Part shown: positions 1-64,000 of the stretch, one piece after another | Numbering within the stretch: the first letter of the stretch is position 1 | Layout of the letters: the number at the start of each line of letters is the position of its first letter | Assembly: GCA_964373695.1 (NCBI GenBank) | Contig: CAYJVT010000002.1 | Span: 1,020 to 65,019 of the forward strand | Length of the DNA: 64,000 nt | Direction of reading: 5' to 3' | From: an uncultured archaeon | Lineage (GTDB): Archaea; Aenigmatarchaeota; Aenigmatarchaeia; GW2011-AR5 | Made by a program: the position numbers and the translations under genes | The notes under the pieces: model-generated | Told to the model about the DNA's origin: nothing | The model's database searches: none | The model's input: the letters and a program-made list of their open reading frames with translations, nothing else

Positions 1-8158: not shown

Positions 8159-8310
8159 TGCGGGAGGGCGGATTCGAACCGCCGAACGGACTAACCGACA
8201 AGATTGCCCATCTGGACTTGAGTTTCGCAATCATCCTTCCTGATACTTGCGCCTTTTTCTGCAACCCTTTGCTTGCACAAAGGATTTGACCAGACTTGGC
8301 TACCCCCGCT
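8159..8310 (-). tRNA. Intron-containing class-II tRNA (probably Leu; candidate anticodon CAA)
   Basis: Minus-strand acceptor GCGGGGG/CTCCCGC (one G-U); D-loop AAGTCTGGTCAAA like archaeal tRNA-Leu; T-arm GGCGG-TTCGAAT-CCGCC; discriminator A. 152 nt includes a D-arm hairpin insert CCTTTG-TGCAAG-CAAAGG and a helix GATTGC...GCAATC around a CTCAAG loop. Confidence 0.7.
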
Positions 8311-8335
8311 TCAGTAGAAATTGTTCGTCAAAACA

Positions 8336-9337
8336 TTAAATGCCAATTTTATAGCGCAGAAATGCCGCCATTCCGCCCATGGAAAGCAGCCGCTCACCGG
8401 CCTCGTGGTTGGAATATATTATCTTCACTTCGGCGCCCCTCGCTTCCGCCGTCTTCAGCAGGCTGTCTCTTTCCCTCACGACCTTGTCCGACACAAGGAG
8501 GAGCGAGACGGCCCCCATTTCCACGGCATTTTCCACCTCTTTCGGGCCGTACAGGACCTTTCCGTCTGCGGCCAGGTCAGAAAAAAACTTCTCTACGAGC
8601 CGCGTCTGTTCCGCGACGGCCGAAGATTTCACTATCTTCTCGACAGTGCCGCGGCGCAGGAGCTCCTTGACGCCGGACTCCCCTGTATGCGCTATGCCGT
8701 CCGTCACTATCTTCGTCGCCAGGCCGCCGCCGGATTCCTTTATGAGATTCATCAGGTCATCCTTCGCGAATCCAGGGCCGGCCAGTATTATCCTGAAGCA
8801 ATCCTTGTCCTGCATGTACTCCATGAGCTCGTCGTAGTACTTCTCCTTCCTTTCATGGCCGTATGTCTTCCCGGTGACCCCCCTGAACGACGCAAGCGGC
8901 TGGAGCTTCTCCGTGAGAATGAAGAAATCCGCCTCGCTGTCGTCCATGACGCATATGAGAACCTTGGGATGCTTCACCTTCGCGTCCTCGAGCCTCTGGA
9001 GCTCGTACTTCTTCCATTCCCTCTCTATGGAGACGCTCTCGTTGGGCATTATTTCGAAGGCGTGCCAGCCGCGCTCCCCTTCCGAGCATTCCACTATCTT
9101 CCCGGCGGCCCTGAGCTGGTCGCCCTCGAAATCGACCTTCTCCACCGAAACCCGCACGAATATGCTCTTCCTTACCGATGTGTGGGTGTCGCCGCGCTCT
9201 ATCTTTATGGAACGAAGGGTTTTGCCGCCGACTATGTCGCCCTTTCCGAGAATTTCCGACAAAAGCCATAGGTCGTCCGGATTCTCCGGCACCAGGACGA
9301 CGATGTTGTGCCGGAGGTCCTTCTTTAGGAGCTTCAT
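8336..9337 (-). CDS. pelA: Pelota/Dom34 mRNA-surveillance protein
   Basis: 333 aa with eRF1-like three-domain architecture and no GGQ motif. N-terminus MKLLKKDLRHNIVVLVPENPDDLWLLSEIL is typical of archaeal Pelota. Confidence 0.85.
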   Translation of the reverse strand: MKLLKKDLRHNIVVLVPENPDDLWLLSEILGKGDIVGGKTLRSIKIERGDTHTSVRKSIFVRVSVEKVDFEGDQLRAAGKIVECSEGERGWHAFEIMPNESVSIEREWKKYELQRLEDAKVKHPKVLICVMDDSEADFFILTEKLQPLASFRGVTGKTYGHERKEKYYDELMEYMQDKDCFRIILAGPGFAKDDLMNLIKESGGGLATKIVTDGIAHTGESGVKELLRRGTVEKIVKSSAVAEQTRLVEKFFSDLAADGKVLYGPKEVENAVEMGAVSLLLVSDKVVRERDSLLKTAEARGAEVKIIYSNHEAGERLLSMGGMAAFLRYKIGI

Positions 9338-9383
9338 AGATAAACATGGTAAATTAATATTTTAAGTTCCATAATAACATGCA

Positions 9384-10097
9384 ATGGAATCTGTCAGATA
9401 TGCAATCATGCCCGGTGATGAAACTGAACCGTTCTCATTCTTCTTGCTCAATGCATGGCTCCAGTCAAGAATCGGCACAGGCAATGAAACCGACGGCGAC
9501 GAGGACGTTAACATTTACATTTCAGGCGTTCTTGCCAGAGATGCATTCGGCAGATACAATACCGACAATCCTGAAACGGGTCTGAGAAGGAAAGGCATTG
9601 ATGTCGAATTCGCCGCCGAGTCAGCCGAGACACAAAGGAGAAGATTCGAGATTTACGCAAGGAATGCTGACCTCAGGCTGCTGAATGCCGGCATATACCA
9701 AGACCCAGAAATAACAGGCTGCGGGGACGTGTTTTATGAAAATGCGGCATCTGCCCTGGCGGGAACCAGAATACGAAGCATGATGAAATTATTCCTGGAC
9801 AAACTGGCGTCCGGATACGACACTTACGTCGAGGTCCTGCGCCACATGAAAGCCGTGCATCTCGGCCTGATAGAAAGACTGTCCATAGAGGAAATGGCTG
9901 CGTTCCAGAGCGGGGCGCAGGAAGCGGCAATGCCGTACATGAAGAGGCTGGCATATGGATGGTTCGCAGACGCCTACGCCGATGCAAGGAATGCAACAGA
10001 ACCGGCAGCCCGCGCCGAGGCCGAAGGACGCGCCAACTCGATAGCCGCCCAGCTGAGAGCGATAGATCCGGGCTTCAGGTTCGACGGCTTCCAATAA
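9384..10097 (+). CDS. Hypothetical protein
   Basis: 237-aa ORF in coding-like composition. No recognisable motifs. Confidence 0.5.
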   Translation: MESVRYAIMPGDETEPFSFFLLNAWLQSRIGTGNETDGDEDVNIYISGVLARDAFGRYNTDNPETGLRRKGIDVEFAAESAETQRRRFEIYARNADLRLLNAGIYQDPEITGCGDVFYENAASALAGTRIRSMMKLFLDKLASGYDTYVEVLRHMKAVHLGLIERLSIEEMAAFQSGAQEAAMPYMKRLAYGWFADAYADARNATEPAARAEAEGRANSIAAQLRAIDPGFRFDGFQ

Positions 10098-10142
10098 GGC
10101 TTTAAAGCTTTCTGTAATTACTTACTTCTAAGTGACAAATAT

Positions 10143-11282
10143 ATGGCAGATGAATTTCCAACAATGTTTGTAGCCGGCATCACGATACTTGCGGTGCTGC
10201 TCATCATATTCAACGTCAACACGTTCGTCCAGCCGTCGATATCAGGAACTGGATTCCTGACTAAGGAGAGTTTTGACGAGAAGGACCTGAAAGGCGCGTT
10301 CTTCGCCGGGACCAACTTCACGAACCAGTTCGCGGCTTTCAACTTCGACTTTGCCGTGGACAACCTTGCAGGCGCCAAGACGGCAAGCATAGGCCAGAGA
10401 GAAGTGTCCAACGGCATATTGTTCGGCGAGAAGTCAGTCAGATATACACTGGAGAAAGGCGAATCCGTGACGGTAAAGTTCAGGATAGAAAGCACAAACG
10501 CCCTGACACCGCTCATTTTCAGGCTTAACGGCAATGAATACAAGTATGACCTCAAGGAAGGCATCCATGAAGTGACGATAGACGAGCCCTTCGAAGACGG
10601 AAGCGTGCTTGAAATAACTGCTGCAAGCTCCAGCTGGAAAATATGGGCCCCGTCCCTCTACCGCCTGGATGGAATAAGCATAAACGTGAAGGCGTTCAAG
10701 GAGGATGTCGACCAGTACATATTCAACGTAGGCGACGAGTTCGAGACGCTGCAGGGCGGAAGGATGGACCTGTACCTGAAGGAGAACGCAGGCATACTCA
10801 AGATAGAGCTTAACGGCAAGGTTATATTTGACGGAATAGCGAGGGATTTCCAGCCAATACGCTTCTCCAGCAACGACATAATGAAAGGGCAGAACATACT
10901 CACATTCACGGCCACTCCCGAATCGAAGTTCTCAGGTGAGGCCACGATGGTCCTGTTCTACAAGCATGGCGAGCAGAAGGAAGTGAAGGCGATAATCAAC
11001 CTGACCGAGGCCGAGCAGAAGGCCGTAAAGCGCGGAACTGTAAGGTTCAAGATAGTCGACGTCAGCAAAAACGGCGGCGTCGCCATCCGGATAACGCATG
11101 GCGGCGAGACAACGTTCAGCACTTTCGCCCGCGCAGAGACCGGCACATACTCATTCGAGTTCACGAAAGACGAGGTCAGGCAGGGCATAAGCGTCGTCTC
11201 GATAGAGGCGATAGACGGGGCCTCCTTCCTGGTGAAGGGGCTTGACGTCAAGATAGAGAAGGGTCTTTTTATCAGCTTATGA
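10143..11282 (+). CDS. Hypothetical membrane-anchored/secreted beta-rich protein
   Basis: N-terminal hydrophobic anchor FVAGITILAVLLIIF followed by a beta-strand-rich 350-aa ectodomain. Confidence 0.55.
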   Translation: MADEFPTMFVAGITILAVLLIIFNVNTFVQPSISGTGFLTKESFDEKDLKGAFFAGTNFTNQFAAFNFDFAVDNLAGAKTASIGQREVSNGILFGEKSVRYTLEKGESVTVKFRIESTNALTPLIFRLNGNEYKYDLKEGIHEVTIDEPFEDGSVLEITAASSSWKIWAPSLYRLDGISINVKAFKEDVDQYIFNVGDEFETLQGGRMDLYLKENAGILKIELNGKVIFDGIARDFQPIRFSSNDIMKGQNILTFTATPESKFSGEATMVLFYKHGEQKEVKAIINLTEAEQKAVKRGTVRFKIVDVSKNGGVAIRITHGGETTFSTFARAETGTYSFEFTKDEVRQGISVVSIEAIDGASFLVKGLDVKIEKGLFISL

Positions 11283-11653
11283 GTTGAACGAACATGATTG
11301 GCGACACGCACAGAATGCTCAAGAGAATAAGAAGGGAGACACCTTATGAAGTCCGTGAAGGGAGGGATTCTGAAGGAAATTTATTGTGGAATATTCATTC
11401 CCTTAACTATAATCATGATCCAAACGGCGAAGGCAGCGAGCCGCAAAGAGAATATTTGGGTAATGTAACATCAAAAAATCCAAGACCTTTCCTCAGATTA
11501 TGCTTTGGCAGACCCTATTTCTTTGCCAGAGGCAGCGAAGACGATGCCAGCGAGGAAACTAAAAGAGTAACCAAGATAGCTGGAAAAAACTCAGTTTTCT
11601 ACGAGTAATAAGTTTCTGATTTCCTTTTATTTCTGCGATCCTATATATCATCT

Positions 11654-11863
11654 ATGCAGGACATCCTCGGCGAAATCAAGTCTCTTGAAAACGAGATAAA
11701 ACGCATAAAACTTATGCACTCTATTGGCAAAATATCGCTTGCGGAGTCGAAGAAGGAGATACGCATCCTCGACAGCAGGCTCAAATCCCTCATGAACGGC
11801 CTGCCGGAGAAAGACCGCAGTGAAATCCTTTTCAGGAAGGAATACCATTCTGTGCATTACTGA
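11654..11863 (+). CDS. Small hypothetical coiled-coil protein
   Basis: 69 aa. A same-size ORF exists on the opposite strand; the plus-strand product looks more protein-like. Weak call. Confidence 0.3.
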   Translation: MQDILGEIKSLENEIKRIKLMHSIGKISLAESKKEIRILDSRLKSLMNGLPEKDRSEILFRKEYHSVHY

Positions 11864-11949
11864 CGGTTTCTAACCTTTTTACCACCCTTTTTCCAATAAT
11901 ATTCAGAGAAACAGATAGAATTACTTAGATTAATCTAGAGCGTGGAAAA

Positions 11950-14900
11950 ATGGCAGAACAAGATCGTACAATAGAAGATATAAAAAACGATATTTTGAGT
12001 GAAAAAAGAAATATCAAGAGGAGACTACAAAGTGATGAAGACCCTAGACAAATTGCAGAACAACTCATCTCTAGATACGCATTACGCAATCCACATATTA
12101 CCAATAGGGATTGGATTCATGATGGTGTAGTTTCTGCTATTAATGAGATAATAGGAGAAACTACTGGCACTACAATTGGTGGTGGCCACCCAAAATATAA
12201 CCCCTTACAACATCGTGGCCCTCATTATATAGAAGAAAAACACTTTGTGGTAAAGATACTTCAACCGAATCCGCATAATCCTAGGGAAAATAATATAGAA
12301 CTTCATCAAGAGCCTACAACAGGACAGCAGTTTCATGAAAAAATTGTCTTCGATGCAGAGGTTACAGGCGGCAAAGGACCCTTTAGATATAAATGGGAAG
12401 TCCAGGTATCTGGACAGGGATTTACTACTTGGATTCACTTCTGGCCTTACGATAAAAATGGAATTGCTTATGACTGGAGTGATGAAGTTGACAGCAGGGA
12501 TTATAAATTCTTCAAGGGCGGCCTAGATACCATAAGGAACAACTTCCACTATGCCCAGCCGCTTCATGCCACCCATATGGATGACCCGTGGGCAAGCCTG
12601 CCTCCAGGAACTTATAGGGTGCGCGTAACAGTCAGGGATAGCACAAGAAAAGAAGCCCAGGCGGAAACGACTTTCACCGTCGGCGGCCTGATACCGGATA
12701 AAAATTACATAAAAGCCCATATAACAAGCCCTGCGGAATCCGGACACATCAAGGAAATAGAACTGCATACGGACGTGTCAACAGGGGACCGGTGGCACGA
12801 GGCTGTAACATTCAACTGCGAGGTCACGCACGGCATCACGCCCTACACGTATGAATGGAAGATAGACAACCATACCGTATGGCAGGGCACGAACGACATG
12901 TTCAAAACGTTCCAGAGAGGCGGGCAGAAAAATCCTGTCGCAGAGCCCAATAACTCGGATGCAAACCTTGACATACCGGCCGCAAGCCTCACGGAAGGCA
13001 GGCATGAAATCGTGCTGACAGTCACCGACAGAAGGAGAAATACCGCGACAGCAAAATGTTTCCTGATAGTCACATCAAAGCCAAGGGGGAAAATGCGTGC
13101 TGTAATAACACAGCCGAGAGATGAAGACCCAAAAAAAACTTTCGGCAAAGAGCTCAAGGGGGAAAAGGAAGAATCATATCACGAGCCTATAACATTCGAC
13201 TGCGAAGTTTCCGGCGGCTCCGGCAACTACGACTACAAGTGGACTGCCACTTCAATGGATCAGGATCTCAACGAAACTTCGGCTGAAGTCCCGCTAAATT
13301 TCGTGAGCCGGAAAACTTTCACGAGAGGCGGGCAAACGCATCCTGTAAATAATGAAAACGACCCGCAGGCAAGCCTTAGCGAAGGCCTGTACCAGATAAC
13401 ACTCAAGGTCACCGACATAAACAACACGAACGAAACTGCAGAAGCAACAACATGGATACGCATCGGCGAGGAGGAAGGCACTCATGCGCGCTCCCTTTCA
13501 TCGTACGTCGGGATGAGGCCGGCAGCGGCGCGCATAGGGGGCGGCTGGGCGGGCGGGCCCAGGGGTGCTTACACGAGGCGGCAGGCCATGACAGGAATAG
13601 GAGAACGGGCCATGCACAGGGTGCAGCATCCCATGTCGGGCTCGGGCAGAGCCCTCGGTTTCATCAGAAGCGAGAAGAAGGAAGGGACAGGAACATGGGG
13701 CAAAGAGGGCATCCGCGGAGCTATAAGGTCCAATATTGCAGTGCAATCGGCAGTAAACCAGGGAAAGCGCGAGCTCAACAGGTGGGCCAGGCAGATGTTC
13801 AGCCCGGAATTCCAGAGGCTTCAGCGCGAACTAAGAACCCTCACGGATACATGGAGGAGAAGGAGAAGGGAATGGGTTGATGTAAGAAACCAGGCAAGAA
13901 GGCAGTATGGCAGGTGGAGGGATTATCTTAAAGGGCAGGGGGGAGCTGATGCCCTGACAAATTCAGTCACTATCGCCCAGCAGCGCGGACAGGTAAACGA
14001 GGTCCAGGCCAGGCTCCTCATAGACCAGATAAACCAGGCTTACAACAGGTTCACGAAATCCGAGGAGGAGCTGCTGAATTTCAGCCACAGCAAAGCCAGT
14101 GAATTGCAGACAACCATAAATAACAGGATGGAAAAGGTTGCAGAACAGGTTGCAGGCCGCATCATCTACAGGTTCAAGATAAAAGACGGGGCCGCACAGG
14201 ACGATATAAAAAGTGAGCTGAAAGGAGAGGCCCAGAAAATCGCAACAAGCATGGTGGAGAAGGGCAGGGACACCCTATCGGGGCCGCTTGGAATGATAAG
14301 AAGCGCCTCCATGGGAGCAAAAACGGTAGGCGCCTCCTACTACAGCTTCTGGGAATTCTGGAGGGAAATACTGACAGCACCTTTCATATGGGGAACGCTG
14401 TTCGCAGTCGTCCAGTATTTCTTCATACTTACATATGTAGGCTACAATCCGACATACCTTCTGATATATCCGATAATAACGGCTTTATTCACTTTTCTAG
14501 TTTACTTCGGGGACCTTTTCGAGGGCGGGGCGCGGCCTTTTGACCTGTTCAACCATTTAGCATCGGGTGCCATCATCGGGTACACGGCAGTGCTGCTGAT
14601 GCTGGCCTTCGGATTCCAGACTTTTGTCAGCACCGGATGGTTCTGGGGGATATGGATATTCTTCAGCCTTATCGGCATCTTCCAGTTCTACCATTCAGGC
14701 GGATTCAGGATAGTGCTCCAGGGCGGCGTCATAATCCTCCTCTTCGCGTACATAGCGATGGGGCCGTACTCGGGATACTATCAACAGGTCATAGACCAGG
14801 TAAGAGGGCCTGTTGTCGTCGCGTACGATGCGGTGGAGAAGACGGTCGGCGACGTCTACCTGCTGGCAACGAACCCGACGGAGTGGTACGCCAGGCAGCA

Positions 14901-17034
14901 GGTCCAGAATGTAAGGCCGGAGAAGTCAACTGTCGCGGCGCGGGGACTGGAGATCACGCTGTTCGACGCGCTGCCTGCGAGCGTGCCGGCCGGGCAGCAG
15001 TTCGCAGTTACAGCTGTCCTGAAGCACGAAGGCGTGCTGGACAACGTCACCGACATGAAAGTGGCGTTCTCGTGCAATCAGTGGTGCCTAATTGACGGCG
15101 TCACTGCCACTGATAAAGGCGTAAGCAGGACAAGCAAAGGGGCTTTCATGATAAATAATGCCGTGAATGGCCAGAGCATCCTGCTGAAGGGCGAATCAAT
15201 GGTGGCATCGTTCTCCGGCTTCATTTCAAAATCAGTGACCAACAGGGAGAACGAGTACAGGCTGGCAAAGGTCACGATGAACGTTTCGTACAAATACTCA
15301 ACAACAAGCTCGCTCTTCGTCGAGGTGGTAAACAGCGAGGAGCTCAACAAGAGGACCAACGAGGGAAAGAACTTCAGGAACGTGGTCGCGATAGGCAAGA
15401 ACGGCCCGGCGCAGCTTTCGCTGAACGTGGGACCGCAGCCCCTGATTGCCGGGAAGAACGCTCTGCTGCTTGTGTCCGTATCGAATTCGCGCGACGACAG
15501 TTCCGTAATACTGAATGAAGGAAGCGAAATCACGATAAGGATGCCGCGTTCAGTCGGCAGCGGACTGAACTGCGACGGATTTGTCCATGAAGAGACGGAC
15601 GGATATCCGGACATTACCGGCGTGGAGGTCGTGAGGTACAAAGTCTCGCCGAAGACAGCCGACAGGGTGGAGATAAAGGCCTCGGACTTCAATTCCATAT
15701 TCCCGTTCATATGCAGCTTCACGGCAAATGAAGTACGCGGCGCCGGCCCGCTCACGCAGACAGGGCTCGTGACGGCAGAACTGCCTTCATACGAGTTCAC
15801 GGTCATAAAGGAGAAGGAAGTGCCGGTAACAGTGCCGCTAGGCATCCTGTTCGACTCCAATGAAAGGATTTGCCGTGGAGCCTCAGGCCAAGCCGAATGC
15901 ATCTCGCTTGACAAATGCTATTATGAGGATAAGGGAGCCGCAGAAAGCTCCCTGCTCAGCGACTTGTGCCACTCTTGCGCTCAGGAGCCTACATGCGACC
16001 AGTTCATGTCGCAGGAAAGCTGCGAGCAACAGTCAGTATCGCAGTGCGGCCTCTCCAACTGCGGCTGGGATGCCGACGCGAGGAACGAGATAGGCGTGAC
16101 GACAGGCAAGTGCTTCCAGAAGCCCAACCAAATAAACGGTAACGTGAGGAACGCAATACTTTCAGGCACAATAATTGAAAAAATAATACAGGCGTCGAAA
16201 GCCGCCGGATTTGACAGGGAAGATACGAAGAGGGTGCTTGCCGTGGCGGCGCAGGAGAGCGGATTCAGGATGGTCTCCGGAGACGGCGGCGATTCGGCAG
16301 GAGTTTTCCAGCTGAATAAAAGAGCACATCCGACATGGTTCGACCCCCTGCTGTCCGGATGTCCAGACGGCCAAACCGCCTTAGATGAGGACTGCAACAT
16401 CAAGCTTGGCGTTGACTTCATCAAGAGCCTGCACATCCAGTATTTCAACGACAACCCAAGAACTTATGCCTGTGAGAGAGTATACAGCGGTTGGAACGCA
16501 GTTTTCAGATATTATAATGGATGGAACTCGCCATCCACATGCAATGATTTGACAGTAAGTTATGTAGAGAAAGTAAACGGGTGGCTCACATGCAGGGACA
16601 AGGCAAGCTGTGTTGAAAATGCGATAGTCAGGAATATCGATGATGTACGCGGATATGAGAACTTGATGGAAGCCGTATTCGCAGGGAAAGGGAGTGTGGA
16701 TTTCTGCAGGGAAGCCAGAATCGATATAAACAACAAGGCAAACAGCTGGTCATATGGACAGGGATTGTGTATAGAAGGGGAGGGAGGATGCGAAGGGGAC
16801 GGGCAGTGCGGCAAGCTGTTTAAAGACGTCAGAATAGACACCTCAGGCGTCTGCGTGAAGCCTGGCCATGATAATTATGACGATGTTGCGCATCAATTCG
16901 TGAATGCAGGAAAACTCCAGAGCGGCGCCGGCATCTGCTGCTATTCAGATGAAAGCGGCAACATAAATGCAAACAGGTGCAAAGCCGCTTACAGCCAGTG
17001 GTTCGGCTCATCGCCGTTATTCTCCACTGTATAA
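11950..17034 (+). CDS. Giant (1694 aa) multidomain membrane protein: 3 PKD-like repeats, Gly/Arg-rich linker, multi-TM block, beta-rich ectodomain, lytic-transglycosylase (SLT/GH23)-like domain, Cys-rich tail
   Basis: Three ~130-aa repeats with CEV(T/S)GGxGxYxYKW ... G(T/R)YxVxLTVTD (PKD-like). Five or six TM helices around aa 790–930. SLT signature AVAAQESGF...GDSAGVFQLNK...YSGWNAVFRYYNGWNS. Many Cys in CxxC/CxC arrangements C-terminally. Confidence 0.85.
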   Translation: MAEQDRTIEDIKNDILSEKRNIKRRLQSDEDPRQIAEQLISRYALRNPHITNRDWIHDGVVSAINEIIGETTGTTIGGGHPKYNPLQHRGPHYIEEKHFVVKILQPNPHNPRENNIELHQEPTTGQQFHEKIVFDAEVTGGKGPFRYKWEVQVSGQGFTTWIHFWPYDKNGIAYDWSDEVDSRDYKFFKGGLDTIRNNFHYAQPLHATHMDDPWASLPPGTYRVRVTVRDSTRKEAQAETTFTVGGLIPDKNYIKAHITSPAESGHIKEIELHTDVSTGDRWHEAVTFNCEVTHGITPYTYEWKIDNHTVWQGTNDMFKTFQRGGQKNPVAEPNNSDANLDIPAASLTEGRHEIVLTVTDRRRNTATAKCFLIVTSKPRGKMRAVITQPRDEDPKKTFGKELKGEKEESYHEPITFDCEVSGGSGNYDYKWTATSMDQDLNETSAEVPLNFVSRKTFTRGGQTHPVNNENDPQASLSEGLYQITLKVTDINNTNETAEATTWIRIGEEEGTHARSLSSYVGMRPAAARIGGGWAGGPRGAYTRRQAMTGIGERAMHRVQHPMSGSGRALGFIRSEKKEGTGTWGKEGIRGAIRSNIAVQSAVNQGKRELNRWARQMFSPEFQRLQRELRTLTDTWRRRRREWVDVRNQARRQYGRWRDYLKGQGGADALTNSVTIAQQRGQVNEVQARLLIDQINQAYNRFTKSEEELLNFSHSKASELQTTINNRMEKVAEQVAGRIIYRFKIKDGAAQDDIKSELKGEAQKIATSMVEKGRDTLSGPLGMIRSASMGAKTVGASYYSFWEFWREILTAPFIWGTLFAVVQYFFILTYVGYNPTYLLIYPIITALFTFLVYFGDLFEGGARPFDLFNHLASGAIIGYTAVLLMLAFGFQTFVSTGWFWGIWIFFSLIGIFQFYHSGGFRIVLQGGVIILLFAYIAMGPYSGYYQQVIDQVRGPVVVAYDAVEKTVGDVYLLATNPTEWYARQQVQNVRPEKSTVAARGLEITLFDALPASVPAGQQFAVTAVLKHEGVLDNVTDMKVAFSCNQWCLIDGVTATDKGVSRTSKGAFMINNAVNGQSILLKGESMVASFSGFISKSVTNRENEYRLAKVTMNVSYKYSTTSSLFVEVVNSEELNKRTNEGKNFRNVVAIGKNGPAQLSLNVGPQPLIAGKNALLLVSVSNSRDDSSVILNEGSEITIRMPRSVGSGLNCDGFVHEETDGYPDITGVEVVRYKVSPKTADRVEIKASDFNSIFPFICSFTANEVRGAGPLTQTGLVTAELPSYEFTVIKEKEVPVTVPLGILFDSNERICRGASGQAECISLDKCYYEDKGAAESSLLSDLCHSCAQEPTCDQFMSQESCEQQSVSQCGLSNCGWDADARNEIGVTTGKCFQKPNQINGNVRNAILSGTIIEKIIQASKAAGFDREDTKRVLAVAAQESGFRMVSGDGGDSAGVFQLNKRAHPTWFDPLLSGCPDGQTALDEDCNIKLGVDFIKSLHIQYFNDNPRTYACERVYSGWNAVFRYYNGWNSPSTCNDLTVSYVEKVNGWLTCRDKASCVENAIVRNIDDVRGYENLMEAVFAGKGSVDFCREARIDINNKANSWSYGQGLCIEGEGGCEGDGQCGKLFKDVRIDTSGVCVKPGHDNYDDVAHQFVNAGKLQSGAGICCYSDESGNINANRCKAAYSQWFGSSPLFSTV

Positions 17035-17075
17035 CGGGCACAGCCGCCGGATGAAATCATATCCTGTTTATTTGC

Positions 17076-17185
17076 TTGTTTCACTATAAGGGAAGAATAC
17101 ATCTTCGGCCGTGATGCCTTGCTTGTTTCACATATAGTGCCAAAGAAAAGTATATATTGAATCTTTTCTTTGAGCACTATAAGCA
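17076..17185. repeat. ~100-bp palindromic element, copy A
   Basis: GTTTCACATATAGTGCCAAAGAAAAG-TATATATTGAAT-CTTTTCTTTGAGCACTATAAG, with an upstream partial arm GTTTCACTATAAG. Homologous to the copies at 5529 and 52502. Confidence 0.7.
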
Positions 17186-17328
17186 TTGTATGAATTTTTA
17201 TTCAAAGCCACAGTCTTATATCCCTTCAAATTGACAATATAAACAAAAAGAGAGGCGCCATGCGCAAACGCCTCTCTCCGGCCTGCATGAAAGCGCGGCC
17301 TTGCAGCCCTCCGCGAGGAGTTGGAGGA

Positions 17329-19050
17329 CTACTTCCCGATGCCGCGGTCTTTGCGGAACTTCTTCGGGTTCCGCGCGAGGTCAACGATGTCCTTCTGCAC
17401 ATTATCAATCTCGAGGAAGAGCGAGTCGATGCTGCTCTTGACGGACGGCATGTCTCTCACTGCATCATGCAGAGAGGCGATGCGCTCTTCCATCGCCTTG
17501 ATGCTGTCACTGCTGGCCGCCGCGTTGCGCTGCACGGCGCACAGCATATCGCGAAGGTCGCCGACCTGCTGAGCCAGGGTATCGCAGACCGCCTTCTTCC
17601 CGGCTGGCGCAGCAGGCCCGCCGAGACGCTGCCGGATGCGGGCGTCGATGCGGCTCCGGTCGCCGGGCCAGGTGACTTTCCCAGGCTCGAGGAGACCGAC
17701 CGCCGGAGCTGTCGGGAAGCCTTCCCCGCGGAGGACAACCATGTCGTTGAACTTGATGCCTTCGGGCACAGTGACGATGTACGGCTCGCCCCAGTCATCG
17801 TACTGTACGAGCGGGTATTTGGTCGAGATAGAGGTCGTAGACCTGTAGCCTGCTGTGTAGGCCGTCGGCGGCTTCATGTCGAAAGATGCCGGCAGCTCAA
17901 CCACATCCGCGTAGTCGACCAACCAGAAGGTCACCAGGCCTGCCTTCATGTTCTTGAGGAACTCACGCGCCGGAGCTTCCTCCCTCTTCCGTATCTCGAC
18001 GACAACCTGGTTCTTCCCGCCCGAAAACTCCGGCGCGTCGTACTGCACCCGGAGCTTGGTGATGACCTCGCCGGCGCGCAGCGTGGCGATGTCACGCAGC
18101 ACGCTCTGCCAGAGGAAAGGCTGACCGTCCTGCACGATGACCATATCCTGCCGCTTCGGGATGCGGAACGCCGACGTCCGACGCCTCAGCTCCAGCGGCC
18201 CGCCAGGAGTGTACTCGAGCTCGTCGCCCGGGATGAACATTCCAGCGATATTGCGACACTCCTCCTTTGTTCCTGCGAAGCGCAGCTCCTCTCCTTTCGT
18301 TGTTGTGGGGCGGTACTCGGCCGTCCCGTCTGGATTCACTACAACCTTCTCGCTGGCCAGCACGAAGGTCACGACATTGACTTGTGAAGGACCGGGGTAT
18401 ACTGCAGGCGCCTGGACGGCGGCTTCTGGCTCTTCGTCGTTTGGAGTAACTTTTGGAGTAACTTTTGGAGTAAACCACGTGCCCGGGTTCCACCAGTCGG
18501 CGGCGGCGGGGGAGGCGGCGAAGATGACGGCCAGAACCACCATGCCTTTGAGTAACTCTCTGGCATGGATGATGTGTCCTCTGACGCCGTCCCCTTCGTC
18601 GTCATCGGGTGTAACCCTTGAGATTCCGTCCAATTCTAACATAATCTTCCTGATGTTATTCCGACGGCGCCCGCGCTTGCGCATCATGCAGACGGCGAGT
18701 GGGATGCCGCCGACGAAGAAGATGATGTTGAGGAACAGTACCCAGCCTGCCAATGCATTCATCTTGCTCTCCCTCTTGTTGCGCACGTGCACTTCATCAC
18801 GTGAAGTTGTGGGTGAGGACTGCTTGTTGTGAGTGGGTTCGGCTGTGACAGCGGCCTGATTATGGCCTTCAGGACTGCCGGAAATCACGGCCGCGAAAAC
18901 AGAGGCCACTACCACGAGAACCAGTATTGTGACACCGGCCATGATTGCCGCTCCGAACCAGCTGAGGCCGAGTCTCACGCAGATACGAAGCAGGTACAGA
19001 ACTGCCAGTATCAAAGCCAGTACGGCTACTGCATAGGGGATGATGCTCAT
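17329..19050 (-). CDS. Hypothetical membrane protein with PKVTPKVTP repeat, encoded in a high-GC island
   Basis: 573-aa ORF. N-terminal TM helices, a second TM block (~aa 100–125), a Pro-rich tandem repeat, and a C-terminal coiled-coil. A long antisense ORF also exists because of high GC; minus strand chosen for its TM/coiled-coil organisation. Confidence 0.5.
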   Translation of the reverse strand: MSIIPYAVAVLALILAVLYLLRICVRLGLSWFGAAIMAGVTILVLVVVASVFAAVISGSPEGHNQAAVTAEPTHNKQSSPTTSRDEVHVRNKRESKMNALAGWVLFLNIIFFVGGIPLAVCMMRKRGRRRNNIRKIMLELDGISRVTPDDDEGDGVRGHIIHARELLKGMVVLAVIFAASPAAADWWNPGTWFTPKVTPKVTPNDEEPEAAVQAPAVYPGPSQVNVVTFVLASEKVVVNPDGTAEYRPTTTKGEELRFAGTKEECRNIAGMFIPGDELEYTPGGPLELRRRTSAFRIPKRQDMVIVQDGQPFLWQSVLRDIATLRAGEVITKLRVQYDAPEFSGGKNQVVVEIRKREEAPAREFLKNMKAGLVTFWLVDYADVVELPASFDMKPPTAYTAGYRSTTSISTKYPLVQYDDWGEPYIVTVPEGIKFNDMVVLRGEGFPTAPAVGLLEPGKVTWPGDRSRIDARIRQRLGGPAAPAGKKAVCDTLAQQVGDLRDMLCAVQRNAAASSDSIKAMEERIASLHDAVRDMPSVKSSIDSLFLEIDNVQKDIVDLARNPKKFRKDRGIGK

Positions 19051-19821
19051 CTCTTCTCCTTCCCTTGCGCGTTAAGCTGTTGTAATGGGAGTGGGTGGAT
19101 GTGAACGTTAGCCTTTTTTTCATAGTCTCTCCTTCCGGAAATCGAGGCAGGATTCATCAGGGCTAGCTGTTTCCGGCTTTCATCCATGCGGAGACTTTGG
19201 CTTCCACCGCCCTGATTTTCTCTAAGGCAACCTTCAAGTCTTCCGCGTTTTCGATGCCGGCGGACTTCAGAACGAATATGATGATCGGAATCAACTACAA
19301 TCTGCCCTCGCAGATTGTCCTGAATGACGGGCATCCTCAGACCTGCCGTTGGGGTTGACGTATCTATGCGCGACATCTGTTCATGAATCACACAGCTGCT
19401 GGACGATGCCCTCTTTGCTGCTGCCGCATGCTGCGCATATCGCCATCATCTGTCCTTTCTGCTATGATGTCTTCCGACATCCTTAGATAAAATTAAGTCG
19501 TGTAGAATTCTAGGTTTGGCTACTTTTTTCCTGCCGTGTTTTCCCTCGCCCAGACGGGCGGCTGAAGGAATGCTCCCGTCCTTTTCAGGTGGGGAACATT
19601 CCAAAGGCTGACATGACTCGACAGAAGCGTGTTCTGGATCGATGTCAGACCTGATTTTTTTGTGTATTTGGTTTGAAGGCCGTGAAGCGGATTTTCACCA
19701 CTTAACAGCCGTGACATTTATTTAAAAGACTACCGCAGAAAAGTATTTAAAGGTTTTGTTACTTTTGGGTGGTTTTAAAATCGATATGGCAATGCCGATT
19801 AATTAAAATTCGATTCGGGAT

Positions 19822-20634
19822 TTAAACGCCCATAACGAGGCGCGAGAAATTGCGGAGGCCGGGGCCCAGGCCGAGGACGAGGACTACTATCTTCAGGAAA
19901 GTCCTTTTCTGCACCTCGTTGGAGAGCTCCTTGTCAAGGGCGTACAGCACGAGGGGCACGACGACAAGCTTCAGAATGAACATGGAGGCGGGGCCCAAAA
20001 GGCCTATAATAAAGCCAGGCAGGACGTGCTGCTCAAAGTAGTTTGGAAAGAACTGGAGCGCCACGAAGGTCGTGGTGGCGTCGAACATATGCACGGCAAT
20101 TAGGAATGAATTCTCTTCAGAGAGAAAGTTCCTGATTCTTGCGCTGCCAAGCTTTCTTCCTGCAAAAATCGCTGCTGCCCATGCTGCTGTGATGCCTAGC
20201 ATGGCGTACAATGCAAAGGCGCTTTGCAGCGTCATCTGCGATACTGCAATAATGACAAAAATCATGCCGAGCGAAAACCATATCTTGTAATAAGGCGTTT
20301 TTGTCCATCTTTCCATGAGCTTTGAAAAGAGCAAGGCAGCCAGAGCAATGACAAAAATTGAAATATATATCAATGGAGTTATGAGGAATATGTTCTTGGC
20401 AAGGCCGGCGAATTCGCGGTAATCCTCAAGGGCGCGCAGGAAGCCTCCCAGCATCACGAAGGGCACTATGCTGAAAAAGAACTTCCTGTCTATCTCTATT
20501 CGAAGGCGCCGGAGCAATCTGTAGGTTAAAAACGCCGCCGCTATCAGCAAGACAGCGTACACAGCAGTGTTATAAACATTGTATCCGCTGCCGTTCAGTA
20601 TTGGGTCGACAAAATATTCCTTGAAGAAACCCAT
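19822..20634 (-). CDS. DUF63-family polytopic membrane protein
   Basis: 270 aa, about 7 TM helices. N-terminus MGFFKEYFVDPILNGSGYNVYNT and the FEQHVLPGFIIG motif resemble archaeal DUF63 proteins. Confidence 0.65.
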   Translation of the reverse strand: MGFFKEYFVDPILNGSGYNVYNTAVYAVLLIAAAFLTYRLLRRLRIEIDRKFFFSIVPFVMLGGFLRALEDYREFAGLAKNIFLITPLIYISIFVIALAALLFSKLMERWTKTPYYKIWFSLGMIFVIIAVSQMTLQSAFALYAMLGITAAWAAAIFAGRKLGSARIRNFLSEENSFLIAVHMFDATTTFVALQFFPNYFEQHVLPGFIIGLLGPASMFILKLVVVPLVLYALDKELSNEVQKRTFLKIVVLVLGLGPGLRNFSRLVMGV

Positions 20635-20670
20635 ACTAACTTTAATTATGGGAAAACCTAATAAATCAAT

Positions 20671-21729
20671 ATGAAATCGGCGTATATAGCTGTTCTCTTG
20701 CTCGTTTTTACAGCCGGATGCACCGGACTGTCCGGCGTGTTCGGGGGCGACATACTCAACATAAAGCAGAACCTCATCCAGGAGGGGCAGAAGGACATAA
20801 TCGTCATAAAGGATGTCTCGACGATACCCAAATCCCCCATGCTCCCTGAACAGTCGTTCGTGCTTACGATGCTTCTGGAGAACGTCGACAAGACCGAGGA
20901 CGCCACGAATGTCGTGGTGGACCTCTTCAACGCACCGACCGTGAAAAGCGACAAAGAGGAGTCCCGGGGAAGCGTATGCAATGCCGGAAGCGGAAGCGTA
21001 TGCCTCCCGGACAAGTGCAAGAGTAGTGAAAACGGAAAATGCATTGTCGAGACAACAATGCTTCCTGGAGAACAGATTCCGGTCAATTTCTACCTGAAGA
21101 CGCCAACTGAGGATGAAATAGTAGGCATAGAGACCAAGCCGGCCCTCGACTACAGGGTCACATACGACTTCGAGTCGTCATCGTTATATATAATGCCGTC
21201 AGTCAACCTGGACGAGATAATAAAGAACCAGAGGAGCAACGACAAGGTCAATGTCCAGGTGACGAAGTCCTACGGCACCGGCCCTGTCAGGATTGACATG
21301 GACCTCTTCGGCACGCCGTACATACTTTCGGGACAGTCGGCGACATTCATATTCAAGATAACGAATACAGGAGTGGGCAACGTCATAGGCTCCCAGATAG
21401 ACGCCGGAAATTTTGAGGTAAGCATACCGAAGAGCCTGATAGGAAGCGGCAGCCTTATGCTTCCTGGAGGCGGCGTCTTCGAGTCCGGCCAGTATACGCA
21501 GACGACAGAGAGGTTCTCGTGTAGTGGTGATGAAACGTACGTGACATGCACGAACGCCGACGCCATACAGATGTACAAGGACCAGACGCGCGGCTCGCTG
21601 CGCTTCGAGGTGCAGGGAGTGGCCGACATAAACCAGCCCTTCGTATCGTACGACATAAGGGCGTCTGTGAAATACAGGTACGAGTTGCGCGGCACCCAAG
21701 AGATAACTGTAAAGCCGTTTGAAAGCTGA
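20671..21729 (+). CDS. Secreted lipoprotein, paralog 1 of 4
   Basis: Signal peptide plus lipobox LVFTAGC. Beta-rich. C-terminal YRYE...ITVKP strand motif shared with the downstream paralogs. Confidence 0.7.
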   Translation: MKSAYIAVLLLVFTAGCTGLSGVFGGDILNIKQNLIQEGQKDIIVIKDVSTIPKSPMLPEQSFVLTMLLENVDKTEDATNVVVDLFNAPTVKSDKEESRGSVCNAGSGSVCLPDKCKSSENGKCIVETTMLPGEQIPVNFYLKTPTEDEIVGIETKPALDYRVTYDFESSSLYIMPSVNLDEIIKNQRSNDKVNVQVTKSYGTGPVRIDMDLFGTPYILSGQSATFIFKITNTGVGNVIGSQIDAGNFEVSIPKSLIGSGSLMLPGGGVFESGQYTQTTERFSCSGDETYVTCTNADAIQMYKDQTRGSLRFEVQGVADINQPFVSYDIRASVKYRYELRGTQEITVKPFES

Positions 21730-21734
21730 TTTTT

Positions 21735-22604
21735 ATGAGATATGCAATAATCCTTGCATTCCTGATAGCCGCGAGCGGATGCGTCTCCCAGAGCGCCTCC
21801 TATGGCGGGCTGGTTGTCAGCATGTTCGCTGACCCGCCGCAGGTATTCCAGAACCAGGCCACAACGCTTTTCATCGACATAGACAATAGGGACGTGAAGA
21901 AGGTCAACAATGTCGTCTTCGAGGTGTTTGACACAGGCATCATGCGCATCATGGATGGCACAACCGTTTCGGCATGCAGGAAATCCTTCCCCAAGCTAGT
22001 GCCGAAGGAATTCCAGACTTTCTCATGCAGGCTGGCAGCAGGGAGCGTTGGCGAGACCATTGTCAACAGAATAAGCGCCAAAACCACTTTCAGCGCCGAG
22101 CTGAACGCGGTGCAGCTCATAGAAATGATATCCAGGCAGGAATACGAGAGGAGGAAGGCGGCCGGCACCTTCATCACAGCGCCAAGGAAATATACTTATT
22201 CCGACAGCAACGTGGCGCTTGACATAGAATTCAGCGAGGATATGCCGGTGATAGAAAGGAGCGGAAAGAGGTACTTCATACACATGACCGTCAGGAATAC
22301 AGGGAACGGCTACATAAGGGAGCTGGAGCCCGGTGATTTCATAGTCACCCAGAAAACGTCTGAAAGTTTGCAGATACTTCCAGACATAGAAACCGTGAGT
22401 GTTATCAACACCCAAGCCGACAACCTCGTCAGGTGCGACGACTTCGGGGAGAAGCTTTCACCAATAGGCGACAAGTTCCCCAGAGTGACGTGCGAGTTCG
22501 TGCCTCCCAAAAAAATAGGCGTCATAGGCAATTACCCAATGGAAGTGAAGATAAACTACGATTACGAGACGAGGCAGAATCTCAACATAAGAATAATAAA
22601 ATAA
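21735..22604 (+). CDS. Secreted lipoprotein, paralog 2 of 4
   Basis: Lipobox LIAASGC. Shared C-terminal KINYDYETRQNLNIRI motif. Confidence 0.7.
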   Translation: MRYAIILAFLIAASGCVSQSASYGGLVVSMFADPPQVFQNQATTLFIDIDNRDVKKVNNVVFEVFDTGIMRIMDGTTVSACRKSFPKLVPKEFQTFSCRLAAGSVGETIVNRISAKTTFSAELNAVQLIEMISRQEYERRKAAGTFITAPRKYTYSDSNVALDIEFSEDMPVIERSGKRYFIHMTVRNTGNGYIRELEPGDFIVTQKTSESLQILPDIETVSVINTQADNLVRCDDFGEKLSPIGDKFPRVTCEFVPPKKIGVIGNYPMEVKINYDYETRQNLNIRIIK

Positions 22605-22658
22605 AGCCCAAAAAATCTTTTTAAAGAGGTGTAATCATAACTATAAAGAGGTATAAAA

Positions 22659-23633
22659 ATGAAGATTGGACTTTTCGCCGTTCTTGCTCTTATATTTGTG
22701 GTCGGATGCGTCGGCGGCGGCACGAGGCCGACCACTATCAGCGACACAGAAGGCGTCCGCATCTCGTCATTCACGGCAACGCCCTCTGTAACCGATGTTT
22801 TGTCGGGCGACACAGTCATATTCGATGTCGAGGTTGAGAACATCGGCGGGACAACAGCTTCTGATGTCGAGGTCACCCTGTCCGGCATAGAGAACCAGTG
22901 GAGGACGACCGGCGGCGTCCCGGCACCACAGGTCATAGCAAAGTCATTCTCATCATTGAGACCGCCGCAGGCGGAAAGGAACATAGCCGGCGACTTCCGC
23001 ATCGCGCAATGGGAATACATGACGCCAAGAATACCCGAAGGTCTCAGGACGCCGCTGAACATAGAGTCACGCGTCACTTATAAGTATAATACAAATGGCT
23101 TCCTCCAGCTTACCGCTGTGAACGACGAGGAATTCAGGAGGCAGCAGGTCATAGGCTCCTCGATAGACCCACCTGTAGTGCAGAACAGCGCAGGACCGCT
23201 GAAACTGTCGGTGCCGTCGACTGAGAAAAGCAGCTTCGTGATAGTTGACACAGCCTCGACCGAGCCCGAATTCATATACCCGCTCAAGATAGAATTCAGG
23301 AACGTCGGCGCCGGATTCCCCCTGGGAACTGATTCAACCAACCAGGGCAGGCTGACCGGAACCATAAAGCTTCTCGGGCCTGGCGTGGAGTTTTCCAGCT
23401 GCCTCGGTGTTACGAGCGGCCGCGAAGTCGCCCTCCAGGACAGCGGCGTCAATGACGTCATAGTCAAGCTCAGGGACACCCAGAATGTTCCTATCGTCTG
23501 CAACCTGAAATTTACAAAATCGGAATGGCAAAACACGCCCACCGACAAGGTGAGCCTTGTCTTCAACATAGACTACACGTATTTCACCAAGCAGACTGCC
23601 ACAGTGAACGTTCTGGGAAGAAGAACGGAGTAA
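22659..23633 (+). CDS. Secreted lipoprotein with CARDB-like N-domain, paralog 3 of 4
   Basis: Lipobox IFVVGC. FTATPSVTDVLSGDTVIFDVEVENIGGTTASDVEVTL matches the CARDB pattern. C-terminal NIDYTYFTKQTATVNVLG. Confidence 0.7.
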   Translation: MKIGLFAVLALIFVVGCVGGGTRPTTISDTEGVRISSFTATPSVTDVLSGDTVIFDVEVENIGGTTASDVEVTLSGIENQWRTTGGVPAPQVIAKSFSSLRPPQAERNIAGDFRIAQWEYMTPRIPEGLRTPLNIESRVTYKYNTNGFLQLTAVNDEEFRRQQVIGSSIDPPVVQNSAGPLKLSVPSTEKSSFVIVDTASTEPEFIYPLKIEFRNVGAGFPLGTDSTNQGRLTGTIKLLGPGVEFSSCLGVTSGREVALQDSGVNDVIVKLRDTQNVPIVCNLKFTKSEWQNTPTDKVSLVFNIDYTYFTKQTATVNVLGRRTE

Positions 23634-23685
23634 TTTTTTCTTTTGATTAAAGTATTTTATATACAGAAGTTTCTATAATTATTAC

Positions 23686-24945
23686 ATGAAGGTCTATCTT
23701 CTTATGATTCTCGGCCTTGTGCTCGCGGCCGGGTGCGTTTCGCAGGCGAAGAACCCGAACAACGGTATCATTATAAACGAGTTCACGGCCGACCCGAAGA
23801 TTGCGGAATACGGCGACACCGTGAGATTCTTCCTGGACGGCGAGAACATCGGGGGCACTACGGCCCAGTGCGTGACGACAGAGCTTTACGGGCTTGAGGG
23901 AGGATGGACGGACCTTACAGGACAGCTGTTCGCCATTCCGTATGTAGGGCAGACGATAAACGCCGGGCAGCCAGGCATCACAATAGGCTTCGAGTCGTGG
24001 GGATTCAACATACACAGGGTTAACGACCGGTGGGGAGGCTCCATTTTCTACAACGACCTAAGCGTCGAAGGCGGAAGGAGAATAGTCGCGTCCATTGAAG
24101 GCGGCGACTTCTCGGTCAGCGGCGGCTTTTACAGCATAACGACGGCTATAGACACGTCTTTCAGGAGATTCGCAGCAGATTATTGTACTTACATAGGCGG
24201 AAGGTTCCCTGGCAAGATAAAGTTTGAGCCAGTCCTCTCTCCGCCTCTTCCGGAAAGGAACAAGCCTGGGCAATCTTTCACTGCGGACTGGATTCTGAAG
24301 CCCCCTCTGATACCTGAGGGCCTGTCTGTCGACTATCCTGTAACAGCCAGGACGTCATTCTTCTACACGTCGAACGCGCAGGTTAACATACCAGCTTACA
24401 GCAAGGCCGAATACAAGAGAAGGCAGGACATAGGGGAAGCCGTCGACCAGCCGCTCAATGTCGTCAACACCCATGCGGCCCCGATACAGGTCGGTATAAC
24501 CAGGGGCGCAAGTCCCATGGTTGTCAACACCGACACTACATTTTCGGCCCTGCCGGAAGAGACTTTCAATTATCTCATTGAACTGCGGAACGTAGGACAG
24601 GGATATCCCCTGCCTTTCAGCGACGTGCAGACAACCGTAGGGAACGACATAAGCGTCGAGAGCGGATTTGTCATCGCGACGATGAGCATAGCAGGCCCTG
24701 GCGCGCGTTTCGAGGACTGCCTGGGCCAGAGCGGACAGGAAGTTCTGATAGGCCCTGATATAGTCGCGAACCTGGTGAAGCTGCGCTCCGACGGAAAGGC
24801 CCCCTTCGGATGCAAGGTGGCGATAAACAAGGGCGCATGGCAGACGACGCCCGTCGGCACGGTCAGCATAACGTTCAACATAATGTACAGGTATTATGTG
24901 GACAAGCACGCAACAGTGACCGTGATAGGGCCGTCAAGGTCTTAG
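23686..24945 (+). CDS. Secreted lipoprotein with CARDB-like N-domain, paralog 4 of 4
   Basis: Lipobox LVLAAGC. FTADPKIAEYGDTVRFFLDGENIGGTTAQCV. C-terminus NIMYRYYVDKHATVTVIG is near-identical in pattern to paralog 3. Confidence 0.7.
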   Translation: MKVYLLMILGLVLAAGCVSQAKNPNNGIIINEFTADPKIAEYGDTVRFFLDGENIGGTTAQCVTTELYGLEGGWTDLTGQLFAIPYVGQTINAGQPGITIGFESWGFNIHRVNDRWGGSIFYNDLSVEGGRRIVASIEGGDFSVSGGFYSITTAIDTSFRRFAADYCTYIGGRFPGKIKFEPVLSPPLPERNKPGQSFTADWILKPPLIPEGLSVDYPVTARTSFFYTSNAQVNIPAYSKAEYKRRQDIGEAVDQPLNVVNTHAAPIQVGITRGASPMVVNTDTTFSALPEETFNYLIELRNVGQGYPLPFSDVQTTVGNDISVESGFVIATMSIAGPGARFEDCLGQSGQEVLIGPDIVANLVKLRSDGKAPFGCKVAINKGAWQTTPVGTVSITFNIMYRYYVDKHATVTVIGPSRS

Positions 24946-26154
24946 GAAGCGTGCAAGGCTTTCCTTCTCTTCATCTATCCTGCCGTATACGCCGTCATAT
25001 CCCGGCACTATCTTCAACAAGCCTTCACGGTTGCGCATGATAAGGGACGCGAGCTTCTCGTCACAATATTTTGCAACGTCATCGCGTCCTGCATCAAGAA
25101 GTATGGAGAACTCATTTCCAACCCCACCTGTAAGCCTGTTGTAGACGTCCCACACTTTTTTCGTCTCAATACCGGAATTCACGGAATGAGCAATAAGCTC
25201 GTGGAGAGGCAGCAATCGCTTGAATGGTACAGAACCCTTTAGCTCATGACCTTCTGGCCTGTCGGCAAGCTCTTCGATGCGGCTCAGAACTCCTATTGTC
25301 AGCCTCTTGCCGCATTTCGGGCATAATCCGCCAAGTTTTTTTGTCTCTGACGGAGAGCATGAGAAATTGCAGGACCTGTGACCATCTATATGATATTTCC
25401 CGTATTCCGGCGGCGTTTCCACCGTGAACATGAAATTCTTCCGCGTTCTTATAGATTCTATCACATCGCCGTATGAAAAATCATTCTTCATGTCGAAGAC
25501 GTTTGCCTCCCGGCCAAGACGCCACGGGTAGGGGGAATGCGAGTCGCTGTTGCTGACAAGCGTTATGCCGTCAAGCTGCGACAGCCTCCAGTTCATCGAC
25601 GGGTCGGAGCTCATCCCCGTTTCCAGTGCATGTATATATCTTGTCTGGTCGCCAAAGCATTCTTCGAGGGAATCGTATCCGGATATGGAACCGAAAAGGG
25701 AGAACCACGGCGTCCATGCATGAGCCGGTATTACTTCTATATCCTTGCTTATCTGCATCATGGACTCGGCAAATTCCTGGCAGGAGAAGCCGAAGACGGG
25801 CCTGCCGTCGTAGTCACGCCTGCCTTTCCTGTCCAGCCATTCGTTTATCTGGTCAACGACATCAAACGAGGGCGCGTGCAGAAGGAGATGAACCCTCCTT
25901 TGCTTCCCATTATGGGAATATATGAGCGATATTTCCCCCGTGAGCATGAACTTCATGCCGTCGTAATCGTAGATGCCGCTGCCGTCAAGCGTCTCCTTGA
26001 GCGTTTTAAGCCATATTGGATGCGTCATGTCGCCGGTTCCGACAAGGCCAAGCCCTTTCGTTCTGGACCATTTTGATATCTCGCCTATCGTCATGCTCGG
26101 CGAAGTCGCCCTGGAATATTTCGAGTGTATCTGCAGGTCTGCAATGACTCTCAT
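24934..26154 (-). CDS. endQ: Endonuclease Q (PHP-domain DNA-repair nuclease)
   Basis: N-terminal ADLQIHSKYSRATSPSMT...GLGLVGTGDMTHPIW PHP motif. C4 zinc finger CNFSC...CPKCG. About 406 aa as in Thermococcales EndoQ. Confidence 0.75.
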   Translation of the reverse strand: MRVIADLQIHSKYSRATSPSMTIGEISKWSRTKGLGLVGTGDMTHPIWLKTLKETLDGSGIYDYDGMKFMLTGEISLIYSHNGKQRRVHLLLHAPSFDVVDQINEWLDRKGRRDYDGRPVFGFSCQEFAESMMQISKDIEVIPAHAWTPWFSLFGSISGYDSLEECFGDQTRYIHALETGMSSDPSMNWRLSQLDGITLVSNSDSHSPYPWRLGREANVFDMKNDFSYGDVIESIRTRKNFMFTVETPPEYGKYHIDGHRSCNFSCSPSETKKLGGLCPKCGKRLTIGVLSRIEELADRPEGHELKGSVPFKRLLPLHELIAHSVNSGIETKKVWDVYNRLTGGVGNEFSILLDAGRDDVAKYCDEKLASLIMRNREGLLKIVPGYDGVYGRIDEEKESLARFLRP

Positions 26155-26509
26155 GATATTTTAATGTGCAGAAATTATTAATCACTAATGAGGATATCTT
26201 CAGGGAAAAGGACGTTTTCAGTGAAGGATTGCCGCGGCCTGTCATGTATATGGGGCCTCATGTTTGACGATATGAAGAACATTGACGGCGCACTCGTCCG
26301 CGGCGGCAGCATATGGATGCCTTTCGTGAAGCATGAGCTGGAGCTGTTTTTCCTTGACAGAAACATGATAATATCTAAAATTCAAAAGGCCGTGCCAATG
26401 ACACTGAAGCCAAAAACATGGAAATCGTACTCATGCGCCGGCGCAAAATACTGCCTGGAGATGAGGAAAGGCGCGTGCAAAGCAAAATTAGGGATGAAAA
26501 TCAAGATGA

Positions 26510-26595
26510 TGGGCTCGGCAGGAATTGAACCTGCGGCCTCCTGCGTGTGAAGCAGGCGTCATACCAATGTCCGCGATGCTCTAGACTACAAGCCC
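26510..26595 (-). tRNA. tRNA-Val(CAC) with ~13–14-nt D-loop intron
   Basis: Minus-strand GGGCTTG...CGAGCCC acceptor; anticodon arm CCTGC-TTCACAC-GCAGG; T-arm GCAGG-TTCAATT-CCTGC. D-region is 30 nt instead of 17 (GTC-TAG[AGCATCGCGGACAT]TGGTAT-GAC). Confidence 0.8.
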
Positions 26596-26732
26596 TTAAT
26601 ATTTCTGTCGAGAAATGAATAAAAAATAAGGCAAATCACAATTAAAGCGCATATGAATGGCAAAAATCTTCCGTAAAAATGAAAAAAAATCCCGCGTCAT
26701 GTTTTTATAGTTATCAAGACATTTTTTATTCA

Positions 26733-27200
26733 ATGAATCAGGAAATTATTGACAAATACAGGAAGATGCAGGAAGAATTCAGCCTCCCGCAACTCGACGA
26801 ACTGACGGAAAAGTTCAAGATAGACGTCGAGGAAGACGAGAAGATATTCGACCAGATAAGGAACGATATGTCGGAGAAGCTTTTCATGTTCAGCGAGAGG
26901 ATAATAGAACCGGTGATAGGCGGCCTGGACTCATTTTCATGCATGTTCGAGCAGAACATGATCACTGAAGCCGAGAGACGCGACCTTTTCGAGCTTTACA
27001 AAAAGATACAGATGCTCAAATGGGAAAACAACATACTTCTCATATCGCCAGACGACAAAAAGATAGCGGAATGGATAAAAAAGACGTGGGATTTCTGGAA
27101 CTCCGACATGCAGGAAAAGATGCTCAAGTTCTCCGTCAAAATGTCGTCAGCCTGGGGCGATCTGAAATTCAAGAAGGACAGGTCCATTTACCTTGGGTAA
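26733..27200 (+). CDS. Hypothetical protein
   Basis: Start at internal Met MNQEIIDKYRK of a 173-aa ORF. Acidic, helical. No family recognised. Confidence 0.5.
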   Translation: MNQEIIDKYRKMQEEFSLPQLDELTEKFKIDVEEDEKIFDQIRNDMSEKLFMFSERIIEPVIGGLDSFSCMFEQNMITEAERRDLFELYKKIQMLKWENNILLISPDDKKIAEWIKKTWDFWNSDMQEKMLKFSVKMSSAWGDLKFKKDRSIYLG

Positions 27201-27209
27201 ATTATTAAT

Positions 27210-27368
27210 GGGCCGGATGAGATTTGAACTCACGACTTCAGTCGGCGGAACCTTCCGGATGCCGCCGTCTCCTGTTGGCTTAGAGCAATATTTTGTTCTT
27301 GATGCACGCATGTTTTAACAAAATACGTCATATAAGACAGGTGCTCTACCAGCCTAAGCTACCGGCCC
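27210..27368 (-). tRNA. Intron-containing tRNA (tentatively Ile, anticodon UAU), about 159 nt with two inserts
   Basis: Acceptor GGGCCGG/CCGGCCC; D-arm GCTT-AGGCTGGTA-GAGC; anticodon stem CCTGT...ACAGG enclosing 61 nt (loop CTTATA + ~54-nt intron); T-arm GTGAG-TTCAAAT-CTCAT; discriminator A. A further ~32-nt hairpin insert lies between the anticodon stem and T-stem. Confidence 0.7.
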
Positions 27369-27421
27369 CTTTAAGACACTCTGTAGTCAAATCTTATAAA
27401 CCTTGGCGGAGTTAATCAATT

Positions 27422-28300
27422 ATGCTTATTCACAAAGTCGAAAACATCCTGGACAGGAACGGCTACGACTACTGCGAGTACAGGGGATGTTTCGACATAG
27501 CGGCAAGAAAGAAGGGCATGCTTTTACTGAAGGTCTTGAGTAATATAGACTCCTTCCAGGAAATCCAGGCCAAGAACCTCAAGATACTGACGAGAGAAAT
27601 AGACGCCGGCGCAATGATAGTCGGCTCAACCACCAGAAGGGAGGTTCTTTCCGACAATATAGTATATGAGAGATTCGAAATACCGGCGATAAGCATAACG
27701 ACATTTGAAAGCTTTGTAGAAAACGAAGCCCCGGTTTTATACAGAAGAAGGGGCGGGCTTTTCGTCGACATAAATCCGGAGACGATGAGAAAAAGAAGGC
27801 ATGAGAGCGGCATGACCCAGGAAGTCCTGGCTTCCAGAATGGACGTCACAAAAAAAAGCGTATACGAGCACGAAAGGTCCATGATGAAGATGTCCTACGA
27901 GAGCGCCGTGCGGATGGAGGGCATCCTCGGGAAAGGCATAATAGAAAAGGCCAAAATTACCGTAAAAAGCGCCGGCGAGAGAAACTATCCTGAAAGCAGG
28001 TTCGAGTCTTTCGTGTCCAAAAACCTCGAAAAGAAAGGATTCAGGACAGGAATAATAAGGCGGTCGCCTGTCAACATCGTGGCCGAGGAAGGAAAATTCT
28101 CCATAATATCCGAGGCCGACGAGGTCCCTGAGAGAATAGAAAAAAATGCGGCTTCGCTGAAAAAATTCTCCGAGCTTTCGGGCAAGCCGGTGATAGCCAT
28201 AAGCAAAACCGAGATGGAAACAGACATACCTTCAATCGACAAGAAGTCCCTTGCAAGCATGGACGCCAGGGAATTGAAGAGATTTATAAGGAAATGGTAG
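27422..28300 (+). CDS. Archaeal HTH (XRE-type) transcriptional regulator, COG1395-like
   Basis: Central helix-turn-helix MTQEVLASRMDVTKKSVYEHERS. About 290 aa, as in archaeal COG1395 proteins. Confidence 0.6.
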   Translation: MLIHKVENILDRNGYDYCEYRGCFDIAARKKGMLLLKVLSNIDSFQEIQAKNLKILTREIDAGAMIVGSTTRREVLSDNIVYERFEIPAISITTFESFVENEAPVLYRRRGGLFVDINPETMRKRRHESGMTQEVLASRMDVTKKSVYEHERSMMKMSYESAVRMEGILGKGIIEKAKITVKSAGERNYPESRFESFVSKNLEKKGFRTGIIRRSPVNIVAEEGKFSIISEADEVPERIEKNAASLKKFSELSGKPVIAISKTEMETDIPSIDKKSLASMDARELKRFIRKW

Positions 28301-28416
28301 CTTTTCTACTCAAAATCGAAGGCTTTTTAAAGACTTATATTGTATACTTTCATGCACATATAAACCATGTGTATATTTGACCGCTAAAATGCGGTATATT
28401 CGGAGGTAGATTAAAT

Positions 28417-30063
28417 ATGCAAGGACTAAGTGGACAACCTATTTTCATTCTCCCTGAGGGAACTCTCAGGAATACCGGAAGGGATGCGCAATCGCGCAAC
28501 ATAGCTGCGGCCAAAGTAGTCGCTGAAAGCATCAGGACAACGCTGGGCCCGAAGGGTATGGACAAGATGCTGGTGGACAGCATAGGCGATGTCACCATAA
28601 CAAATGACGGAGCCACGATTCTCGGAGAGATGGACATAGAGCATCCTGCCGCAAAGATGATAGTTGAAGTGTCCAAGACCCAGGAGGACGAGGTGGGGGA
28701 CGGAACCACAACGGCCGTTGTCATAACAGGGGAGCTCCTGAAGAAGGCCGAGAACCTGATAGAAGAGGGGATACACCCTACCATGATAATAAGAGGCTTC
28801 AGGATGGCGAAAAACAAGGCGCTTGATGTCCTGAACGCATATGCAGACAACATAACACTGGACAACACAAAAGAGCTCGAGAAAATAGCAATGACGGCCA
28901 TGACAGGAAAGGGAGGCGAATCCGCAAAGGAAAGCCTCGCAAAAATCGCCGTTGACGCAGTGAAAATTGTCGCGGAAAAAATTGGCGGGAAGGTCGTCAT
29001 AGAAAAGGAAAACATAAAAATAGAGAAAAAGCAGGGCGGCAGCATCGAGGATGCGGAACTTATAAGGGGCATAGTCATAGACAAGGAAGTAGTTCATCCA
29101 AACATGCCTAAAACCGTGAAGAACGCCAAGATAGCCCTTATTGACTGCGCTCTGGAGGTCAAGGACACGGAAACCAATGCGGAGATAAGAATAACATCTC
29201 CCGACCAGCTCCAGGCGTTCCTGGACCAGGAGTCCAAGATGCTTAAGGACATGGTCAAGAAAATCGTGGCAAGCGGGTGCAATGTCGTTCTGTGCCAGAA
29301 AGGCATAGATGACCTTGCACAGCATTACCTCGCGAAAGAGGGCATCATGGCCGCGAGGCGCGTGAAGAAGAGCGACATGGAAAAGCTCGCAAGGGCTACG
29401 GGAGGCAAGATAGTCTCCAGCGTAGACGAAGTGTCCAAGGACGACTTCGGCTTCGCCGGAATCGTCGAGGAGAAGAAGATGGCAGGAGAACAGATGATTT
29501 TCGTAAGAGAATGCAAGGATCCGAAGGCAGTCTCCATACTCGTGCGCGGCGGCACGGAGCATGTCGTTGAAGAGGTAAAGAGGGCAATGGACGACGCAGT
29601 CCTCGGAATATCGGCGGCAGTGGAAGTAGGCAAGGTGGTTCCAGGCGGCGGCGCCACTGAAATAGAGGTTTCGCGCCTGCTAAAGGAATATGCCGAGACT
29701 GTCGGAGGCAGGGAACAGCTCGCAATAACCGCCTTTGCAGAAGCGGTGGAAATCATACCAAGGACCCTGGCCGAAAGCACCGGGAAGGACCCGATAGACA
29801 TACTGGTCGCGCTCAGGATGGAGCACGAGAAAGGCATGAAAAACCGCGGTGTTGACGTGTTCAACGGCGGTACCATGGACATGAAGGAGGCCGGCGTCAT
29901 AGAGCCTCTGAAGATAAAGACACAGGCACTGAAGTCGGCGTCGGAAGCGACCGAGATGATACTCAGGATAGACGACGTCATAACGGCGAAGTCCGGCGGA
30001 GGCGGAATGCCACCGGGCGGGCCGCCTGGCGGCGGAATGGGTGACATGGGCGACATGGATTAA
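28417..30063 (+). CDS. ths: Thermosome subunit (group II chaperonin)
   Basis: 548 aa. [25 protein letters not shown] and GGGATE motifs. C-terminal GGM-rich tail [20 protein letters not shown]. Confidence 0.95.
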
Positions 30064-30170
30064 GCCCACAATTTTATTTTTTATATCCAAAATCCTTTTC
30101 TTCTGACAATTCACTCTCATCCAAAAGAGTTCAATAAAACTTTTTATACCGCCTCTTACAGATATTTATC

Positions 30171-30593
30171 ATGCACGAGGAAGAATACGAACTCATACCG
30201 CTCAGCCCTATACGCAAGCTTGAGAAAAGGCTCGACAAGATGGAGAAGGGCGGCGCCGGCGGCGATATGATGAAAGAACTCGTGGATGTGGTCAAAACAA
30301 ATCAGGCGATAGTGGAGGACATTGTAAAAGTTAATTCCGAGATGATGGCCAAGGTTTCGGAACTTTCTAACAACATCACGCAATTGACATCGAGGCTGAA
30401 CGATTTTATGAACAAGATAGAAGTCGTCAGCGAAGAGCCGGAGCAGAAACCTGCCGATGACGAGATGGGGAGGAAGCTGGAGAAGATAGAAAAACGCCTG
30501 AATGCAATAGCACTCTCCAATATCGCCAAGATGCGAATGCAAAAACCTGTAGAGAGAAGGCCTGTGCCGAGCATGGCAAGGCCCGGTATGTGA
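30171..30593 (+). CDS. Hypothetical coiled-coil protein upstream of pilus locus
   Basis: 140 aa, strongly helical and charged. Function unknown. Confidence 0.5.
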   Translation: MHEEEYELIPLSPIRKLEKRLDKMEKGGAGGDMMKELVDVVKTNQAIVEDIVKVNSEMMAKVSELSNNITQLTSRLNDFMNKIEVVSEEPEQKPADDEMGRKLEKIEKRLNAIALSNIAKMRMQKPVERRPVPSMARPGM

Positions 30594-30631
30594 AAACAAA
30601 TTTTTATACTGCCAGTCACCATAATTGTCTT

Positions 30632-31222
30632 ATGAAAGGCCAAACCCAGGTTATATCTCTCGTTCTTATATCCGGAATACTGATAGGCGTCGTGAGTTCC
30701 GTATACTTCTGGGGACTGCCTCTCATACAAAAGAACCAGGATATATCAATATTACAGAACTCCGAACAGTTCATGAAGGCGCTTAACGATAAGATAAAGA
30801 ACGTCGCAAACAACGGAGGGAGGGACAAGCTCACCATAACAGTTTCCGGGATATTCAGGTTCGACCCGGCCGATTCCGGCTTGTTCTCGTATTCAGTAGA
30901 AACCGACGGGACTATATACGCGACGAATGCCGAGATACCGCTTTCCAGAAATCTCTGCAGCGCCCAGAACGGCGAGTGGGGAAAGAAAGACTCAGAGGTC
31001 CTCTGCGTGAAAAGCATAGGAGATGCCAGATACACCACCACGTATACGCTGAGGTACATAAGGCTTGATTCTGGCTCCAGATCGTTCAGAATAAGGCTGG
31101 ATGGTGAAAGGGCGGCGGCCGGCGAAACGCACGACGTGATTATTGAGAACGTTGGAGCCGAGGAAACCAGCGAAGACGGGAGAAACGTCGTGAACACGCT
31201 CATTCAGGTCAGAATCGTCTGA
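30632..31222 (+). CDS. Archaeal type-IV pilin-like protein (class III signal peptide)
   Basis: MKGQTQVISLVLISGILIGVV prepilin-type leader (K-G-Q then a hydrophobic helix). Confidence 0.65.
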   Translation: MKGQTQVISLVLISGILIGVVSSVYFWGLPLIQKNQDISILQNSEQFMKALNDKIKNVANNGGRDKLTITVSGIFRFDPADSGLFSYSVETDGTIYATNAEIPLSRNLCSAQNGEWGKKDSEVLCVKSIGDARYTTTYTLRYIRLDSGSRSFRIRLDGERAAAGETHDVIIENVGAEETSEDGRNVVNTLIQVRIV

Positions 31223-31254
31223 GATATTAATCCAGAAAACGACAAGTTATTACA

Positions 31255-31695
31255 ATGAAGGGCCAGAACCAAATAATAAATGAAGTGCTTCTTTTTGCCA
31301 TAGGAATGTCAATAGCGGCCGCTGTCATAATAAACTTCCAGACGGTCCAGAGAACGTCAAGCGAAACGACAATATACAGCAACTTTGAAAACGTTGCCAA
31401 CACCGTGATAAACGGGATAACCGAGGTCATAAAAAGCGAAAGGGGCAAAGTCGTGGTCGCCATACCAGACACCATAGCCTCGATCCAGTACAAGATAAAG
31501 GTATCGTCCGACTACCTAATAATATCCAGCATAAATGACCCGAAAATTAATATCACGAAGAGGCTATTTAATATATCCAGCAGCCATATTATACAGGGCG
31601 AGGTTCCCAGCGCTTCAAGATACATCGAAATAACGTACGAAACTACGCCATTCACCAAGCTCGTGAGGATAAAAAGGGCGGAAAAATATGTCTAA
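31255..31695 (+). CDS. Archaeal type-IV pilin-like protein
   Basis: MKGQNQIINEVLLFAIGMSIAAAVI class III leader. Confidence 0.65.
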   Translation: MKGQNQIINEVLLFAIGMSIAAAVIINFQTVQRTSSETTIYSNFENVANTVINGITEVIKSERGKVVVAIPDTIASIQYKIKVSSDYLIISSINDPKINITKRLFNISSSHIIQGEVPSASRYIEITYETTPFTKLVRIKRAEKYV

Positions 31696-33670
31696 GACAA
31701 TAACCATAAACGGCAGGAAAGTCAGACTGAATGGCCGCCAAGACAGCAGCTACGGCATGAAGGTTTCTGGCCACAAAGTTGTCATAAAACATAGAATAGA
31801 GAAAGGTCATGAAGAAATAGAAGAACTGAAAAATAAGATAAAGACCCTAGAGAAAAAGATAGAGGAAAAGAACAGAAGATTACCGGTAAGGATAGAGTTG
31901 AGGAAAGAGGAACAGAAGAACGAAATTTCCCCGGACGAAATAAGGAATCTCATAAAAGAAGAACTCTCGTACATGTCGCCGAAGGAGCAGCCCGTTCTAG
32001 CACAGAAAAGGAAAATACGCGTCAGGCTGGCCGGCATGATGCCGTCGGTGACTCCGGCCTCGTCAGCACAAATATCCGGAAAAATATCAGTGGAAACTCC
32101 GTCTACCAGAACAGAAACCGTCGAAGGTATAGAAATACCAGACATCGTCTCAGAAAGATACGACACCGACGAGGCATTCGACCCATCATCCGTGTCCATG
32201 AAATATCCGCTTATCCCGAAGAACCCGAAACAGGGGGGAAGGGTCTATTCCTACGCCGAGATATTCTTCGACAAGATGTCCGGGGAGATGATATACAAAC
32301 TCCACGAGCCGGAGCTCAATGACGGGACTAAAATTTTCCTGAACGATATAAAGGACTACATACAGGAAAAGATAGACGTGAATTTCGGCCATATAAAGAA
32401 GGAAGACGCAGTCGGATATATGATGAATGTCTTTGACAAGGCCATCCGGTTCCTCAGAATAAAGACCGACGAAAGGACGCTGGACGACATAAGATACTAT
32501 ATTGTAAGGGATTTCATAGGACTTGAGAAGATAGAACCCCTTCTCCAGGACTCGCAGATAGAGGACATCTCATGCGACGGCATAGGCATACCTATATTCG
32601 TGTACCATAGGAACAGCAAAATAGGCTCCATAAAAACCAACATCAAGTTTGACGACATGGAATCTCTGGACTCCTTCATCAACAAACTGGCCGAAAGGTG
32701 CGGCAAATCAGTCTCCGTGGCAAAGCCCCTGCTTGACGGATCGCTCCCTGACGGGAGCAGAATCCAGGCCACGCTTGGAAGCGATATCGCCAGGCATGGA
32801 AGCAATTTCACCATAAGGATGTTCACTGAAAAGCCGATAACCCCGATAGACATCATAAAAACCGGGATGTGCGACCCCAAAATCATGGCAGCCATGTGGT
32901 TTGCAGTGGAATACCAATCGTCCATCCTCGTATCCGGCGGGACTGCCACTGGAAAGACCTCCCTCCTGAACGCATTCTCGCTTTTCATAAAACCCCAGAT
33001 GAAAATAGTCAGCATAGAAGACACGGCTGAACTGAGGCTTCCACATTCCCACTGGGTGCCGGAAGTCGCAAGGGTATCCATATCTTCCGGCAGGGAGGTC
33101 GACATGTTCGAGCTCCTCAAGGAATCGCTAAGGCAGAGGCCTGACTACATAATAGTAGGCGAGGTCAGGGGAAAGGAAGCCTACGTCCTTTTCCAGCAAA
33201 TGGCCACGGGACATGCGGGCTTCTCGACAATACACGCGGACAACTTCCAGAAACTTGTGGACAGGCTGACAACGCCCCCGATAGAGCTGCCCCCGAATCT
33301 CCTCGAGAATCTGGACTTCGTGGTGTTCATAAGCAGGTTCAAGCACGGCAACAAATACAAGAGGAGAATCAGCTCAATAACAGAGATCACCGGAATAGAC
33401 AATATCAAGAAAGCGCCTATCGTAAACGAAATCGTAAAATGGAACCCCAGAAACGACCTGTTTGATATAAAAAGCGGTAGCACCGTTCTCAAGAAAATAT
33501 CCGAGAGGTCCAATATGACACCGAAGGATGTGCAGGAAGAAATAAGGAGAAGGGCGCAGATACTCGAATGGATGGCAAAAAAGAACATAAATGATTACAG
33601 GAAAGTATCATCCATCATAAACCTGTACTATCTTTCCCCCGAATTCGTTATGAAGAAAATGGGTGTCTGA
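31688..33670 (+). CDS. Type-IV pilus/archaellum assembly ATPase (FlaI/ArlI–TadA/VirB11 family) with long N-terminal extension
   Basis: Walker A GGTATGKTS; Walker B/Asp box DYIIVGEVRG; His box ATGHAGFSTIHAD. The ~120-aa coiled-coil/charged N-terminus is not found in canonical FlaI. Confidence 0.9.
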   Translation: MSKTITINGRKVRLNGRQDSSYGMKVSGHKVVIKHRIEKGHEEIEELKNKIKTLEKKIEEKNRRLPVRIELRKEEQKNEISPDEIRNLIKEELSYMSPKEQPVLAQKRKIRVRLAGMMPSVTPASSAQISGKISVETPSTRTETVEGIEIPDIVSERYDTDEAFDPSSVSMKYPLIPKNPKQGGRVYSYAEIFFDKMSGEMIYKLHEPELNDGTKIFLNDIKDYIQEKIDVNFGHIKKEDAVGYMMNVFDKAIRFLRIKTDERTLDDIRYYIVRDFIGLEKIEPLLQDSQIEDISCDGIGIPIFVYHRNSKIGSIKTNIKFDDMESLDSFINKLAERCGKSVSVAKPLLDGSLPDGSRIQATLGSDIARHGSNFTIRMFTEKPITPIDIIKTGMCDPKIMAAMWFAVEYQSSILVSGGTATGKTSLLNAFSLFIKPQMKIVSIEDTAELRLPHSHWVPEVARVSISSGREVDMFELLKESLRQRPDYIIVGEVRGKEAYVLFQQMATGHAGFSTIHADNFQKLVDRLTTPPIELPPNLLENLDFVVFISRFKHGNKYKRRISSITEITGIDNIKKAPIVNEIVKWNPRNDLFDIKSGSTVLKKISERSNMTPKDVQEEIRRRAQILEWMAKKNINDYRKVSSIINLYYLSPEFVMKKMGV

Positions 33671-34529
33671 AATGTTCTATTTTGAAATAGCCGGGAAAAT
33701 GTTCGGAGAAACGTCAAAGAAACTGAAGCCGTATTTTCTAGACCTCAGGGACGACCTGCAGAGGGCCGGCATAATGTACACAGTGGAAGAATACATATCA
33801 ACAGCTATTTTTGTGTTCTTTATGACGTTCTTCTTCGAGGCCATCTTCCTGTCTTTCATATTCGCAATATTTTTCGATATATTTATAGCTCTCATGCTTG
33901 GATTCATGATGTCAATGGGAATCTCGAGCTTCATCTTCTTCCTTTTCTATTCGTATCCGGCAACAATCTCCAAATCCAAAGAAAAGAGCATAAAGAAATC
34001 CCTGCCTTTCGCAGTATCATATATGTCTTCAATAGCAAGTTCCAAACAAAACCCTGTAATTATGTTCAAATCGATGAGGGAGTTCAAGGAATACGGAGAG
34101 ATAACCAAGCTATGCTCCAATATAGCCAGGGATATAGAATTCTTCGGCCTAACGGTCTCGTCGGCGCTGAAGAAATGGGCCAAAAGGACGCCGTCGAAGG
34201 ACCTGAGGGACCTCCTGTGGAGCATGAACACGATAATGATATCGGGCGGCGACCTGTCGCTTTTCCTCAAGCAGAAGAGCGACGACCTCATGGCAGACTA
34301 CAGGAGGAGGATAAGAAAGTACTCCCAGGATTTGTCTCTGTATGTGGAGATATACCTCACGCTCATAATAACAGGTTCCATTTTCTTCATAGTGCTGTCG
34401 GCCATAATAGCCACCCTTTCCAGCGACTCGTCGACGACCCTCATACAGAGCTTCGTGGTTTTCGGCCTCCTTCCGGCGCTGTCGTCCGGCTTTATAGTGA
34501 TAATAAAATCCATGTCCCCGCTGGAATAA
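33663..34529 (+). CDS. TadB/TadC/FlaJ-like polytopic membrane platform protein (half 1)
   Basis: T2SS-F-like domain with flanking TM helices. Overlaps the ATPase stop. Confidence 0.75.
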   Translation: MSEMFYFEIAGKMFGETSKKLKPYFLDLRDDLQRAGIMYTVEEYISTAIFVFFMTFFFEAIFLSFIFAIFFDIFIALMLGFMMSMGISSFIFFLFYSYPATISKSKEKSIKKSLPFAVSYMSSIASSKQNPVIMFKSMREFKEYGEITKLCSNIARDIEFFGLTVSSALKKWAKRTPSKDLRDLLWSMNTIMISGGDLSLFLKQKSDDLMADYRRRIRKYSQDLSLYVEIYLTLIITGSIFFIVLSAIIATLSSDSSTTLIQSFVVFGLLPALSSGFIVIIKSMSPLE

Positions 34530-34690
34530 CCTATGAACAAAGATAGTTACACTGCCGTCTTTAGATGGCAATTTCCCTATCTTTGTCATCCCAGAAGCCT
34601 CTTTGTGATATTATCCCATAACTAAAGTTATAGAGTTTATAGAGGCTTCTGCGGATAAACACTAAATACTCGGCCCTGGATTATAATTAT

Positions 34691-35629
34691 ATGGACATTC
34701 AGAACAAAATACTTGCCGCGTCTGGCGCCGGCGGAGCCGTCATCATACTGACGGCCATAATCCTGTCGACAAGCGCTGCCATTTCGCTGAACCTTGTTCT
34801 GGCAGCCATACTCGTCCTTCTCATCCCATATAGCATCTTCAAGTTCGTAGAACTGAAAAGGATAAGGGCTTACGAGAACGAATTCCCGACTTTTCTTAGG
34901 GACATCGCGGAATCCCAGAGAGCCGGCCTAAGTATAATAGAAGCATTGAAATCAGCATCCAAGTCCGAATATGGGTCCCTGACAAATGAGATAAGGAAGA
35001 TGAACAACCAGCTCAGCTGGAACATACCTCTGGAAAAGGTCCTGAAGAAATTTTCCCATAACATGAAAAAAAGCGAGACTGTAGTCAGGGCCATAATAAT
35101 AATAGACCAGGCCAACAAATCCGGGGGAAATATAGAGGAGGTCATGGAATCTCTAGCGTCAAATATGGAATCGATACGGGAAGTCCAGCAGGAAAAATCA
35201 CTCCTCCTCAACCAGCAGGTCATAATGATGTACGCCATATTCTTCATTTTCCTGGGTATAACGCTGGCTCTCATAAAATTCCTTATACCCCTCCTCCAGA
35301 CCCAGAGTCAGGTAGGGGGATTTTCCATTCTTGAGAACTTCAATGCCAACCCATGCGGCTTCTGCCTCCAAAGCACGGATGCGGTCTGCATAGGATGCCA
35401 GACATTCTTCACCGTATCAGACGCTTTCGAGCTCGGTAAAAGGGAGGACGCTGCATCGTACTACAAGTCATTATTTCTGACGATGATAATGATACAGGGG
35501 CTTTTCACCGGCCTCATAGCGGGCCAGATATCTAACGACTCCATAGTGGCCGGGTTCAAGCACAGCCTCGTCATGCTGATATCAGGCTTTTCTATATTTA
35601 TGATAATAACCAGGCTGGGGCTCGTATAG
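34691..35629 (+). CDS. TadB/TadC/FlaJ-like membrane platform protein (half 2)
   Basis: Second T2SS-F-like domain (ESQRAGLSIIEAL..., ...GGNIEEVMESLA). Together with the previous gene this reconstitutes a split FlaJ. Confidence 0.75.
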   Translation: MDIQNKILAASGAGGAVIILTAIILSTSAAISLNLVLAAILVLLIPYSIFKFVELKRIRAYENEFPTFLRDIAESQRAGLSIIEALKSASKSEYGSLTNEIRKMNNQLSWNIPLEKVLKKFSHNMKKSETVVRAIIIIDQANKSGGNIEEVMESLASNMESIREVQQEKSLLLNQQVIMMYAIFFIFLGITLALIKFLIPLLQTQSQVGGFSILENFNANPCGFCLQSTDAVCIGCQTFFTVSDAFELGKREDAASYYKSLFLTMIMIQGLFTGLIAGQISNDSIVAGFKHSLVMLISGFSIFMIITRLGLV

Positions 35630-35630
35630 G

Positions 35631-36119
35631 ATGAAAGGCCAGATAAACTTCGAATTTATAATATCCGTCGTCGTATTCATAAGCATAATGAGCTTCATAA
35701 CTCTACAGATAATAAACAGCGTCTCGGCGATGAGGTCCGATCTAGAAGTGGAGGACATGAAATCATCGGCATACCAGATATCAAATCTCGTCATGTTCGA
35801 CAGAGGATGGCCGGACAACTGGAATCCAGACAACGTACAGAGACTTGGTCTGTCATCGGGATTTTATTCGCTCGACGCCTCAAAAGTTGACAGCCTCAAC
35901 CAGATATGCGAATCTGAAGATGGGTACAGAAAATTCCTATCCCTCGTGGGACTTGAGAGATCAAAGGATATATACCTCAACATTTCCATGACATCCGGGG
36001 AAACGGTCGTTCTATGCTCACCCAATGTAGAAAGCCAGATAAGAAACAGGGTAGAGACGGTAAGAACTTCATCGCTGAGCGGGAACATAGTCAAGGTCAT
36101 CATAAGGGTGGTGCAGTGA
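35631..36119 (+). CDS. Archaeal type-IV pilin-like protein
   Basis: MKGQINFEFIISVVVFISIMSFI class III leader. Confidence 0.65.
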   Translation: MKGQINFEFIISVVVFISIMSFITLQIINSVSAMRSDLEVEDMKSSAYQISNLVMFDRGWPDNWNPDNVQRLGLSSGFYSLDASKVDSLNQICESEDGYRKFLSLVGLERSKDIYLNISMTSGETVVLCSPNVESQIRNRVETVRTSSLSGNIVKVIIRVVQ

Positions 36120-37141
36120 AGGGATTTATCAGAATTCTTGAGTCAATAATAGCGTCCATCATAATACTTTCCTCACTGACGTTTTTCTTCACACCTTCAG
36201 TAGAAAAGCTTGGATGGGAAGACAGCTTCATCCATATGGAAATGCATGATTCTGTTGAGAGCATCTACAAATCCGGCAGACTGACCGACTACGTCAGAAG
36301 AAATGACGCTCATGGGCTGAGTTCCGAAATTTCGTCGCTGATGAAAAGAAACATAGACTTCTCGGTGTCAATAAAAGGCGTACCAAACAGCGACATACTG
36401 GTCAGCTGCCTGTGTTCTGATGACGAAGAGATGGTTCTGGAGGACATCCTTGAGCCAAGAGAATTTTCGTACAATGGGAGGTCTATAAGGATCGGTATCG
36501 AAAAGGCCGAGATTTCGCAGAATACCATACTCATGAGGAGAGAAACAAACGTGCTCTTCATCTTCAATTATATGGATATGACGCCTTTCAGGGACCAGCT
36601 GAAGAACTTCCTTGGCTCCGGAGGGGGCATATTCATGATTGCCAACGTCAACGAAAACCAGGTAAATGACGGCTTCATGAACACGACATTCGGCCTCCGT
36701 TGGATGGATTTCGGAGGGGCATCCGGAAACGGCGTCTTCTACGGAAAAGACTCGCCGTCCAATGCTTCATTCAAGATATACAAATATTTTACGAGGCTTA
36801 ACGGGGACGAAGGTTCTATGGACAAGTTCGATAAGGGACCTGAAATAAACAAGATAGGCGTCAATGACAGCACCATCCTGATAGATACAAACGGCAAATA
36901 TTCCCACGCAAAAGCCGAGAGAACTACAGAGCGTGGGAGAGCCGTATGGTTTGCAGACTACGACAGGGGGGATAGAAATACGAGCCTGGCCGTCAAGTCA
37001 TCCATAATGTGGTTGAGCGGGGAATTCTACAGGCTGGATCCAACAGAGAAGAACATACCACAAGTTACTTCAAAGGCCAGCATAGAGGTTTACGACGGAG
37101 ACCCATACGAATTTGGCGTCGAGTACTGGAATATATTCTAG
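36116..37141 (+). CDS. Pilin-like/pilus-associated protein (GTG start inferred)
   Basis: In-frame GTG overlapping the upstream stop gives (M)KGFIRILESIIASIIILSSL, a class-III-like leader, followed by a 320-aa ectodomain. Start codon uncertain. Confidence 0.5.
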   Translation: MKGFIRILESIIASIIILSSLTFFFTPSVEKLGWEDSFIHMEMHDSVESIYKSGRLTDYVRRNDAHGLSSEISSLMKRNIDFSVSIKGVPNSDILVSCLCSDDEEMVLEDILEPREFSYNGRSIRIGIEKAEISQNTILMRRETNVLFIFNYMDMTPFRDQLKNFLGSGGGIFMIANVNENQVNDGFMNTTFGLRWMDFGGASGNGVFYGKDSPSNASFKIYKYFTRLNGDEGSMDKFDKGPEINKIGVNDSTILIDTNGKYSHAKAERTTERGRAVWFADYDRGDRNTSLAVKSSIMWLSGEFYRLDPTEKNIPQVTSKASIEVYDGDPYEFGVEYWNIF

Positions 37142-37213
37142 GCATACGTGAAACAAGTTTATACACGGCCTTCGCTTGCTCCACTATATAAGGATTGCGC
37201 CAAACTTAATCTC

Positions 37214-37828
37214 ATGTTTTGCATCAAGTGCGGCAAGGAAGCGTCGAAGGGTAATTTCTGCAAAACCTGCTTCCTCGGAATGAACAGCCTGTTCGAGATA
37301 GGCAGCGGAATTCTGTACTCGTGCGAGATGTGCAATTCATACCACATAAAAAAATCCAAGACTTCCATCGAAGGCTTCATAACAAGTCTCATAAAAACCA
37401 AGAATACCCTGAAGAGAGTAAGTATATCCGGAAAAGAAGTTGGAAACAGAATTATAGCGGATGTAGTATGCAGCGGCTATATATCAGGCATCCCAAAAAC
37501 CGAACGAAAAAAAACAACCGTCACAATAAAAAGGCACAAATGCGAGGACTGTATAAAGATATCCGGAAACTATCATGAGGCCGTTATCCAGGCGAGGGGG
37601 GAAAGGAGCGACAGTATCCTCAAGAAAGTAAGCTCTATGGCTGAGCCCCAGATCATAGCAAACATCTCCAGGGCCTCCACAGGATACGACATAAGAATCA
37701 CCAGCAAGAAGAAGACATCGAAGATAATCCAGGCCCTCATGAAAAAATTTGACGTAAAAGCTTCCTACAAGCTGGTTGGTGAAAAGAAGAGTATAAAGCT
37801 TTACAGGAACTATTATGCTGTGAGATGA
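37214..37828 (+). CDS. NMD3-family zinc-ribbon protein (ribosomal-subunit export/assembly-factor homolog)
   Basis: Start at MFCIKCGKE. CxxC-x9-CxxC ... CEMC and later CEDC zinc clusters with about 205 aa, as in archaeal Nmd3-like proteins. Confidence 0.55.
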   Translation: MFCIKCGKEASKGNFCKTCFLGMNSLFEIGSGILYSCEMCNSYHIKKSKTSIEGFITSLIKTKNTLKRVSISGKEVGNRIIADVVCSGYISGIPKTERKKTTVTIKRHKCEDCIKISGNYHEAVIQARGERSDSILKKVSSMAEPQIIANISRASTGYDIRITSKKKTSKIIQALMKKFDVKASYKLVGEKKSIKLYRNYYAVR

Positions 37829-38118
37829 TTTGGATGGAGCAGGAAGATATAAGAGTAAGGAGACCGGGGAGGGGAGAGGTTATGGGAAGGGTTGAAACCC
37901 TCATGGGCTCGAACAAGCTCAAGGTAATGTGTCAGGACAACAAAATAAGACTGTGCAGAATACCCGGCAAAATGAGAAAACGCATATGGATGAGGGAAGG
38001 TGACGCGGTCCTGGTGAAAATATGGGAGATACAGGGCGACACTCACGGAGACATCGTATACAAGTACAACCCGACACAGGCCGGGTGGCTGAGGCGAAAA
38101 GGAATACTTCTGATATAA
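37825..38118 (+). CDS. eif1a: Translation initiation factor 1A (aIF1A)
   Basis: S1-like OB-fold core GEVMGRVETLMGSNKLKVMCQDNKIRLCRIPGKMRKRIWMREGDAVLV. Confidence 0.85.
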   Translation: MIWMEQEDIRVRRPGRGEVMGRVETLMGSNKLKVMCQDNKIRLCRIPGKMRKRIWMREGDAVLVKIWEIQGDTHGDIVYKYNPTQAGWLRRKGILLI

Positions 38119-38159
38119 TCATGTATGACTTAAAAGCATGGTGTTCATACTCTTTGCAG

Positions 38160-38657
38160 ATGATAAAGAAAATCAGAATACCGGATGAAAGGATACCGGT
38201 TCTCATAGGGAAGAATGGAAAAACTAAAGCCATGATACAGAGACTGACGCACACAAAAATCGACATTGGGGAAGAAGCGACAGTGGAAGGCGAGGCTGTG
38301 GATGTCATGACCGCAGAGAGCATCATAAAAGCCATCGGCAGAGGATTCTCACCGGAAGCTTCAGAAATCCTGTGCAGGGAAGACAGCACGCTGGAGATAA
38401 TCCAGCTCCCGAAAGAGAGAAAAGAATTAAATAGGATAAAATCAAGATTAATAGGAACCAAAGGGAAGTGTAGGAGGAACATAGAAAACCTTACCAAAAC
38501 CCGCATATCGGTCTTCGGAAAGACAGTTTCGGTCATAGGTCCGTACGATAACGTGAGGTTTGTGGTAGAGGCGCTTCAAAGACTTATAAAAGGCGACACA
38601 CACAGTTCCGTTTACAGGTTTCTGGAAGAGAACCAGGAAAAAATGAATTTTGAGTAA
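38160..38657 (+). CDS. KH-domain RNA-binding protein (Dim2/Pno1-like)
   Basis: Two KH units with IPVLIGKNGKTK and LIGTKGKCRRNIE GxxG loops. Start set at MIKKIRIPDER; the upstream in-frame part overlaps aIF1A. Confidence 0.7.
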   Translation: MIKKIRIPDERIPVLIGKNGKTKAMIQRLTHTKIDIGEEATVEGEAVDVMTAESIIKAIGRGFSPEASEILCREDSTLEIIQLPKERKELNRIKSRLIGTKGKCRRNIENLTKTRISVFGKTVSVIGPYDNVRFVVEALQRLIKGDTHSSVYRFLEENQEKMNFE

Positions 38658-41600
38658 GCCGGTGATGATCATGTCAAAGAAAACCGCGGAAGACTTCGCG
38701 AAGCAACAGAAGGAAATAAGCATATCAGAATTCTTTGAAAAGAACAAGCATCTTCTTGGCTTTGACAATCCGACAAAAGCCCTTCTCATGGCTGTGAAAG
38801 AAGCTGTCGACAATTCTCTTGATGCATGTGAAGAGGCCGAGATACTTCCTGACATAACCGTGAAAATAAAAAACCTGAAAGAAGATGTATACAAAGTATC
38901 GGTTCAGGACAACGGTCCGGGAATAGTGAAAGAACAGGTTCCGAGGATATTCGGCAAATTGCTCTATGGCTCTAAATTTCACCGATTGCGCCAGTCCAGA
39001 GGTCAGCAAGGAATTGGGATATGCACAACACCAGATACTTTAATACCTCTTGCAGACGGGCGCATAAAAAGGATAGAAGATATCGTAGAGTCGGAATTAG
39101 AAGAGGAAATATTTACACTCGCACCGGACATGAAACTAGTGCCAAACAAAATGAAAAAATTCTGGAAATTACCTGCGCCGGAAAAAATGATAAAAATAAA
39201 AATGCTCGGGGGCGGGAGCCTGACACTAACAAGAGAGAATCCTGTGCTAATAAAGACAGATTTCGGCTTAAACTGGAAACCCGCTGAGCTTGTAGCGCCA
39301 AGAGATTATATTGCTATGGCAAGAAATCTCTCTATAAATCATAATGAAAAAAAGATTCCACTTATCAGTTTGCTGGATGAAAATGTGCGTGTTGACAACT
39401 ACGAATTTCTTAGTGAAGTGCTGAGTATTTTGAAAAAAAGACATGGTACATGGTCTAAATTAGGAAATATATACGGCCTGCAAAAGGATCTTCTGAAGGG
39501 GTGGAAAAAGATGGGCATCAGAAGACGTCCAACACTAAAACAATATATTATGCTAGCTAAAGATGCAGGCTTCTCTGAAGATTATATAACAGAGAGCATA
39601 ATACGGGTTGGCAGGCTTGGGACTTATATAAAAATTTTTCGATATATGACCCCTGAACTAGCACGTCTCGCTGGCTTGGTGGCTGGCGATGGTAATATCC
39701 AGGCAAAGAGAAAAAACAGATGGGGTACAAACATATCTTTCTGGAATAATGATACAAAACTTATAGAAGAGTTCTGCAGCATAGTTTACAATTTTTTTGG
39801 TATAAGACCGAATGTTTATGCCCATACAAAAGGCCGCGGGACAGGGGCACAATTCTCGTCCTCAATAGTTGCTGATATTTTAGAAAAACTCGGTGTCCCA
39901 AGAGGTAGAAAAAGCGAGAAATTTGAAATCCCTGATTTGATACGACAAAACGGAGATCTGTCTGCTGCTTATCTTGGGGGGTTGTTTGATGCAGAAGGCT
40001 CTGTCAGCAGCGACAGAAAATGCATAACTCTTATGCTGAGTAACAAAAATGTAATCAATGTCATACGTCTTATGCTTCTTAGATTTGGCATAGTAAGCAG
40101 GATTAATAAAGCAGGAAAACATACAAGATTAATTATATCATCTGCGAAAAATGTAGAAAAATTCAAGAATATAATAGGCTTTACAATTAAGACAAATAAA
40201 GCAAAATTAGATTCATTAAAATTCTATAATGACAGAAAATGCAATCTTGAAGTCATACCGCATGTTAAGTATGCTGTTAAAAATTCTGTAAAAGAGATCG
40301 GTACCAGTTATTATGCTTTAAGAAGCCCAAATGAAATTTCTTCTATAAGAAGAGGCAGTGCAGTAAGCCATGAAACTCTTAATTCTTTATGTGAAGTGCT
40401 TGTTGAAAATTCCGGGGAAAGACTACCGCTTCCAGTACAAGAACTTGTAGGAATGGCGAATGCTGATGTAACATGGGCAAAGGTAATAGAAACAAAAGAA
40501 ATTGACTCTCCATGTGAATATGTTTATGACATAACTATGGGCATAGGTAATAATTTCGTAGCAAATGGGTTTGTAATACATAATTCAGCCGTTGTCCTGT
40601 ATTCGCAGCTTACCACAGGAAGCCCTACACGAGTTCTTTCAAAGACCGATGAAAAGAAAAAAACCCAGGCGTTTGAACTCATAATAGATACCAAAAAAAA
40701 CGAGCCTGAGATAGTAAAACATGAGGAAAAAGAAGACGGCATACAAGGCACCGGCATAAGGGTTGAGATGGATGTAGTCGGCAGGTACAGGAAGTCACAG
40801 GGAGTGGATGACTATCTTAAGCAGACTTCGATATCGAACCCGTTTGCAAAAATCTCATACAATGCGCCAGACGGGACGAAGATGCTATTTTCGAGGACTG
40901 TCAACGAGCTTCCCGTCCCGCCGAAGGAAATAAAGATACATCCATACGGCGTCGAGTTCGGCATTCTGCAGAGATTCCTCAACCAGACGAATTCGCGCAC
41001 TTTGCAGGCATTCCTCGTGAACGAATTTTCATCCGTTGGCCAGCAGACAGCGAAAGAAATGTGCAATATAGCAAAGCTTGACCCTAATATGAAACCCATT
41101 GACCTGTCAAGAGAGCATATCGAAAAGCTCCTTGGCGCGATGCAAAAAGCAAAGGTGCAGAGGCCGCCTCTCGACTGCCTTTCCCCCATAGGGGAGAAGG
41201 AGCTTGAAAAGAGCCTGAAAAAAGAATATCCGGATGCTGAATTCATAACAACCCTAACCAGGTCGCCTGAAGTCTACAGAGGCAACCCTTTCCAGATAGA
41301 AGTCGGCATAGTCTACGGCGGGCCTGATATAAAATCTGACGGGCCGATAGAAGTTATAAGGCTCGCGAACAGGGTGCCGCTGCTGTATCAGGCCGGTGCA
41401 TGCGCCACGATGGAAGCCATAAAGGAAGTCGACTGGAAGAGATACGGCCTCCAGCAGTCTGGCAATAATTTGCCGATAGGGCCGGTGATACTTGTCGTTC
41501 ACATGTGCTCCGCGTGGGTACCGTTCATATCCGAGAGCAAGGAGGCGATAGCATCCTATCCCGACATAATAAAAGAGATGAAACTCGCTGTACAGGATGC

Positions 41601-41811
41601 CGGCAGGAATCTCTCAAGGTACCTCTCCGGGAAAAGGCGAGCTGGCGATGCCAAGAGGAGAATACAGATATTTGAAAGGTACAGCGCCGAAGTTGCATCT
41701 GCGGTGTCTCTGCTTACAAAAAAATCCGAGAAAGACATAGAGAAAAAACTAAAAAACATGATAGCCCAGAGGACGCATATAAAAGATGAGGAAGAGAAGC
41801 AAGAAATATAG
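38650..41811 (+). CDS. top6B: DNA topoisomerase VI subunit B, interrupted by a 521-aa intein
   Basis: Bergerat-fold ATPase motifs EAVDNSLDA, DNGPGI and GKLLYGSKF...SRGQQGIG|C, then the C-extein with transducer domain. Extein total is about 532 aa. Confidence 0.9.
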   Translation: MSKPVMIMSKKTAEDFAKQQKEISISEFFEKNKHLLGFDNPTKALLMAVKEAVDNSLDACEEAEILPDITVKIKNLKEDVYKVSVQDNGPGIVKEQVPRIFGKLLYGSKFHRLRQSRGQQGIGICTTPDTLIPLADGRIKRIEDIVESELEEEIFTLAPDMKLVPNKMKKFWKLPAPEKMIKIKMLGGGSLTLTRENPVLIKTDFGLNWKPAELVAPRDYIAMARNLSINHNEKKIPLISLLDENVRVDNYEFLSEVLSILKKRHGTWSKLGNIYGLQKDLLKGWKKMGIRRRPTLKQYIMLAKDAGFSEDYITESIIRVGRLGTYIKIFRYMTPELARLAGLVAGDGNIQAKRKNRWGTNISFWNNDTKLIEEFCSIVYNFFGIRPNVYAHTKGRGTGAQFSSSIVADILEKLGVPRGRKSEKFEIPDLIRQNGDLSAAYLGGLFDAEGSVSSDRKCITLMLSNKNVINVIRLMLLRFGIVSRINKAGKHTRLIISSAKNVEKFKNIIGFTIKTNKAKLDSLKFYNDRKCNLEVIPHVKYAVKNSVKEIGTSYYALRSPNEISSIRRGSAVSHETLNSLCEVLVENSGERLPLPVQELVGMANADVTWAKVIETKEIDSPCEYVYDITMGIGNNFVANGFVIHNSAVVLYSQLTTGSPTRVLSKTDEKKKTQAFELIIDTKKNEPEIVKHEEKEDGIQGTGIRVEMDVVGRYRKSQGVDDYLKQTSISNPFAKISYNAPDGTKMLFSRTVNELPVPPKEIKIHPYGVEFGILQRFLNQTNSRTLQAFLVNEFSSVGQQTAKEMCNIAKLDPNMKPIDLSREHIEKLLGAMQKAKVQRPPLDCLSPIGEKELEKSLKKEYPDAEFITTLTRSPEVYRGNPFQIEVGIVYGGPDIKSDGPIEVIRLANRVPLLYQAGACATMEAIKEVDWKRYGLQQSGNNLPIGPVILVVHMCSAWVPFISESKEAIASYPDIIKEMKLAVQDAGRNLSRYLSGKRRAGDAKRRIQIFERYSAEVASAVSLLTKKSEKDIEKKLKNMIAQRTHIKDEEEKQEI
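39022..40584 (+). mobile_element. Intein with LAGLIDADG homing-endonuclease domain in top6B
   Basis: Begins with Cys directly after GIGI. LAGLVAGDGNI and LGGLFDAEGSV dodecapeptides. Ends VANGFVIHN with +1 Ser. About 30% GC against ~45% in the exteins. Confidence 0.85.
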
Positions 41812-41821
41812 GTAGTATATA

Positions 41822-44506
41822 ATGCCGCAAAAAAACGTGGGCGCGGAGCTGAAGAAACTCGGCGAATCCGTGCTAAACCATATAGAGAAAGGCGAGAACC
41901 CGAACATAGACATACCGCTAAGAACATTGTCCAACGTGATATTCGACAAAAAATTAGGGCAGCTTACCCTCGGCGGCAAGAGCGCCAAAAGGTACTTCTT
42001 CAATGTTGCCCACTCAAAAAAGTTCATGCAGACCCTTATGGTGGCAGGATTCTGCAATTCCCTTCTCGAAGAAGGCATACATACCAGCATAAGAGACATG
42101 TACTACAACCTCAAGCGGACGCTTCCGCAGAGCGATGAGAATACTTTCGATGAGCAGAGCGAGAGTATTTGCCCTGATGAGCCCCTGCTTGTCAAAATGG
42201 ACGGAGACCTCAGAATTTTGAGCGGAGAAGACCTCATGAGACATGCGGAAAAATCCGGGAAGGTAATATACGACAAAAACGGCAAGAAAAGAATCGTCGG
42301 GTTAGACCTCTATACCTATGCGTTTGATGAAAACCAGAAAATAAGAGAACAGAAGGTATCAATGGTCATAAAGCATCCCTCAAATAAAATCAAGAAAATA
42401 AAAACCTCCTCCGGAAGGGAAGTAAAAGTAACAAAGTCTCACAGCTTATTTACTCTTAAAGACGGGAAAGTAACTGAAATAAAAACAAATGAACTCAAAG
42501 AGGGCGACATGATAGCCCTTCCGAGAAAAATTTCTATAAAAGAAAACAACAAGCCAATAAATGTCATCGATAGCCTTCTTAGAAATGCTCCAGATGATGT
42601 TGTAAAGCTGTTCTATGTGAAGTCAGACAAAGACACAATAAATGAAGTAATAAAGAGGGTGGGAAAGGAGAGAATACGAATTTTTTCTTCGAATAATTAT
42701 AAAAATATATGGAGCGATGTAAAAGCTAACTGGAAGCATTGGAACACAGTCCCTATAGAGATTTTAAGGGACGTAGATTTGTCCGACATATTATCTAAAT
42801 TAAAAATCGGCGGCAGGGGATCTAGGCACTATTATAATGTACTGATAAACAAGGATTCCAGCTTGGGCTTTGTTCTTGGATTTCTCATTAGCGAGGGCTC
42901 TCATTCTATATTTGAGGGTAGGAATTCAAGATACGTATCCATAAGCAATAAATCAAAGATGCACCTGCAAAATTTCTGGGATGCATTCAAGCACTCGTTT
43001 GGAGAGACAACGGATGGTAATATCATATTGGGCAAAGATGATGTGTATAAGCTAAACATAGGGTATGATACACTTAGCTATATCCTTGAGTATGTTATAG
43101 GCTATAAACCTGTGAGGGCGTGGGAAAAAGAGGTTCCACATGTTATTCTCGATGCACCTCAAGATTGCATAAAGGAATTTCTGAGAAGCTTTAGGCTTGG
43201 AGATGGAAGCGTATTCGAAGGCAAAATGCTTGTAAATGGCTTGGTTTTTCTGCTGCTAAGGCATGGAATATTCCCCAGAATATATCACTATAAAATATCT
43301 GAAAAAAATCCGAACCATAAAGATGCATATGAAATCAGAATTGGCCCGAGGGAATATGTCAAAAATATGGCTCAGATAACACATGATTTCATGGGTATAG
43401 ACATAGAAAAAACAAGAGATTTCTCTTCAGACATGATACCAAACGTAGGGAGCCTTCTTCTAAAGACCAGAAAATCCTGTGACAGGCAAGGCATAGTTTA
43501 CAGAGAAAGAAATATAGGATGGAATTATATCGAGAACAAAAACAGCGTAAGCAGACTTCTTTTAAATAAAATGTCAAAGATATTGGATTCTTACGGCGCT
43601 TCGCAGCATTATTTAGATGAACTAAATGAACATGTAGAAAGCGACATATATTGGGATAGTATAATATCAATAGAAGACGACGAAATGCCGCCTTACACGC
43701 TGGATCTGGCTGTTCCGCCACATGAAAATTTCATAGGCGGGAACGGTCTTCTGATGCTTCACAATTCCGACCCGCTTATAGTCGATCTGGAAGTAGCACT
43801 GGACGTCTTAAGAGAGCAGCTGCACCTGACAACCGACAGGAAGGGAATAGTCGCAGGCAATGTCGTGATAGAGGACAGAGGCGACAGCATAGACTGGTCA
43901 AAGCTCGGGAGCGGCGGATGGTCGATACCGAGCACAGTTGACGAAATCAAACTCAAAAAGGTGGACGCAAAATTTGTTCTTGTTTGTGAAAAAAATGCCG
44001 GCTTCGAGCGCCTGCACGAGGACAAGTTCTGGCAGAAGCAGAAATGCATATTGGTCGGGACAGGAGGCCAGCCGTCAAGAGGCGCCAGACTTCTGATACA
44101 GAGATTGAATTCTGAATATGACCTGCCTGTTTATGTATTTTGCGATAACGACGCCTACGGCTTTTATATTTATTCAGTGATAAAATCCGGCTCGATAAGC
44201 CTTGCGCACGTTTCAGACAGAATATCGACACCGGAAGCTAAATTCATTGGGCTGACAACATCTGACATCTATGATTATAACCTCAAGAAATGCACGATAA
44301 AACTCAAGGAAGTTGACATAAAGCGCGCCAAGGAGCTGCTGGAATATGAATGGTTCAAGAAGAACCCCAAGTGGCAGAAAGAAATAAACCTCATGCTTGA
44401 AAAAGGCGTGAAAGCCGAGATAGAGGCGCTCTCTCACAGGGGTCTTAAATTCATGTCAGAGGAATACCTGCCGGACAAAATCAAGAAAGGCGATTTTCTC
44501 GATTAA
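41822..44506 (+). CDS. top6A: DNA topoisomerase VI subunit A (Spo11 homolog), interrupted by a 532-aa intein
   Basis: N-extein ...MYYNLKRT...FDEQSESI. C-extein carries Toprim (VLVCEKNAGFERL..., DNDAYGFYIY). Extein total is about 362 aa. Confidence 0.9.
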   Translation: MPQKNVGAELKKLGESVLNHIEKGENPNIDIPLRTLSNVIFDKKLGQLTLGGKSAKRYFFNVAHSKKFMQTLMVAGFCNSLLEEGIHTSIRDMYYNLKRTLPQSDENTFDEQSESICPDEPLLVKMDGDLRILSGEDLMRHAEKSGKVIYDKNGKKRIVGLDLYTYAFDENQKIREQKVSMVIKHPSNKIKKIKTSSGREVKVTKSHSLFTLKDGKVTEIKTNELKEGDMIALPRKISIKENNKPINVIDSLLRNAPDDVVKLFYVKSDKDTINEVIKRVGKERIRIFSSNNYKNIWSDVKANWKHWNTVPIEILRDVDLSDILSKLKIGGRGSRHYYNVLINKDSSLGFVLGFLISEGSHSIFEGRNSRYVSISNKSKMHLQNFWDAFKHSFGETTDGNIILGKDDVYKLNIGYDTLSYILEYVIGYKPVRAWEKEVPHVILDAPQDCIKEFLRSFRLGDGSVFEGKMLVNGLVFLLLRHGIFPRIYHYKISEKNPNHKDAYEIRIGPREYVKNMAQITHDFMGIDIEKTRDFSSDMIPNVGSLLLKTRKSCDRQGIVYRERNIGWNYIENKNSVSRLLLNKMSKILDSYGASQHYLDELNEHVESDIYWDSIISIEDDEMPPYTLDLAVPPHENFIGGNGLLMLHNSDPLIVDLEVALDVLREQLHLTTDRKGIVAGNVVIEDRGDSIDWSKLGSGGWSIPSTVDEIKLKKVDAKFVLVCEKNAGFERLHEDKFWQKQKCILVGTGGQPSRGARLLIQRLNSEYDLPVYVFCDNDAYGFYIYSVIKSGSISLAHVSDRISTPEAKFIGLTTSDIYDYNLKKCTIKLKEVDIKRAKELLEYEWFKKNPKWQKEINLMLEKGVKAEIEALSHRGLKFMSEEYLPDKIKKGDFLD
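42170..43765 (+). mobile_element. Intein with LAGLIDADG homing-endonuclease domain in top6A
   Basis: Starts CPDEPLLVKMDG. LAGLIDADG-like LGFLISEGS and FRLGDGSV. Ends GLLMLHN with +1 Ser. Exact N-terminal junction is ±1 residue uncertain. Confidence 0.8.
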
Positions 44507-44527
44507 TTTTATTCTTTTTAAATGTCT

Positions 44528-44565
44528 AAAATTCCACCATCTATCGTATAAATATGGTGGAATTT
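44528..44565 (+). terminator. Perfect 12-bp inverted repeat hairpin followed by T-run
   Basis: AAATTCCACCAT-ctatcgtataaat-ATGGTGGAATTTT immediately after the top6A stop. Confidence 0.5.
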
Positions 44566-44573
44566 TAACATGC

Positions 44574-44601
44574 AAATCCACTGTTTTCAAACAGTGGATT
44601 T
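44574..44601 (+). terminator. Second hairpin (AAATCCACTGTT-ttcaa-AACAGTGGATTTTT)
   Basis: Perfect inverted repeat followed by a T-run, between top6A and tRNA-Asn. Confidence 0.5.
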
Positions 44602-44632
44602 TTAAACATTCCATAAAATGTTATTCTACACT

Positions 44633-44789
44633 GCCTCGGTAGCTCAGTACAAATCCCTTCTTTGTAAAGAAGGTCTTGGTGAACCCCAAGAAACTATTAT
44701 ACAATGGATAGGGAGAAAGGTAAGCAGTCTCTACAAAGAGCATTTGGCTGTTAACCAAAGGGTCGACGGTTCGAGTCCGTCCCGAGGCG
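44633..44789 (+). tRNA. tRNA-Asn(GUU) with ~83-nt intron in the D-loop
   Basis: Acceptor GCCTCGG/CCGAGGC; D-stem GCTC...GAGC separated by ~92 nt; anticodon arm TTTGG-CTGTTAA-CCAAA; V-loop GGGTC; T-arm GACGG-TTCGAGT-CCGTC; discriminator G. Confidence 0.85.
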
Positions 44790-44879
44790 CTTTTTAATTA
44801 ATGAAAATAAGGGGAAAAGAGGTGAATAAAAGATTCAAAAACCGTTTTAATAAAAGAAATGAGTTTTCGTGTCTGGGTT

Positions 44880-45011
44880 GGGAAGGTAATCTTAATTGCT
44901 AATTAATTAAGACCTTAAGTTCAGCCTGGGAGAACACACAGAATATGTAAAGTATTCTGGTTCAAACGGCTGAAGACCGTGACGTCGAGGGTTCAAATCC
45001 CTCCCTTCCCA
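44880..45011 (+). tRNA. tRNA-Phe(GAA) with two ~30-nt introns (acceptor/D junction and anticodon-stem position ~27/28)
   Basis: Acceptor GGGAAGG/CCTTCCC; D-arm GTTC-AGCCTGGGA-GAAC; reconstructed anticodon arm CACGG-CTGAAGA-CCGTG; V-loop ACGTC; T-arm GAGGG-TTCAAAT-CCCTC. 132 nt − 74 nt mature = 58 nt, matching the two inserts. Confidence 0.8.
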
Positions 45012-45141
45012 TACAAGTCAAGCTTTTAAGCATCACGCCAATATTCAACACAGAAGAGGGTATAGAGGAACAGGGAACTGTTTCTCGTCCTGCTTCTTAA
45101 AAGACCCAAGAGCCCTTCTCTTGGACTGAAGAGGTGTTTTC

Positions 45142-45726
45142 ATGTCAAAAGAAGATAAAGAAGAGGCCGCTAGCGAGCTGCCGCCGGAGAAGGTAAAGAA
45201 CATACCCACGACCTTGGAAGAGAGCAAGGTCATATCCACCAAGGACTGGCAACAGGTATACGAGCCCGGATACTACGGAAAGCAGATAGGCGAGCGTCTT
45301 GAGCTTGCTCTGGTGGAAGCCGTGCTCCTGCTTAAAAGAGGCAGGATAGAGGTGTTCAGGGAAGGCAAGAGCATGAGCTTCAAGGAACTCTATGAACATG
45401 CCGCATCTCTTGACAAGAGGTTTGTTGAAAGATACCGCGTATATGAAGACCTGAGGGAAAGGGGGCTCTTGGTCAGGACAGGCTTCAAGTTTGGCTGCGA
45501 TTTCCGCGTGTACGAAAGGGGAGTGCAGCTGAAGAAAGGCCCGAAAAGCGCCAAGGAGCACACCAAATGGATAGTATTCTGCGTGCCGGAGGATTTCACG
45601 ATGTCTTTCCAAGAGCTTTCCAGGTCTGTAAGACTTGCCCATAATATAAGAGCAAGAATGCTCTGGGCAATTGTCGACAATGAAGGGGACTGCACATATT
45701 ACATCATCCAGAGAATGAAGCCCTAG
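45142..45726 (+). CDS. endA: tRNA-splicing endonuclease, catalytic subunit (EndA)
   Basis: C-terminal catalytic domain RTGFKFGCDFRVYE ... HTKWIVFCVPED (Tyr/His/Lys triad context). About 194 aa with an N-terminal domain. Confidence 0.85.
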   Translation: MSKEDKEEAASELPPEKVKNIPTTLEESKVISTKDWQQVYEPGYYGKQIGERLELALVEAVLLLKRGRIEVFREGKSMSFKELYEHAASLDKRFVERYRVYEDLRERGLLVRTGFKFGCDFRVYERGVQLKKGPKSAKEHTKWIVFCVPEDFTMSFQELSRSVRLAHNIRARMLWAIVDNEGDCTYYIIQRMKP

Positions 45727-45817
45727 ACCAAACGTATGGCCTGTTCTTCCCAATAAATCTACTGGATAATTTTCCTTTTTTAATTCTTGAAATACATATG
45801 ATAGGAAGGCATTCCGA

Positions 45818-46933
45818 ATGAAAGTAAGAGATATAATGGTAAAAGATGTAGTTTTTGCGGACTCTGAAGACTTCGTCAGCAGCGCACTGGCCAAGATGAA
45901 GTCCAAAAAGATAAGCCAGATAGTCGTCAACACGAAGGGTATGTTCGCCGGCATCATAGAGCTGAAGAACATCGTGACGAAGGATATAGACATATCAAAA
46001 ACTAAGGTCGGGACCTTGATGAAGAAGTCGGGCTTCGTCAAGCCCGATGACGATGTTCTGGATGCGGCGAAGTCTATCATTTCTAACGGCACAAGAGCCC
46101 TTCCGGTCATGGAAGGCGGAAGAGTTTCCGGCATAATCTCGGAGACAGACATAGTCGGCGTCGCTGATAAGTTCATGAATACAGAATCAGCGATAACCGG
46201 CATAGTTTCCAAATCGGTTTATGCGCGGAAGGACGACAACATTGGCAGAATAAGGCACCTGATGCTGAATGAAAACGTGTCTAGAGTGCCTATAGTCGAA
46301 GGCGGGAGGGTTGTCGGCGTTGTAGGAACCCTCGACCTTGTGAAGGCCGTCGAAGCTAAGAGGGGCTTCGAGGCCAGATCGAAGACGCGGGATACTGGAT
46401 TCAAGGAAAAGACACGGATAGAGGAGATAAAGGCGGCAACCATAATGTCGGAAGCCATGACCGTCAGAGGAGACGAGAAGATAAAAAACGTCATAAAGCT
46501 CCTTCAAAGAAACGAGCAGGTGATAATGGAGAACGGCAAAACGTGCATAATCACCCCGAAAGACATCATAGAACTTTTCCTTTCCGCGCCGACAAAGCGC
46601 GTTTACGTTCAGGTGACCGGGATGCAGGAAGAAGGTATGGAATTCCAGTCAGAGATGGACTCCATAACCACGAAATTCGTGCAGAAAGTCGGAAAAAGTT
46701 TCCGCGACATCCAGGGCTTGATCGTTCATGTCGAGACCTACCATAAACAGGGGCCAAAATCCAAATACTCCATACGAGCTAGATTAATAACCGAGAATGG
46801 TATATTCATTTCTCATTCTCTCGGATGGAATCCGATAGATGCAATACAAGAAGCGTTCAAAAAGCTTGAGAATGAGATAAGACACTATATGGGAAAGAAA
46901 ACCAGAAACTTCAAGAGCAAGACATCGCTATAA
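45818..46933 (+). CDS. CBS-domain protein with C-terminal alpha/beta domain
   Basis: Four CBS repeats (IMVKDVVFADSED..., ...ALPVMEGGRVSGIISETDIV, ...RVPIVEGGRVVGVVGTLDLV, ...). About 120-aa C-terminal domain of unknown family. Confidence 0.8.
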   Translation: MKVRDIMVKDVVFADSEDFVSSALAKMKSKKISQIVVNTKGMFAGIIELKNIVTKDIDISKTKVGTLMKKSGFVKPDDDVLDAAKSIISNGTRALPVMEGGRVSGIISETDIVGVADKFMNTESAITGIVSKSVYARKDDNIGRIRHLMLNENVSRVPIVEGGRVVGVVGTLDLVKAVEAKRGFEARSKTRDTGFKEKTRIEEIKAATIMSEAMTVRGDEKIKNVIKLLQRNEQVIMENGKTCIITPKDIIELFLSAPTKRVYVQVTGMQEEGMEFQSEMDSITTKFVQKVGKSFRDIQGLIVHVETYHKQGPKSKYSIRARLITENGIFISHSLGWNPIDAIQEAFKKLENEIRHYMGKKTRNFKSKTSL

Positions 46934-48442
46934 TTTCTTAACTGGATCCCCGAGGGACTCCACTGGCTCTCCCGATATATACATCCTCATCTTTCCTGGC
47001 AGATCGCTGACCTTTATCCTGACCTGTTTCATGGTATCCCTGTCGCGAAGTGTCACGGTGCCGGATGAAATCGTGTCTGAATCCACCGTTATGCAGGCGG
47101 CGACCCCTATCTCGTCCATTCTTCTGTATCTGCGGCCAATGCTGCCGGAATCATCGTAAAAAACATCCATGCCGGCGGTCACGAGGGTTTTCCTTATTTC
47201 CGTGGCCTTGGCGTCCATCCCGTCCCTTTTTACAAGCGGCAGGACGGCACAATCAAAAGGCGACAAAACCCTCGGCAGCCTGAATATAGTCCTTTCCTCC
47301 TGGCCCACAGTCTCTTCGACGAATCCCATGTCAAGAACGGCATATACGTTCCTGTCGACCCCGAAGGAAAGCTCCAGCACGTGCGGAATGAACTTCTTGC
47401 CGTCGTGAAAAATATCCATGTTGCGGCCCGACACCTTCTGGTGGCCCGCAAGATCGTGGTCGGTCCTGTAGTGTATGCCCCCGACCTCCCTGAACCCTTC
47501 CATGCTCTCGATATCGAGCTCAATGTCCCAGTGGTACTTATTGTAAAAGGCTTTCTCCTCGTCACTGAGCTCCCTGAACCTGAACTTTTCCGGCGCTATT
47601 CCGAGAACTTCGAGATAGAATTTTTGTATCATTGCCATATAGTAAACGTAGAACTTCGGCAGCTTTACAGAGGCATTGCTGCAGGAAATCTCATGGACTA
47701 TGCCCGACTTCCTGGAATCAACCGAAAGAAGCCTTAGATTGTACGAAGAGACTTCATCGAACCTTTCGTGGCCGTTTATCATGTCCGGGTTGAAAAATAT
47801 CTGCAGCTCGGCCTGGTCGAATTCCCTCATACGTATCAACAGATTCCTGGGACTTATCTCGTTCCTGTAGGCACGGCCCAGTATCGCAAGGCCCAACGGG
47901 AGCCGCTTCCTCAAGACCTCAAACTCCCTTGGGAAGCTCACGTAAGCCCCCTGAGCTGTTTCTGGCCTCAGATAACCGAGAGACGAGCCTATCATAACAG
48001 GGAACATCATGTTCAGAATCCCGACCTCTTCCAGCTCCCCTCCGCATTTCGGGCATTTTATCCAGTGTTCCCTAATGAGCTTTGTGAGTCCATTGGCTGA
48101 CAACCCCTCAAAACTTTCTTTAAGGATGGATTCTACAAGGTGGTCCGCCCGCTCCAGACTGCCGCATTTACTGCATTTTGTTATCGGGTCGACGAAGGAA
48201 TCCACATGTCCCGAGGCCTTGAAGACCCTGTCGGGCATCATGTTCCTGCAGTCTATCTCGAAGAAATTCCAGTCCAGCCCAAGGAAATATTTCCTCCATA
48301 AATTCTCCCATTTTCTCTTTATCAGAGTCCCTATATGGCCGTAGTCATAGAGTCCTGAAACGCCTCCGTATATGTCCGAAGAGACCCAGAAAATTCCCCT
48401 GCGCCTTGCTATCTCCTCTATTTTGTTTTCTTTCTTCGCCAT
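46928..48442 (-). CDS. glyS: Glycyl-tRNA synthetase (archaeal/eukaryotic class II type)
   Basis: 504 aa. Class II motifs FRNEISPRNLLIRMREFDQAE (motif 2) and GIHYRTDHDL (motif 3). Confidence 0.9.
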   Translation of the reverse strand: MAKKENKIEEIARRRGIFWVSSDIYGGVSGLYDYGHIGTLIKRKWENLWRKYFLGLDWNFFEIDCRNMMPDRVFKASGHVDSFVDPITKCSKCGSLERADHLVESILKESFEGLSANGLTKLIREHWIKCPKCGGELEEVGILNMMFPVMIGSSLGYLRPETAQGAYVSFPREFEVLRKRLPLGLAILGRAYRNEISPRNLLIRMREFDQAELQIFFNPDMINGHERFDEVSSYNLRLLSVDSRKSGIVHEISCSNASVKLPKFYVYYMAMIQKFYLEVLGIAPEKFRFRELSDEEKAFYNKYHWDIELDIESMEGFREVGGIHYRTDHDLAGHQKVSGRNMDIFHDGKKFIPHVLELSFGVDRNVYAVLDMGFVEETVGQEERTIFRLPRVLSPFDCAVLPLVKRDGMDAKATEIRKTLVTAGMDVFYDDSGSIGRRYRRMDEIGVAACITVDSDTISSGTVTLRDRDTMKQVRIKVSDLPGKMRMYISGEPVESLGDPVKKL

Positions 48443-48495
48443 AGATTAATCTAGCGGCTGAATCATTTATATCTTTAGTCCGTGAATATTCTATC

Positions 48496-49749
48496 ATGGG
48501 GCGATACGTTCTCACCGAGGAGGGCAGAAAATACCTGGAAACCGGCATGCCGGAGATGAACCTTGTAAAGCTCCTGGAATCCGGAAACATTGAAATTAAG
48601 GAAGCACAAAAGCTTGAAAACTTTTCAATAGCATTGCAATGGGCAAAAAAGAACGGCTGGGTCGAGATAAGACAGGACTTTCTGGTTCTTACAAAATGCC
48701 CCGAATCGTACGAAATCGAAACGGCATTGAAAAGCATCGCCTCCAACAAAGAAATCTCAAATAATATGGCTCAAATACTTCTGCAAAGGAACCTGCTGCA
48801 GGAAGAAAAGGAGGATGCATACAAAAGAGCTGAAAAATACAAAGGGACGGAAGTATCAGCTCTCAACGAGGACATAATAAAAACTGGTTATTGGAGTGAA
48901 ACAATAATCAGAGCGTACAATGTAGAAGCTTTGGGGAAGAAAATCTATCCCGGAAAGAAGCAGCCTTATGCCGCGTTTCTGGACTGGGTGAAAAACAAGA
49001 TGATTGGCCTTGGCTTCGAAGAAATGTCAGGGCCCATAGTCGAAACGGAATTCTGGAATATGGACGCATTGTATATGCCGCAGTTCCATGCGGCAAGGGA
49101 CATACATGATGCGTATTTCCTAAAAGAACCAAAATATGCCAGAGCCATTGATAAAAACATCCTAAATGCAGTTAAAAAAACGCATGAAAAAGGCACATCG
49201 GAGTCGAGGGGGTGGGAATACCAGTACGATATCAAGAGAGCCCACAGGCTTGTGTTAAGAACTCATGACACGGCAATTTCTCCCAGAACCCTCTCATCTC
49301 CGGAGCTTAAAGTTCCAGGAAAATACTTTCACGTAGCAAGATGTTTCAGATATGATGTAGTAGACGCCACTCACCTGCCGGATTTTTACCAGCTAGGTGG
49401 TTTTGTAATAGACAAAGACCTTAATTTGAGGCACCTAATAGGCCTGTTGAAACTTTTTTCAAGGGAATTCGCAAACACCGACAAAATAAAGATAATGCCC
49501 AGCTATTTCCCTTTTACAGAACCGAGCGTTCAACTCATGGCAAAGCATCCCAAATTCGGGTGGCTTGAACTTGTAGGTGCTGGGATATTCAGGCATGAGA
49601 TGGCAATACCTCTTGGAATAAAGCATCCTGTCATCGCGTGGGGAGCCGGTCTTGACAGGATATTCATGATGAGTTCCGGGATAAACGACATAAGGGACCT
49701 GTTCAGCTACGACCTTAATTACTTGAGAAAAAGCCCTGTAACATATTGA
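48496..49749 (+). CDS. pheS: Phenylalanyl-tRNA synthetase alpha subunit
   Basis: 417 aa. Class II core FRYD...FYQLGGFVI and GAGLDRI. Confidence 0.9.
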   Translation: MGRYVLTEEGRKYLETGMPEMNLVKLLESGNIEIKEAQKLENFSIALQWAKKNGWVEIRQDFLVLTKCPESYEIETALKSIASNKEISNNMAQILLQRNLLQEEKEDAYKRAEKYKGTEVSALNEDIIKTGYWSETIIRAYNVEALGKKIYPGKKQPYAAFLDWVKNKMIGLGFEEMSGPIVETEFWNMDALYMPQFHAARDIHDAYFLKEPKYARAIDKNILNAVKKTHEKGTSESRGWEYQYDIKRAHRLVLRTHDTAISPRTLSSPELKVPGKYFHVARCFRYDVVDATHLPDFYQLGGFVIDKDLNLRHLIGLLKLFSREFANTDKIKIMPSYFPFTEPSVQLMAKHPKFGWLELVGAGIFRHEMAIPLGIKHPVIAWGAGLDRIFMMSSGINDIRDLFSYDLNYLRKSPVTY

Positions 49750-49759
49750 AGGTGAAAAA

Positions 49760-51418
49760 ATGCCTACTATAGAAGTTTCGATGAAAGCCCTGGAAAAGCT
49801 TGCCGGAAGAAAAGTGAAGGAAAAAGATCTTGAGGCCGTGAAAGGGGAAATAGAAGAAACCGAAGGCGGCAAGGCAAAGATAGAAATAGGCGATACAAAC
49901 AGGCCTGATTTGTGGTGCGTCGAAGGGATAGCAAGGGTTCTCAGGGGAAAACGCTTCCAGAAACTTCCCGTCAAAAACAGCGGGAAAGAAATCATAGTCG
50001 ACAGGAAAATTCTTGGCATAAGACCTTTCATATCGGGCTTTGTCGTTAAAGGCGTGAATGTTGATGAGGAACTGCTTCTGGATATGATACAACTCCAGGA
50101 CAAACTTGATGAAAACTATGGGAAGAAGAGGAAAAAGATATCCATCGGCATATACAATTATGACATGATAAAATTCCCTGCGCATTACAAGGCCGTCAGC
50201 CCATCTCACAAGTTCGTGCCTCTTGGCCTTGACAAGCCTCTCACCATGAGAGATATATTGTCCAAACACCCCAAAGGTAGGGATTATGGATATATTGTTC
50301 GCGAGCACAAATTGTATCCGCTGCTTATCGACATGAAGGAAGATGTCCTCTCATTCCCACCAATAATAAACAGCAACTATCTCGGAAAGGTCAAGTTGGG
50401 AATGCAAAATCTTATGGTAGAAGTCACAGGAACCGACCAGAAATCCGTCCTTCTTGCTGCCAATATCTTTGCATATTCGCTTTATGACAGAGGAGCTAAT
50501 ATAGAGTCGATAACGACCAGATATCCGTCCACAACAAAGTTCGGGAGGTCAGTTACTTGTCCGTATGATTTCTGCCAGAAAATGTCATTCAACAGGAAAA
50601 ATGTGGAGAGTGTCCTTGGGATTGACCTGAAAAGCACGGAAATAAAGTCTCTGCTGGAGAAAATGCAATACGATGCTGAAATCTCCAATGATAAAGTAAT
50701 TGTTGTCATCCCCCCCTACAGAAATGACGTGATGCACTATACAGACGTGATAGAAGATATAGCAATAGCATACGGATACGGGAACTTCAAGGAATCTGGA
50801 ATTGAAAGCTTTACTGTCGGCAATCTAATGAAAGAGACACTTTTCACCGAGAATGTAAGAAGGGTTATGATAGGTATCGGATTTCAGGAAATAATGTCCG
50901 CGATACTTTCCAGCAAATCTGCCCTGTGTGATAAGATGAACACATCCTCAGAGCCACTGAAAATAGAAAATGTCATGTCAGAAAACTATTCGCATGTGAG
51001 GAGCTGGGTTCTACCAAGCATTCTTGCATGCCTGACGAAAAACATGCATAACGAATACCCGCAGAAGGTATTCGAGGTCGGGGAATGTGTGATTCGGGAC
51101 AAGAAATCATATACAGGAACAGTAACAATACAAAAAATAGCTGGCGCGATTTCAAGCGGAATTGCAGGCTATGAAGACATATCCTCGTGCATAGATGCTC
51201 TGCTTTGCGGCATCGGAGCAAAATACGAACTGAAGCTTTCGGTGCATCCCAGCTTTATAGAGGGCAGATGTGCCGACATATTAATCGGAGGGGATAAAGC
51301 CGGCATCGTAGGCGAAATACACCCCAAAGTGCTGAATAACTGGTCCATAGAAAAGCCGGTCGCGGCTTTTGAAGCTGATGTCAACTCCTTACTGAAAGCT
51401 TCCACTTCACGGGACTGA
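49760..51418 (+). CDS. pheT: Phenylalanyl-tRNA synthetase beta subunit (archaeal form)
   Basis: 552 aa immediately downstream of pheS. B3/4 and B5 domain pattern. Length typical for archaeal PheT. Confidence 0.9.
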   Translation: MPTIEVSMKALEKLAGRKVKEKDLEAVKGEIEETEGGKAKIEIGDTNRPDLWCVEGIARVLRGKRFQKLPVKNSGKEIIVDRKILGIRPFISGFVVKGVNVDEELLLDMIQLQDKLDENYGKKRKKISIGIYNYDMIKFPAHYKAVSPSHKFVPLGLDKPLTMRDILSKHPKGRDYGYIVREHKLYPLLIDMKEDVLSFPPIINSNYLGKVKLGMQNLMVEVTGTDQKSVLLAANIFAYSLYDRGANIESITTRYPSTTKFGRSVTCPYDFCQKMSFNRKNVESVLGIDLKSTEIKSLLEKMQYDAEISNDKVIVVIPPYRNDVMHYTDVIEDIAIAYGYGNFKESGIESFTVGNLMKETLFTENVRRVMIGIGFQEIMSAILSSKSALCDKMNTSSEPLKIENVMSENYSHVRSWVLPSILACLTKNMHNEYPQKVFEVGECVIRDKKSYTGTVTIQKIAGAISSGIAGYEDISSCIDALLCGIGAKYELKLSVHPSFIEGRCADILIGGDKAGIVGEIHPKVLNNWSIEKPVAAFEADVNSLLKASTSRD

Positions 51419-51460
51419 TATCGTTCTCGCCGCGCCTTTTCTTCCTTTTCCTTGTAGGTG

Positions 51461-52213
51461 TCATCTTAACACGAACCTATACCAAGGCCTGTTTTCTTTG
51501 TATTCAACGCCGGCAATGCGTCCGGCGAGCCTTCTTATTTCCCTGCTTGCAGGGGATTTCGGCGAGTCCAGAACTACAGGCTTGCGCCTTGCGATGGACT
51601 TCTGGACTTCAATGCGCTCAGGAATCCTTGCCAGTATATCTGTATCTTCCAGCATATTCTTTATGTCTTCCATGCGCATCTCGTGCGGCTTGTTCTTCAC
51701 TCTGTTTACGACCGCACCTGTTATCTTGGTTCCGAGCTGTTCCGCCAGTTTATACGCTTTGAGAGCGTCTGTAACTGACGTCAATTCGGGGTTCGTTATG
51801 AGAACCATTTCGTCTGCTGCCTCCATGCTGGAAAGAGTCTCCTTGCCCAGTCCGGCGGCGGAATCCAGCAGGACTATATCAGCGGTCCCCAGAAGATCCA
51901 AAAGAACATTCGGCAGGTCCCTTGAATCAGTCCCCCTCAGGTCCCTGAGCGAGAGCCCTGCGGGGATTATCCTGACGCCACTGTCGTGGTAATAAATGGC
52001 ATCCTTTATCGGGACGGAGCCCTTCAGAACATCATGGAGTGTGGTAGGATAAAGCGGCATACCGAAATGTATCCCTATGTTGGGCGTCGTCAGGTTGGCA
52101 TCCACGACCACGACGCTCTTTCCCATGGATGACATTGCAACGCCGAGATTCGAAACTAGGGTGGTTTTTCCGACTCCGCCCTTCCCGGAAACGCAAGCTA
52201 TTATTCTTGTCAT
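51461..52213 (-). CDS. minD: MinD/ParA-family cell-division ATPase
   Basis: Deviant Walker A GKGGVGKTT at the N-terminus. 250 aa. Confidence 0.85.
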   Translation of the reverse strand: MTRIIACVSGKGGVGKTTLVSNLGVAMSSMGKSVVVVDANLTTPNIGIHFGMPLYPTTLHDVLKGSVPIKDAIYYHDSGVRIIPAGLSLRDLRGTDSRDLPNVLLDLLGTADIVLLDSAAGLGKETLSSMEAADEMVLITNPELTSVTDALKAYKLAEQLGTKITGAVVNRVKNKPHEMRMEDIKNMLEDTDILARIPERIEVQKSIARRKPVVLDSPKSPASREIRRLAGRIAGVEYKENRPWYRFVLR

Positions 52214-52367
52214 ACCACACCTAGAGATAATTATTGCCTCGGCGGTTTAAAAGCTTGAAAATGCTGCGTTTCAGATTTCACTCTACCTTACAAAAAAACG
52301 TCTCTGGCCGCATTGCGGGACAAGCCGGTCTGTTATTTATCTGTTTTACTGTATAAAACATTTACAA

Positions 52368-52501
52368 GGGCGCGTAGCTCAGCTTGGATAGAGCACCTTT
52401 TATGAAAGGCCTTCTTTCATAAGTGTCGGCCTTCTAAGCAGGGGGTCGCGGGTTCGAAAGCTGAAGCGCTAAGGCGTTGGCCGATTTTCCCGTCGCGCCC
52501 A
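52368..52501 (+). tRNA. Intron-containing tRNA with an insert in the T-loop/T-stem 3' side plus ~30 nt extra in the anticodon region; isotype undetermined (CAU possible)
   Basis: Acceptor GGGCGCG/CGCGCCC; D-arm GCTC-AGCTTGGATA-GAGC; T-stem GCGGG + loop TTCGAAA, then a 29-nt insert GCTGAAGCGCTAAGGCGTTGGCCGATTTT before the 3' T-stem CCCGT; discriminator A. 134 nt total. Confidence 0.75.
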
Positions 52502-52603
52502 TTATAGTGAACCAAATAAATAAACATGATATGACTTATTTAGTTCACATATAGTGCCCAAGAAAACTAATTCTGAATGTTTTCTTGGAGCACTATAAAT
52601 ACA
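52502..52603. repeat. ~100-bp palindromic element, copy B
   Basis: TTATAGTGAACCAAATAAATAAAC...GTTCACATATAGTGCCCAAGAAAAC-TAATTCTGAAT-GTTTTCTTGGAGCACTATAAAT. Starts at the base after the tRNA 3' end. Its right arm supplies a TATA-like box ~30 nt upstream of leuS. Confidence 0.7.
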
Positions 52604-52625
52604 GAAACGTTGAAAAATAAGTCAG

Positions 52626-55448
52626 GTGCCGTCGATGGATTTTGCAAAAATAGAAAGGAAATGGCAGCAGAAATGGAAGAAATCTGGGATATTCAAAACC
52701 AACCCCGAGAAGAAGAAGAAATTCTTCACTTCCATCATCATACCATACGTCAACGGCAGGATGCATATAGGCCACAGCTATACATACACAAGGACCGACG
52801 CTTACGCCAGATTCAAGAGGATGCAGGGGTACAATACGCTTCTTGCCCAGGGCTTTCATGCTACCGGTGAGCCGATAGTAGGTGCAGTCGAAAGGCTGAA
52901 GAACGGCGACAAAAGCCAGGCAGAAACATTCAGGATATTCGGTGCCACCGAAAAAAACATCTCGGACTTCAAAAAGCGCGGTCCAGAATTTGTTGCAAAA
53001 TTCTGGATGAAAAAATTCACGGAAGACTCCGATTCAATGGGATATTCGATAGACTGGAGAAGAAGCTTCGTAACGACGTCCATAAGCCCTCAGTTCTCCA
53101 GGTTCATAGAATGGCAGTACAACACGCTAAGAAAAAAAGGATACGTAGTGCAGGGCACCCATCCAGTGATATGGTGCCCCCACGACCAGTCCCCGACAGG
53201 CGACCACGACAGGCTTGAGGGTGAAGGAGAAAGCCCTGTAGAATATGTAGGGATTAAATTCAGAATGGAAGACGCCTTCCTAGTTTGCGCCACCCTGAGG
53301 CCTGAAACCGTGTACGGGGTGACAAACATATGGGTGAATCCGGACGCCACCTATGTAAAAATAAAGGCCGGCGGCGAGAAGTGGATCGTGAGCAGGGAGT
53401 GCTTCTACAAGCTGAAAGACCAGATAAAACATGTGGAAAAGGTATGTGAAGTCACTCTTGCCGGGAAGAGGTGCACCGACATTGTCGGCAACAGGGAAAT
53501 ACCGATACTGCCGTCGCATTTCATCGACTCCGAGTCAGCGACGGGTATAGTGATGAGCGTTCCTGCCCATGCGCCTTACGACTGGATGGCGCTTAAGGAG
53601 CTCATTGACAAAAACGAGCTCGAAGTTTACGGGCTGTCAAAGTCCGACATCGAACCAATAATAGCAGTAGACTCGGGTTCGGAGAATGCAATGGAGCTGT
53701 GCACCAAGATGAAAATAATAGGCCCGGGCCAGAAGGATCTTCTGGAAGACGCCACAAAGAGCCTGTACAAGAAGGAATTCCATGGCGGCGTGCTCAACGA
53801 CAAGTGCGGGCCTTACACAGGATTGAAGGTGTCCGAAGCGAAGGAAAAAATAATCTCGGACTTCATATCCAAAGGCATCGCGCATCCTATATGGGATTGT
53901 CCGAAGGTTGTGTGCAGATGCACCACACGATGTCATGTCAAAATACTGGAAAACCAGTGGTTCCTGAAATATTCCGACAACGCATGGAAGGACATGGCCA
54001 GAAAATGTCTGGCTGGTATGAGGATAGTCCCGGAGGAATCAAGGCAGAACTTCGAGAATACAATAGACTGGCTGAAGGACAAGGCATGCGCAAGGAAATC
54101 CGGACTCGGCACGCCTCTCCCATGGGACAAGGCCTGGATAGTCGAGACTCTTAGCGACTCCACCATCTACATGGCCTACTATACGATAGCCGACATCATA
54201 AACAAAAACAGAATAAGCGCCAAAAGTCTTACCGACGAAGTCTTTGACTGCATCTTCCTGGGAAAAGGCGACCTGAAAGCCGTGGCAAAAATGAGCAAAA
54301 TACCGGCTAAAACGCTTGCATCAATGAAGGAAGAGTTTGAATACTTCTATCCGCTCGATATAAGGAACAGCGCAAAGGACCTGATACAAAACCACCTGAC
54401 ATTCTACATAATGCATCATGTGGCGTTGTGGAGAAATCGGTACTGGCCTAGGGGCATCTCAACGAACGGATACGTCAGTGTAGAAGGGCAGAAGATGAGC
54501 AAGTCTAGGGGGAACTTTATAGTACTGAAGGATGTCATAAAAAACTTCGGGGCTGACATGGCTAGAATCAATATAGCGTGCTCCAGTGAGGGTCTGGAGG
54601 ACGCAGACTGGAGGGTTGAGAACATAAAAACATACAGGTCCCGGATAGAATTCATATTTGATGCAATAAAGAACATCGAAAAATCCGGCACCATGAAAAA
54701 CAGGAGCATAGACGATTACCTCATCAGCAGGCTGCAAAAGCATAAAAAAGACGCAACAGAGGCGTTCTCTGAGCTCAGACTGAGGTCGGCGTGCCAGAGC
54801 ACCCTTTTTGAAACAACGAACGACCTCAAATGGTACCTGAGAAGGGTTGGCGGCATGAAGCACGCCAACAAGAAGACCATGAAAATTTTCATGTCCGACT
54901 TAATAAGGCTGCTTGCGCCGCTGGTGCCGCACATATCAGAAGAGATGTGGAGGGTGGTGGGCGGCAGAGGATTCGTTTCGCTGTCCTCATGGCCGGCTGA
55001 TGACAAAGGCTTGTCAAACAACAGGGCCGAGCTATGGGAAAATACCATGATGCAGACATTGTCTGACATAGAAGAGATAAAGGGCATCATAGGCAAGGAA
55101 GTGAAGAAATGCACATTATTCGTTGCCGAAGACTGGAAATTCAAGACTCTGAATAAAATAATAAAGAATAAAAGCAGGCCTCTTGACGACATAACACGCG
55201 AAATAATGCAGAGCGATGCCAGGAGATACGGAAAGGCTACGCTTTCCTTCATACAATCTGCCTATTCCAAATCAAATGAAATCTCTGAGGTGATAGGAAG
55301 AGACGACCAATTAAAATTGCTTAACGAATCAAAAGGGTTCCTTAAGAGCGAGACTGGTCTGGAAATATCCATAGAAGACGCCAAAAAAAGCCAGAACCAG
55401 AAAGCCCGCAACTCAACGCCATACAAGTTTGGCATACTTCTTGATTAG
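52626..55448 (+). CDS. leuS: Leucyl-tRNA synthetase (archaeal type)
   Basis: 940 aa. HIGH motif (PYVNGRMHIGHSYTY), KMSKS (QKMSKSRGN), CP1 editing insertion. Confidence 0.92.
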   Translation: MPSMDFAKIERKWQQKWKKSGIFKTNPEKKKKFFTSIIIPYVNGRMHIGHSYTYTRTDAYARFKRMQGYNTLLAQGFHATGEPIVGAVERLKNGDKSQAETFRIFGATEKNISDFKKRGPEFVAKFWMKKFTEDSDSMGYSIDWRRSFVTTSISPQFSRFIEWQYNTLRKKGYVVQGTHPVIWCPHDQSPTGDHDRLEGEGESPVEYVGIKFRMEDAFLVCATLRPETVYGVTNIWVNPDATYVKIKAGGEKWIVSRECFYKLKDQIKHVEKVCEVTLAGKRCTDIVGNREIPILPSHFIDSESATGIVMSVPAHAPYDWMALKELIDKNELEVYGLSKSDIEPIIAVDSGSENAMELCTKMKIIGPGQKDLLEDATKSLYKKEFHGGVLNDKCGPYTGLKVSEAKEKIISDFISKGIAHPIWDCPKVVCRCTTRCHVKILENQWFLKYSDNAWKDMARKCLAGMRIVPEESRQNFENTIDWLKDKACARKSGLGTPLPWDKAWIVETLSDSTIYMAYYTIADIINKNRISAKSLTDEVFDCIFLGKGDLKAVAKMSKIPAKTLASMKEEFEYFYPLDIRNSAKDLIQNHLTFYIMHHVALWRNRYWPRGISTNGYVSVEGQKMSKSRGNFIVLKDVIKNFGADMARINIACSSEGLEDADWRVENIKTYRSRIEFIFDAIKNIEKSGTMKNRSIDDYLISRLQKHKKDATEAFSELRLRSACQSTLFETTNDLKWYLRRVGGMKHANKKTMKIFMSDLIRLLAPLVPHISEEMWRVVGGRGFVSLSSWPADDKGLSNNRAELWENTMMQTLSDIEEIKGIIGKEVKKCTLFVAEDWKFKTLNKIIKNKSRPLDDITREIMQSDARRYGKATLSFIQSAYSKSNEISEVIGRDDQLKLLNESKGFLKSETGLEISIEDAKKSQNQKARNSTPYKFGILLD

Positions 55449-55732
55449 AACCTTTCCAGGCTTTCCACTAGCTCAAGCTTCTCCCTTTCGTGCTTCCTGC
55501 TCTTCTCGAATATGCTGTCAAATATCTCTTCCATCCTGGTCAGGCGCTTCTGGAGAATTATGTTTTCCTTCCTCATCTCCAGAAGGGCGCACCACATCTG
55601 CGCCATCTTGATGTCGTCGGAGTTCTTGTAGGCTCCCTTGTGGCGGGATGCCTTCATGAGAATATTATTGAGGTGCTCCTCGTCCTCAATCCCAAGGTAT
55701 TTCTTCCAGTTATCATCTGCCTTGAAAAGCAT
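55445..55732 (-). CDS. Hypothetical small protein
   Basis: 95-aa ORF convergent with leuS (4-nt overlap). Helical, charged. Confidence 0.4.
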   Translation of the reverse strand: MLFKADDNWKKYLGIEDEEHLNNILMKASRHKGAYKNSDDIKMAQMWCALLEMRKENIILQKRLTRMEEIFDSIFEKSRKHEREKLELVESLERF

Positions 55733-55826
55733 AATTGTAATTCAATTCAATCTTTAAATTCGTTGCACGGGATTTCGGCGTGATTCCAGCGTAATTGCGC
55801 TGCAGTTCGCTCCGCTTAAATAGTTT

Positions 55827-56489
55827 TTGAAAATAGCTTATAGGATGCAAAAAGGGGACTTCATAAGAATCAATTACATCGGAAGGCTGGAAAGCGGCGA
55901 GATATTTGACATTACAGACGAAGGCACGGCAAAGAAGGAAAAAGTCTATAATGACAAAATGAAATACGGCCCTCTGCCGGTGGTTGTAGGCGCCAATTTC
56001 CTGATATCAGGCCTCGATAAGGCTATAGAAGGCATGAACGTCGGCGACAAAAAAGACGTAATGATACAGCCAGAAGATGCGTTCGGCCAGCGCGACCCGA
56101 AGCTTGTGAAGACGGTCAACGCAAGGGTATTCCGGGACAGCAAAACAGATCCGCAGCCTGGCATGATAGTGAATTTCTCTGGTATGAAAGGAAGGATACA
56201 GAGCGTTTCTGGCGGACGCGTCCGCATAGACTTCAACAATCCCCTGTCTGGAAAGACACTTCTTTATCATGTTGAAATTATTGAAAAGATAGATGATAAT
56301 GAGAAGAAAATAGAATCTGTTCTTGAGTTCTTCGGCATCAAAAGTGCCTCGATAAAAATAGATGGCAGCAGTGTCGAGATAAGCGCAAGAATTCCGGACA
56401 AGATGAAGGAAACCATTTCAGATATCATAACCAATAATGTTGAAGGCATCGAGAAGATAAAATTCTCCGAGACATTCGAAAAGAAATAA
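55827..56489 (+). CDS. FKBP-type peptidyl-prolyl cis-trans isomerase (long archaeal type with IF insert)
   Basis: FKBP core ...GRLESGEIFD...GLDKAIEGMNVGDKKDV...DFNNPLSGKTLLYHVEII plus a C-terminal extension. Confidence 0.85.
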   Translation: MKIAYRMQKGDFIRINYIGRLESGEIFDITDEGTAKKEKVYNDKMKYGPLPVVVGANFLISGLDKAIEGMNVGDKKDVMIQPEDAFGQRDPKLVKTVNARVFRDSKTDPQPGMIVNFSGMKGRIQSVSGGRVRIDFNNPLSGKTLLYHVEIIEKIDDNEKKIESVLEFFGIKSASIKIDGSSVEISARIPDKMKETISDIITNNVEGIEKIKFSETFEKK

Positions 56490-56545
56490 CTCCAAACTCC
56501 ATGATGATTGGAATATTTGCTGCAAAAGTGTCCCAGAAGCATTGA

Positions 56546-56668
56546 TTATTTCTTCACTACTATAGGCTTGTGGTAGTAAGTGCTGTACTTACACCTCGGA
56601 CACGCCACAGGTACCCTGTCATTTCTCGTAACCCACAAATGATCGCACTTTGTGCACTGGAGCTTCAT
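56546..56668 (-). CDS. Small zinc-ribbon protein (40 aa), not in supplied ORF track
   Basis: Reverse strand encodes MKLQCTKCDHLWVTRNDRVPVACPRCKYSTYYHKPIVVKK with CxxC-x15-CxxC. Could be an RpoP/Spt4/ribosomal-type zinc-ribbon; family unresolved. Confidence 0.45.
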   Translation of the reverse strand: MKLQCTKCDHLWVTRNDRVPVACPRCKYSTYYHKPIVVKK

Positions 56669-56790
56669 AATTACTACTACAACTACTACTATTTAAATAC
56701 GTATGTAATGCCAAGAAATTACGAATTTTTTGCCGCGATTTTCGTGGAATCTTTAAATATCCTCCAGCATATTTTATAGAAAGTGATACA

Positions 56791-57870
56791 ATGGGCATAC
56801 TGAGTTCTAAGGATATTGGGACAGCGCCGGCTGACGAGGAACTGAGGAAGATTCTAGAAGCGAAAAAGGCTGAGATAAAGGTTTTCGGAGCGGGAGGCGG
56901 AGGCGGAAACACAATCTCAAGGCTGATGCAGATAGGAATAGTCGGGGCTGAGACGATAGCCATAAACACCGATGCGCAGGACCTCCTTTACACTGATGCG
57001 GACACAAAAATACTCATAGGAAAGGAAATAACTGGCGGCCTCGGGGCCGGGGCTGATCCGAAGATAGGCGAGGAATCCGCAAAGGAAAGCAAGAATGAGA
57101 TAAAGAAGTCCCTTGAGGGGGCGGACCTTGTTTTCATCACCTGTGGCCTCGGAGGCGGCACTGGAACAGGCTCATCCCCCGTGGTGGCGGACCTTTCAAA
57201 GAAACAGGGCTCGCTGACGGTAGGAATAGTCACACTGCCTTTCACTATGGAAGGCAAGCAAAGGATGAAAAACGCCAGGGAAGGTCTGGAGAAACTGGAG
57301 AAAAATGTCGATACGCTCATAGTCATACCGAACGACAAGCTTCTTGAAATCGTACCGGATGTATCGCTAAGCACGGCCTTCAAAGTCGCGGATGAAATAC
57401 TAGTGAATGCAGTAAAAGGTATAACAGAGCTTATCACAAGGCCCGGACTTGTTAACCTCGATTTCGCCGACATAAGGGCTGTGATGAGTGGTGGCGGCCT
57501 GGCAATGATAGGCATGGGCGACAGCGATTCCGAAAACAGGGCTGTGGAGGCTGTGGAAAGAGCCCTCAACAATCCGCTTCTTGACATAGAGATCGACGGT
57601 GCCAAAGGAGCCCTCATAAACGTTTCTGGCGGCTCCGACATAACAATAAGGGAATGCCAGAAGATAGTCGAGTCGGTTTCAGTTAGGCTCAGCCAAGATG
57701 CCAAAATAATATGGGGGGCCCAGATAGTGAAGGAACTCGGGGACTCGATAAGGACCATGCTTATAATAACCGGCGTCAACTCTCCCTCCAGGAACGTTGC
57801 CCAATCCCAGGTCAGGGAAAAAAGACGTGATGTCGAGAAGATGTTCGGCATAGACTTTATCGACAAGTAG
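56791..57870 (+). CDS. ftsZ: Cell-division GTPase FtsZ
   Basis: Tubulin signature [24 protein letters not shown]7 loop NVDFADI. Confidence 0.95.
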
Positions 57871-57970
57871 GCATTCCATAATTCCAGCCGATAAATACGG
57901 CATATTCCTCAGGTTTTAAGCCTTTGTATTATAAATTAATGTCTATAAACACTCTTTAGAGCGTGAACCT

Positions 57971-58135
57971 ATGAGAGAAATAATAGAGCGGATAAGAAGG
58001 ATACTGCTCATATCGAGCAAGCCCGACAAGACCGAGTACAGGCAATCGGCCAAGATAACTGGCCTCGGCTTCGTAGTCATAGGTATAATAGGGTTTTCAA
58101 TATTCCTCATATTCAGCCTGATAGGCGGATTATAA
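57971..58135 (+). CDS. secE: Protein translocase subunit SecE/Sec61-gamma (54 aa; below the ORF-track cutoff)
   Basis: Translation MREIIERIRRILLISSKPDKTEYRQSAKITGLGFVVIGIIGFSIFLIFSLIGGL with a single C-terminal TM helix. Conserved position directly upstream of spt5–rpl11. Confidence 0.75.
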   Translation: MREIIERIRRILLISSKPDKTEYRQSAKITGLGFVVIGIIGFSIFLIFSLIGGL

Positions 58136-58575
58136 TGATGCTGACTATAAGAACCACAACCGGGCGGGAGAATGTTGTGATAGATTCGCTGTCGACAAAG
58201 ATAAAGAACCACAACATTCCAATAAAATCCCTGATGCATCCTGAAGACCTGCGGGGATACATATTCGCCGAAGGCGCGCAGGAAGATGTGGAAAATCTCA
58301 TCAAGAATGTCCCTCATATAAGAGGGATAATAAACAAGGAAGTCAATGTAGAAGAAGTCGAAAGGTTCATGATAGCCGAGAAGAGCGAGGTCAAGTTTGA
58401 GGTTGAAGATATTGTGGAAATAGTCGGTTCACCGTTCAAAGGCGAGCTGGCAAAAATAACCAGGGTAGACGAGACAAAAAATGAGATAACTGTAGAGCTT
58501 TTGGAAGCCGCCATACCCATACCGGTGACCATATCGGTAAATTCTGTCAGAATGCACGAGAAGAAAAAGGTGTGA
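58135..58575 (+). CDS. spt5: Transcription elongation factor Spt5 (NusG homolog)
   Basis: NGN domain plus C-terminal KOW (EDIVEIVGSPFKGELAKITRVDE). Start overlaps the secE stop. Confidence 0.85.
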   Translation: MMLTIRTTTGRENVVIDSLSTKIKNHNIPIKSLMHPEDLRGYIFAEGAQEDVENLIKNVPHIRGIINKEVNVEEVERFMIAEKSEVKFEVEDIVEIVGSPFKGELAKITRVDETKNEITVELLEAAIPIPVTISVNSVRMHEKKKV

Positions 58576-59054
58576 TAATTATGCCAAAAGAAACTGTGGA
58601 TGTTCTGGTCGAAGGTGGAAAAGCCACGGCAGCACCGCCCATAGGGCCGACGCTTTCGCAGCTTAAACTTAACGTTTCGGACGTGGTCAAGCAGATAAAC
58701 GACAAGACGAAGGATTTCGGCGGCATGCAGGTTCCGGTCAAGATAGTGGTTGACACTGAAACAAAAAAATTCGAGATATCAATCGGGACGCCGCCCGTGA
58801 GCTCCATGCTTAGAAAAGAGCTCGGTGTCCAGAGGCTGGCAACCGTCAACGAAGACAAAACCCGGAAAATGGCCGGGGATATCAAGATAGACGCCATAGT
58901 AAAGATAGCAAAAAACAAGGACTCCATTTCAGGCGGCATGAAGGAAAAGGTAAAACAGATTCTGGGTACCTGCCTCAGCTGTGGCATTACTGTAGAAGGA
59001 CGCGACCCTCGTGAGGTCATAAAAGACATAAATGAAGGCAAGATAAGCGCCTAA
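58572..59054 (+). CDS. rpl11: Ribosomal protein uL11
   Basis: PPIGPTLSQLKLNV...GGM motifs. 160 aa. Confidence 0.92.
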   Translation: MIIMPKETVDVLVEGGKATAAPPIGPTLSQLKLNVSDVVKQINDKTKDFGGMQVPVKIVVDTETKKFEISIGTPPVSSMLRKELGVQRLATVNEDKTRKMAGDIKIDAIVKIAKNKDSISGGMKEKVKQILGTCLSCGITVEGRDPREVIKDINEGKISA

Positions 59055-59257
59055 ACCTTCACAAGCGTTCCTTCTTCAATCATTTTTTTGAGTCGCTCAA
59101 ATTCCTTTGTCCAATAACAGCCGCGATTACCATTTCTCTCCGATTCGGCCATTGCAAAAACATATCCCATGTTGCGGTAACATACTATACGACTATTTAC
59201 CCTCAGGGCATACCAAGAAGACGTTTTCTCATACAATTCGGGCATCAAACCCTTCAC
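59051..59257 (-). CDS. Hypothetical small protein
   Basis: 68-aa ORF convergent with rpl11 (4-nt overlap). Weak call. Confidence 0.35.
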   Translation of the reverse strand: MKGLMPELYEKTSSWYALRVNSRIVCYRNMGYVFAMAESERNGNRGCYWTKEFERLKKMIEEGTLVKV

Positions 59258-59344
59258 TACTTCTTCCTATAAGAATAAAAAACGCACAGTGCCATGAAAA
59301 TGCGCTTTAAAAGTTTGGCATGTTCATAACTTTATAGTGGTCAT

Positions 59345-59803
59345 ATGGATTTTCATGAGAAGCTCTTATTAGTCCTATATGCAGCAATAACGGTCTTCGT
59401 GGCCGTTGAATTCTTCGACCTATGGAACCTTGCAGTAGTGCTACTCGGCATAGTGGCGGCCATGGTAGTGCAGAAGATATCCTCCGACAAGAAGATAAGG
59501 AGCGTCGAAGGAAGTAGGGGAAGGTTGATAGACGTCATATCACAGAGAATAGACGTCTTTTCAGGCGGTATAGATTCGCTGAAAAGGGATTTTTCCAAGA
59601 ACATAGAGTTCCTTGACAACAAAATAAACGTAGTCAACGACATTTACCAAGGTGAGATGAAAAAGGGATATTCAGAGATTTCAGGCCGAATTTCCATTCT
59701 GGAGCAGAAACTGGAGAGGGTGAGGGAAGCGATTGACAGCTCCTACATGAGCCTTGATTCCAGGCTTGCCGAAGTTGAAAGAAGGCATGATGAAGGTGCT
59801 TAA
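59345..59803 (+). CDS. Hypothetical membrane-anchored coiled-coil protein
   Basis: Two N-terminal TM helices followed by a heptad-rich 100-aa tail. Confidence 0.55.
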   Translation: MDFHEKLLLVLYAAITVFVAVEFFDLWNLAVVLLGIVAAMVVQKISSDKKIRSVEGSRGRLIDVISQRIDVFSGGIDSLKRDFSKNIEFLDNKINVVNDIYQGEMKKGYSEISGRISILEQKLERVREAIDSSYMSLDSRLAEVERRHDEGA

Positions 59804-59844
59804 ATATTTTGCTCCAATACTGTTATGACCCACATTTACTATAG

Positions 59845-60495
59845 GTGGTTCTGCCTATAGGAGGGAGACTAATGGAAACCAGGTCATTCAGAAGTATCGA
59901 AGACTCGATAAAGCATATAAGAGAAAACAACCCGAAGAGGGATTTCGAGCAGACATTCGACCTGGTAGTCAATATAAGGAATATAGACCTCAAAAAGACC
60001 GAGAATAAATTCTCGAAGGATGTCGTACTCCCACACGGACGCGGGAAAGATGTTGAAGTTGGTATAATTTCCGATACGATACAGGAAGCCACCATCAGGA
60101 AGGACGATATAGAGAAACTTGCATCCGACAAGAGGGGCATGAAAAACGTGCTGAGAAAATATGAGTTTTTTGTGTGCGAGGCTCCTCTGATGCCCCTCGT
60201 AGGTAAGACCCTCGGGAAGTTTCTGGGACCGAAGGGGAAGATGCCCAAGCTCCTGCCTCCCGGGCCAAACTACAGAGACATCGTCGAGGAAACCAAGAAA
60301 TCCGTGAGGGTGAAATTAAGGGATTCCCCGACAATCCAGACGTGTGTAGGCTCGGAAAATATGAAGGACTCCGAAATAAAGGAAAACCTGGAAAGGGTAG
60401 TGGAAGAGGTAAAGAAATCCATACCGCCGAAATCCCAGATAAAGAATGTTTACCTGAAACTAACGATGGGGAAGCCGGTAAAATTAGAGGTATGA
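59845..60495 (+). CDS. rpl1: Ribosomal protein uL1
   Basis: QTFDLVVNIRNIDLKK...VLPHGRGKDVEVGII pattern, about 216 aa. Confidence 0.9.
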   Translation: MVLPIGGRLMETRSFRSIEDSIKHIRENNPKRDFEQTFDLVVNIRNIDLKKTENKFSKDVVLPHGRGKDVEVGIISDTIQEATIRKDDIEKLASDKRGMKNVLRKYEFFVCEAPLMPLVGKTLGKFLGPKGKMPKLLPPGPNYRDIVEETKKSVRVKLRDSPTIQTCVGSENMKDSEIKENLERVVEEVKKSIPPKSQIKNVYLKLTMGKPVKLEV

Positions 60496-61334
60496 TTATG
60501 AAAAAGGAAAATGAAGTGAAAGAGCTTGCAGACATCATGAACGGCCATTCTGTGATAGGCATACTGGATATGCACAAAATGCCCGCCAGGCAGCTGCAGA
60601 TGATACGCAACAAGCTGAAAGGAAAGGCTATCATAAGAATGAGCAAGAAGTCCCTTATCAGGCTTGCAATAGAAAATGTGCAGAAGAAAGACATCAAGCC
60701 CCTGCAAGGCATACTTGATACCTGCGGCTTTGAGCCGGCCATACTGGCCACCAATGAAAATCCTTTCAGAATATACAAATTCCTAAAGGACAACAGGAGC
60801 CCGGCTTCGGCCAAGGGAGGGGACAAAGCGACAAAGGACATAGTAATACAAAAAGGCGCCACCAGCCTGCCGCCCGGGCCTGCCATATCAACCCTTCAGA
60901 AAGTCGGCCTCAAGGCATCGGTACAGGGAGGCAAGATAGCGGTTCTCCAGGACAAGGTCGTATGCAAGGAAGGCGATATCATCAGCGACGATTTGGCGGG
61001 AGTTCTTTCACTACTCAAGATAGAACCCATGGAAATAGGCCTCAAGATTTCTCATGTTTACGAGGACGGGACGCTCTACGAGAAGTCAGTCCTCAACATA
61101 GACATGGACGACTACTTAAAAACCCTGCAGAACTGCATTCATGAGGCTATAAACCTTTCCGTCAACATTGGATATCCAACAAAGGAAACAATAAGAATCA
61201 TGATACAGAAGGCTTTCATCGAGAGCAAATCGCTATGCATCGAAGCGAACGCTCTGGAGAAGGATTTCATTGACGAAGTCCTGATGAAGGCAGTGAGGCA
61301 AGCGATGACACTTAATTCGACAATGGAGGTATGA
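60492..61334 (+). CDS. rplP0: Ribosomal stalk protein uL10 (P0)
   Basis: Start ATG overlapping the rpl1 stop. N-terminal L10 domain plus an archaeal P0 insertion. Confidence 0.9.
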   Translation: MIMKKENEVKELADIMNGHSVIGILDMHKMPARQLQMIRNKLKGKAIIRMSKKSLIRLAIENVQKKDIKPLQGILDTCGFEPAILATNENPFRIYKFLKDNRSPASAKGGDKATKDIVIQKGATSLPPGPAISTLQKVGLKASVQGGKIAVLQDKVVCKEGDIISDDLAGVLSLLKIEPMEIGLKISHVYEDGTLYEKSVLNIDMDDYLKTLQNCIHEAINLSVNIGYPTKETIRIMIQKAFIESKSLCIEANALEKDFIDEVLMKAVRQAMTLNSTMEV

Positions 61335-61337
61335 AAA

Positions 61338-61643
61338 ATGAATTACATATACGGAGCTCTGCTGCTCCACAGCGCTGGCAAACCAGTGAACGAGGAAAAC
61401 GTAAAGAAAGTGGTGACAGCGGCCGGGGGAAACGCTGACGAGGCGAAAGTGAAGGCTTTGGTGGCCGCCCTTGAGGGCGTCAACATAGAAGAAGTAATAA
61501 GCAAAGCCGCAATGCCTGTAGCCGCGCCAGTAGCAGCATCTGCATCACCTGCAAAGTCCGAGAAGAACGAGGAAAAGAACGAGGAAGAGCAGGAAAAGAA
61601 AGCAGAGAGCGCCGCAGAGGGACTTTCAGCGCTATTCGGATAA
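61338..61643 (+). CDS. rpl12: Ribosomal stalk protein P1 (aP1/L12e)
   Basis: [16 protein letters not shown]-terminus, Ala/Glu-rich hinge, conserved C-terminal EGLSALFG. Confidence 0.9.
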
Positions 61644-62010
61644 ATTTTATTTTGTTTTTACGGTGTTTCAGGCCGGGGTGTGTTTTTTATCCGTTCTTTG
61701 ATAGATTTTACTATGTTCAAAAAACTTCCTGAAAAATACATAAAAAGAAAATTTGCGGGCCCCCTGGAACTGGTGTCTTCCCGCGGCACAGTAGCCCGTG
61801 TCTCCAAGAATTCGCCCAGGCCGGGTGAGAAAGATGGCTCAACATACACGTAACCGCGTCCGACGAGAATAAAACGGTAAGCGGTCATCTAACAGAAGGG
61901 ACTATATTCACCATGGCAGAAGTTCCTTGGAGAGCTCAGCAAGCAGATAGAGAGATGTCATGATGAATATACAGGCCTGAAAGAGCTTGAATAATGAATC
62001 GGTGTTAAAG

Positions 62011-64000
62011 ATGAAAGATGCCCTTAGGAAAAAATTCTCCGACGACCATGAAAAATACTATAAAGTAAAACTCTTCTCCGACTTAGGTTTCGAAAGGAAG
62101 AAATGCAGATGCGGCTCGCATTTCTGGACGCTGAACACAGAACGCAATACATGCCCCTCTCACGATGACTATGACTTCATAGGAAATTCGCCGATGAAGA
62201 GAATGGATTATATAGAAACGTGGAAGTCCATAGAAAAATTCTTCGTTGAAAACGGCCATGCAAGCATTCCGTCGTATCCTGTCGTATGCAGATGGTTTCC
62301 TGGACTTTACTTTACCATAGCAAGCATAGTTGCATTCCAGAGATCCGTCGGCGGCAAGACGGTTTTTGAGCTGCCGCAGAATCCCCTCATAATACCACAG
62401 AACTGCCTCAGATTCAATGACATACCAAACGTGGGCGTCACTGGTAGGCACGGAACCAACTTTGTCATGATAGGCCAGCATTCGCTGCATAAAGGAAATG
62501 AAGGTTATTGGAAAGATAGATGCATAGAACTCGATTTCAAGCTCCTGACAGATGCATTGAGAATACCGGAAAAGGACGTGACATTTGTAGAGGACATCTG
62601 GCTTGGCCCTAACGCTTTCGGATACTCACTCGAATATTTCGTCCGCGGACTGGAGCTGGGAAATGCTGTATTCACGGAATTTCTCGGAACTCCAGAAAAA
62701 TACACACATATGGCGGATAAAATAGTTGACATGGGCGCCGGCCTGGAGAGGTTTGCATGGCTCTCGCAGGGGACGCCAACATGCTACGACGCCATTTTCG
62801 GTCCCGTGACAGAAAAACTCCTCTCGATGACCGACTATGATAGAGATTTCTACGTAAGATATTCAAAGGTCTCCGGCTCTCTCAACCTTGACGAAGTTCC
62901 GGACATAACAAAGGCGAAGAAGAAAATATCGGACGGGCTTGGGATGTCGGTCAAGGAACTCATTAGGAAAACGTCCCCCGTCGAAGCTGCATATGCAATA
63001 GCAGACCATGCAAAGACTCTCCTGCTTGCCATATCAGACGGCGCGCTTCCAAGCAACATCGGAGGGGGATATAACCTCAGGATACTTCTCAGAAGGGCAA
63101 CAGGCTTTATACAGGAATATGGATTTGACATTGACCTTGCAGACGTCTGCGAATGGCACGCGGATTACCTGAAAAATATAAACCCAAGACTGGCGAACTC
63201 CATTGACGACATAAGAAAAATACTTGACATTGAAAAACAAAGATTCATTTCTACGGAGAAAAAGAACATGGAATTCGCGGAAGCGCTCATCGAAAAAGGA
63301 AGTAAAATCGATACCATCAAGCTTGTGGAGCTTTACGAATCGCGCGGCATAACTCCGGAATTCATGGAAAGCGTCTCGAGGAAGAAGGGAATTGACATGT
63401 ATATGCCCCAGGACTTTTACGAGAAGATATCGTCAAAGCACATGAAGGAACCCAGGATACATGAGGCCGGCATAAATATAGACGGACTAGAGCCTACGGA
63501 GCTCCTGTTTTATAAGAATAGGGAAACCATATTCACGGCAAAGGTCACAAAGATAATAGAAAATAAATATGTAATCCTTGACAGGACTGCATTCTTCGGA
63601 AGGTCCGGCGGACAGGAGCCTGATCGTGGCTTCATAAACAAATGTAGAGTTTACGACGTCGAGAAAATAGGTAACGTCATAGTTCATCACGTCGAGAATC
63701 CGGATTTTGAAGTCGGTGATATGATAGAAGGTGAGATAGATAAGGAAAGGAGACAGCAGCTCACAATGAACCATACAGCTGTCCACATAATAAACGGCGC
63801 CGCTAGGAAAGTTCTAGGAAATCATGTATGGCAGGCCGGCGCCAGCAAGGGCGTCGATAAGGCGCACCTCGACATAACGCATTTCAATTCTCTGACACAG
63901 GAAGAAGCCGACAAAATAGAAAATATTGCCAATGACATCGTAAAAAAGTCTTTGAAAGTAGTCAAAACAAAGGTCCGCAGAGGCGATGCGGAAAAAATGT
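62011..64000 (+). CDS. alaS: Alanyl-tRNA synthetase (archaeal type), 3'-truncated by window end
   Basis: Open frame from ATG 62011 to the window edge (checked codon by codon). N-terminal zinc cluster KCRCGSHFW, class II core, and a partial editing-domain motif HTAVHIINGA; the ORF runs off the window before the full HxxxH. Absent from the ORF track because no stop falls in the window. Confidence 0.85.
   Translation, partial: MKDALRKKFSDDHEKYYKVKLFSDLGFERKKCRCGSHFWTLNTERNTCPSHDDYDFIGNSPMKRMDYIETWKSIEKFFVENGHASIPSYPVVCRWFPGLYFTIASIVAFQRSVGGKTVFELPQNPLIIPQNCLRFNDIPNVGVTGRHGTNFVMIGQHSLHKGNEGYWKDRCIELDFKLLTDALRIPEKDVTFVEDIWLGPNAFGYSLEYFVRGLELGNAVFTEFLGTPEKYTHMADKIVDMGAGLERFAWLSQGTPTCYDAIFGPVTEKLLSMTDYDRDFYVRYSKVSGSLNLDEVPDITKAKKKISDGLGMSVKELIRKTSPVEAAYAIADHAKTLLLAISDGALPSNIGGGYNLRILLRRATGFIQEYGFDIDLADVCEWHADYLKNINPRLANSIDDIRKILDIEKQRFISTEKKNMEFAEALIEKGSKIDTIKLVELYESRGITPEFMESVSRKKGIDMYMPQDFYEKISSKHMKEPRIHEAGINIDGLEPTELLFYKNRETIFTAKVTKIIENKYVILDRTAFFGRSGGQEPDRGFINKCRVYDVEKIGNVIVHHVENPDFEVGDMIEGEIDKERRQQLTMNHTAVHIINGAARKVLGNHVWQAGASKGVDKAHLDITHFNSLTQEEADKIENIANDIVKKSLKVVKTKVRRGDAEKM

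Follow-up and report, generated by a model that had tools for sequence, protein, structure and literature searches.

A GC-rich gene among the envelope genes of an Aenigmatarchaeota genome is probably the remnant of an old, horizontally acquired cassette

Known gene-transfer islets and the probable place of this locus among them

Horizontally acquired genomic islets with ORFan genes in prokaryotic genomes are the subject of the classical amelioration picture, and such ORFan islets are usually AT-rich. DPANN archaea are dependent on cell-to-cell contact with a host and are thought to acquire many genes by transfer. Within the DNA analyzed here, a 64,000-nucleotide stretch from an uncultured, tiny and symbiotic archaeon of the Aenigmatarchaeota (hereafter the window), one GC-rich segment had originally been predicted to be a recent acquisition from a high-GC donor. 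We consider it probable that this segment is what remains of a small, operon-like cassette that reached an ancestor of a single narrow Aenigmatarchaeota (DPANN) clade by horizontal transfer and has been inherited vertically since. On this reading, a clade-level acquisition with later decay replaces the recent transfer, and the locus would rank as an old gene-transfer islet of a rather ordinary kind. The reduction of an old foreign cassette among envelope genes to one kept gene is a common outcome that is seldom documented closely.

The cassette resembles described ORFan islets in its atypical composition and codons, its patchy distribution, its lack of homologs, its gradual decay and its one gene under purifying selection. 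It differs from them in being GC-richer than its host, in carrying no integrase, tRNA or att signature, in being common to a whole small clade instead of strain-specific, and in having an unrecognizable donor. As in classical integrase-mediated islands, atypical composition and presence or absence among relatives (four close lineages versus the distant L004) were found; an integrase, insertion at a tRNA and att repeats were not. No ORF for an integrase or recombinase occurs in 17035-19822, and the matches of the cassette proteins to Pfam, NCBIfam and PHROG are non-significant. The tRNAs closest to the cassette, at 6.7 kb and 26.5 kb, do not adjoin it, and its flanks have no att-like repeats, just short direct ones at chance level. 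It contains no transposase gene (TnpA/TnpB), the TnpB gene of the related lineage L003 being on the far side of the bordering DUF63 gene.

Integrated remnants of archaeal viruses or plasmids offer a second comparison. The likeness is a block of small ORFan membrane and Zn-ribbon genes in a hotspot that collects toxin-antitoxin and TnpB genes, and the difference is that the cassette has no hallmark gene, no viral or plasmid match and no element borders. An IS200/IS605-type or palindrome-associated element is not indicated either, as the cassette has no transposase gene and its promoter end (19690-19830) has no further copy in the window. The palindromic element originally noted at its left side is indeed present (17057-17182, core 17133-17181), with a second copy at 52502-52598 (core 52550-52597). 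It is missing from the homologous spacers of lineages L005 and L007 and is a later insertion into the spacer, outside the cassette.

For archaeal lipobox proteins, the AliA/AliB lipoprotein pathway corresponds to PF01889 (PMC12462473). The cassette adjoins an AliA/AliB-family (DUF63) gene, which matches PF01889 with an E-value of 1e-67, and a row of three signal-peptide genes with Cys-containing, lipobox-like motifs. In addition, the L003 homolog of the large cassette protein carries a lipobox-like VSGC at about residue 250, behind hydrophobic segment 4, the last one. The likeness is one of sequence motif, and the motif is internal, following three other TM segments. The same site in the window protein reads VIFAASPAAAD and has no Cys, and the window protein does not fit the archaeal lipobox pattern ([LVI][ASTVI][GAS]C preceded by an N-terminal signal peptide). 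Adjacency to the AliA/AliB-family gene may be a coincidence of the insertion site.

The GC-rich gene and its product

GC content steps up sharply at about 17250 and ranges from 0.55 to 0.705 per 200-nt window between 17200 and about 19100. The original prediction of an island at 17200-19520 with 60-70% GC against about 45% was correct in the sharp rise and the left step; the GC figures are a mean of 60% with peaks of 70% against 48%, and the right end lies at about 19050-19100. The right-hand stretch (19051-19775) has a host-like GC of 0.48. An intact 573-aa ORFan gene (17329-19050, minus strand) has a GC of 0.60 against the window mean of 0.479, and in 1.8-kb windows the GC peak coincides with this gene (0.597, z about +3), the next best value elsewhere being 0.557. 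Tetranucleotide analysis likewise gave a non-uniform signature with its maximal distance at the GC-rich stretch (z 3.3, within the window); a z of 3.0 was reached at 38.5-41 kb, in the Topo VI region with its intein.

Foreign origin is signalled most strongly by codon choice. Among Ile codons, ATA accounts for 9% in the 573-aa gene and 48-81% in the 40 other window genes (chi-square p 1e-17), while AGR accounts for 24% of its Arg codons and at least 46% in the others, except for one doubtful short ORF (chi-square p 4e-13). Combined avoidance of ATA-Ile and AGR-Arg is confined to this one of the 41 window genes, and the island genes of L003 display the same bias, with ATC supplying 84% of Ile codons. 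This signal is independent of amino-acid content. The GC3 of the gene (0.74) falls inside the host range of 0.43-0.76, and its GC1 is 0.62 with Ala, Val, Arg, Gly and Pro frequent; part of the GC excess is due to amino-acid content. Taken over the whole gene, the synonymous codon likelihood departs only mildly from the typical (z about -1.5), and the giant host gene nearby also carries short patches at 65% GC. In this genome, the Ile and Arg codon families separate foreign DNA far better than GC alone.

Long ORFs on the plus strand opposite the gene (375 aa and 231 aa) are shadow ORFs, in agreement with their original description as a high-GC artefact; comparison of the core between window and L003 gave 44, 37 and 99 differences at codon positions 1, 2 and 3 in the minus-strand frame. 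The same comparison gave a dN/dS of 0.21 for the core domain, which is under purifying selection. A Shine-Dalgarno-like GGAAGGAG precedes the ATG. The originally described TM helices and PKVTPKVTP repeat were recovered. In order, the protein consists of four N-terminal hydrophobic segments (residues 7-25, 38-56, 104-122 and 166-184), a linker rich in Pro, Lys and Thr, an alpha/beta core that is conserved (about 215-480) and a C-terminus that is helical and variable; for the last, the sole weak database matches are coiled-coil proteins, in line with the coiled-coil originally noted. The repeat PKVTPKVTP, in the linker that follows hydrophobic segment 4, is encoded by a 12-nt tandem repeat, TTTGGAGTAACT (18440-18473, minus strand, 2.8 copies, 100% identity by tandem repeat finder). 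It is lineage-specific, being missing from the L003 homolog in the protein alignment.

Hydropathy, an RKRGRRRN motif following segment 3 and the VSGC of the L003 homolog together suggest a topology of four N-terminal helices with a conserved, Arg-rich cytoplasmic loop between helices 3 and 4. The large protein is thus most likely a cytoplasmic-membrane protein, the alpha/beta domain and C-terminal helical or coiled-coil tail of which would face outward, as in an envelope or cell-contact protein. AlphaFold models were unusable for both the full 573-aa protein (mean pLDDT 41.5 from a 2-sequence alignment) and the 158-aa protein encoded by the cassette in relatives (mean pLDDT 28.9).

A word-indexed search of 5.8 billion clustered proteins returned two matches to the large protein, namely itself and a 704-aa homolog with 59% identity. 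When the core was run by exhaustive phmmer against a set of 1.84 billion representatives, only three repeat-driven artefacts came back (P0003-P0005). Searches of the large protein by tblastn against phages and plasmids and by degenerate-pattern scans of JGI metagenomes and IMG/VR gave no match, and the bacterial or viral best matches originally expected were absent. Against Pfam, NCBIfam, PHROGs, PADLOC and PDB sequences the cassette proteins gave nothing significant, with matches confined to TM or coiled-coil regions and, but for the best PHROG match (E 0.008, to an HNH-type Zn ribbon), above E 0.01. The 158-aa protein matched clade members only and the 94-aa protein only itself, while the 157-aa and 158-aa proteins found no viral loci and nothing in Pfam. 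As no homolog of a cassette protein occurs outside the clade, the donor cannot be named. The signal peptide, alternating strands and C-terminal Phe of the 158-aa protein give the impression of a bacterial outer-membrane beta-barrel.

Remains of the cassette in the window and in related lineages

The cassette is shared with three other Aenigmatarchaeota lineages (L003/L007, L005 and L010) and in each occupies the same slot, bounded on one side by the AliA/AliB-family (DUF63) gene and on the other by a convergent giant gene for a surface protein with weak SLT (lytic-transglycosylase-like) matches. In L003, L006, L007 and L008 the order is DUF63, VapBC, leader, 94-aa gene, 704-aa gene, 158-aa gene and giant gene. 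The 3' half of the cassette adjoins the giant gene in L005, and in L010 a PIN gene and the leader are followed by a 157-aa gene and the beginning of the large one. Spacers past the terminator are homologous between lineages. Pooled over relatives, the gene set comprises a 94-aa Zn-ribbon, a 157-aa single-TM, a 573/704-aa multi-TM and a 158-aa signal-peptide or secreted protein, framed by a candidate promoter and a four-hairpin leader at the 5' end and a terminator-like hairpin at the 3' end. These four genes are intact together in no single lineage examined. The window retains the leader, a Zn-ribbon pseudogene, the large gene and the terminator, and is missing the 157-aa and 158-aa genes.

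The right-hand 750 bp or so, originally called non-coding with a stop-bounded coding fragment, does contain such a fragment, as part of a pseudogene, and also holds the conserved candidate promoter and the leader (about 19520-19751). The fragment, ...FVLKSAGIENAEDLKVALEKIRAVEAKVSAWMKAGNS, is the C-terminal part of the Zn-ribbon pseudogene (19164-19449, minus strand), the L003 counterpart of which encodes an intact 94-aa CxxC...CxxC protein. It is disrupted by an in-frame stop, where TGC has become TGA, and by 1-nt insertions at two places. Between pseudogene and large gene lies a deletion scar (19051-19107, minus strand), where about 330 nt of L003 are missing in the window. In L003 that segment is the frameshifted remnant of the 157-aa TM protein gene, which is intact in L010.

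A conserved leader with four hairpins (19520-19715, minus strand) was recognized from its fold z-score and a three-lineage comparison. The sense strand folds with a z of -4.5 and the antisense strand with a z of -1.6. Over the three distinct sequences, each from its own lineage, pairing is preserved in 98.8% of the cells for 54 predicted pairs. The three compensatory pairs, which come from a single lineage, fall in the apical stem of hairpin 2, and 16 of 500 shuffles reach the same result. The leader is probably a structured 5' RNA, as predicted from its fold. An Rfam search of leader and island found no family at its gathering score. The sole family scoring on the leader was the ZMP/ZTP riboswitch (RF01750), to the model of which a leader hairpin followed by a GCCGCCCGUCUGGGC-like segment (19541-19603) can be aligned. 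The leader lacks the central 25-nt conserved block of that model, and in place of its CUGGGC core L003 has UUUGGGC and L010 has UUAGGGC. With 19.1 bits, where the gathering score is 39, and a core that differs among the three lineages, this identification was rejected.

Alignments also revealed a candidate archaeal-type promoter (19718-19762, minus strand), composed of an A-rich BRE-like stretch with TTTAAATA (19744-19751) and a second element, TTTTAAATAA (19718-19727), and kept in L003 and L010. By analogy with the archaeal BRE/TATA consensus these boxes may act as a promoter. Self-BLAST of this end (19690-19830) against the window gave chance-level short matches only. At the 3' end of the cassette, a sequence scan located a terminator-like hairpin of 13 pairs followed by TTTTTGTTTAT (17237-17279, minus strand), which is kept in L002, L005 and L007 with its inner stem sequence changed.

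The claim of recent acquisition was not supported. Orthologous cassettes lie at the same position in L003/L007, L005 and L010, and the window copy is degraded, with one pseudogene and two missing genes. Between window and L003, dS is 0.76 for the core and 0.65-0.84 for the neighboring giant gene. Since these values are equal, the cassette is older than the lineage split and has been vertically inherited since. Outgroup evidence comes from one distant locus, that of the Aenigmatarchaeote L004, in which the DUF63 and giant genes are syntenic (giant protein 32% identical over 1164 residues) and the slot contains unrelated 536-aa and 141-aa ORFs at a host-like 35% GC. A diverged ortholog of the large protein was considered for the L004 536-aa protein and rejected (BLASTP E 2.4, hhalign probability 0.1%). 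No truly empty slot was observed among the lineages compared. Synteny thus argued against recency in the three related lineages, while absence of the cassette from the L004 slot joined the codon avoidance and the tetranucleotide signature in upholding the predicted foreign origin.

Origin of the cassette

That the large gene is native, a lineage-specific and fast-evolving envelope gene whose GC content would reflect its amino acids and a local bias of mutation or selection, without transfer, is possible though unlikely. Its GC3 lies within the host range with GC1 and GC2 raised by Ala, Gly, Pro, Arg and Val, its position is fixed in four lineages among neighbors that are also envelope genes, the giant host gene has GC-rich patches too, and no donor was found. 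Yet its avoidance of ATA-Ile and AGR-Arg is unique among 41 genes irrespective of amino-acid content, the other cassette genes of L003 share the codon bias, the stretch is the tetranucleotide outlier of the window, and unrelated genes fill the slot in L004. We judge it quite unlikely that the cassette is instead the remnant of an integrated mobile element, namely a small DPANN virus or plasmid, or one of a DPANN host, with the hairpins as a DNA origin or attachment structure and not an RNA leader. All the genes are ORFans for small Zn-ribbon, membrane or secreted proteins, and the slot is a hotspot: two different VapBC/PIN modules immediately precede the leader, one in L003 and one in L010, and L003 has a TnpB gene close by. 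Gene decay is lineage-specific and the hairpin region is strongly structured. What is missing here for such an element is an integrase, Rep, capsid or packaging gene, a PHROG match below E 0.008, any match in the phage, plasmid and IMG/VR collections, flanking direct repeats and an adjacent tRNA. As the lineages share homologous spacers past either end, a sharp element border is absent, and strand-asymmetric folding together with the conserved upstream BRE/TATA boxes favors a transcribed RNA.

The probability of an assembly chimera or a contaminant is close to negligible, even for an atypical composition in a metagenome-derived genome where several Logan contigs stop near the cassette terminator. 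Both junctions are spanned by independent assemblies from different samples (L007 covers DUF63 to the giant gene, L005 runs from the cassette into the giant gene and L001 from DUF63 into the cassette), and the contig breaks are probably due to a 75-nt polymorphism beside the terminator. Under the favored explanation of an old acquired cassette, an unsampled source preferring CGN-Arg and ATC-Ile codons would have supplied the genes, and we infer this direction of transfer solely from composition and distribution. The cassette would have entered a variable slot between the AliA/AliB-family gene and the convergent giant gene and then been transmitted vertically; in the window lineage the accessory genes are decayed or deleted, and the large gene is left alone with its core under purifying selection. 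A surface role for the surviving protein may be supposed from its sequence. A more novel system is quite unlikely as well, namely a new DPANN envelope or host-contact module that combines a multi-TM anchor bearing a new extracellular fold with small secreted or membrane partners, was captured from a host or an unknown DPANN mobile element and is controlled by a new class of four-hairpin regulatory RNA of about 180 nt. The present evidence opens no long-standing question. The conserved structured leader and the ORFan membrane-protein family merit attention once transcriptomes or cultures of these Aenigmatarchaeota exist.

One 3.7-kb contig, L002, was considered as a free replicon, its contig ends being the ends of homology; this was rejected, as its sequence agrees with the chromosomal locus L003 at 99.9% identity. 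By reading, its leading bases are sequencing-adaptor sequence, and its 3' break probably stems from the 75-nt polymorphism.

Composition and codon usage of the island

Sliding-window analysis of composition demonstrated that GC content steps up sharply at ~17250 and stays at 0.55-0.705 in 200-nt windows up to ~19100. The 573-aa ORF of the island (17329-19050, minus strand) has a GC of 0.60 compared with 0.479 for the entire window, and the island is the top 1.8-kb window (0.597, ~3 SD over the mean), the runner-up elsewhere reaching 0.557. The high-GC stretch stops near 19050-19100, and segment 19051-19775 is host-like (0.48 GC). While these values confirm the GC rise described in the original prediction, its magnitude of 60-70% versus ~45% was set too high, as the island averages 60% GC, peaking at 70%, and the window 48%. 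Plus-strand ORFs of 375 aa and 231 aa overlap the 573-aa gene. Core differences between the window and the related MAG contig L003 are distributed 44/37/99 across positions 1/2/3 of the minus-strand frame, and sense position 3 is position 1 of the 375-aa ORF. This codon-position pattern indicates that the long plus-strand ORFs are shadows of the real gene and an artefact, as had been supposed. Short patches of at least 65% GC were also detected inside the host giant gene (13451-13700 and 14801-15000), so local GC is heterogeneous in this genome and GC alone is a weak sign of foreign DNA.

Codon usage and tetranucleotide composition bear on whether the large gene is native or foreign. Its GC3 (0.74) lies inside the host range (0.43-0.76), its GC excess is partly a matter of amino-acid content (GC1 0.62), and its synonymous-codon likelihood over the whole gene is mildly low (z -1.5). 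The deciding signal comes from two codon families. The host encodes 69% of Ile with ATA, whereas in the island gene the ATA share is 9% and the ATC share 82% (chi-square p 1e-17); AGR codons account for 78% of Arg in the host versus 24% in the island gene (chi-square p 4e-13). Taken gene by gene, the other 40 window genes maintain ATA/Ile at 0.48-0.81, and AGR/Arg is at least 0.46 in all of them bar one doubtful 273-aa ORF. The same Ile and Arg bias is displayed by the L003 cassette genes, and the tetranucleotide distance of the island is the window maximum (z 3.3). The second tetranucleotide outlier (z 3.0) is a low-GC stretch (0.42) holding the plus-strand genes for topoisomerase VI subunits B (38650-41811) and A (41822-44506), each with an intein and a LAGLIDADG homing-endonuclease domain.

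The cassette in related contigs and the age of its probable acquisition

Among 5.8 billion clusters, exactly one homolog cluster of the 573-aa protein was found (704 aa, 59% identity); its NCBI annotation is "hypothetical protein", from a Candidatus Aenigmarchaeota MAG. In the contigs bearing this homolog (L002, L003/L006, L007, L008 and L009) the order is DUF63, VapB-VapC, a conserved non-coding region, an intact gene for a 94-aa CxxC...CxxC protein, ~330 nt, the 704-aa gene, the gene for a 158-aa signal-peptide protein, a terminator and the giant gene. L005 (ENA), located via the 158-aa protein (79% identity), carries the 158-aa gene along with part of each neighbour, namely the 3' half of the large gene and the end of the giant gene. 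L010 (JGI), located via a 20-nt pattern out of the non-coding region, carries a different PIN gene, the shared promoter and hairpins, an intact gene for a 157-aa single-TM protein and the beginning of the large gene, and lacks the Zn-ribbon ORF. The window holds a Zn-ribbon pseudogene (19164-19449), disrupted by a stop codon (TGC to TGA) and by two 1-nt insertions; the coding fragment originally placed in non-coding context is real, but forms the C-terminal part of this pseudogene. The 158-aa gene is missing from the window, and the 157-aa gene, a frameshifted remnant in L003, is deleted. Owing to the pseudogene and these losses, the window represents the most reduced cassette version seen, with a leader, a pseudogene, one intact gene and a terminator. 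A 75-nt segment with the cassette terminator hairpin is missing from MAG L003 (~13137) and present in same-population Logan contigs (L007 ~5463-5540). Three Logan contigs break at, or a few bases from, one point within this segment, which suggests that the population is polymorphic here (or that the MAG assembly is at fault), between short ATAT repeats.

Divergence between the window and L003 was estimated by the Nei-Gojobori method. The large gene core (215-480) has an amino acid identity of 0.79 (dN/dS 0.21, dS 0.76), its N-terminal part (1-214) 0.42 (0.33, 1.50) and its C-terminal part (481-573) 0.22 (0.69, 1.57). Corresponding values are 0.73 (0.24, 0.84) for the whole giant gene, 0.82 (0.18, 0.65) for its C-terminal part and 0.94 (0.09, 0.31) for DUF63. 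The cassette therefore diverged along with its flanks, and it has no sharp element border, since the spacers past both ends are homologous between lineages. Flanking direct repeats, an integrase and an adjacent tRNA were looked for at the cassette and not found. In the distant L004, the adjacency of DUF63 and the giant gene is retained (giant proteins 32% identical over 1164 residues) and the slot is occupied by unrelated 536-aa and 141-aa ORFs with host-like 35% GC. The codon, tetranucleotide and L004-slot results favour a putative acquisition from outside, which is not proven because no donor was found in any collection searched. HGT is held to be frequent in Aenigmarchaeota, whose genomes are mostly 25-48% GC (PMC8407114), so an islet of this kind is expected rather than surprising. 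Of the original interpretation as a recent horizontal transfer, the foreign origin survives the finding of orthologs at the same position in relatives and agrees with the codon and tetranucleotide deviation, but the same orthologs, a refuting criterion of the original prediction itself, contradict the qualifier "recent". In its properties the feature resembles an islet acquired horizontally long ago, with ORFan genes in partial decay. Membership tests rejected an integrase-type genomic island, a provirus and an IS200/605-type element.

The cassette slot is a variable hotspot. Two different VapBC/PIN toxin modules were gained independently at the DUF63-leader junction, in the interval from the DUF63 stop to the cassette promoter, one in L003 (8711-9371) and one in L010 (1024-1437); none is present in the window. 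A TnpB (OrfB_IS605/Cas12f-like) gene lies directly upstream of DUF63 in L003/L006, and a small palindromic repeat is inserted in the left spacer of the window. Copies of this short imperfect repeat (TATAGTGCCMAAGAAAA ... TTTTCTTKGAGCACTATA) sit in two intergenic stretches (17133-17181 and 52550-52597). It has the appearance of an inserted small mobile element of MITE type, because the 17.1-kb copy is missing from the homologous spacer of relatives.

The 5' region and the large protein

The most unusual element of the feature is its conserved, predicted structured leader. Region 19520-19775 maintains 83-90% identity to L003 and L010, exceeding the coding core (76% nucleotide identity). It opens with an A-rich stretch, likewise conserved, and TTTAAATA, which judged by the consensus resembles an archaeal BRE/TATA, and continues with four hairpins. 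Predicted folding gives -98 kcal/mol for the sense strand (z -4.5, with 0 of 100 shuffles as good) and z -1.6 for the antisense strand. Across three lineages, 98.8% of cells in the 54 predicted pairs are standard pairs, and L003 has a rebuilt apical stem in hairpin 2, with double changes at three pairs and a single change at another. This pattern is suggestive only, as three sequences were compared, all the compensatory changes fall in one lineage and 16 of 500 shuffles are equal. We read the region as a predicted structured 5' leader of the cassette transcript; the hairpins may have a DNA-level role. Rfam returned no family for the region, and a ZTP riboswitch was rejected (19.1 bits vs 39, core not conserved).

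Analysis of the 573-aa protein bore out the proposed membrane helices, as four hydrophobic segments, and the PKVTPKVTP repeat, encoded by 2.8 exact copies of the 12-nt unit TTTGGAGTAACT (18440-18473). Segments 1-2 would make up a hairpin. C-terminal to segment 3 lie RKRGRRRNNIRK and an acidic loop of conserved sequence (LDGIS..TP..DEGD.VR.H), and segment 4 leads to a Pro/Lys/Thr or acidic linker. The positive-inside rule would place the conserved alpha/beta core and helical tail outside the cell. The C-terminus is helical and draws weak coiled-coil matches only. A lipobox-like VSGC ends segment 4 in the L003 homolog and is absent from the window protein; a lipobox lipoprotein was likewise rejected. 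Structure predictions for the 573-aa and 158-aa proteins were unusable, and no profile or fold supported any specific activity of the large protein. Its partner genes in relatives all encode membrane or secreted proteins, and this and the envelope-related neighbourhood point to an envelope or cell-contact protein. Tentatively, and with somewhat less than even confidence, the large protein could be such a protein, N-terminally anchored, outward-facing and possibly oligomerising via its tail.

Host and neighbouring genes

The window is archaeal chromosomal DNA, with intron-containing tRNAs and genes for a thermosome, Pelota/eRF1, Topo VI and a class I tRNA synthetase as archaeal markers. With the flanking DUF63 protein as query, a scan returned two "Candidatus Aenigmatarchaeota" MAGs, L003 (JACPAH010000005.1, 94% identical) and L004 (JAZDJX010000035.1, 54% identical), which assigns the host to the DPANN archaea. 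The giant gene (11950-17034, plus strand) lies left of the island, convergent with it, and encodes a 1694-aa protein with PKD/Ig-like repeats, a TM-helix block and a C-terminal lysozyme/SLT-like domain. The Pfam matches score low (SLT_3, 24.8 bits vs a cut-off of 27), and ES...GVFQL...YYNGW motifs of the lysozyme/SLT-like family can be seen in the sequence. A peptidoglycan-lytic-type domain is odd for a DPANN archaeon.

The DUF63 product matches PF01889 (E 1e-67), a family renamed AliA_AliB; AliA and AliB were the first archaeal lipoprotein-biogenesis enzymes identified (PMC12462473). On its side away from the island follow three genes (starts 20671, 21735 and 22659) whose products have signal peptides ending in Cys-containing lipobox-like motifs (TAGC, ASGC and VVGC), and 19822-24945 may be a cluster of lipoproteins and their biogenesis enzyme.

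At 52440-52500, GGGGGTCGCGGGTTCGAAAGC resembles a tRNA T-arm where no tRNA was called; scanning 52150-52650 against Rfam by E-value produced no tRNA match either. The segment, which lies upstream of the class I tRNA synthetase gene, could represent a fragment or half-gene of a tRNA. Rfam detected a 160-nt tRNA with a long intron at 27209-27368 (minus strand), missed by ARAGORN, whose call "tRNA-Cys (aca) at position 26" probably results from mis-parsing a tRNA with an intron. The other two tRNAs, at 6696-6787 (plus strand) and 26510-26595 (minus strand), are over-long at 86-92 nt.

Follow-up and report, generated by a model that had tools for sequence, protein, structure and literature searches.

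Four consecutive genes on the chromosome of a small groundwater archaeon of the Aenigmatarchaeota raise the question of what a tandem set of putative surface lipoproteins does in such a cell, and whether the genes beside it belong to the same system. An earlier note on this DNA had described the four (here p1 to p4, co-oriented on the plus strand, 20671-24945) as paralogous lipobox proteins of an accessory surface system, two of them with CARDB-like domains. The analyses below cover the whole stretch of DNA in which they lie, 64 kb in length (the window), together with related loci; the features concerned are collected in Table 1.

Table 1. Features of the locus, in window coordinates.
Feature	Position	Strand	Remarks
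N-terminally anchored protein, 379 aa	10143..11282	+	immediately upstream of giant gene, conserved; no Pfam match
Giant membrane protein, 1694 aa	11950..17034	+	position upstream of AliA conserved
Fifth paralogous two-domain module in giant protein, aa ~993-1300	14926..15849	+	hmmsearch, HHalign
Lysozyme-like/SLT (GH23-type) domain of giant protein, aa ~1414-1513	16189..16488	+	Pfam, profile vs PDB
DUF63/AliA-type membrane protein, 270 aa	19822..20634	-	divergent from p1; start codons 36 bp apart
p1 lipobox protein, 352 aa	20671..21729	+	signal peptide 1-16, Cys17 (codon 20719-20721)
p2 lipobox protein, 289 aa	21735..22604	+	Cys16 (codon 21780-21782); shortest paralog; start 5 bp past p1 stop codon
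p3 lipobox protein, 324 aa	22659..23633	+	Cys17 (codon 22707-22709)
p4 lipobox protein, 419 aa	23686..24945	+	Cys17 (codon 23734-23736)

The N-termini (p1 MKSAYIAVLLLVFTAGC, p2 MRYAIILAFLIAASGC, p3 MKIGLFAVLALIFVVGC, p4 MKVYLLMILGLVLAAGC) all begin with MK or MR followed by 11-14 hydrophobic residues, that is, with a short basic n-region and an h-region, and the ORFs and Cys codons could be located exactly, with the lipoboxes AGC, SGC, VGC and AGC as the earlier note had claimed for four consecutive genes. At the end of the h-region, the pattern [LVI][ASTVI][GAS]C is matched strictly by p3 (VVGC) and in a form relaxed at -3 by p1 (TAGC), p2 (ASGC) and p4 (AAGC), leaving p3 as the only one of the four that obeys the strict bacterial rule of [LVI] at this position. 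The signal peptides are considered Sec-type because none of the four contains a twin-arginine motif. Among all 139 ORFs of at least 100 aa in the window, p1-p4 alone combine a strongly hydrophobic h-region with [AGS]C; the other [AGS]C matches are weakly hydrophobic ORFs, including at least two on the minus strand (9789-10094 and 12843-13157) that run antisense to longer ones, and the p1-p4 lipoboxes are the sole convincing ones within these 64 kb. Across 35 related loci, 103 of the 113 family members retain the lipobox (consensus [LF][VAI][SA]GC), and in ortholog alignments A1 and A2 its Cys is invariant and the Gly at -1 nearly so. The other ten members are provisionally attributed to ORFs truncated at the N-terminus (e.g., L013, L017, L019, L025) or to h-regions missed by the pattern (e.g., L011, L015, L027).

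The relationship among the four is hardly visible to pairwise searches, as BLASTP links only p3 and p4 significantly (E 4e-41) and the remaining pairs are marginal. Profile-profile comparison of the ortholog alignments with HHalign, run after removal of the signal peptides, aligned all six pairs full-length and colinearly with probabilities of 98.6-100% and E values of 1e-16 to 2e-76 (p1-p2 99.2%, p2-p3 99.3%, p2-p4 98.6%, p3-p4 100%, p1 against p2, p3 and p4 98.6-99.2%), and the control, a family of anchored proteins encoded at the locus but unrelated to p1-p4, gave at most 1.4%. The paralogy that had been claimed thus extends well beyond the signal peptides, in families that are otherwise ~15-25% identical outside the near-invariant G-C that closes the h-region. 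Modelled with AlphaFold, p1 and p3 are almost entirely beta-strand and consist of two beta-sandwich domains with a short helix between them, in agreement with the common Ig-like fold for which structure prediction had been suggested. In the AF2 model of p1 (pLDDT 87, pTM 0.79), the domains span ~29-178 and 193-344, the helix spans 180-189 and a Cys-rich insert lies at 103-124; the p3 domains span 33-155 and 173-319 with a linker helix at 156-165. In both modelled paralogs the two-domain part starts ~10-16 residues past the lipobox Cys. The protein p4 is p3-like with an insertion of ~95 aa in domain 1. A C-terminal beta signature proposed for all four is exact in p3 (NIDYTY...TVNV) and p4 (NIMYRY...TVTV) and only approximate in p2 (INYDYE...NIRI) and p1 (VKYRYE...ITVK); in the models it coincides with the final long beta-hairpin of domain 2.

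The fold also bears on the domain assignment. The view that two of the proteins, p3 and p4, carry CARDB-like domains did not hold, as all four have the same two-domain plan and none reaches the Pfam thresholds for CARDB or DUF11: the best DUF11 (PF01345) match is p3, with 16.7 bits where 24.6 are required, with no match for p1, p2 and p4, and CARDB (PF07705) gives E of 0.14 or more at best, in 3 of 18 relatives. The Ig-like beta-sandwich of the module does resemble solved CARDB structures. Sequence similarity to CARDB/DUF11 stays below threshold and is common to all four, and many other Ig-like folds (complement and alpha-2-macroglobulin MG domains, transglutaminase barrels, the HAP2/Fsx1 domain) match equally well or better. 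Foldseek found no whole-chain PDB match for the two-domain unit with its linker helix; the nearest two-domain architectures, all with TM of at most 0.29, are the adhesins ClfB, Cna and RbmA. Like the N2-N3 regions of the Gram-positive MSCRAMMs (ClfB, Cna) and like Vibrio RbmA, the p proteins are predicted to present two tandem Ig-like sandwiches at the cell surface, but the TM-scores are very low, there is no sequence similarity, the p proteins are anchored by a lipobox rather than by sortase, and they show no sign of a dock-lock-latch cleft. ABC-transporter substrate-binding proteins are a common class of prokaryotic lipoproteins, which adopt an alpha/beta periplasmic-binding fold and are encoded next to genes for a permease and an ATPase. 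This candidate was rejected on the nearly all-beta models, the lack of any Pfam match to substrate-binding proteins and a conserved locus without transporter genes. Searches of p1-p4 against Pfam, NCBIfam, PHROG and PDB sequences gave no match at threshold. With 1077 cluster representatives, the family as a whole is large and diverse, and the p1 homologs (n=34) are all from Aenigmarchaeota or an unclassified archaeon where the source is named. We regard p1-p4 as very likely paralogous extracellular lipobox proteins, and as what appear to be four ancient members of an undescribed, apparently Aenigmatarchaeota-specific family.

Across the Aenigmatarchaeota, the gene order is giant membrane protein, divergent DUF63/AliA gene, then the array, in which the order p1, p2, p3-like, p4-like is constant. 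Both p1 and p2 are single-copy, deeply diverged and fixed in order in nearly every locus, the p3/p4-like genes vary from 1 to 5 copies between genomes, and in the most divergent genomes a single paralog or a pair stands without AliA or the giant gene nearby. Single-sequence phmmer searches split p1 and p2 orthologs (E of 2e-9 or less, mostly 1e-14 to 1e-76) cleanly from other families (E of 4e-8 or more); given this separation and the fixed order, each paralog is taken to be old and retained. The surroundings are core chromosome (topoisomerase VI, thermosome, aminoacyl-tRNA synthetases) and the locus is syntenic across the phylum, which makes the description of the system as accessory doubtful. 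It should be noted that housekeeping neighbours are also syntenic, namely an EndoQ-like gene downstream, convergent with p4 and overlapping its 3' end by 12 bp, and an aRF1-like gene further upstream. Hence, the adjacency of the AliA and giant genes could reflect general gene-order conservation in the lineage instead of functional coupling. The 379-aa anchored protein, which has phmmer matches upstream of the giant gene in loci L010, L030 and L033, may belong to the locus; as a homolog of the p module it was ruled out (HHalign probability against the p families of at most 1.4%).

The neighbour divergent from p1 is assigned to the AliA family (arCOG02177 / PF01889 DUF63, named AliA_AliB by the precomputed Pfam annotation) through a match of E 1.1e-67 (229.6 bits, cutoff 25) that covers profile positions 3-269 of 269, and in 17 of the 18 loci whose sequence extends far enough upstream it has this divergent position ahead of p1. 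In Haloferax volcanii, lipoprotein lipidation requires AliA, which is also present in DPANN (PMC12462473; PMC13631571). The AliA type has two conserved arginines and the exclusively halobacterial AliB type has histidines instead (PMC12462473); in 17 orthologs of the present gene R67, R261 and R265 are near-invariant and may correspond to the published positions in HVO_2859. DPANN genomes commonly encode predicted lipoproteins, and ali genes (aliB) often lie near predicted lipoprotein genes (Hong et al. 2025, PMC12462473). The p proteins resemble the lipoproteins matured by AliA/AliB in H. volcanii in their Sec-type signal peptide ending in a lipobox, their invariant Cys and the DUF63/AliA homolog in the genome, and the family consensus agrees with the canonical lipobox quoted there (PMC12462473). 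In contrast, the characterised substrates are haloarchaeal, with mature domains unrelated to p1-p4, and the published aliA neighbourhoods hold lipid-metabolism genes rather than a lipoprotein array directly adjacent (PMC12462473). We infer that p1-p4 would be lipidated, cleaved and exposed at the surface, and it is reasonably likely that the adjacent AliA is the enzyme that lipidates them.

A fifth copy of the two-domain module lies in the giant protein. In this protein, which has no signal peptide, PKD/Ig-like repeats (~aa 130-500, weak Pfam matches) and a basic coiled region are followed by a hydrophobic transmembrane block at ~aa 805-940, in which about five helices can be counted by eye and hydropathy flags two segments at threshold; the sequon statistics described below fit an N-in/C-out topology. 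The module comes directly after this block. Searches with the p3 and p1 family HMMs detect it at E 5e-10 and 4.5e-07 in the protein encoded here, with values as low as 1.7e-13 for its orthologs, and HHalign of the giant-module alignment gives 97.5% with p3 (E 7e-12), 97.3% with p1 (E 2e-11, 275 columns), 94.9% with p2 and 91.8% with p4. It is followed by a lysozyme/SLT-like domain. The Pfam matches of this domain are SLT_3 (E 3e-5, 24.8 bits, below the gathering score of 27) and SLT (E 0.009), an 'E-S' catalytic-Glu motif (AQESGF...GVFQLN) is invariant (E42-S43 in profile A3), the same profile finds MltC first among PDB entries (E 6e-4) and then goose-type lysozymes and Slt70, and the homolog P0208 bears the name 'transglycosylase SLT domain-containing protein' (PF01464). 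Giant DPANN surface proteins with an SLT/lysozyme-like domain, in a family reported to be specific to Pacearchaeota and Woesearchaeota, have been proposed to bind or cut the partner's wall (2021, PMC8204110). The present protein is likewise a giant surface protein with such a domain in an organism without murein of its own; unlike those, it is a polytopic protein whose long N-terminal part is predicted to lie in the cytoplasm, and a module paralogous to four adjacent lipoproteins is an arrangement not described in that work (PMC8204110).

The last feature is an avoidance of N-glycosylation sequons. The window's p1-p4 contain none in 1384 aa, against 10.5 expected, and 149 relatives (cluster representatives, one per 50%-identity cluster) contain 59 against 356 (ratio 0.17); the reverse motif occurs 354 times, with 354 expected. 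Among the proteins compared, the depletion at the locus is confined to p1-p4 (45 observed, 282 expected) and the post-transmembrane part of the giant protein (16 and 58); the giant N-terminal part (21 and 27), the EndoQ-like protein (43 and 45) and AliA (13 and 15) are not depleted. The secretome control comprised 12 anchored ORFs, a small set of uncertain topology that does not separate locus-specific from lineage-wide avoidance. An outside location is also indicated by the invariant C248 and C281 of the p3 family and by the Cys-rich p1 and giant C-terminal part. Together with the adhesin-type C-terminal domains of longer relatives (Big_5, Big_13 or DUF1554), the paired cysteines and the sequon avoidance support the surface location that had been suggested. 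LysM occurs in a single p4-position paralog. The adjacent AliA gene, the fifth module and the sequon avoidance were all missing from the earlier picture of the locus.

These data can be accommodated in a scenario of three steps. The precursors would be exported, the invariant Cys lipidated by the adjacent DUF63/AliA enzyme and the signal peptide removed, leaving p1-p4 tethered on the outer face of the membrane. The proteins would be unglycosylated, having been selected to lack N-x-S/T sequons because, as we propose, they are exposed to oligosaccharyltransferase. In the third and least certain step, the four lipid-anchored modules and the fifth module of the giant protein, at about equal height above the membrane, would associate laterally into a hetero-oligomeric membrane-proximal platform that carries or positions the lysozyme/SLT-like domain, with the additional Ig-like, lectin-like or LysM domains of some relatives, for contact with a partner cell and local cleavage of its glycan wall. 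A complex of p1-p4 with the giant protein is suggested only tentatively, and the copy number of the p3/p4-like genes fits a fixed-stoichiometry complex poorly. Taken as a whole, this explanation is given a probability of about 0.5.

It is possible, if somewhat unlikely, that p1-p4 are instead independent monomeric adhesins or receptor-binding lipoproteins, each with its own ligand or host surface and diversified by tandem duplication, needing no complex and functionally independent of the giant protein. The same variation in copy number, the variable C-terminal additions, the size and diversity of the family and the adhesin architectures found by Foldseek, though at low TM, would suit such proteins, whereas the single-copy, order-fixed and deeply diverged p1 and p2 point to non-redundant roles rather than to a diversifying array, and a homologous module sits inside the neighbouring giant protein. 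Structural rather than host-directed lipoproteins, serving as anchors or main parts of an S-layer-like or pseudo-periplasmic lattice with an unrelated SLT neighbour, are decidedly unlikely. Many archaeal S-layer proteins contain beta-sandwich domains in tandem, lineage-wide conservation in the core chromosome would suit a scaffold, and absent glycans could permit tight packing. Archaeal S-layer proteins are, however, typically heavily N-glycosylated, and membership among the S-layer glycoproteins was rejected on the sequon counts and the lack of an S-layer Pfam domain; moreover, the p proteins are small (~30-45 kDa), a search of them for lattice-type repeats or known S-layer Pfam families found none, and Aenigmarchaeota genomes are reported to carry separate S-layer genes (survey, PMC8407114).

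That the proteins are not lipoproteins at all, the N-terminal segment being an uncleaved anchor or a signal-peptidase-I substrate, the Cys having another role and the AliA adjacency being coincidental synteny, is highly improbable. We know of no archaeal lipoprotein signal peptidase, the -3 rule is obeyed by p3 only and the housekeeping neighbours are equally syntenic, but the essentially invariant G-C across such divergent families, the canonical consensus and the reported prevalence of DPANN lipoproteins (PMC12462473) argue against it. Our preferred reading is that p1-p4 are probably unglycosylated lipid-anchored surface proteins that would join the giant wall-lytic protein in an assembly for contact between cells; the roles first suggested for them, in host attachment or in S-layer association, are plausible.

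The p family is an undescribed one, of a general kind that is already familiar. More speculatively, and unlikely in this strong form, the locus would encode a hitherto unrecognised surface machine of the Aenigmatarchaeota, a glycan-free platform of five paralogous modules, four lipidated by AliA and one in the giant protein, with the lytic domain facing the wall of the partner. If this were true, these DPANN archaea would live attached to, or at the expense of, bacterial partners with peptidoglycan walls, and the strict avoidance of N-glycosylation would be a functional requirement of the assembly.

The four lipobox genes p1 to p4 lie in succession with gaps of 5, 54 and 52 bp between their ORFs, and the description and coordinates that the earlier note had given for them are correct. 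Each N-terminus begins with M-K/R and continues into an h-region of 11-14 hydrophobic residues, which ends in A-G-C in p1, S-G-C in p2, V-G-C in p3 and A-G-C in p4. When all 139 ORFs of at least 100 aa in the window were scanned, a strongly hydrophobic h-region (mean hydropathy of approximately 3.1) joined to [AGS]C was recovered in p1 to p4 only; the four further pattern matches were ORFs of weak hydrophobicity, of which at least two run antisense to longer ones. We infer that p1 to p4 would be exported by Sec and lipidated in an AliA-dependent manner at Cys17 or Cys16.

Features of the window and of related loci (L004, L011 and L022) discussed in the text
Feature	Position	Strand	Length	Remarks
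tRNA-Gly(GCC)	6696-6787	+	92 nt	ARAGORN
Anchored protein	10143-11282	+	379 aa	N-terminal anchor; no family match
Giant protein	11950-17034	+	1694 aa	no signal peptide
Long ORF	17260-18387	+		overlaps the 573-aa ORF on the opposite strand
573-aa ORF	17329-19050	-	573 aa	between giant gene and AliA gene; approximately 3-4 N-terminal TM segments
DUF63 protein (AliA homolog)	19822-20634	-		PF01889 full-length, E 1e-67; divergent from p1
p1	20671-21729	+	352 aa	lipobox protein
p2	21735-22604	+	289 aa	lipobox protein
p3	22659-23633	+	324 aa	lipobox protein
p4	23686-24945	+	419 aa	lipobox protein
tRNA-Cys	26510-26595	-	86 nt	ARAGORN; anticodon ACA at position 26
PilB/T2SSE-type secretion ATPase	31688-33670	+		followed by several co-oriented ORFs to approximately 37800
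Topoisomerase VI B	38650-41811	+		intein-interrupted; LAGLIDADG homing-endonuclease domain
Topoisomerase VI A	41822-44506	+		intein-interrupted; LAGLIDADG homing-endonuclease domain
Spacer between AliA gene and p1 in L004	L004:6287-7695		about 1.4 kb
p2 ORF of L004	L004:8748-9947		399 aa
p4-position paralog of L011	L011:8190-9548	+		C-terminal Cys-rich linker and LysM domain
Two small ORFs of L022	L022:1812-2668		144 and 141 aa	upstream of p1

Plain BLASTP supports a single pair, p3-p4 (E 4e-41 plus 8e-14), with the remaining pairs at E 2e-4 to 0.08 and signal peptides contributing in part; taken alone, it would leave the paralogy finding half refuted. For comparisons at the profile level, orthologs were collected in two ways: a word-index search with p3 gave 17 proteins, and a pattern scan limited to a single genome for each species gave 35 loci. 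These loci belong without exception to Aenigmatarchaeota or unclassified archaeal MAGs, and one of them (JACPAH010000005.1) is 95% identical. Searching the ORFs of related loci with the four window proteins yielded a distinct ortholog series for each. HHalign matched the four ortholog alignments full-length and colinearly in all six pairs (probability 99.2-100%), and the six pairs remained at 98.6-100% (E 1e-16 to 2e-76) after the signal peptides had been cut at the Cys; the negative control, a family of anchored proteins encoded in the same locus but unrelated, reached at most 1.4% against the p families. Because the matches are full-length and colinear, are kept without the signal peptides and stand against such a control, p1 to p4 are paralogs, all four built on one common plan, and the four-way similarity proposed previously persists beyond the signal peptides.

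AlphaFold2 models built from the p1 alignment (pLDDT 87.0, pTM 0.79) and the p3 alignment (pLDDT 83.7, pTM 0.77) both consist of two beta-sandwich domains with a short helix between them. In both, each domain is closed by a long beta-hairpin bearing an x-Y-x-Y motif, and it is to this hairpin that the C-terminal Y-x-Y strand signature of the earlier note corresponds. Foldseek returned no whole-chain relative (TM at most 0.29), a PDB sequence search returned no sequence relatives of p1 to p4, and Pfam, NCBIfam and PHROGs gave no match above threshold for them. Below threshold, DUF11 was a recurrent match to domain 1, in 8 of 18 p3 relatives, and CARDB appeared in 3 of the 18 (E at least 0.14). 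True CARDB or DUF11 membership is ruled out, all matches being below threshold, so that the CARDB-type module previously assigned to p3 and p4 holds as a CARDB-like fold, a description that suits all four proteins, and fails as a family assignment. Substrate-binding proteins are ruled out by the fold and the gene context. Domain 1 and domain 2 match each other at an HHalign probability of at most 45%, which hints weakly at an origin by internal duplication. The C-terminal strand motif also prompted a reading as donor-strand pilus or thread subunits, which is not favoured because in both models the C-terminal hairpin belongs integrally to domain 2 and is modelled with high confidence, and because the p proteins would be lipid-tethered.

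A further copy of this two-domain unit is carried by the giant protein, which has weak PKD/Ig-like repeats (approximately aa 130-500) and, at approximately 805-940, a hydrophobic block where about five helices are seen by eye and a hydropathy scan flags two segments at threshold. After the block, the p1, p3 and p4 family HMMs match residues 993-1300 or thereabouts, the lowest E values being 5e-10 for the protein of the window and 1.7e-13 among its orthologs. An alignment of this region from ten orthologs matched p1 (HHalign 97.3%, E 2e-11, 275 columns), p3 (97.5%, E 7e-12), p2 (94.9%) and p4 (91.8%), and the region is a fifth paralogous module. Past it lie a Cys-rich region and a lysozyme-like domain, for which Pfam SLT_3 scores slightly below cutoff (E 3e-5); one homolog carries an SLT-domain annotation. 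A seven-ortholog profile of the domain, in which the E-S catalytic motif is invariant, has MltC (E 6e-4), goose-type lysozymes and Slt70 as its top PDB matches. Large murein-like lytic-transglycosylase proteins of Pacearchaeota and Woesearchaeota have been read as wall-binding or wall-degrading (PMC8204110). The 379-aa anchored protein, conserved directly upstream of the giant gene in three related loci (L010, L030 and L033), has a normal sequon content and is ruled out as a sixth paralog (HHalign at most 1.4%).

N-glycosylation sequons in p-family and neighbouring proteins (sequon, N-x(not P)-S/T; expected counts from shuffles)
Sequence set	Observed	Expected	Remarks
p1 to p4 of the window, 1384 aa	0	10.5	0 of 2000 shuffles reach 0
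p1 orthologs	1	62
p2 orthologs	8	55
p3 orthologs	31	93
p4 orthologs	5	73
Module part, 149 cluster representatives	59	356	none in 112 of 149
C-terminal extensions, same 149 representatives	6	48
Giant protein after TM block	16	58
Giant protein, N-terminal part	21	27
EndoQ-like protein	43	45
AliA	13	15
12 other anchored ORFs	25	27	weak control, topology uncertain

At the end of domain 1 the p3 family has a conserved YNTSG motif, whose consensus form is itself a sequon, and many of the family's sequons appear to sit there. The reverse motif S/T-x-N and the related motifs D-x-S/T, Q-x-S/T and N-x-A/G occur in p-family proteins at 0.7-1.6 of expectation, and the reverse motif was counted 354 times in the 149 representatives against 354 expected. 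Since these motifs are near expectation, the depletion is specific to the sequon. This pattern fits an extracellular location of p1 to p4 and of the C-terminal part of the giant protein, as well as selection against N-glycosylation, with p1 to p4 presumably displayed on the outer face of the membrane without glycans.

The DUF63 protein carries the label AliA_AliB in the precomputed Pfam annotation, and the start codons of its gene and p1 are 36 bp apart. The first archaeal lipoprotein lipidation enzymes, AliA and AliB, became known from a haloarchaeon as recently as 2025. Without AliA (arCOG02177) and AliB, lipobox proteins of Haloferax volcanii are not properly lipidated (Hong et al., PMC12462473); in DPANN archaea AliA is reported to be present and predicted lipoproteins to be prevalent (PMC12462473; PMC13631571). 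Related loci share a recurrent layout of giant gene (+), DUF63 gene (-), p1, p2, p3-like and p4-like genes (+) and EndoQ-like gene (-), in which the paralog order is constant and the p3/p4-like copies number 1 to 5. The divergent DUF63 gene lies upstream of p1 in 17 of the 18 loci having enough upstream sequence, and in the genomes that diverge most, one or two paralogs occur with neither AliA nor the giant gene nearby. It should be noted that synteny extends also to housekeeping neighbours (the EndoQ-like gene and, further upstream, an aRF1-like gene), so adjacency alone is no proof of functional coupling.

In L022, the sole locus without an adjacent AliA gene, the two small ORFs may be a nucleotidyltransferase/HEPN-like pair, as guessed from their N-terminal sequences. 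The 95%-identical relative L004 has a longer AliA-p1 spacer (versus 36 bp in the window) and a longer p2, both of which suggest that the locus has recently taken up insertions. The 573-aa ORF has no family match over threshold and a homolog only in L004 among the related loci, and looks like a lineage-specific insertion into a conserved locus.

GC content is approximately 0.50-0.55 over most of positions 1-26000 (with dips to 0.46-0.48) and 0.40-0.48 in most of 26000-64000, with the change near the tRNA at 26.5 kb. A mobile island or provirus beside tRNA-Cys, prompted by this shift at approximately 26 kb, was rejected: the block as a whole keeps its synteny across Aenigmatarchaeota, housekeeping genes flank it, and p1 to p4 have no PHROG match. 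Being syntenic across the phylum, the GC-shifted block is probably not a recent island. The lengths of the two tRNAs and the odd anticodon call suggest that they are intron-containing or atypical archaeal tRNAs. Elsewhere in the window, both topoisomerase VI genes are interrupted by inteins, and the secretion ATPase and the ORFs downstream of it may together make up an assembly cluster for an archaellum or a type IV pilus.

The p3 profile, run against 1.84 billion cluster representatives in a filter-only HMMER scan, recovered 1077 proteins at E <= 1e-3, of which 631 reached E <= 1e-10. Most metagenomic matches are nameless and the taxonomic range rests on named members, which, among those looked up, were all Candidatus Aenigmarchaeota or unclassified 'archaeon'. 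In longer members the C-terminus is extended by Big_5, Big_13 or DUF1554 domains, and the LysM domain of L011 (37 bits, over the Pfam cutoff) is the single such case among 1707 sequences compared. The family has no Pfam model, NCBIfam model or structure. The locus is not described in the literature searched on Aenigmarchaeota lipoproteins, transglycosylases, cell surface and archaeal sequon under-representation, and its architecture and sequon avoidance are new observations.

What the sequences support is four paralogous lipobox proteins, with two predicted beta-sandwich domains each, beside an AliA homolog, together with a fifth module in a giant SLT-like protein, a lineage-wide conserved arrangement and sequon avoidance. 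The more speculative part of the reading we prefer, at a probability of about 0.35, is that the five modules, all close to the membrane, would join side by side in a platform and so position the lytic domain against the wall of a partner; in some relatives the platform would also position lectin-like or LysM domains against it. The proteins are of a familiar kind, that of Ig-like surface lipoproteins or adhesin-like arrays, and it is possible, if doubtful, that p1 to p4 act as independent adhesin paralogs, with the module of the giant protein standing apart from them. That they form an envelope scaffold is unlikely, and that they are not lipoproteins at all is very improbable.

The locus supplies natural candidate AliA substrates in DPANN archaea, and since they are encoded head-to-head with the enzyme gene, co-expression tests are straightforward. 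The near-total, motif-specific absence of sequons is unusual for an extracellular archaeal family, and could serve as a signature for finding other surface proteins that need to stay unglycosylated. Through the shared module, a lipoprotein family specific to the lineage is tied to a giant surface protein of lysozyme-like character, and for the little-known host-contact apparatus of Aenigmatarchaeota this defines a concrete group of proteins that can be tested.

Follow-up and report, generated by a model that had tools for sequence, protein, structure and literature searches.

Each of the two genes for the subunits of topoisomerase VI (Topo VI) in a DPANN (Aenigmatarchaeota-like) archaeon, top6B and top6A, very probably harbours a single invading class-1 intein of full length, within which a double-motif LAGLIDADG homing endonuclease is nested. 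Inteins that carry homing endonucleases are a well-known kind of selfish, self-splicing and self-propagating element. The two described here are new members of this kind and leave the current understanding of inteins unchanged. Their features (Table 1) all lie within the 64 kb stretch of DNA that was analysed (the window). The two open reading frames assigned to the subunits in an earlier note on this DNA were recovered as given there; an identical public protein (P0001, 100%) has 1046 aa for Top6B, its start being the ATG at 38671, 7 codons after the TTG.

Table 1. Features of the two topoisomerase VI genes and their inteins (positions in the window).
Feature	Position	Strand	Basis
top6B gene, Topo VI subunit B precursor, 1053 aa from TTG	38650..41811	+	ORF; Pfam
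top6B intein, 521 aa, precursor residues 125-645, Cys1...His-Asn then Ser+1	39022..40584	+	Pfam, alignment, model
Non-canonical block B of top6B intein, T70-R-E72-N73-P74	39229..39243	+	alignment
LAGLIDADG motif 1 of top6B intein, LAGLVAGDG, catalytic Asp223	39667..39693	+	alignment; Pfam LAGLIDADG_3
LAGLIDADG motif 2 of top6B intein, LGGLFDAEG, catalytic Glu325 invariant	39973..39999	+	alignment
Blocks F and G of top6B intein, VYDITMGIGNNFVANGFVIHN, end His520-Asn521	40522..40584	+	alignment
top6A gene, Topo VI subunit A / Spo11-family precursor, 894 aa	41822..44506	+	ORF; Pfam
top6A intein, 534 aa, precursor residues 115-648, Ser1...His-Asn then Ser+1	42164..43765	+	alignment, model
Canonical block B of top6A intein, T90-K-S-H93	42431..42442	+	aligned with PI-PkoII 'TSGH'
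LAGLIDADG motif 1 of top6A intein, VLGFLISEG, Glu244 invariant	42872..42898	+	alignment
LAGLIDADG motif 2 of top6A intein, FLRSFRLGDG, Asp347 invariant	43178..43207	+	alignment; Pfam
Blocks F and G of top6A intein, TLDLAVPPHENFIGGNGLLMLHN, end His533-Asn534	43697..43765	+	alignment

In Pfam, the intein domains of the Top6B precursor are framed by HATPase_c and Topo-VIb_trans, and those of the Top6A precursor by TP6A_N, Topo_VI_alpha and TOP6A-Spo11_Toprim. Removal of the inteins in silico leaves a complete Bergerat ATPase with its transducer in Top6B (E 1e-147 to M. mazei Top6B 2q2e_B, residues 11-511) and a complete 5Y-CAP with its Toprim domain in Top6A (E 3.5e-87 to 2zbk_A, residues 17-361).

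The top6B intein is inserted directly after the G2 box of the ATP lid, GQQGIGI, between I117 and S118 in the numbering of M. mazei Top6B. The 521-aa insert with the frame GIGI↓C...HN↓S (↓, junction) that had been proposed at this site is upheld in its full extent, and spliced Top6B is colinear without gaps with 2q2e_B and with intein-free orthologues, including those of loci L001 and L002. In top6A the insert had likewise been recognised correctly, but the reading of a 532-aa intein starting at Cys117 (nt 42170) was wrong by two residues. Alignment with intein-free orthologues places the junctions at FDEQSE↓SICPDEP...LMLHN↓SDPLIV, within a conserved F(D/E)EQxE↓SDP motif 20 residues past the RDMYY active-site tyrosine motif. 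With the boundary at Ser115, spliced Top6A shows a gapless junction against L001 and L002, and the 534-aa intein aligns with the 'SILPEEW' start of PI-PkoII residue 1 to residue 1. Cys117 was also rejected as the nucleophile on the basis of the homologues, among which Ser1 is invariant while the cysteine at position 3 varies (C/D/T/S/A/H).

The HMM comparison proposed in the earlier note places both inserts above the gathering cut-off of the Pfam family Intein_splicing (PF14890, 35.8 bits), with 70.3 bits (E 2e-19) for top6B and 88 bits (E 7e-25) for top6A; LAGLIDADG_3 (PF14528) is matched at E 5e-24 and 4e-8, respectively. Blocks A, B, F and G, whose absence had been named as the mark of a lineage-specific extein domain, are present in both inserts, as are the two LAGLIDADG motifs and the terminal HN followed by Ser. 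All PDB sequence matches of the inserts are inteins that have been solved. For top6B the best are CDC21-1 inteins, with RadA and VMA inteins also matched, and for top6A it is PI-PkoII (E 2.6e-24). AF2 models of the top6B and top6A inteins (pLDDT 89.5 and 90.8) gave target-normalised TM scores of 0.63-0.82 against solved inteins in Foldseek. PI-PkoII (2cw7) was the best match of both (TM 0.68 for top6B, where 7qss and 1dq3 were also found, and 0.71 for top6A). The TliVMA intein reached target-normalised scores of 0.77 and 0.82, respectively, and PI-PfuI was also among the best matches of both models. The endonuclease parts have the αββαββα fold and, beside the endonucleases of inteins, match I-DmoI, I-SceI and I-Tsp061I, at target-normalised TM scores of about 0.6-0.74 in top6B and 0.42-0.65 in top6A. 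Among orthologues of the top6B intein, C1, E72, N73, P74, E325, H520 and N521 are invariant and D223 is kept in at least 90%; among those of the top6A intein, S1, H93, E244, D347, D514, H533 and N534 are invariant and T90 nearly so.

Splicing and endonuclease activity of both inteins are predicted from this conservation. The long precursors (1053 aa for top6B and 894 aa for top6A) would be translated first, after which residue 1 of the intein, Cys1 in Top6B and Ser1 in Top6A, would attack the preceding peptide bond and the N-extein would be moved onto Ser+1. Cyclisation of the terminal Asn, aided by the penultimate His, would then release the intein, and the joined exteins would give normal Top6B (532 aa) and Top6A (360 aa) for assembly into the A2B2 enzyme. 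As each insertion site falls within a strongly conserved motif that is critical for catalysis, Topo VI is presumably inactive unless both precursors splice. The freed inteins would home by cutting intein-free alleles at the same sites, with repair copying the intein in. The pair is a clean natural case in which an essential heteromeric enzyme carries an intein at a catalytic motif of each subunit.

Intein-free alleles, which the earlier note suggested looking for in relatives, were found at the syntenic eIF1A-KH-top6B-top6A loci of the closest ones. For top6A, the candidates of a search with the whole precursor were dominated by intein words, and every protein it gave contained an intein as a result; intein-free top6A was therefore taken from loci adjoining intein-free top6B. 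All four intein states occur among the syntenic loci: besides the present one with both, neither intein is found in L001, in L002/L003 and in the contig with P0012, the top6A intein alone in L004/L005, and the top6B intein alone in L006. Where exteins are most similar to the present ones (73-75% and 81-83% identity), the inteins are mostly absent, and in the empty alleles the homing-site DNA encodes the same or nearly the same peptides. This set of presence and absence states makes the syntenic relatives well suited to work on how homing proceeds in DPANN archaea. Inteins diverge faster than exteins, with lower identity between inteins than between their exteins (56% vs 81%, and 48% vs 54%). 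Such identities do not distinguish horizontal homing from vertical inheritance followed by loss.

The two inteins are no close relatives of each other, a point on which the earlier note had suggested a check. Their identity of 21% (E 3e-5) rules out that one is a duplicate of the other and, together with their independent occurrence in relatives, shows that they were acquired independently. Searched with phmmer against six-frame ORFs of at least 50 aa in the window, both found only their own genes, although the search is a weak one in that the inteins also miss each other. Pfam detected no intein in the largest ORFs of the window (1694, 940, 660, 572, 552, 548 and 500 aa).

Base composition sets both inteins apart from their surroundings. 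They are the two lowest-GC 1.5-kb stretches of the 64 kb, with 37.2% GC in the top6B intein and 38.1% in the top6A intein against 47.0% in each extein pair and 47.9% in the whole window. The low GC reported earlier is thus real, but the 28% quoted as its lower end is only a local 300-nt minimum. The gap between intein and extein sits at synonymous sites: GC3 is 0.305 in the top6B intein and 0.403 in the top6A intein, compared with 0.623 (sd 0.058, minimum 0.488) in 21 other genes, and each intein differs from its own extein (Fisher p 2e-16 for top6B and 5e-9 for top6A). Orthologous top6A inteins are also AT-richer than their exteins in 4/4 other hosts, with a similar GC3 gap, while in a 28%-GC host the GC of the intein matches that of the host. 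Low GC is a family-wide property in every moderate-GC host examined. Because the bias is common to orthologous inteins in other hosts, it gives no date of invasion. The low GC, which the earlier note took as consistent with invasion by homing, agrees with the lifestyle of a mobile element but does not point specifically to a recent invasion here. As proof that the inteins arrived recently by horizontal transfer it was discarded in view of the same gap in the four other hosts.

An alternative that is unlikely, and still deserves serious weight, is that the inteins splice while their homing endonucleases are dead, so that both are vertically inherited passengers late in the homing cycle and their low GC reflects mutational decay. 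The AT bias shared with orthologous inteins of other hosts would agree with this, as would the divergence of the inteins beyond that of their own exteins; in addition, no copy of either intein with more than 65% identity was found outside this genome. Against it, the LAGLIDADG catalytic Asp and Glu residues are invariant or nearly so across orthologues of 32-55% identity, and the endonuclease domains are modelled at high confidence. Decay would be expected to yield mini-inteins, whereas both elements are free of frameshifts, stops and deletions. Their patchy presence in relatives at equal distance is in keeping with gain and loss that are still under way.

The top6B intein differs from the canonical pattern in block B. 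The histidine at position B:10 is generally regarded as the most conserved residue of inteins. In the top6B intein this position is taken by Asn73, aligned with the histidines of 'TPSHP' in the Pho RadA intein and 'TPTHP' in CDC21-1 inteins, and the stretch E72-N73-P74 is invariant in 13 orthologues. The asparagine is absent from the earlier note. Outside Top6B, the closest relatives of this intein are MCM inteins, and in the matched domains of the best 150 library representatives position B:10 is occupied by Thr in 70 cases, by Asn in 20 and by His in 79. These comparisons show that the top6B intein belongs, by its sequence, to a clade common with MCM inteins in which the block-B His has been replaced by Asn. 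Activation of the N-terminal junction must then use something else; candidates are the invariant Glu72-Asn73-Pro74, the bulky β-branched residue at position -1 (Ile here, Val in a relative), or both.

Precedent exists for such a replacement. The Tko CDC21-1 intein is functional without His B:10, which makes this histidine, highly conserved as it is, no strict requirement (PMC4031507); its absence can be offset by a bulky -1 residue (PMC6333167). With this precedent, and with the other defining features present, the top6B intein is treated as a variant within the family. A splicing-impaired allele has to be considered all the same, since many inteins lose N-terminal activation altogether when His B:10 is missing, and of the two natural exceptions given in a 2014 review the one besides Tko CDC21-1 is a pseudogene (PMC4031507). 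It would mean that this top6B is non-functional and that the organism relies on another type II topoisomerase, such as a gyrase, which could be encoded elsewhere, the present view covering 64 kb of the genome. This is highly improbable. The exteins are intact, with 73-75% identity to intein-free relatives and an unchanged flanking motif, Thr or Asn is common at B:10 in the related MCM inteins, and Tko CDC21-1 splices without the histidine (PMC4031507). The invariance of E72, N73, P74, C1 and HN↓S in the 13 diverged orthologues (32-48% identity) argues strongly against impaired splicing and indicates that purifying selection acts on an active site that works.

The probability that the inserts are instead lineage-specific Topo VI extein domains kept in the mature enzyme without self-splicing is negligible: both are large and in frame, and that of top6B lacks the canonical block-B His, but they exceed the Pfam intein cut-off, have Cys or Ser at position 1, a terminal HN and Ser at +1, and adopt the fold of PI-PkoII, TliVMA and PI-PfuI, while the closest syntenic orthologues do without them, their excision gives exact colinearity, and a 520-aa domain in the G2 box or beside the catalytic Tyr would be expected to harm catalysis.

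Read as inteins, the inserts can be placed beside several known systems. The top6A intein is closest, in both sequence and structure, to PI-PkoII, the Pol-2 intein of Thermococcus kodakarensis, which belongs to the group of family-B DNA polymerase inteins starting with 'SILPEEW'. The alignment covers the top6A intein from first to last residue (534 aa, compared with 537 aa for PI-PkoII), and the two share Ser1, the block B T-x-x-H, the terminal HN and the double LAGLIDADG core. PI-PkoII differs in its host, DNA polymerase B rather than Top6A or Top6B, in its insertion site and in an overall identity of only ~22%, and its endonuclease specificity is necessarily unlike that of the topoisomerase VI inteins. 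PI-SceI, PI-PfuI and TliVMA have the same architecture, a Hint domain split by a LAGLIDADG endonuclease and a DNA-recognition region. They match the top6B intein in Foldseek at E 1e-10 to 1e-24, and PI-SceI matches the top6A intein at only about 1e-6; their sequence identity to the topoisomerase VI inteins is 10-17%, and their hosts and targets are different. With Ser1 and Ser+1, the top6A intein is cysteine-free at both splice junctions, a type wanted in protein engineering.

The top6B intein resembles Tko CDC21-1, compared here by description, in lacking His B:10 and in its kinship with MCM inteins, and shares a bulky aliphatic -1 residue with CDC21 inteins (PMC6333167). It differs in host and insertion site from Tko CDC21-1 and the MCM inteins, and at B:10 it has Asn within the invariant E-N-P where most MCM relatives have Thr. 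In Tko CDC21-1 the compensating residue is Lys58, outside the conserved blocks. In the top6B intein, the region 22-23 residues past N73, located by eye, reads R94-D95-Y96 and is variable among orthologues with no conserved Lys, so that the Lys58 mechanism may not apply. Near block B there are a conserved basic residue (K78/R) and W85-K86.

It is tentatively suggested, as a possibility that we regard as rather doubtful, that the Top6B G2-box and MCM inteins form a sizeable undescribed archaeal clade in which His B:10 has permanently given way to Asn or Thr and the N-terminal scissile bond is activated by the invariant Glu-Asn-Pro together with the β-branched -1 residue, and that inteins in both subunits might together gate Topo VI activity after translation, in the manner of two keys. 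Such a gate is conceivable because both subunits must splice before the enzyme forms. If true, activation in this clade would be unlike that by Lys58 of Tko CDC21-1, the single characterised exception. The clade provides many natural sequences without His B:10, and with them a route to N-S acyl shift activation without this histidine.

Inteins in Topo VI subunits have been recorded before. PMC4760082 reports Top6B inteins in 15 archaeal cases, and a haloarchaeal top6B intein allele is on record (PMC4071816); these share the host protein and the same targeting of conserved nucleotide-binding motifs in replication and topology enzymes. DPANN Top6B proteins have at least four insertion sites, namely DN↓S (N box), RQ↓S, GIGI↓S (the present one) and E↓C (transducer). 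Some Top6A and Top6B sequences are noted in passing as intein-containing in PMC9348778, the only mention of Top6A inteins in the searchable literature; database records of them exist. In annotation, top6B and top6A should be treated as precursors with inteins, that of top6A starting from Ser1. Orthologue records in public databases are named 'hypothetical protein' or 'LAGLIDADG family homing endonuclease'.

The adjoining genes for DNA topoisomerase VI subunits B and A (top6B and top6A) each hold one intein with a nested LAGLIDADG homing endonuclease. In the Top6B precursor, Pfam finds HATPase_c (the Bergerat ATPase) N-terminally and the Topo VI-B transducer C-terminally, with the intein domains in between (Intein_splicing, E 2e-19; LAGLIDADG_3, E 5e-24). 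In the Top6A precursor, TP6A_N is followed by the intein domains (E 7e-25 and 4e-8, respectively), Topo_VI_alpha and the Top6A/Spo11 Toprim. The top6B junctions stand where the earlier note had set them (RGQQGIGI↓CTTPDTL...NGFVIHN↓SAVVLYSQ), directly 3' of the GxxGxG G2 box in the ATP lid, at I117/S118 in M. mazei numbering. With the intein removed, Top6B aligns without gaps to its M. mazei counterpart (E 1e-147; RGQQGIGISAAVLY), and its junction is identical to that of intein-free orthologues. Identical proteins are on record in public data, on a contig of 73 kb. Those relatives that bear names are MAGs of Aenigmarchaeota, Nanoarchaeota, and Woesearchaeota, which places the window in a DPANN archaeon. 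The start of top6B is ambiguous between TTG 38650, which gives the longest ORF and would overlap the upstream KH-domain gene (end 38657), and ATG 38671, from which orthologues align and at which a public, 100% identical Top6B (1046 aa) begins.

Positions of the features discussed (window coordinates)
Feature	Position (nt)	Strand	Remark
tRNA	6696-6787	+	92 nt
ORF	11950-17034	+	1694 aa
tRNA	26510-26595	-	86 nt
tRNA	27209-27368	-	160 nt
T2SSE gene	31688-33670		
top6B ORF	38650-41811	+	1053 aa
top6B intein	39022-40584		521 aa
top6A ORF	41822-44506	+	894 aa
top6A intein	42164-43765		534 aa
Two hairpins	44522-44606		past top6A stop
Putative tRNA-Asn(GTT) gene	44631-44790	+	split
Second tRNA-like gene	44878-45012	+	split
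tRNA-splicing endonuclease gene	45142-45726		

The N-terminal junction of the top6A intein required correction. The position proposed earlier (FDEQSESI↓C, giving 532 aa with Cys as first residue) leaves two residues too many compared with every intein-free Top6A, and a MAFFT alignment with intein-free orthologues yields FDEQSE↓SICPDEP...LLMLHN↓SDPLIV. The insertion point thus falls in the conserved F(D/E)EQxE↓SDP motif, 20 residues past the RDMYY active-site tyrosine motif. Residue 1 is Ser in all 26 orthologous inteins at this site, while residue 3, the Cys of the earlier proposal, may be C, D, T, S, A or H; moreover, the alignment with the solved intein endonuclease PI-PkoII runs from residue 1 (SICPDEP / SILPEEW) through the terminal HN. 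For these reasons Ser1 is assigned as the nucleophile, and the Cys at position 3 is ruled out by its variability and by the intein-free alignment.

The identification of both inserts as inteins is supported by sequence blocks, LAGLIDADG motifs, and predicted fold alike. In the top6A intein, block A (SICPDEPLLVKMDG), block B (T90-K-S-H93) and blocks F/G (TLDLAVPPHENFIGGNGLLMLHN) precede Ser+1, and S1, H93, D514, H533, and N534 are invariant in a 20-sequence alignment. The top6B intein begins with C1 and ends with blocks F/G (VYDITMGIGNNFVANGFVIHN) before Ser+1; C1, H520, and N521 are invariant in its alignment. Each carries two LAGLIDADG helices with acidic ends (D223 and E325 in top6B; E244 and D347 in top6A), of which E325, E244, and D347 are invariant among orthologues and D223 nearly so. 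AlphaFold2 models built from alignments of orthologous inteins reached pLDDT 89.5 and pTM 0.90 (top6B) and 90.8 and 0.91 (top6A). Their leading Foldseek matches in the PDB are intein homing endonucleases, namely PI-PkoII (2cw7; TM 0.68 for top6B, 0.71 for top6A), the TliVMA intein (7qss; target-normalised TM 0.77 and 0.82), PI-PfuI, and PI-SceI, followed by free-standing LAGLIDADG enzymes and mini-inteins. This rules out lineage-specific extein domains without blocks A, B, F, and G, the alternative named in the earlier note.

The one feature of specialist interest in the two inteins, overlooked in the earlier note, is block B of the top6B intein (T70-R-E72-N73-P74), an E-N-P block that lacks the block-B histidine (His B:10). 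In HMMER alignments N73 falls on the His of 'TPSHP' in the Pho RadA intein and of 'TPTHP' in CDC21-1 inteins. Across 13 Top6B inteins of the G2-box site, which are only 32-48% identical to that of the window, E72, N73, and P74 do not vary. An exhaustive profile-free search with the top6B intein found 3209 relatives; in the matched domains of the best 150, the residue aligned to N73 is most often His (79) or Thr (70), with Asn in 20, the His cases being chiefly weaker-scoring matches to other inteins of the same multi-intein proteins. The five closest non-Top6B hosts examined were MCM (4/5) and an archaeal helicase (1/5). A 2014 review ranked His B:10 first in conservation among intein residues and cited just two natural departures from it: one is a pseudogene, the other the Tko CDC21-1 (MCM) intein, where Lys58 makes up for the missing His (PMC4031507). 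A bulky residue at -1 can also compensate, and the Tko CDC21-1 group has Leu there (PMC6333167). In the top6B intein the -1 residue is Ile in the window and Val in L006, a syntenic top6 locus of a relative, and block F has Asn (GNNF) where many inteins carry His. Judging from its sequence, the top6B intein would splice by the class-1 route, its N-terminal step presumably being compensated by some other group.

The window inteins otherwise add members to a kind already described. Top6B is an established intein host, with 15 archaeal cases (PMC4760082) and a haloarchaeal allele (PMC4071816; for example WP_021780130.1). The closest characterised relatives of the top6B intein are CDC21/MCM inteins, including, by its published description, the His-less Tko CDC21-1 intein. 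For Top6A, all that the searchable literature offered was a brief mention of inteins in Topo VI sequences (PMC9348778); intein-bearing Top6A records exist in databases, some of them under no better name than 'hypothetical' or 'LAGLIDADG family homing endonuclease'. The closest characterised relative of the top6A intein is PI-PkoII. The nearest non-Top6A relatives of the top6A intein (24-27% identity) reside in T2SSE/PilB-type, type IV pilus/archaellum-type ATPases (P0160, P0161), anaerobic RNR (P0162), and the PolII large subunit DP2 (P0165); the window's own T2SSE gene is intein-free.

Evidence for mobility comes from relatives sharing the gene order eIF-1A, KH protein, top6B, top6A, ..., tRNA-intron endonuclease, CBS protein, and GlyRS. 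Among these syntenic loci all four intein states occur, and intein-free alleles of both genes were found at L001, at L002/L003, and on the contig carrying the homologous protein P0012. At the empty sites the peptides are unchanged and the DNA differences are chiefly synonymous. As the two window inteins are only 21% identical to each other (E 3e-5), they are taken to be independent arrivals.

Intein states at syntenic top6 loci (intein and extein identities to the window)
Locus	top6B intein	top6A intein	Top6B extein	Top6A extein
Window	present	present		
L001	absent	absent	75%	82%
L002/L003	absent	absent	73%	83%
Contig carrying P0012	absent	absent		
L004/L005 (GCA_016187335.1)	absent	present, 56%	74%	81%
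L006 (GCA_021163145.1)	present, 48%	absent	54%	53%

More broadly, DPANN Topo VI is an intein hot-spot (Top6B homologues P0004, P0010, P0038, P0066, and P0093; Top6A homologues P0147-P0159). In Top6B the inteins occupy no fewer than four sites (N box DN↓S, RQ↓S, G2 box GIGI↓S, and transducer E↓C), and some proteins carry two inteins, reaching about 1550-1630 aa. Top6A likewise has at least four, including one just ahead of the Toprim Glu (↓C/V-EKNAGF) and one within the DxD motif.

The lower GC content reported for the inteins holds (37.2% in top6B and 38.1% in top6A versus 47.0% per extein pair and 47.9% in the window), and nowhere else in the 64 kb does a 1.5-kb stretch fall as low. The gap sits at third codon positions, with little difference in amino-acid composition: GC3 is 0.305 and 0.403, compared with 0.623±0.058 (minimum 0.488) in 21 other window genes, and each intein differs from its own exteins (Fisher p 2e-16 for top6B, 5e-9 for top6A). 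Four other top6A inteins show the same direction (intein/extein GC3 0.30/0.60, 0.41/0.63, 0.21/0.38, and 0.46/0.56), and the gap is absent in a 28%-GC host. The low GC can be read as the AT bias that mobile elements typically show, or as a sign of movement among AT-rich DPANN. It fits homing, as suggested earlier, but provides no clock for the invasion of the window, given that the bias recurs in other hosts.

Both precursors would be expected to self-splice, giving Top6B of 532 aa and Top6A of 360 aa, and the released inteins may cleave intein-free alleles and be copied into them by repair. Since the inserts lie in the ATP lid and beside the catalytic tyrosine, unspliced precursors should be inactive, so that Topo VI activity should need two independent splicing events; a regulatory use of this requirement is speculation.

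The region past top6A also holds hairpins and tRNA-like genes. Two perfect hairpins with 10-13 bp stems (ATTCCACCAT...ATGGTGGAAT and AAATCCACTGTTT...AAACAGTGGATTT), directly past the stop codon, resemble terminators or a small structured RNA; Rfam gave only weak matches there, to unrelated families. The putative tRNA-Asn(GTT) gene, just upstream of the tRNA-splicing endonuclease gene, is apparently split in the D-arm region by an insert of ~85-90 nt, a non-canonical position for an intron. Its visible parts are 5' GCCTCGG-TA-GCTCAGTA ... AGAGC-ATTTGGCTGTTAACCAAA-...GGTTCGAGTCC...-CCGAGGC. It is not called by ARAGORN and lies below the Rfam gathering score (26.9 bits); once an insert is taken out in silico, ARAGORN reports tRNA-Asn(gtt). 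The second tRNA-like gene, missed by tRNA finders, was assembled by eye with two inserts between its parts: acceptor GGGAAGG / CCTTCCC, D arm GTTCAGCCTGGGAGAAC, anticodon stem-loop CGGCTGAAGACCG (GAA, Phe), and T arm GAGGGTTCAAATCCCTC. Where the window has these two split genes, L001, the closest intein-free relative, has a Y1 transposase of the IS200/IS605 type together with a NUDIX gene (5359-5784, -), flanked by top6A and the tRNA endonuclease gene. All three detected tRNAs of the window are over-long, which suggests that they contain introns; the 160-nt one is found by Rfam only and is absent from the ARAGORN output. Elsewhere in the window, the 1694-aa ORF, whose only matches are weak, sub-threshold ones to Ig-like, PKD, REJ, and SprB repeats, probably encodes a large surface protein.

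Follow-up and report, generated by a model that had tools for sequence, protein, structure and literature searches.

An archaeal RNA-splicing endonuclease of the probable homotetrameric, L3-loop kind in which alanine replaces the catalytic lysine

The endA locus and its tRNA genes

The window, that is, the whole 64-kb stretch of DNA that was analysed, contains five tRNA genes, all of which are interrupted (5/5), non-canonical introns being the rule in this stretch. Two of these genes lie upstream of a gene for an RNA-splicing endonuclease (EndA) and on the same strand, and both belong to a locus with the following features.

44633-44789, + strand: tRNA-Asn(GUU), with an interruption in the D-loop between exon 1, which ends at about 44647-44649, and the 3' exon at 44738-44789; read directly from the sequence
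44648-44718, + strand: putative mobile intron of roughly 71 nt and of the bulge-helix-bulge (BHB) type, within the tRNA-Asn D-loop; boundaries inferred from homology to the related locus L004 and from BHB geometry
44719-44722, + strand: GGTA micro-exon, probably G18-G19-U20-A21 of the D-loop, by comparison with the L064/L004 D-loop AGCAGGTA
44723-44737, + strand: 15-nt insert AGCAGTCTCTACAAA of tRNA-Asn, which resembles the 5' junction AGCTCAGTACAAA (44641-44653)
44880-45011, + strand: tRNA-Phe(GAA) with two introns, from the BHB scan and the spliced product
44889-44918, + strand: tRNA-Phe intron 1, 30 nt, position 9/10, hBHBh', with an outer helix that uses the 5' leader
44938-44965, + strand: tRNA-Phe intron 2, 28 nt, position 27/28, HBh'
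45142-45726, + strand: endA, RNA-splicing endonuclease of 194 aa, single-unit (alpha4-like) and bearing an L3 loop, from Pfam, NCBIfam, PDB and Foldseek

ARAGORN missed both tRNA-Asn and tRNA-Phe, as did Rfam when run at its gathering threshold, and the exons of both were set by hand from the BHB scan and from comparison with relatives. In tRNA-Phe, the scan gives intron 1 an H helix of AAGG/CCTT with h and h' helices of 10 and 9 bp, and intron 2 an H helix of GAAC/GTTC with no h helix and an h' helix of 8 bp, and ARAGORN identifies the 74-mer left after splicing as tRNA-Phe. The close relative L064 carries both introns at the same sites, and the h' helix of its intron 2 is fully compensatory with respect to that of the window. 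The initial annotation had described two introns in tRNA-Phe, a gap of 130 bp between this gene and endA, and non-canonical intron positions near the endonuclease gene, all of which agree with the BHB motifs at 9/10 and 27/28, the D-loop interruption of tRNA-Asn, and a spacer of 130 nt up to the ATG of endA.

The interruption of tRNA-Asn is more complex. The L064 copy of this gene is intron-less and thereby provides the mature sequence, and where this reference has 6 nt (CAGGTA), the window has 90 nt, a net gain of 84 nt. The 83-nt D-loop intron proposed earlier is therefore about right in size, but it is not one clean BHB intron, as a strict BHB search found no single motif of this kind for the insert. 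Rfam matched only the 3' part of the gene, below the gathering threshold (26.9 bits). The best reading is that tRNA-Asn contains a mobile intron of 71 nt, the GGTA micro-exon and the 15-nt insert, although the exact splice sites are uncertain. Several two-intron readings were tried, and because ARAGORN calls all of the spliced variants tRNA-Asn, it gives no guidance among them; the combination of 71 and 15 nt is preferred, since homology to L004 puts the 3' terminus of the mobile intron immediately before GGTA. A one-intron reading, in which 84 nt between TACAAA repeats would be removed, was not preferred, as it yields the D-loop AGUACAAA, which is devoid of G18G19. Inside the putative 71-nt intron lie two hairpins (CCTTCTTT/AAAGAAGG and TCTTGG/CCAAGA), in the first of which compensatory differences distinguish the window from L004. 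The relaxed motif of the intron consists of an H helix of CTC/GAG with a G.A mismatch and the bulges AG|T and AA|G. The intron is homologous to the T-loop tRNA-Asn intron of L004 and L026, where the hBHBh' motif is perfect, and a further copy lies at 6787-6850 of the window. The BHB scan found no motif for the 15-nt insert.

Identity and fold of the endonuclease

The product of 45142-45726 is an archaeal EndA (tRNA-intron lyase) by both identity and fold. The reading frame starts with ATG, with GAGGTG just 5' of it at 45131-45136, and the protein matches the N-terminal and the C-terminal catalytic domain of the family in Pfam (PF02778, 2.6e-17; PF01974, 1e-27), as well as the endA equivalog model TIGR00324 with 113.1 bits at a cutoff of 59.6, so that the reading frame, the domains and the equivalog model all agree with the gene assignment made earlier. 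The best match in a PDB sequence search is 1a79, the EndA of Methanocaldococcus jannaschii (2e-35). A structure comparison had also been suggested, and when it was run with an AF2 model based on a 95-sequence alignment (pLDDT 87.5, pTM 0.81; single-sequence AF2 gave an unusable model with a pLDDT of 47), the best Foldseek match was again the alpha4 enzyme of M. jannaschii (1a79_A, E 6.5e-18, TM 0.79/0.89), and the top matches were EndA or TSEN chains only. The L3 loop is the stretch of lowest confidence in this model (pLDDT about 61). At its N-terminus, the protein carries a low-complexity extension of 20 residues.

An active site without the canonical lysine

The elements of the protein that bear on catalysis and assembly are located as follows.

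45511-45513, + strand: catalytic Tyr124, aligned with M. jannaschii Y115
45559-45561, + strand: catalytic His140, aligned with M. jannaschii H125
45511..45561, + strand: segment from Tyr124 through L3 to His140
within 45511..45561, + strand: L3 loop V128-K138, between Tyr124 and His140, with K131-K132-G133-P134-K135
45652..45654, + strand: Ala171, codon GCA, at the canonical catalytic Lys position (M. jannaschii K156, Archaeoglobus fulgidus K287, ARMAN-2 K282, Methanopyrus kandleri K334)
45676..45723, + strand: tetramer-holding elements, namely the acidic L10 loop (D179-N-E-G-D183) with the C-terminal beta strand TYYIIQRMKP, aligned with M. jannaschii VDADGDIVYYNMTYVKP

The Tyr/His/Lys triad is described as conserved in archaeal and human enzymes, its Lys is regarded as indispensable for catalysis, and mutants in which the catalytic Lys is changed to Ala are inactive in the EndAs of ARMAN-2, M. 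kandleri and A. fulgidus. Among 150 diverse EndA representatives, almost all catalytic domains have the Y-H-K pattern. The window enzyme has Tyr124 and His140, both of which are invariant in its relatives (80/80 species), and lacks the lysine, as Ala171 lies opposite the canonical Lys when the protein is aligned without gaps to five enzymes of solved structure (AHNIRARML in the window; AHSVRKKLL, AHSTRKKML, AHSVRKTFI and AQNVRKRMV in the others). The canonical triad Lys on helix alpha5 is thus replaced by Ala, and across Aenigmatarchaeota the position is never occupied by Lys: it is Ala in 119 of 120 close homologs, Ala in 77 and Ser in 3 of the 80 species, and Ala throughout a second alpha group (39/39), and no Lys was found at this position among about 240 Aenigmatarchaeota sequences. 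Loss of the catalytic Lys is mentioned neither in Kaneta et al. 2018 (PMC5829648) nor in the later EndA reviews and structures that were consulted.

The C-terminal domain is almost invariant among relatives. R164, which aligns with the bulge-binding R280 of A. fulgidus on helix alpha5, is present in 80/80 species, Arg170 is likewise invariant, and K142 is kept in 75 of the 80; K142 and K116 lie near the active site, and their conservation extends to the enzymes with a canonical Lys as well as to the beta-like proteins described below. Residue 172 is variable (R56 K13 N6 S2 T2 E1).

Between Tyr and His, the protein has six more residues than M. jannaschii EndA, and this Lys-rich insertion is the L3 loop. 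Its KKGPK aligns residue for residue with K93-K94-G-K96-R97 in the 90-98 loop of Nanoarchaeum equitans, which is close to the catalytic triad (Hirata 2012). Loops of this kind have been reported by Kaneta et al. 2018 (PMC5829648) in alpha4-type EndAs from a number of DPANN lineages whose tRNA genes are heavily disrupted, where subunit type was found to contribute least to specificity and L1, the Crenarchaea-specific loop (CSL), to be absent from DPANN. With its basic insertion between Tyr and His, the window EndA belongs by sequence to this DPANN L3-loop class. G133, P134 and K135 show no variation across 80/80 species or 120/120 close homologs, and G-P-K135 is invariant in every Aenigmatarchaeota alpha.

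A beta-like paralog in the sister clade

Within Aenigmatarchaeota, beta-like paralogs of EndA exist in a sister clade only, where they lie directly upstream of the alpha gene and fill the slot that is held in the window by tRNA-Asn and tRNA-Phe. In all six look-ups the beta-like gene is next to alpha, and in several cases the pair lies inside the window's own synteny (TopoVI ... CBS ... aaRS). The beta-like proteins, which are 161-176 aa in length, keep the Tyr and L10 and have lost the His together with L3. The L10 loop differs between the groups, as it reads VDNE.D.TYY in the single alpha, is degenerate in the tandem alpha (VVSKDEKVKYF, IVGKK--IKYV), and reads VDNDxDVTYY in the beta-like proteins. 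The same rule has been described for alpha2beta2 enzymes, in which L10 is unconserved in the catalytic subunit and its function is delegated to beta (Mitchell 2009).

A neighbour-joining (NJ) tree with Kimura distances over 172 columns, in which the beta-like branch is long, supports the beta-like clade with a bootstrap value of 99%. It places beta, the tandem alpha and an alpha group of 178-183 aa together (85%), with the window group (84%) outside, and unites all Aenigmatarchaeota EndA-like proteins (89%).

Has the catalytic lysine moved into the L3 loop?

Since L3 and the His have both been lost in the non-catalytic paralog, L3 appears to be tied to catalysis, and the invariant G-P-K135 would be the best candidate for a replacement of the lost catalytic Lys. 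A broader reading, which is put forward tentatively, is that in Aenigmatarchaeota and at least some Nanohaloarchaea the active site may have been rewired, with the Lys lost from alpha5 and its role moved to the G-P-K135 of L3, so that catalysis and relaxed recognition would be coupled in one loop. The same scenario would include an independent and recent duplication from alpha4 to alpha2beta2, in which the non-catalytic copy shed the His and L3 together.

A somewhat doubtful alternative is that the site works with two residues, Tyr and His, and has no substitute Lys, or that Arg170, Arg172 or K142 compensates, in which case L3 would only widen specificity. It would accommodate the report that K241A and K244A in the equivalent loop of ARMAN-2 are without effect on activity or specificity, and also the Y-H-T proteins without the loop in Diapherotrites, such as P0166; a few Lys-less, loop-less single-unit proteins of this kind occur in other DPANN, so that loss of the Lys is not always paired with an L3 lysine. 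The invariance of Arg170, the presence of K142 in nearly all species and the Arg or Lys found at residue 172 in 69/80 species make each of them a possible compensator. However, the other 11 species carry N, S, T or E at residue 172, and Arg172 was consequently rejected as a shifted Lys substitute of general validity, while Arg170 and K142 are equally present in the enzymes that keep the Lys, so neither explains its loss; G-P-K135, on the other hand, is invariant exactly where the triad Lys is missing.

Subunit composition and substrates

Taken together, endA is probably the sole RNA-splicing endonuclease gene of its host, a tiny archaeon of the Aenigmatarchaeota (DPANN), and on sequence grounds the enzyme is most likely a homotetramer (alpha4) that belongs with the L3-loop enzymes of DPANN. 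One subunit of the approximately 180-aa type carries the catalytic residues, the acidic L10 and the C-terminal strand, as is characteristic of alpha4 enzymes. L10 is strongly conserved in the window group (D179 80/80, E181 77/80, D183 74/80), whereas (alpha-beta)2 enzymes have an unconserved L10 in the catalytic subunit, and epsilon2 architecture does not fit a protein of 194 aa with one unit that aligns to a single 4fz2 unit at a time. A second EndA gene is absent from both the window and the related loci: no further EndA-like ORF was found in six frames of the window with either a family HMM or a broad HMM of 318 EndA domains that included structural repeats, in the 80 related species the 3 kb on either side of endA are likewise free of another EndA gene, and the syntenic slot of the structural beta subunit holds no such gene in the window.

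In the predicted mechanism, each 194-aa subunit would contribute both EndA domains, Tyr124, His140, Arg164, the acidic L10 and the C-terminal strand, and because all of these elements are on one polypeptide, a single protein could serve in the tetramer as catalytic and as structural subunit alike. Two diagonal active sites would cut the two bulges of the bulge-helix-bulge motif, and the Lys-rich L3 beside the active site probably adds phosphate contacts, through which relaxed motifs may be accepted anywhere in the pre-tRNA. K135, or else K131/K132, would take over the transition-state-stabilising role of the Lys. Broad specificity would follow from such contacts, and the candidate substrates with relaxed motifs are all five tRNA genes of the window, including the two neighbours of endA.

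The initial annotation had seen a single catalytic-type subunit of about 194 aa, as the ORF searches bear out, and had reasoned that non-canonical intron positions call for a heterotetrameric or epsilon-type enzyme. This requirement is not supported, since Kaneta et al. 2018 (PMC5829648) connect the L3 loop of alpha4-type enzymes from DPANN with the disruption of tRNA genes, so that a partner need not be assumed. The partner it expected does have a counterpart in the phylum in the form of the beta-like paralog, but only in the sister clade and within 3 kb at none of the 80 related loci, and the unusual feature it anticipated also exists, but in the active site, where the Lys is missing, and not in the architecture. 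It is unlikely that the window protein is the alpha subunit of an alpha2beta2 heterotetramer, or of another composite, with a structural partner encoded elsewhere in the genome. The beta-like family with its retained Tyr and L10 could supply such a partner, and the 178-183-aa alpha group, which clusters with the tandem alpha and beta and has no adjacent beta, suggests that beta may be unlinked in some lineages. Wherever beta was looked up, however, it adjoins alpha, no locus of the window kind has it within 3 kb, the NJ tree places the window group outside the clade with the duplication, the L10 of this group is constrained in a way that is not seen in partnered alpha subunits, and there are earlier reports of alpha4 enzymes with L3 from DPANN archaea whose tRNAs are disrupted.

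The location of endA beside tRNA-Asn and tRNA-Phe probably reflects local synteny and not a functional unit. A co-regulated module of enzyme and substrates would be in keeping with the tRNA-Phe 3' half lying within 1.5 kb upstream of endA at no fewer than 29 of the 80 related loci (at least 14 for tRNA-Asn), and with the genes of PheRS alpha and beta only 3.5 kb away. Nevertheless, it is very improbable and was rejected, because every tRNA gene of the window is interrupted, so that any tRNA neighbour would carry introns, and because the slot is filled differently in other clades: in the sister clade, Peptidase_M54 and the beta gene occupy it, in L064 a LAGLIDADG ORF lies between the two tRNA genes, and the intron content of both differs among the window, L064 and L004.

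The least probable alternative is that the window protein is a non-catalytic, structural or regulatory EndA-like subunit and that a canonical Y-H-K EndA elsewhere does the cutting, for which the inactive K-to-A mutants speak, and against which stand the invariant Tyr124 and His140 with a near-invariant C-terminal domain (structural subunits lose the His instead), the tandem operons, where the sole His-bearing subunit also carries Ala171, and the recovered proteins labelled Aenigmatarchaeota, which are all of the window type or the His-less beta type, with no Y-H-K protein among them, although few proteins carry names and taxon labels are mostly missing for the closest Y-H-K single-unit proteins.

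Significance

EndA is a textbook case of the co-evolution of subunit architecture and substrate range, and its triad counts as invariant all the way from archaea to human TSEN. A phylum without the Lys, in which the remainder of the active site is extremely constrained, offers a test of the role of this residue and of its substitution by a loop Lys. In addition, single-gene and duplicated beta-alpha forms in one phylum provide a young and clean example of subfunctionalisation, the process proposed as the origin of the heterotetrameric and the eukaryotic splicing enzymes. For annotation, it is of practical relevance that most tRNA genes in such genomes are missed by standard tRNA finders.

Comparison with known splicing endonucleases

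M. jannaschii EndA (alpha4, PDB 1A79) resembles the window protein in that one unit of about 180 aa contains both domains, Tyr and His, and in its acidic L10 and C-terminal strand (VDNEGDCTYYIIQRMKP in the window, VDADGDIVYYNMTYVKP in M. jannaschii). The window protein differs from it by the 6-residue L3 insertion, the Ala in place of K156 and the 20-residue N-terminal extension, and whereas M. jannaschii EndA is described as strict, the predicted substrates of the window enzyme have non-canonical positions and relaxed motifs. NEQ205, the catalytic subunit of the alpha2beta2 enzyme of N. equitans (PDB 3IEY), has L3 at the same place (GVIPKKGKRSEREHSKW in the window, GVQLKKGPKSAKEHTKW in NEQ205), and its host is also a DPANN archaeon with highly disrupted tRNA genes. 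NEQ205, however, keeps Lys133, needs the structural subunit NEQ261 and has an unconserved L10, whereas the window protein has Ala for the Lys and a conserved L10, and a search of the 64 kb yielded no partner gene.

The L3-loop alpha4 enzymes of DPANN and Hadesarchaea described by Kaneta et al. 2018 (PMC5829648) share with the window a single subunit, L3 and many non-canonical or multiple tRNA introns, but their triad is described as conserved, while the window EndA is devoid of the Lys. The epsilon2 EndA of ARMAN-2 (Ca. Micrarchaeum; PDB 4FZ2, 9W2K) is likewise from DPANN, has broad specificity and carries an insertion at the L3 site (residues 240-247) near the triad. In contrast to the window protein, it is a three-unit polypeptide of 390 aa that keeps K282 and owes its specificity to the ASL loop (K161), with dispensable L3 lysines. 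The tandem beta-alpha operon of other Aenigmatarchaeota (L084-L099) stands in the same phylum and the same TopoVI ... CBS ... aaRS locus, and its alpha has the Y-H-A171 pattern and the G-P-K loop. There, a structural duplicate without His and L3 accompanies an alpha with a degenerate L10, whereas in the window one gene keeps both functions.

The endonuclease and its gene neighbourhood

The occurrence of a tRNA-splicing endonuclease gene beside multi-intron tRNA genes is confirmed and largely explained by known biology, as the window EndA is probably an alpha4-type (homotetrameric) enzyme of the DPANN kind that carries the L3 loop, and its interrupted tRNA neighbours are ordinary for its genome. 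The names of close homologs assign the window to Candidatus Aenigmatarchaeota, a phylum of DPANN archaea. Two tRNA genes lie between the topoisomerase VI genes and endA, in the following order:

38650-41811, TopoVI-B, 1053 aa
41822-44506, TopoVI-A, 894 aa
44633-44789, tRNA-Asn(GUU)
44880-45011, tRNA-Phe(GAA), its 3' end 130 nt from the endA ATG
44889-44918, tRNA-Phe intron 1, 30 nt, between positions 9 and 10
44938-44965, tRNA-Phe intron 2, 28 nt, between positions 27 and 28
45142-45726, endA, 194 aa
45818-46933, CBS-domain gene, 3' of endA
46928-48442, minus strand, class II aminoacyl-tRNA synthetase
48496-51418, PheRS alpha and beta

The endA ORF has a Shine-Dalgarno-like GAGGTG motif 5 nt before its ATG, matches both Pfam EndA domains and scores above the cutoff of the TIGR00324 endA model. 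Among solved structures its sequence is most similar to the alpha4 EndA of M. jannaschii (2e-35), to the enzyme of M. kandleri and to the catalytic subunit of N. equitans. The AlphaFold2 model, based on 95 aligned sequences, has high confidence (pLDDT 87.5, pTM 0.81) and has 1a79_A as its top Foldseek match (TM 0.79/0.89). Upstream, inteins that contain LAGLIDADG homing-endonuclease domains split both TopoVI-B and TopoVI-A, and TopoVI-A measures only 361-380 aa in relatives. In addition, an insertion of ~80 nt (44525-44605) between TopoVI-A and tRNA-Asn looks MITE-like, because it is missing from the equivalent spacer of the related locus L004 and is bordered by TTTTTAAA repeats. It contains two perfect hairpins (AAAATTCCACCAT...ATGGTGGAATTTT and AAATCCACTGTTT...AAACAGTGGATTT), and its only Rfam match, psRNA14, is sub-threshold.

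Interrupted tRNA genes

Neither the tRNA-Phe nor the tRNA-Asn gene is detected by ARAGORN or by Rfam at the gathering threshold. In a scan for bulge-helix-bulge (BHB) motifs, intron 1 of tRNA-Phe forms a full hBHBh' with the central helix AAGG/CCTT, a 9-bp inner helix and a 10-bp outer helix in which the 5' leader takes part, and intron 2 forms a relaxed HBh' (central helix GAAC/GTTC, 8-bp inner helix, no outer helix). Removal of both introns yields a normal tRNA-Phe in ARAGORN. Both are present at identical sites in L064, the locus of the closest relative, whose EndA is 92% identical, and the fold of intron 2 is supported by its inner helix, which is altered there on both strands (CAGAATA/TATTCTG in the window, TGGGATG/CATCCCA in L064). 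L064 also carries a free-standing LAGLIDADG endonuclease ORF (~2110-2790) between tRNA-Asn and tRNA-Phe, which stops just 5' of tRNA-Phe and is missing from the window.

The mature sequence of tRNA-Asn is supplied by the intron-less L064 copy, in which CAGGTA stands in place of 90 nt in the window. The larger part of this insert, about 44648-44718, is a member of a mobile BHB-intron family (core AATCCCTTTCTTGnAAGAAAGGTCTTGGTGAACCCCAAAGAAC) that also occurs in the tRNA-Asn T-loop of L004 (about 2690-2760) and of another related locus, L026 (about 885-975), where it forms a perfect hBHBh' (TTCG/CGAA). The element is thus found in the D-loop in the window, in the T-loop in two relatives, and is missing from a third. 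By homology its 3' end can be placed right before GGTA (44719-44722), and G18-G19-U20-A21 would thereby be regained. The remaining 15 nt (44723-44737, AGCAGTCTCTACAAA) separate the D-stem from what is presumably the D-loop GGTA. They are similar to the 5' exon-intron junction at 44641-44653 (AGCTCAGTACAAA) and fit no motif in the BHB scan. The 83-nt D-loop intron of the initial annotation therefore holds in size and place, but its splice sites are provisional. Another copy of the mobile intron (6787-6863) lies directly 3' of tRNA-Gly and is bordered by a 14-nt repeat of the tRNA-Gly 3' end (TCCCGGCAGGCGCA / TCCAGGCAGGCGCA), a pattern that suggests transposition of the intron with duplication of its target.

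All five tRNA genes of the window are interrupted, and an intron-rich tRNA beside endA is therefore a chance expectation. tRNA-Gly(GCC) (6697-6786) has ~18 additional nt in its variable region, which is a further non-canonical intron site. On the minus strand, 26510-26595, which ARAGORN calls Cys, reads as tRNA-Val(CAC) with a D-loop insert of ~13 nt, and 27209-27368, called Arg, reads as a tRNA-Ile(UAU) that has an intron at 37/38 (H helix CTTA/TAAG) and a variable-region insert. A tRNA-Ile with the anticodon UAU is uncommon among archaea.

Does this EndA require or have a partner subunit?

The initial annotation expected a partner subunit or unusual architecture because non-canonical introns were taken to need an alpha2beta2 (heterotetrameric) or epsilon2 (three-unit) enzyme. 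That view predates the current literature, in which several DPANN lineages whose tRNA genes are strongly disrupted have L3-bearing alpha4-type enzymes (Kaneta et al. 2018, PMC5829648). The same study describes L3 as a third specificity loop, the 'Nanoarchaea/ARMAN-2 specific loop', and finds that subunit type contributes least among the substrate-recognition factors. The window EndA possesses L3, with six residues more than M. jannaschii in the stretch from the catalytic Tyr to the catalytic His. Its sequence GVQLKKGPKSAKEHTKW aligns without gaps to GVIPKKGKRSEREHSKW of N. equitans, and this loop lies near the catalytic triad (Hirata et al. 2012).

The single visible subunit was borne out within the 64-kb window, as neither the family HMM nor a broad HMM of 318 EndA domains, including non-catalytic repeats, found a second EndA-like ORF. 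Likewise, none lies within 3 kb of endA in any of 80 Aenigmatarchaeota loci with an ortholog (one genome per species, 53-92% identity). Among 50%-identity representatives, however, beta-like relatives (38-48% identity) lack the catalytic His and L3 and keep L10, the acidic loop for tetramer assembly; in a profile search this family is large, and several members are labelled Aenigmatarchaeota. In each of the six cases looked up, the beta-like gene sits directly 5' of an alpha gene; in five the gap is 5-14 nt, and in one a single gene intervenes. As a rule a Peptidase_M54 gene precedes it and the same CBS gene as in the window comes after, and two of the cases (four loci) have TopoVI-B and TopoVI-A a short way upstream. 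A partner therefore exists in the phylum and at this locus, but in other lineages, whose beta-like slot is occupied in the window by the two tRNA genes. The order Peptidase_M54, beta, alpha, CBS is seen in the operons of L084-L099 (e.g. L089 4001-5066, L085 4001-5061), and a 360-aa protein, P0121, resembles a fused two-unit version with Ser at the Lys position in both units.

A neighbour-joining tree (100 bootstraps) unites all Aenigmatarchaeota EndA-like proteins (89%) and places the beta-like proteins in a single clade (99%); these, the tandem alpha proteins and an alpha group of 178-183 aa form a clade (85%) that excludes the window's own monophyletic group (84%). Acidic L10 is kept in the beta-like proteins (VDNDxDVTYY) and lost in their alpha partners (VVSKDEKVKYF, IVGKK--IKYV), while single-gene proteins keep both L10 and the catalytic residues (VDNEGDCTYY in the window; D179 in 80/80, E181 in 77/80, D183 in 74/80). 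Such subfunctionalisation follows the pattern described for other heterotetramers (Mitchell et al. 2009). Tree and L10 pattern both speak against the window's lineage ever having had a partner, and since one polypeptide keeps both roles, its EndA would be a homotetramer. The expected subunit is thus probably absent here, though present in the sister clade.

An active site without the canonical lysine

Every solved EndA has the third triad residue, a Lys, in the helix after the catalytic His (AHSVRKKLL, Mj K156; AHSTRKKML, Neq K133; AHSVRKTFI, ARMAN-2 K282; AQNVRKRMV, Af K287). In ungapped alignments the window EndA (AHNIRARML) has Ala171 at this position, and Ala is likewise present there in 119 of 120 close homologs, in 77 of 80 species (Ser in three), in 39/39 of a second alpha group and in the tandem alpha proteins. 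The sole His-bearing subunit of the tandem operons therefore has no canonical active site either. Residue 172 is ruled out as a conserved Lys substitute by its spread over the 80 species (R56, K13, N6, S2, T2, E1).

Among 150 diverse family representatives, almost every catalytic domain has Tyr-His-Lys, and all eight single-unit representatives with Tyr-His-Ala/Ser (P0122, P0123, P0128, P0131, P0139, P0170 and P0195, and the catalytic repeat of P0121) have the long loop and a Lys at position 135; their taxon labels include two Aenigmatarchaeota and one Nanohaloarchaea. Outside Aenigmatarchaeota the canonical Lys is missing from P0131 (Nanohaloarchaea), in which the G-P-K loop is present, and from P0166/P0412 (Diapherotrites), where a protein lacks the long loop and has Thr in place of the Lys. 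Lys-to-Ala mutations abolish cleavage in ARMAN-2, M. kandleri and A. fulgidus EndA, and the EndA studies consulted, including Kaneta et al. 2018 (PMC5829648), call the triad conserved and mention no Lys-less exception. Loss of function nevertheless seems unlikely from the sequences, because the rest of the active site (Y124, H140, R164, R170) is intact and nearly invariant.

The role of the Lys may have moved to K135 in L3. This is proposed because no alpha sequence examined departs from G133-P134-K135, because L3 hangs between the Tyr124 and His140 strands in the AlphaFold2 model, of which it is the lowest-confidence part, and because the beta-like copy has lost His and L3 together while keeping Tyr124, K142, R170 and L10, a joint loss that ties L3 to a catalytic role. 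K135, possibly with K131/K132, would give positive charge at the scissile phosphate, and the same loop would widen substrate tolerance. A few Lys-less, loop-less proteins in other DPANN speak against this proposal. In ARMAN-2, lysines in the L3-equivalent loop are dispensable.

To conclude, the phylum-wide lack of the canonical Lys and the duplication from alpha4 to alpha2beta2 within the phylum go beyond the routine, and both are directly testable. The tandem operon of L084-L099 appears to represent an origin of the heterotetramer within Aenigmatarchaeota that is separate from that of N. equitans.

Follow-up and report, generated by a model that had tools for sequence, protein, structure and literature searches.

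Does the tRNA gene at positions 52368-52501 carry an intron within its T-arm, and which machinery could remove it? The locus lies in the window analysed here, a stretch of 64,000 nucleotides (64 kb) of DNA from a tiny archaeon of groundwater belonging to the Aenigmatarchaeota (DPANN). The preliminary description had read the T-arm as GCGGG TTCGAAA, followed by 29 nt and then by CCCGT CGCGCCC A, and the sequence agrees with this reading. In full, the locus reads GGGCGCG TA GCTC AGCTTGGATA GAGC A CCT (30 nt) GC CTTCTAA GCAGG GGGTC GCGGG TTCGAA (29 nt) T CCCGT CGCGCCC A, with the 5' end GGGCGCG pairing with CGCGCCC. It thus holds a second insert, at position 29/30, which had gone unmentioned. A tRNA-Arg(UCU) gene with two protein-spliced introns, at positions 59/60 and 29/30, is the full explanation that we propose from these features, with a probability of about 0.85. 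The features of this gene model are as follows.

52368-52501, forward strand: complete tRNA-Arg(UCU) gene, 134 nt, with three exons and two predicted introns; CCA not encoded
52368-52398, forward strand: exon 1, tRNA positions 1-29 (acceptor 5' strand, D-arm and the first 3 nt of the anticodon stem)
52399-52428, forward strand: intron 1, 30 nt, position 29/30, with a relaxed HBh'-type BHB
52429-52458, forward strand: exon 2, positions 30-59 (anticodon TCT at 52433-52435, variable loop, T-stem 5' strand and T-loop nucleotides 54-59)
52459-52487, forward strand: intron 2, 29 nt, position 59/60, within the T-loop; sequence AGCTGAAGCGCTAAGGCGTTGGCCGATTT
52488-52501, forward strand: exon 3 (T60, T-stem 3' strand, acceptor 3' strand and discriminator A73)
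52333-52340, forward strand: A/T-rich box TTATTTAT, read directly, 28-35 nt upstream of the 5' end of the mature tRNA-Arg

The A/T-rich box TTATTTAT is a possible archaeal TATA element, and the 45 nt upstream of the gene are nearly identical in the sister locus L011 described below.

Removal of both inserts leaves a 75-mer that ARAGORN calls as tRNA-Arg(tct) with a full cloverleaf, comprising a perfect 7-bp acceptor stem, a 4-bp D-stem, a 5-bp anticodon stem and a 5-bp T-stem, together with U33, A37, G18G19 and the T-loop TTCGAAT. At the unspliced locus, ARAGORN in its default and intron modes and with lowered thresholds returned either nothing or a false tRNA-Glu fold, and Rfam searches at the gathering score and at E <= 10 gave no tRNA match, the only matches being two weak and meaningless ones. 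The boundaries were approached by generating all combinations of one to three excisions at loose BHB motifs and retaining only full-length tRNA calls. In this unbiased search, the two-intron excision (52399-52428 plus 52459-52487) was the top-scoring of 6802 BHB-guided combinations. Brute-force excision judged by ARAGORN alone accepted 1865 variants and is too permissive for locating boundaries, which were therefore set by BHB register and by orthologs. Likewise, the relaxed BHB criterion (H >= 3, h' >= 3) is satisfied at 75 places in the gene and is therefore unspecific without cloverleaf and ortholog constraints.

The outer helix of the motif at intron 2 is the T-stem itself (GCGGG 52448-52452 with CCCGT 52489-52493). 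Its central helix joins TTCG 52453-52456 to CGAT 52482-52485 through three pairs and one U.U, and the two 3-nt bulges, AA/A (52457-52459) and TT/T (52486-52488), lie on opposite strands and in register, so that the geometry places the cuts after A59 and before T60. The inner helix is formed by GCTGA 52460-52464 and TTGGC 52477-52481, with an alternative inner fold in which GCT/GGC is combined with the hairpin AGCGC-TAAG-GCGTT. In this register the motif scores H 3/4, h' 5 and h 5; it is a relaxed BHB with a single U.U in the central helix, and about 0.9% of shuffled inserts match its pairing at the fixed T-loop position. A self-splicing group I or group II intron, which would have a ribozyme core hundreds of nucleotides long, was also considered for this insert and rejected, the insert being 29 nt long and matching no Rfam family at E <= 10.

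Orthologs were collected by scanning one genome per species with the exon 2 sequence, which yielded ten loci (eight from Aenigmatarchaeota MAGs, one from a Nanoarchaeota MAG and one from a contig labelled Proteobacteria). In most archaeal loci the neighbours of the tRNA are those seen in the window, namely the genes for the MinD-type ATPase and for LeuRS/PheRS, and orthology is therefore supported by synteny besides sequence. The sister locus L011 (JACPAH010000019.1) is syntenic with the window and 80-86% identical to it at the DNA level over approximately 8 kb, and its MinD and LeuRS proteins are 96% and 93% identical to those encoded in the window. L011 has intron 1 and no T-loop insert. It reads GGGTTCGAA-TCCCGT, exactly the predicted spliced junction, and its allele across the T-loop, GGGTTCGAATCCCGT, matches the junction predicted from the BHB. 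The exons of the two genes match exactly except at acceptor position 3. Together with L011, five further orthologs read TTCRAA-TCCCGT and are intron-less at this site; the loci L004, L006, L008, L009 and L010 have no 59/60 insert and are called tRNA-Arg(tct) by ARAGORN.

Three side observations concern these loci. In L011 (7004-7107, forward strand), A3 stands opposite C70, giving an A.C mismatch in place of the G3-C70 acceptor pair of the window; either a genuine variant or an error of sequencing could account for it. The MAG contig labelled Proteobacteria (L002, DJLZ01000005.1) matches exon 2 and carries an uninterrupted tRNA-Arg(TCT), reflecting either cross-domain conservation of this tRNA segment or a misbinned contig. 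The PheRS beta gene of the window (49760-51418, forward strand) encodes a protein with only 66% identity to its L011 counterpart, as against 93-96% for the flanking MinD and LeuRS, which points to either unusually fast divergence or gene replacement.

The orthologs bear directly on where the insert begins. It had been placed, with a length of 29 nt, between the T-loop TTCGAAA and the 3' strand of the T-stem, that is, at 60/61. The length stands, and the placement is off by one base, the true start lying one base to the left, inside the T-loop. A cut at 60/61 would likewise leave a 7-nt loop and a 5-bp stem, and variants spliced in this way are called tRNA-Arg, but it predicts the loop TTCGAAA, which is seen in no ortholog. 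Position 60 is T in every one of the ten orthologs (TTCRAAT), TTCGAATCCCGT is the sequence of the sister allele, and a 60/61 boundary puts the 3-nt bulges and the 4-bp helix out of register. We therefore regard it as very unlikely, and the 59/60 position is used in what follows.

Inserts at A59/T60 were found in three other Aenigmatarchaeota loci, namely L007 (35 nt; adjoining MinD and LeuRS), the metagenome contig L012 (34 nt; adjoining MinD and LeuRS) and L003 (approximately 152 nt; adjoining MinD). L012 was the single contig returned by a metagenome scan for further 59/60 carriers of tRNA-Arg(UCU). The central helix, TTCG/CGAA, is perfect in both L012 and L003. The L003 gene (JAGVVW010000024.1, 5889-6199, forward strand), from an Aenigmatarchaeota MAG, is an orthologous tRNA-Arg(TCT) of 311 nt with three inserts, of approximately 87 nt at 15/16, 15 nt at 21/22 and approximately 152 nt at 59/60.

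Covariation was analyzed in an alignment of these three carriers and the window gene, a set of four sequences hand-trimmed to the BHB core. In this alignment, 95.8% of the BHB cells are paired, and all three inner-helix (h') pairs have changed on both sides in a compensatory manner (for example G-C, A-U and U-A). Pairing falls to 30-56% when the partner strand is slid out of place, and 3 of 500 shuffles equal the observed covariation. With four carriers, this result favours a BHB at 59/60 and should be taken as supportive, not conclusive.

The same alignment weighs against the idea that the insert is never spliced and persists in the mature RNA, forming an additional hairpin of an enlarged T-loop. 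The insert does fold as a small hairpin, with the T-stem closing it. Such a hairpin would, however, disrupt the conserved T-loop bases 54-60, on which tRNA tertiary contacts depend. In all four carriers, moreover, the 3' end of the insert is complementary to U54-G57 and the 3-nt bulges are in register, an arrangement that is sensible only for recognition by an endonuclease. The length of the insert also varies from 29 to approximately 152 nt, and the sister species has none. Retention in the mature tRNA thus appears most improbable, and excision as an intron is the reading that we pursue below.

The motif at intron 1 is of a different form. Its central helix, GCAC 52393-52396 with GTGT 52423-52426, has four of four pairs, its bulges are CT/T (52397-52399) and CG/G (52427-52429), and its inner helix (52400-52409 with 52413-52422; h' 10) consists of nine Watson-Crick pairs and one G.U. 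An adjacent outer helix is absent (h = 0), which corresponds to the relaxed HBh' form, and formation of the motif borrows G24 and C25 from the D-stem. None of 20000 shuffled inserts matched the pairing of intron 1, and in L011 it is retained with 29 of 30 nt conserved, one base shorter in the loop. A BHB-constrained fold of the pre-tRNA, which had been suggested as a check, shows that both BHBs can form, at -51.6 kcal/mol, approximately 4 kcal/mol above the unconstrained minimum of -55.7 kcal/mol. Because of the U.U in the central helix of intron 2 and the lack of an adjacent outer helix for intron 1, a tolerant enzyme would be needed for both.

The enzyme expected to cut both introns is encoded in the window, 6.6 kb upstream of the tRNA-Arg gene.

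45142-45726, forward strand: tRNA-splicing endonuclease (EndA), 194 aa, single unit; Pfam PF02778 and PF01974

The scan of window ORFs found both the N-terminal and the catalytic Pfam domains in this protein, and its single unit of 194 aa, in which the catalytic domain is C-terminal, matches the alpha4 architecture (about 170-200 aa). Its best PDB match is the M. jannaschii alpha4 EndA (1a79, 2e-35), and the alpha subunit of the N. equitans enzyme is matched as well (3iey_A, 1e-31). A scan of 40 ORFs across the 64 kb revealed no second EndA-like ORF, including a beta subunit; the same 40 window ORFs included no RtcB ligase.

Two features set this EndA apart from the M. jannaschii enzyme. The gap between Tyr124 and His140 spans 15 residues as against 9 in M. 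jannaschii, owing to a 6-residue basic insert (LKKGPK), and the segment LKKGPKSAK aligns with PKKGKRSER of N. equitans. In the latter protein, the positively charged residues of this loop are expected to be important for broad specificity (Hirata et al., PMC3488258); the loop, named L3, has been associated in DPANN alpha4-type enzymes with more tRNA gene disruption (Kaneta et al., PMC5829648). A basic L3-type loop would fit a gene set rich in relaxed BHB motifs. The second feature is an incomplete catalytic triad, in which Tyr124 and His140 are present and the position of the lysine (K156 of M. jannaschii) is occupied by Ala171 (HNIRAR), where both reference structures read RKK. The Tyr, His and Lys residues have been stated to be conserved across all four EndA types (2019 review, PMC6379350).

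Of the 120 closest homologs, 119 have alanine at this position, as does the L011 protein, while 132 of 150 diverse EndA representatives have the complete Tyr-His-Lys set. A long G-x-K loop is present in 8 of the 11 EndAs that have Tyr and His without the Lys, an association of lysine loss with the long loop for which the Fisher test, uncorrected for phylogeny, gives p about 1e-6. In several Lys-less EndAs, the residue following this position is non-basic as well. Owing to the alanine at the catalytic position, activity of this EndA is not to be assumed; the invariant loop lysine K135 (G-P-K) may take over for the lost one.

From these elements, the following pathway can be proposed. The single syntenic tRNA-Arg(UCU) gene would be transcribed as a precursor with a body of 134 nt and two protein-spliced introns. 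In this precursor, T-loop nucleotides U54-G57 would pair with the intron segment CGAU, located 3-6 nt before the intron 3' end, to form the 4-bp central helix, with the T-stem as outer helix and the intron hairpin as inner helix. The 3-nt bulges AA/A and UU/U would then present the two scissile bonds, one after A59 and one before U60, and EndA would presumably cut both. By analogy with the established archaeal pathway, an RtcB-type ligase encoded outside the window would join the exons, whereupon the T-loop UUCGAAU would re-form. The 29/30 intron would be taken out likewise from its relaxed HBh' motif. The predicted joins are ...GGGUUCGAA + UCCCGU at 59/60 and ...GCACCU + GCCUUCU at 29/30.

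It could also be argued that the T-arm insert has disabled the gene, that no tRNA is made and that the locus is a decaying pseudogene. Neither ARAGORN nor Rfam recognises the locus, and the proposed central helix contains one mismatch. Against this, the exons equal those of the sister ortholog apart from acceptor position 3 and every cloverleaf pair is intact. The gene also occupies a conserved MinD/LeuRS site at which every relative keeps tRNA-Arg(UCU), and three other lineages carry inserts at the same position with compensatory BHB changes. Interruption is, moreover, the norm for tRNA genes in this window, since all the others are interrupted too. We give decay very little credence. The proposal that the T-arm insert is a 59/60-type intron requiring a BHB with T-arm nucleotides is thus supported by the cloverleaf, the BHB geometry, the intron-less sister allele, the three further carriers and the nearby EndA gene.

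The least probable explanation of all is that the insert is a chimera or other artefact of assembly, or else was left behind by a mobile element that integrated into the tRNA 3' half, although tRNA 3' halves are common integration sites. An independent Logan assembly contig (run ERR4904390, L001) is 100% identical over 3338 bp including the whole gene and both inserts. The insert measures 29 nt only and lacks flanking direct repeats, no integrase is located nearby, and neither the window nor the loci fetched contain a further copy.

With two protein-spliced introns as the preferred reading, the history of the 59/60 intron can be considered. The 59/60 introns of the window gene and L007 align better than 99.96% of shuffles, and similarity to the L012 intron is marginal (p about 0.05). 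Apart from intron 1 of L011, neither intron recurs anywhere else in the 64-kb window or in the loci fetched, and there is consequently no evidence here for intron transposition. The resemblance between the window and L007 introns suggests that they share an ancestor and that L011 underwent a precise loss. Taken with the patchy presence among close relatives, it suggests an old 59/60 intron that several lineages, the sister species among them, have lost precisely.

The other tRNA genes of the window are interrupted as well. ARAGORN detected two of them and Rfam three at the gathering score, the Rfam matches being the following.

6697-6786, forward strand: tRNA-Gly(GCC), with a 19 nt insert in the variable region
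26510-26595, reverse strand: tRNA-Val(CAC), with a 14-nt D-loop insert; mislabelled Cys(aca) by ARAGORN
27209-27368, reverse strand: tRNA with the anticodon loop CUUAUA, with a 55-nt 37/38 intron and a 33-nt variable-region insert

Our own scan of the 64-kb window for T-arms closed by 7-bp acceptor stems added four tRNA genes, which ARAGORN and Rfam had missed because of their inserts.

4841-4943, forward strand: tRNA-Ser(CGA), with a 20-nt insert
5630-5853, forward strand: class-II-like tRNA gene, 224 nt, with several inserts
8159-8309, reverse strand: Leu(CAA)-like tRNA gene, 151 nt
44633-44789, forward strand: tRNA-Asn(GTT), with two D-loop inserts

The four most complex tRNA genes of the window were not reliably resolved by the heuristic combining BHB motifs with ARAGORN. 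Among the four genes added by our scan, the complex ones have isotypes assigned by eye only. Interruptions occur in all eight tRNA genes detected in the window, two or three times in several of them. Because all eight are longer than a mature tRNA, the introns of tRNA-Arg would appear to be one instance of a genome-wide habit.

Several protein-coding regions of the window also deserve mention. The topoisomerase VI subunits B and A (38650-41811 and 41822-44506, both on the forward strand) both contain inteins with LAGLIDADG homing-endonuclease domains. A 1694-aa ORF (11950-17034, forward strand) gives only faint matches to SprB/REJ repeats, and a run of ORFs of 170-420 aa without Pfam match occupies positions 20671-28300.

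These observations have consequences beyond a single gene. Standard finders overlook the essential tRNA-Arg(UCU) and most of the neighbouring tRNAs. Without BHB-aware tools, inferences on genome completeness and codon usage for Aenigmatarchaeota MAGs will consequently be wrong. The pair of present and absent alleles in sister species, together with three carriers at 59/60, provides material for the question of intron gain or loss. The locus also points to an EndA family whose active site is non-standard and which would evidently cope with relaxed BHB motifs. A broader picture, which we put forward tentatively and regard as rather doubtful, is that the tRNA genes of Aenigmatarchaeota are among the most fragmented known, are serviced by a Lys-less one-unit EndA with K135 substituting, and carry a 59/60 intron that is old and has repeatedly been lost precisely. 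If this were true, the 59/60 intron would constitute a natural series for studying the loss or gain of BHB introns.

Comparison with known systems places the tRNA-Arg(UCU) introns in a familiar context. Positions 29/30 and 59/60 are both listed among the known non-canonical tRNA intron positions (PMC4090602). In ARMAN-2, the pre-tRNA-Cys(GCA) has a 59/60 intron and the pre-tRNA-Pro(GGG) has introns at 53/54 and 59/60 (Fujishima et al. 2011, PMC3239211). The earlier view of such introns as rare and mechanistically informative was therefore overstated, since 59/60 introns are listed in reviews and have been drawn for the ARMAN-2 tRNA-Cys and tRNA-Pro (PMC4090602, PMC3239211). We found no published description of tRNA introns in Aenigmatarchaeota in the open-access literature.

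ARMAN-2 (Ca. Micrarchaeum acidiphilum) shares with the present case its DPANN affiliation, a BHB-type intron at T-loop position 59/60, the possibility of more than one intron per tRNA, and genes that are missed by standard tRNA finders. The present case differs in its phylum (Aenigmatarchaeota), in its isoacceptor (Arg-UCU) and in the partner intron at 29/30. In contrast to the ARMAN-2 Cys intron, which is of the hBH type, the T-loop intron described here possesses the two bulges as well as the two flanking helices, with one mismatch, and the three-unit epsilon2 EndA of ARMAN-2 is replaced here by a one-unit EndA.

The EndA alpha subunit of Nanoarchaeum equitans (3iey_A; loop K93 K94 G K96 R97) has an insert of the same length at the same place in the Tyr-His interval, likewise with KKG. 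The N. equitans enzyme keeps the catalytic lysine (RKK) and works with a beta subunit, whereas the present protein has alanine and is unaccompanied by a beta subunit in the window.

Thermoproteales tRNAs can contain as many as three introns, and a search for introns of this kind belongs to the default settings of tRNAscan-SE 2.0 (PMC8450103). As summarised in PMC4090602 and PMC8450103 from Marck & Grosjean 2003, Sugahara 2008 and Fujishima 2010, these multi-intron tRNAs resemble the present case in their non-canonical intron positions, including 29/30 and 59/60, in having several introns in one gene (three at most), in their relaxed HBh'/hBH motifs and in a presence or absence that varies between close relatives. 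Thermoproteales are, unlike the present lineage, TACK archaea with an (alpha-beta)2 EndA bearing a Crenarchaea-specific loop. They also have similar introns in many tRNAs, pointing to transposition, whereas the present intron was found only once across the 64-kb window and the loci fetched. Precedents for introns at 59/60 and 29/30 thus exist in Thermoproteales and ARMAN-2, and the tRNA-Arg(UCU) case adds to a known type. The find is genuine but fairly ordinary, and the more unusual leads than the 59/60 intron are the interrupted tRNA set and the lysine-less EndA.
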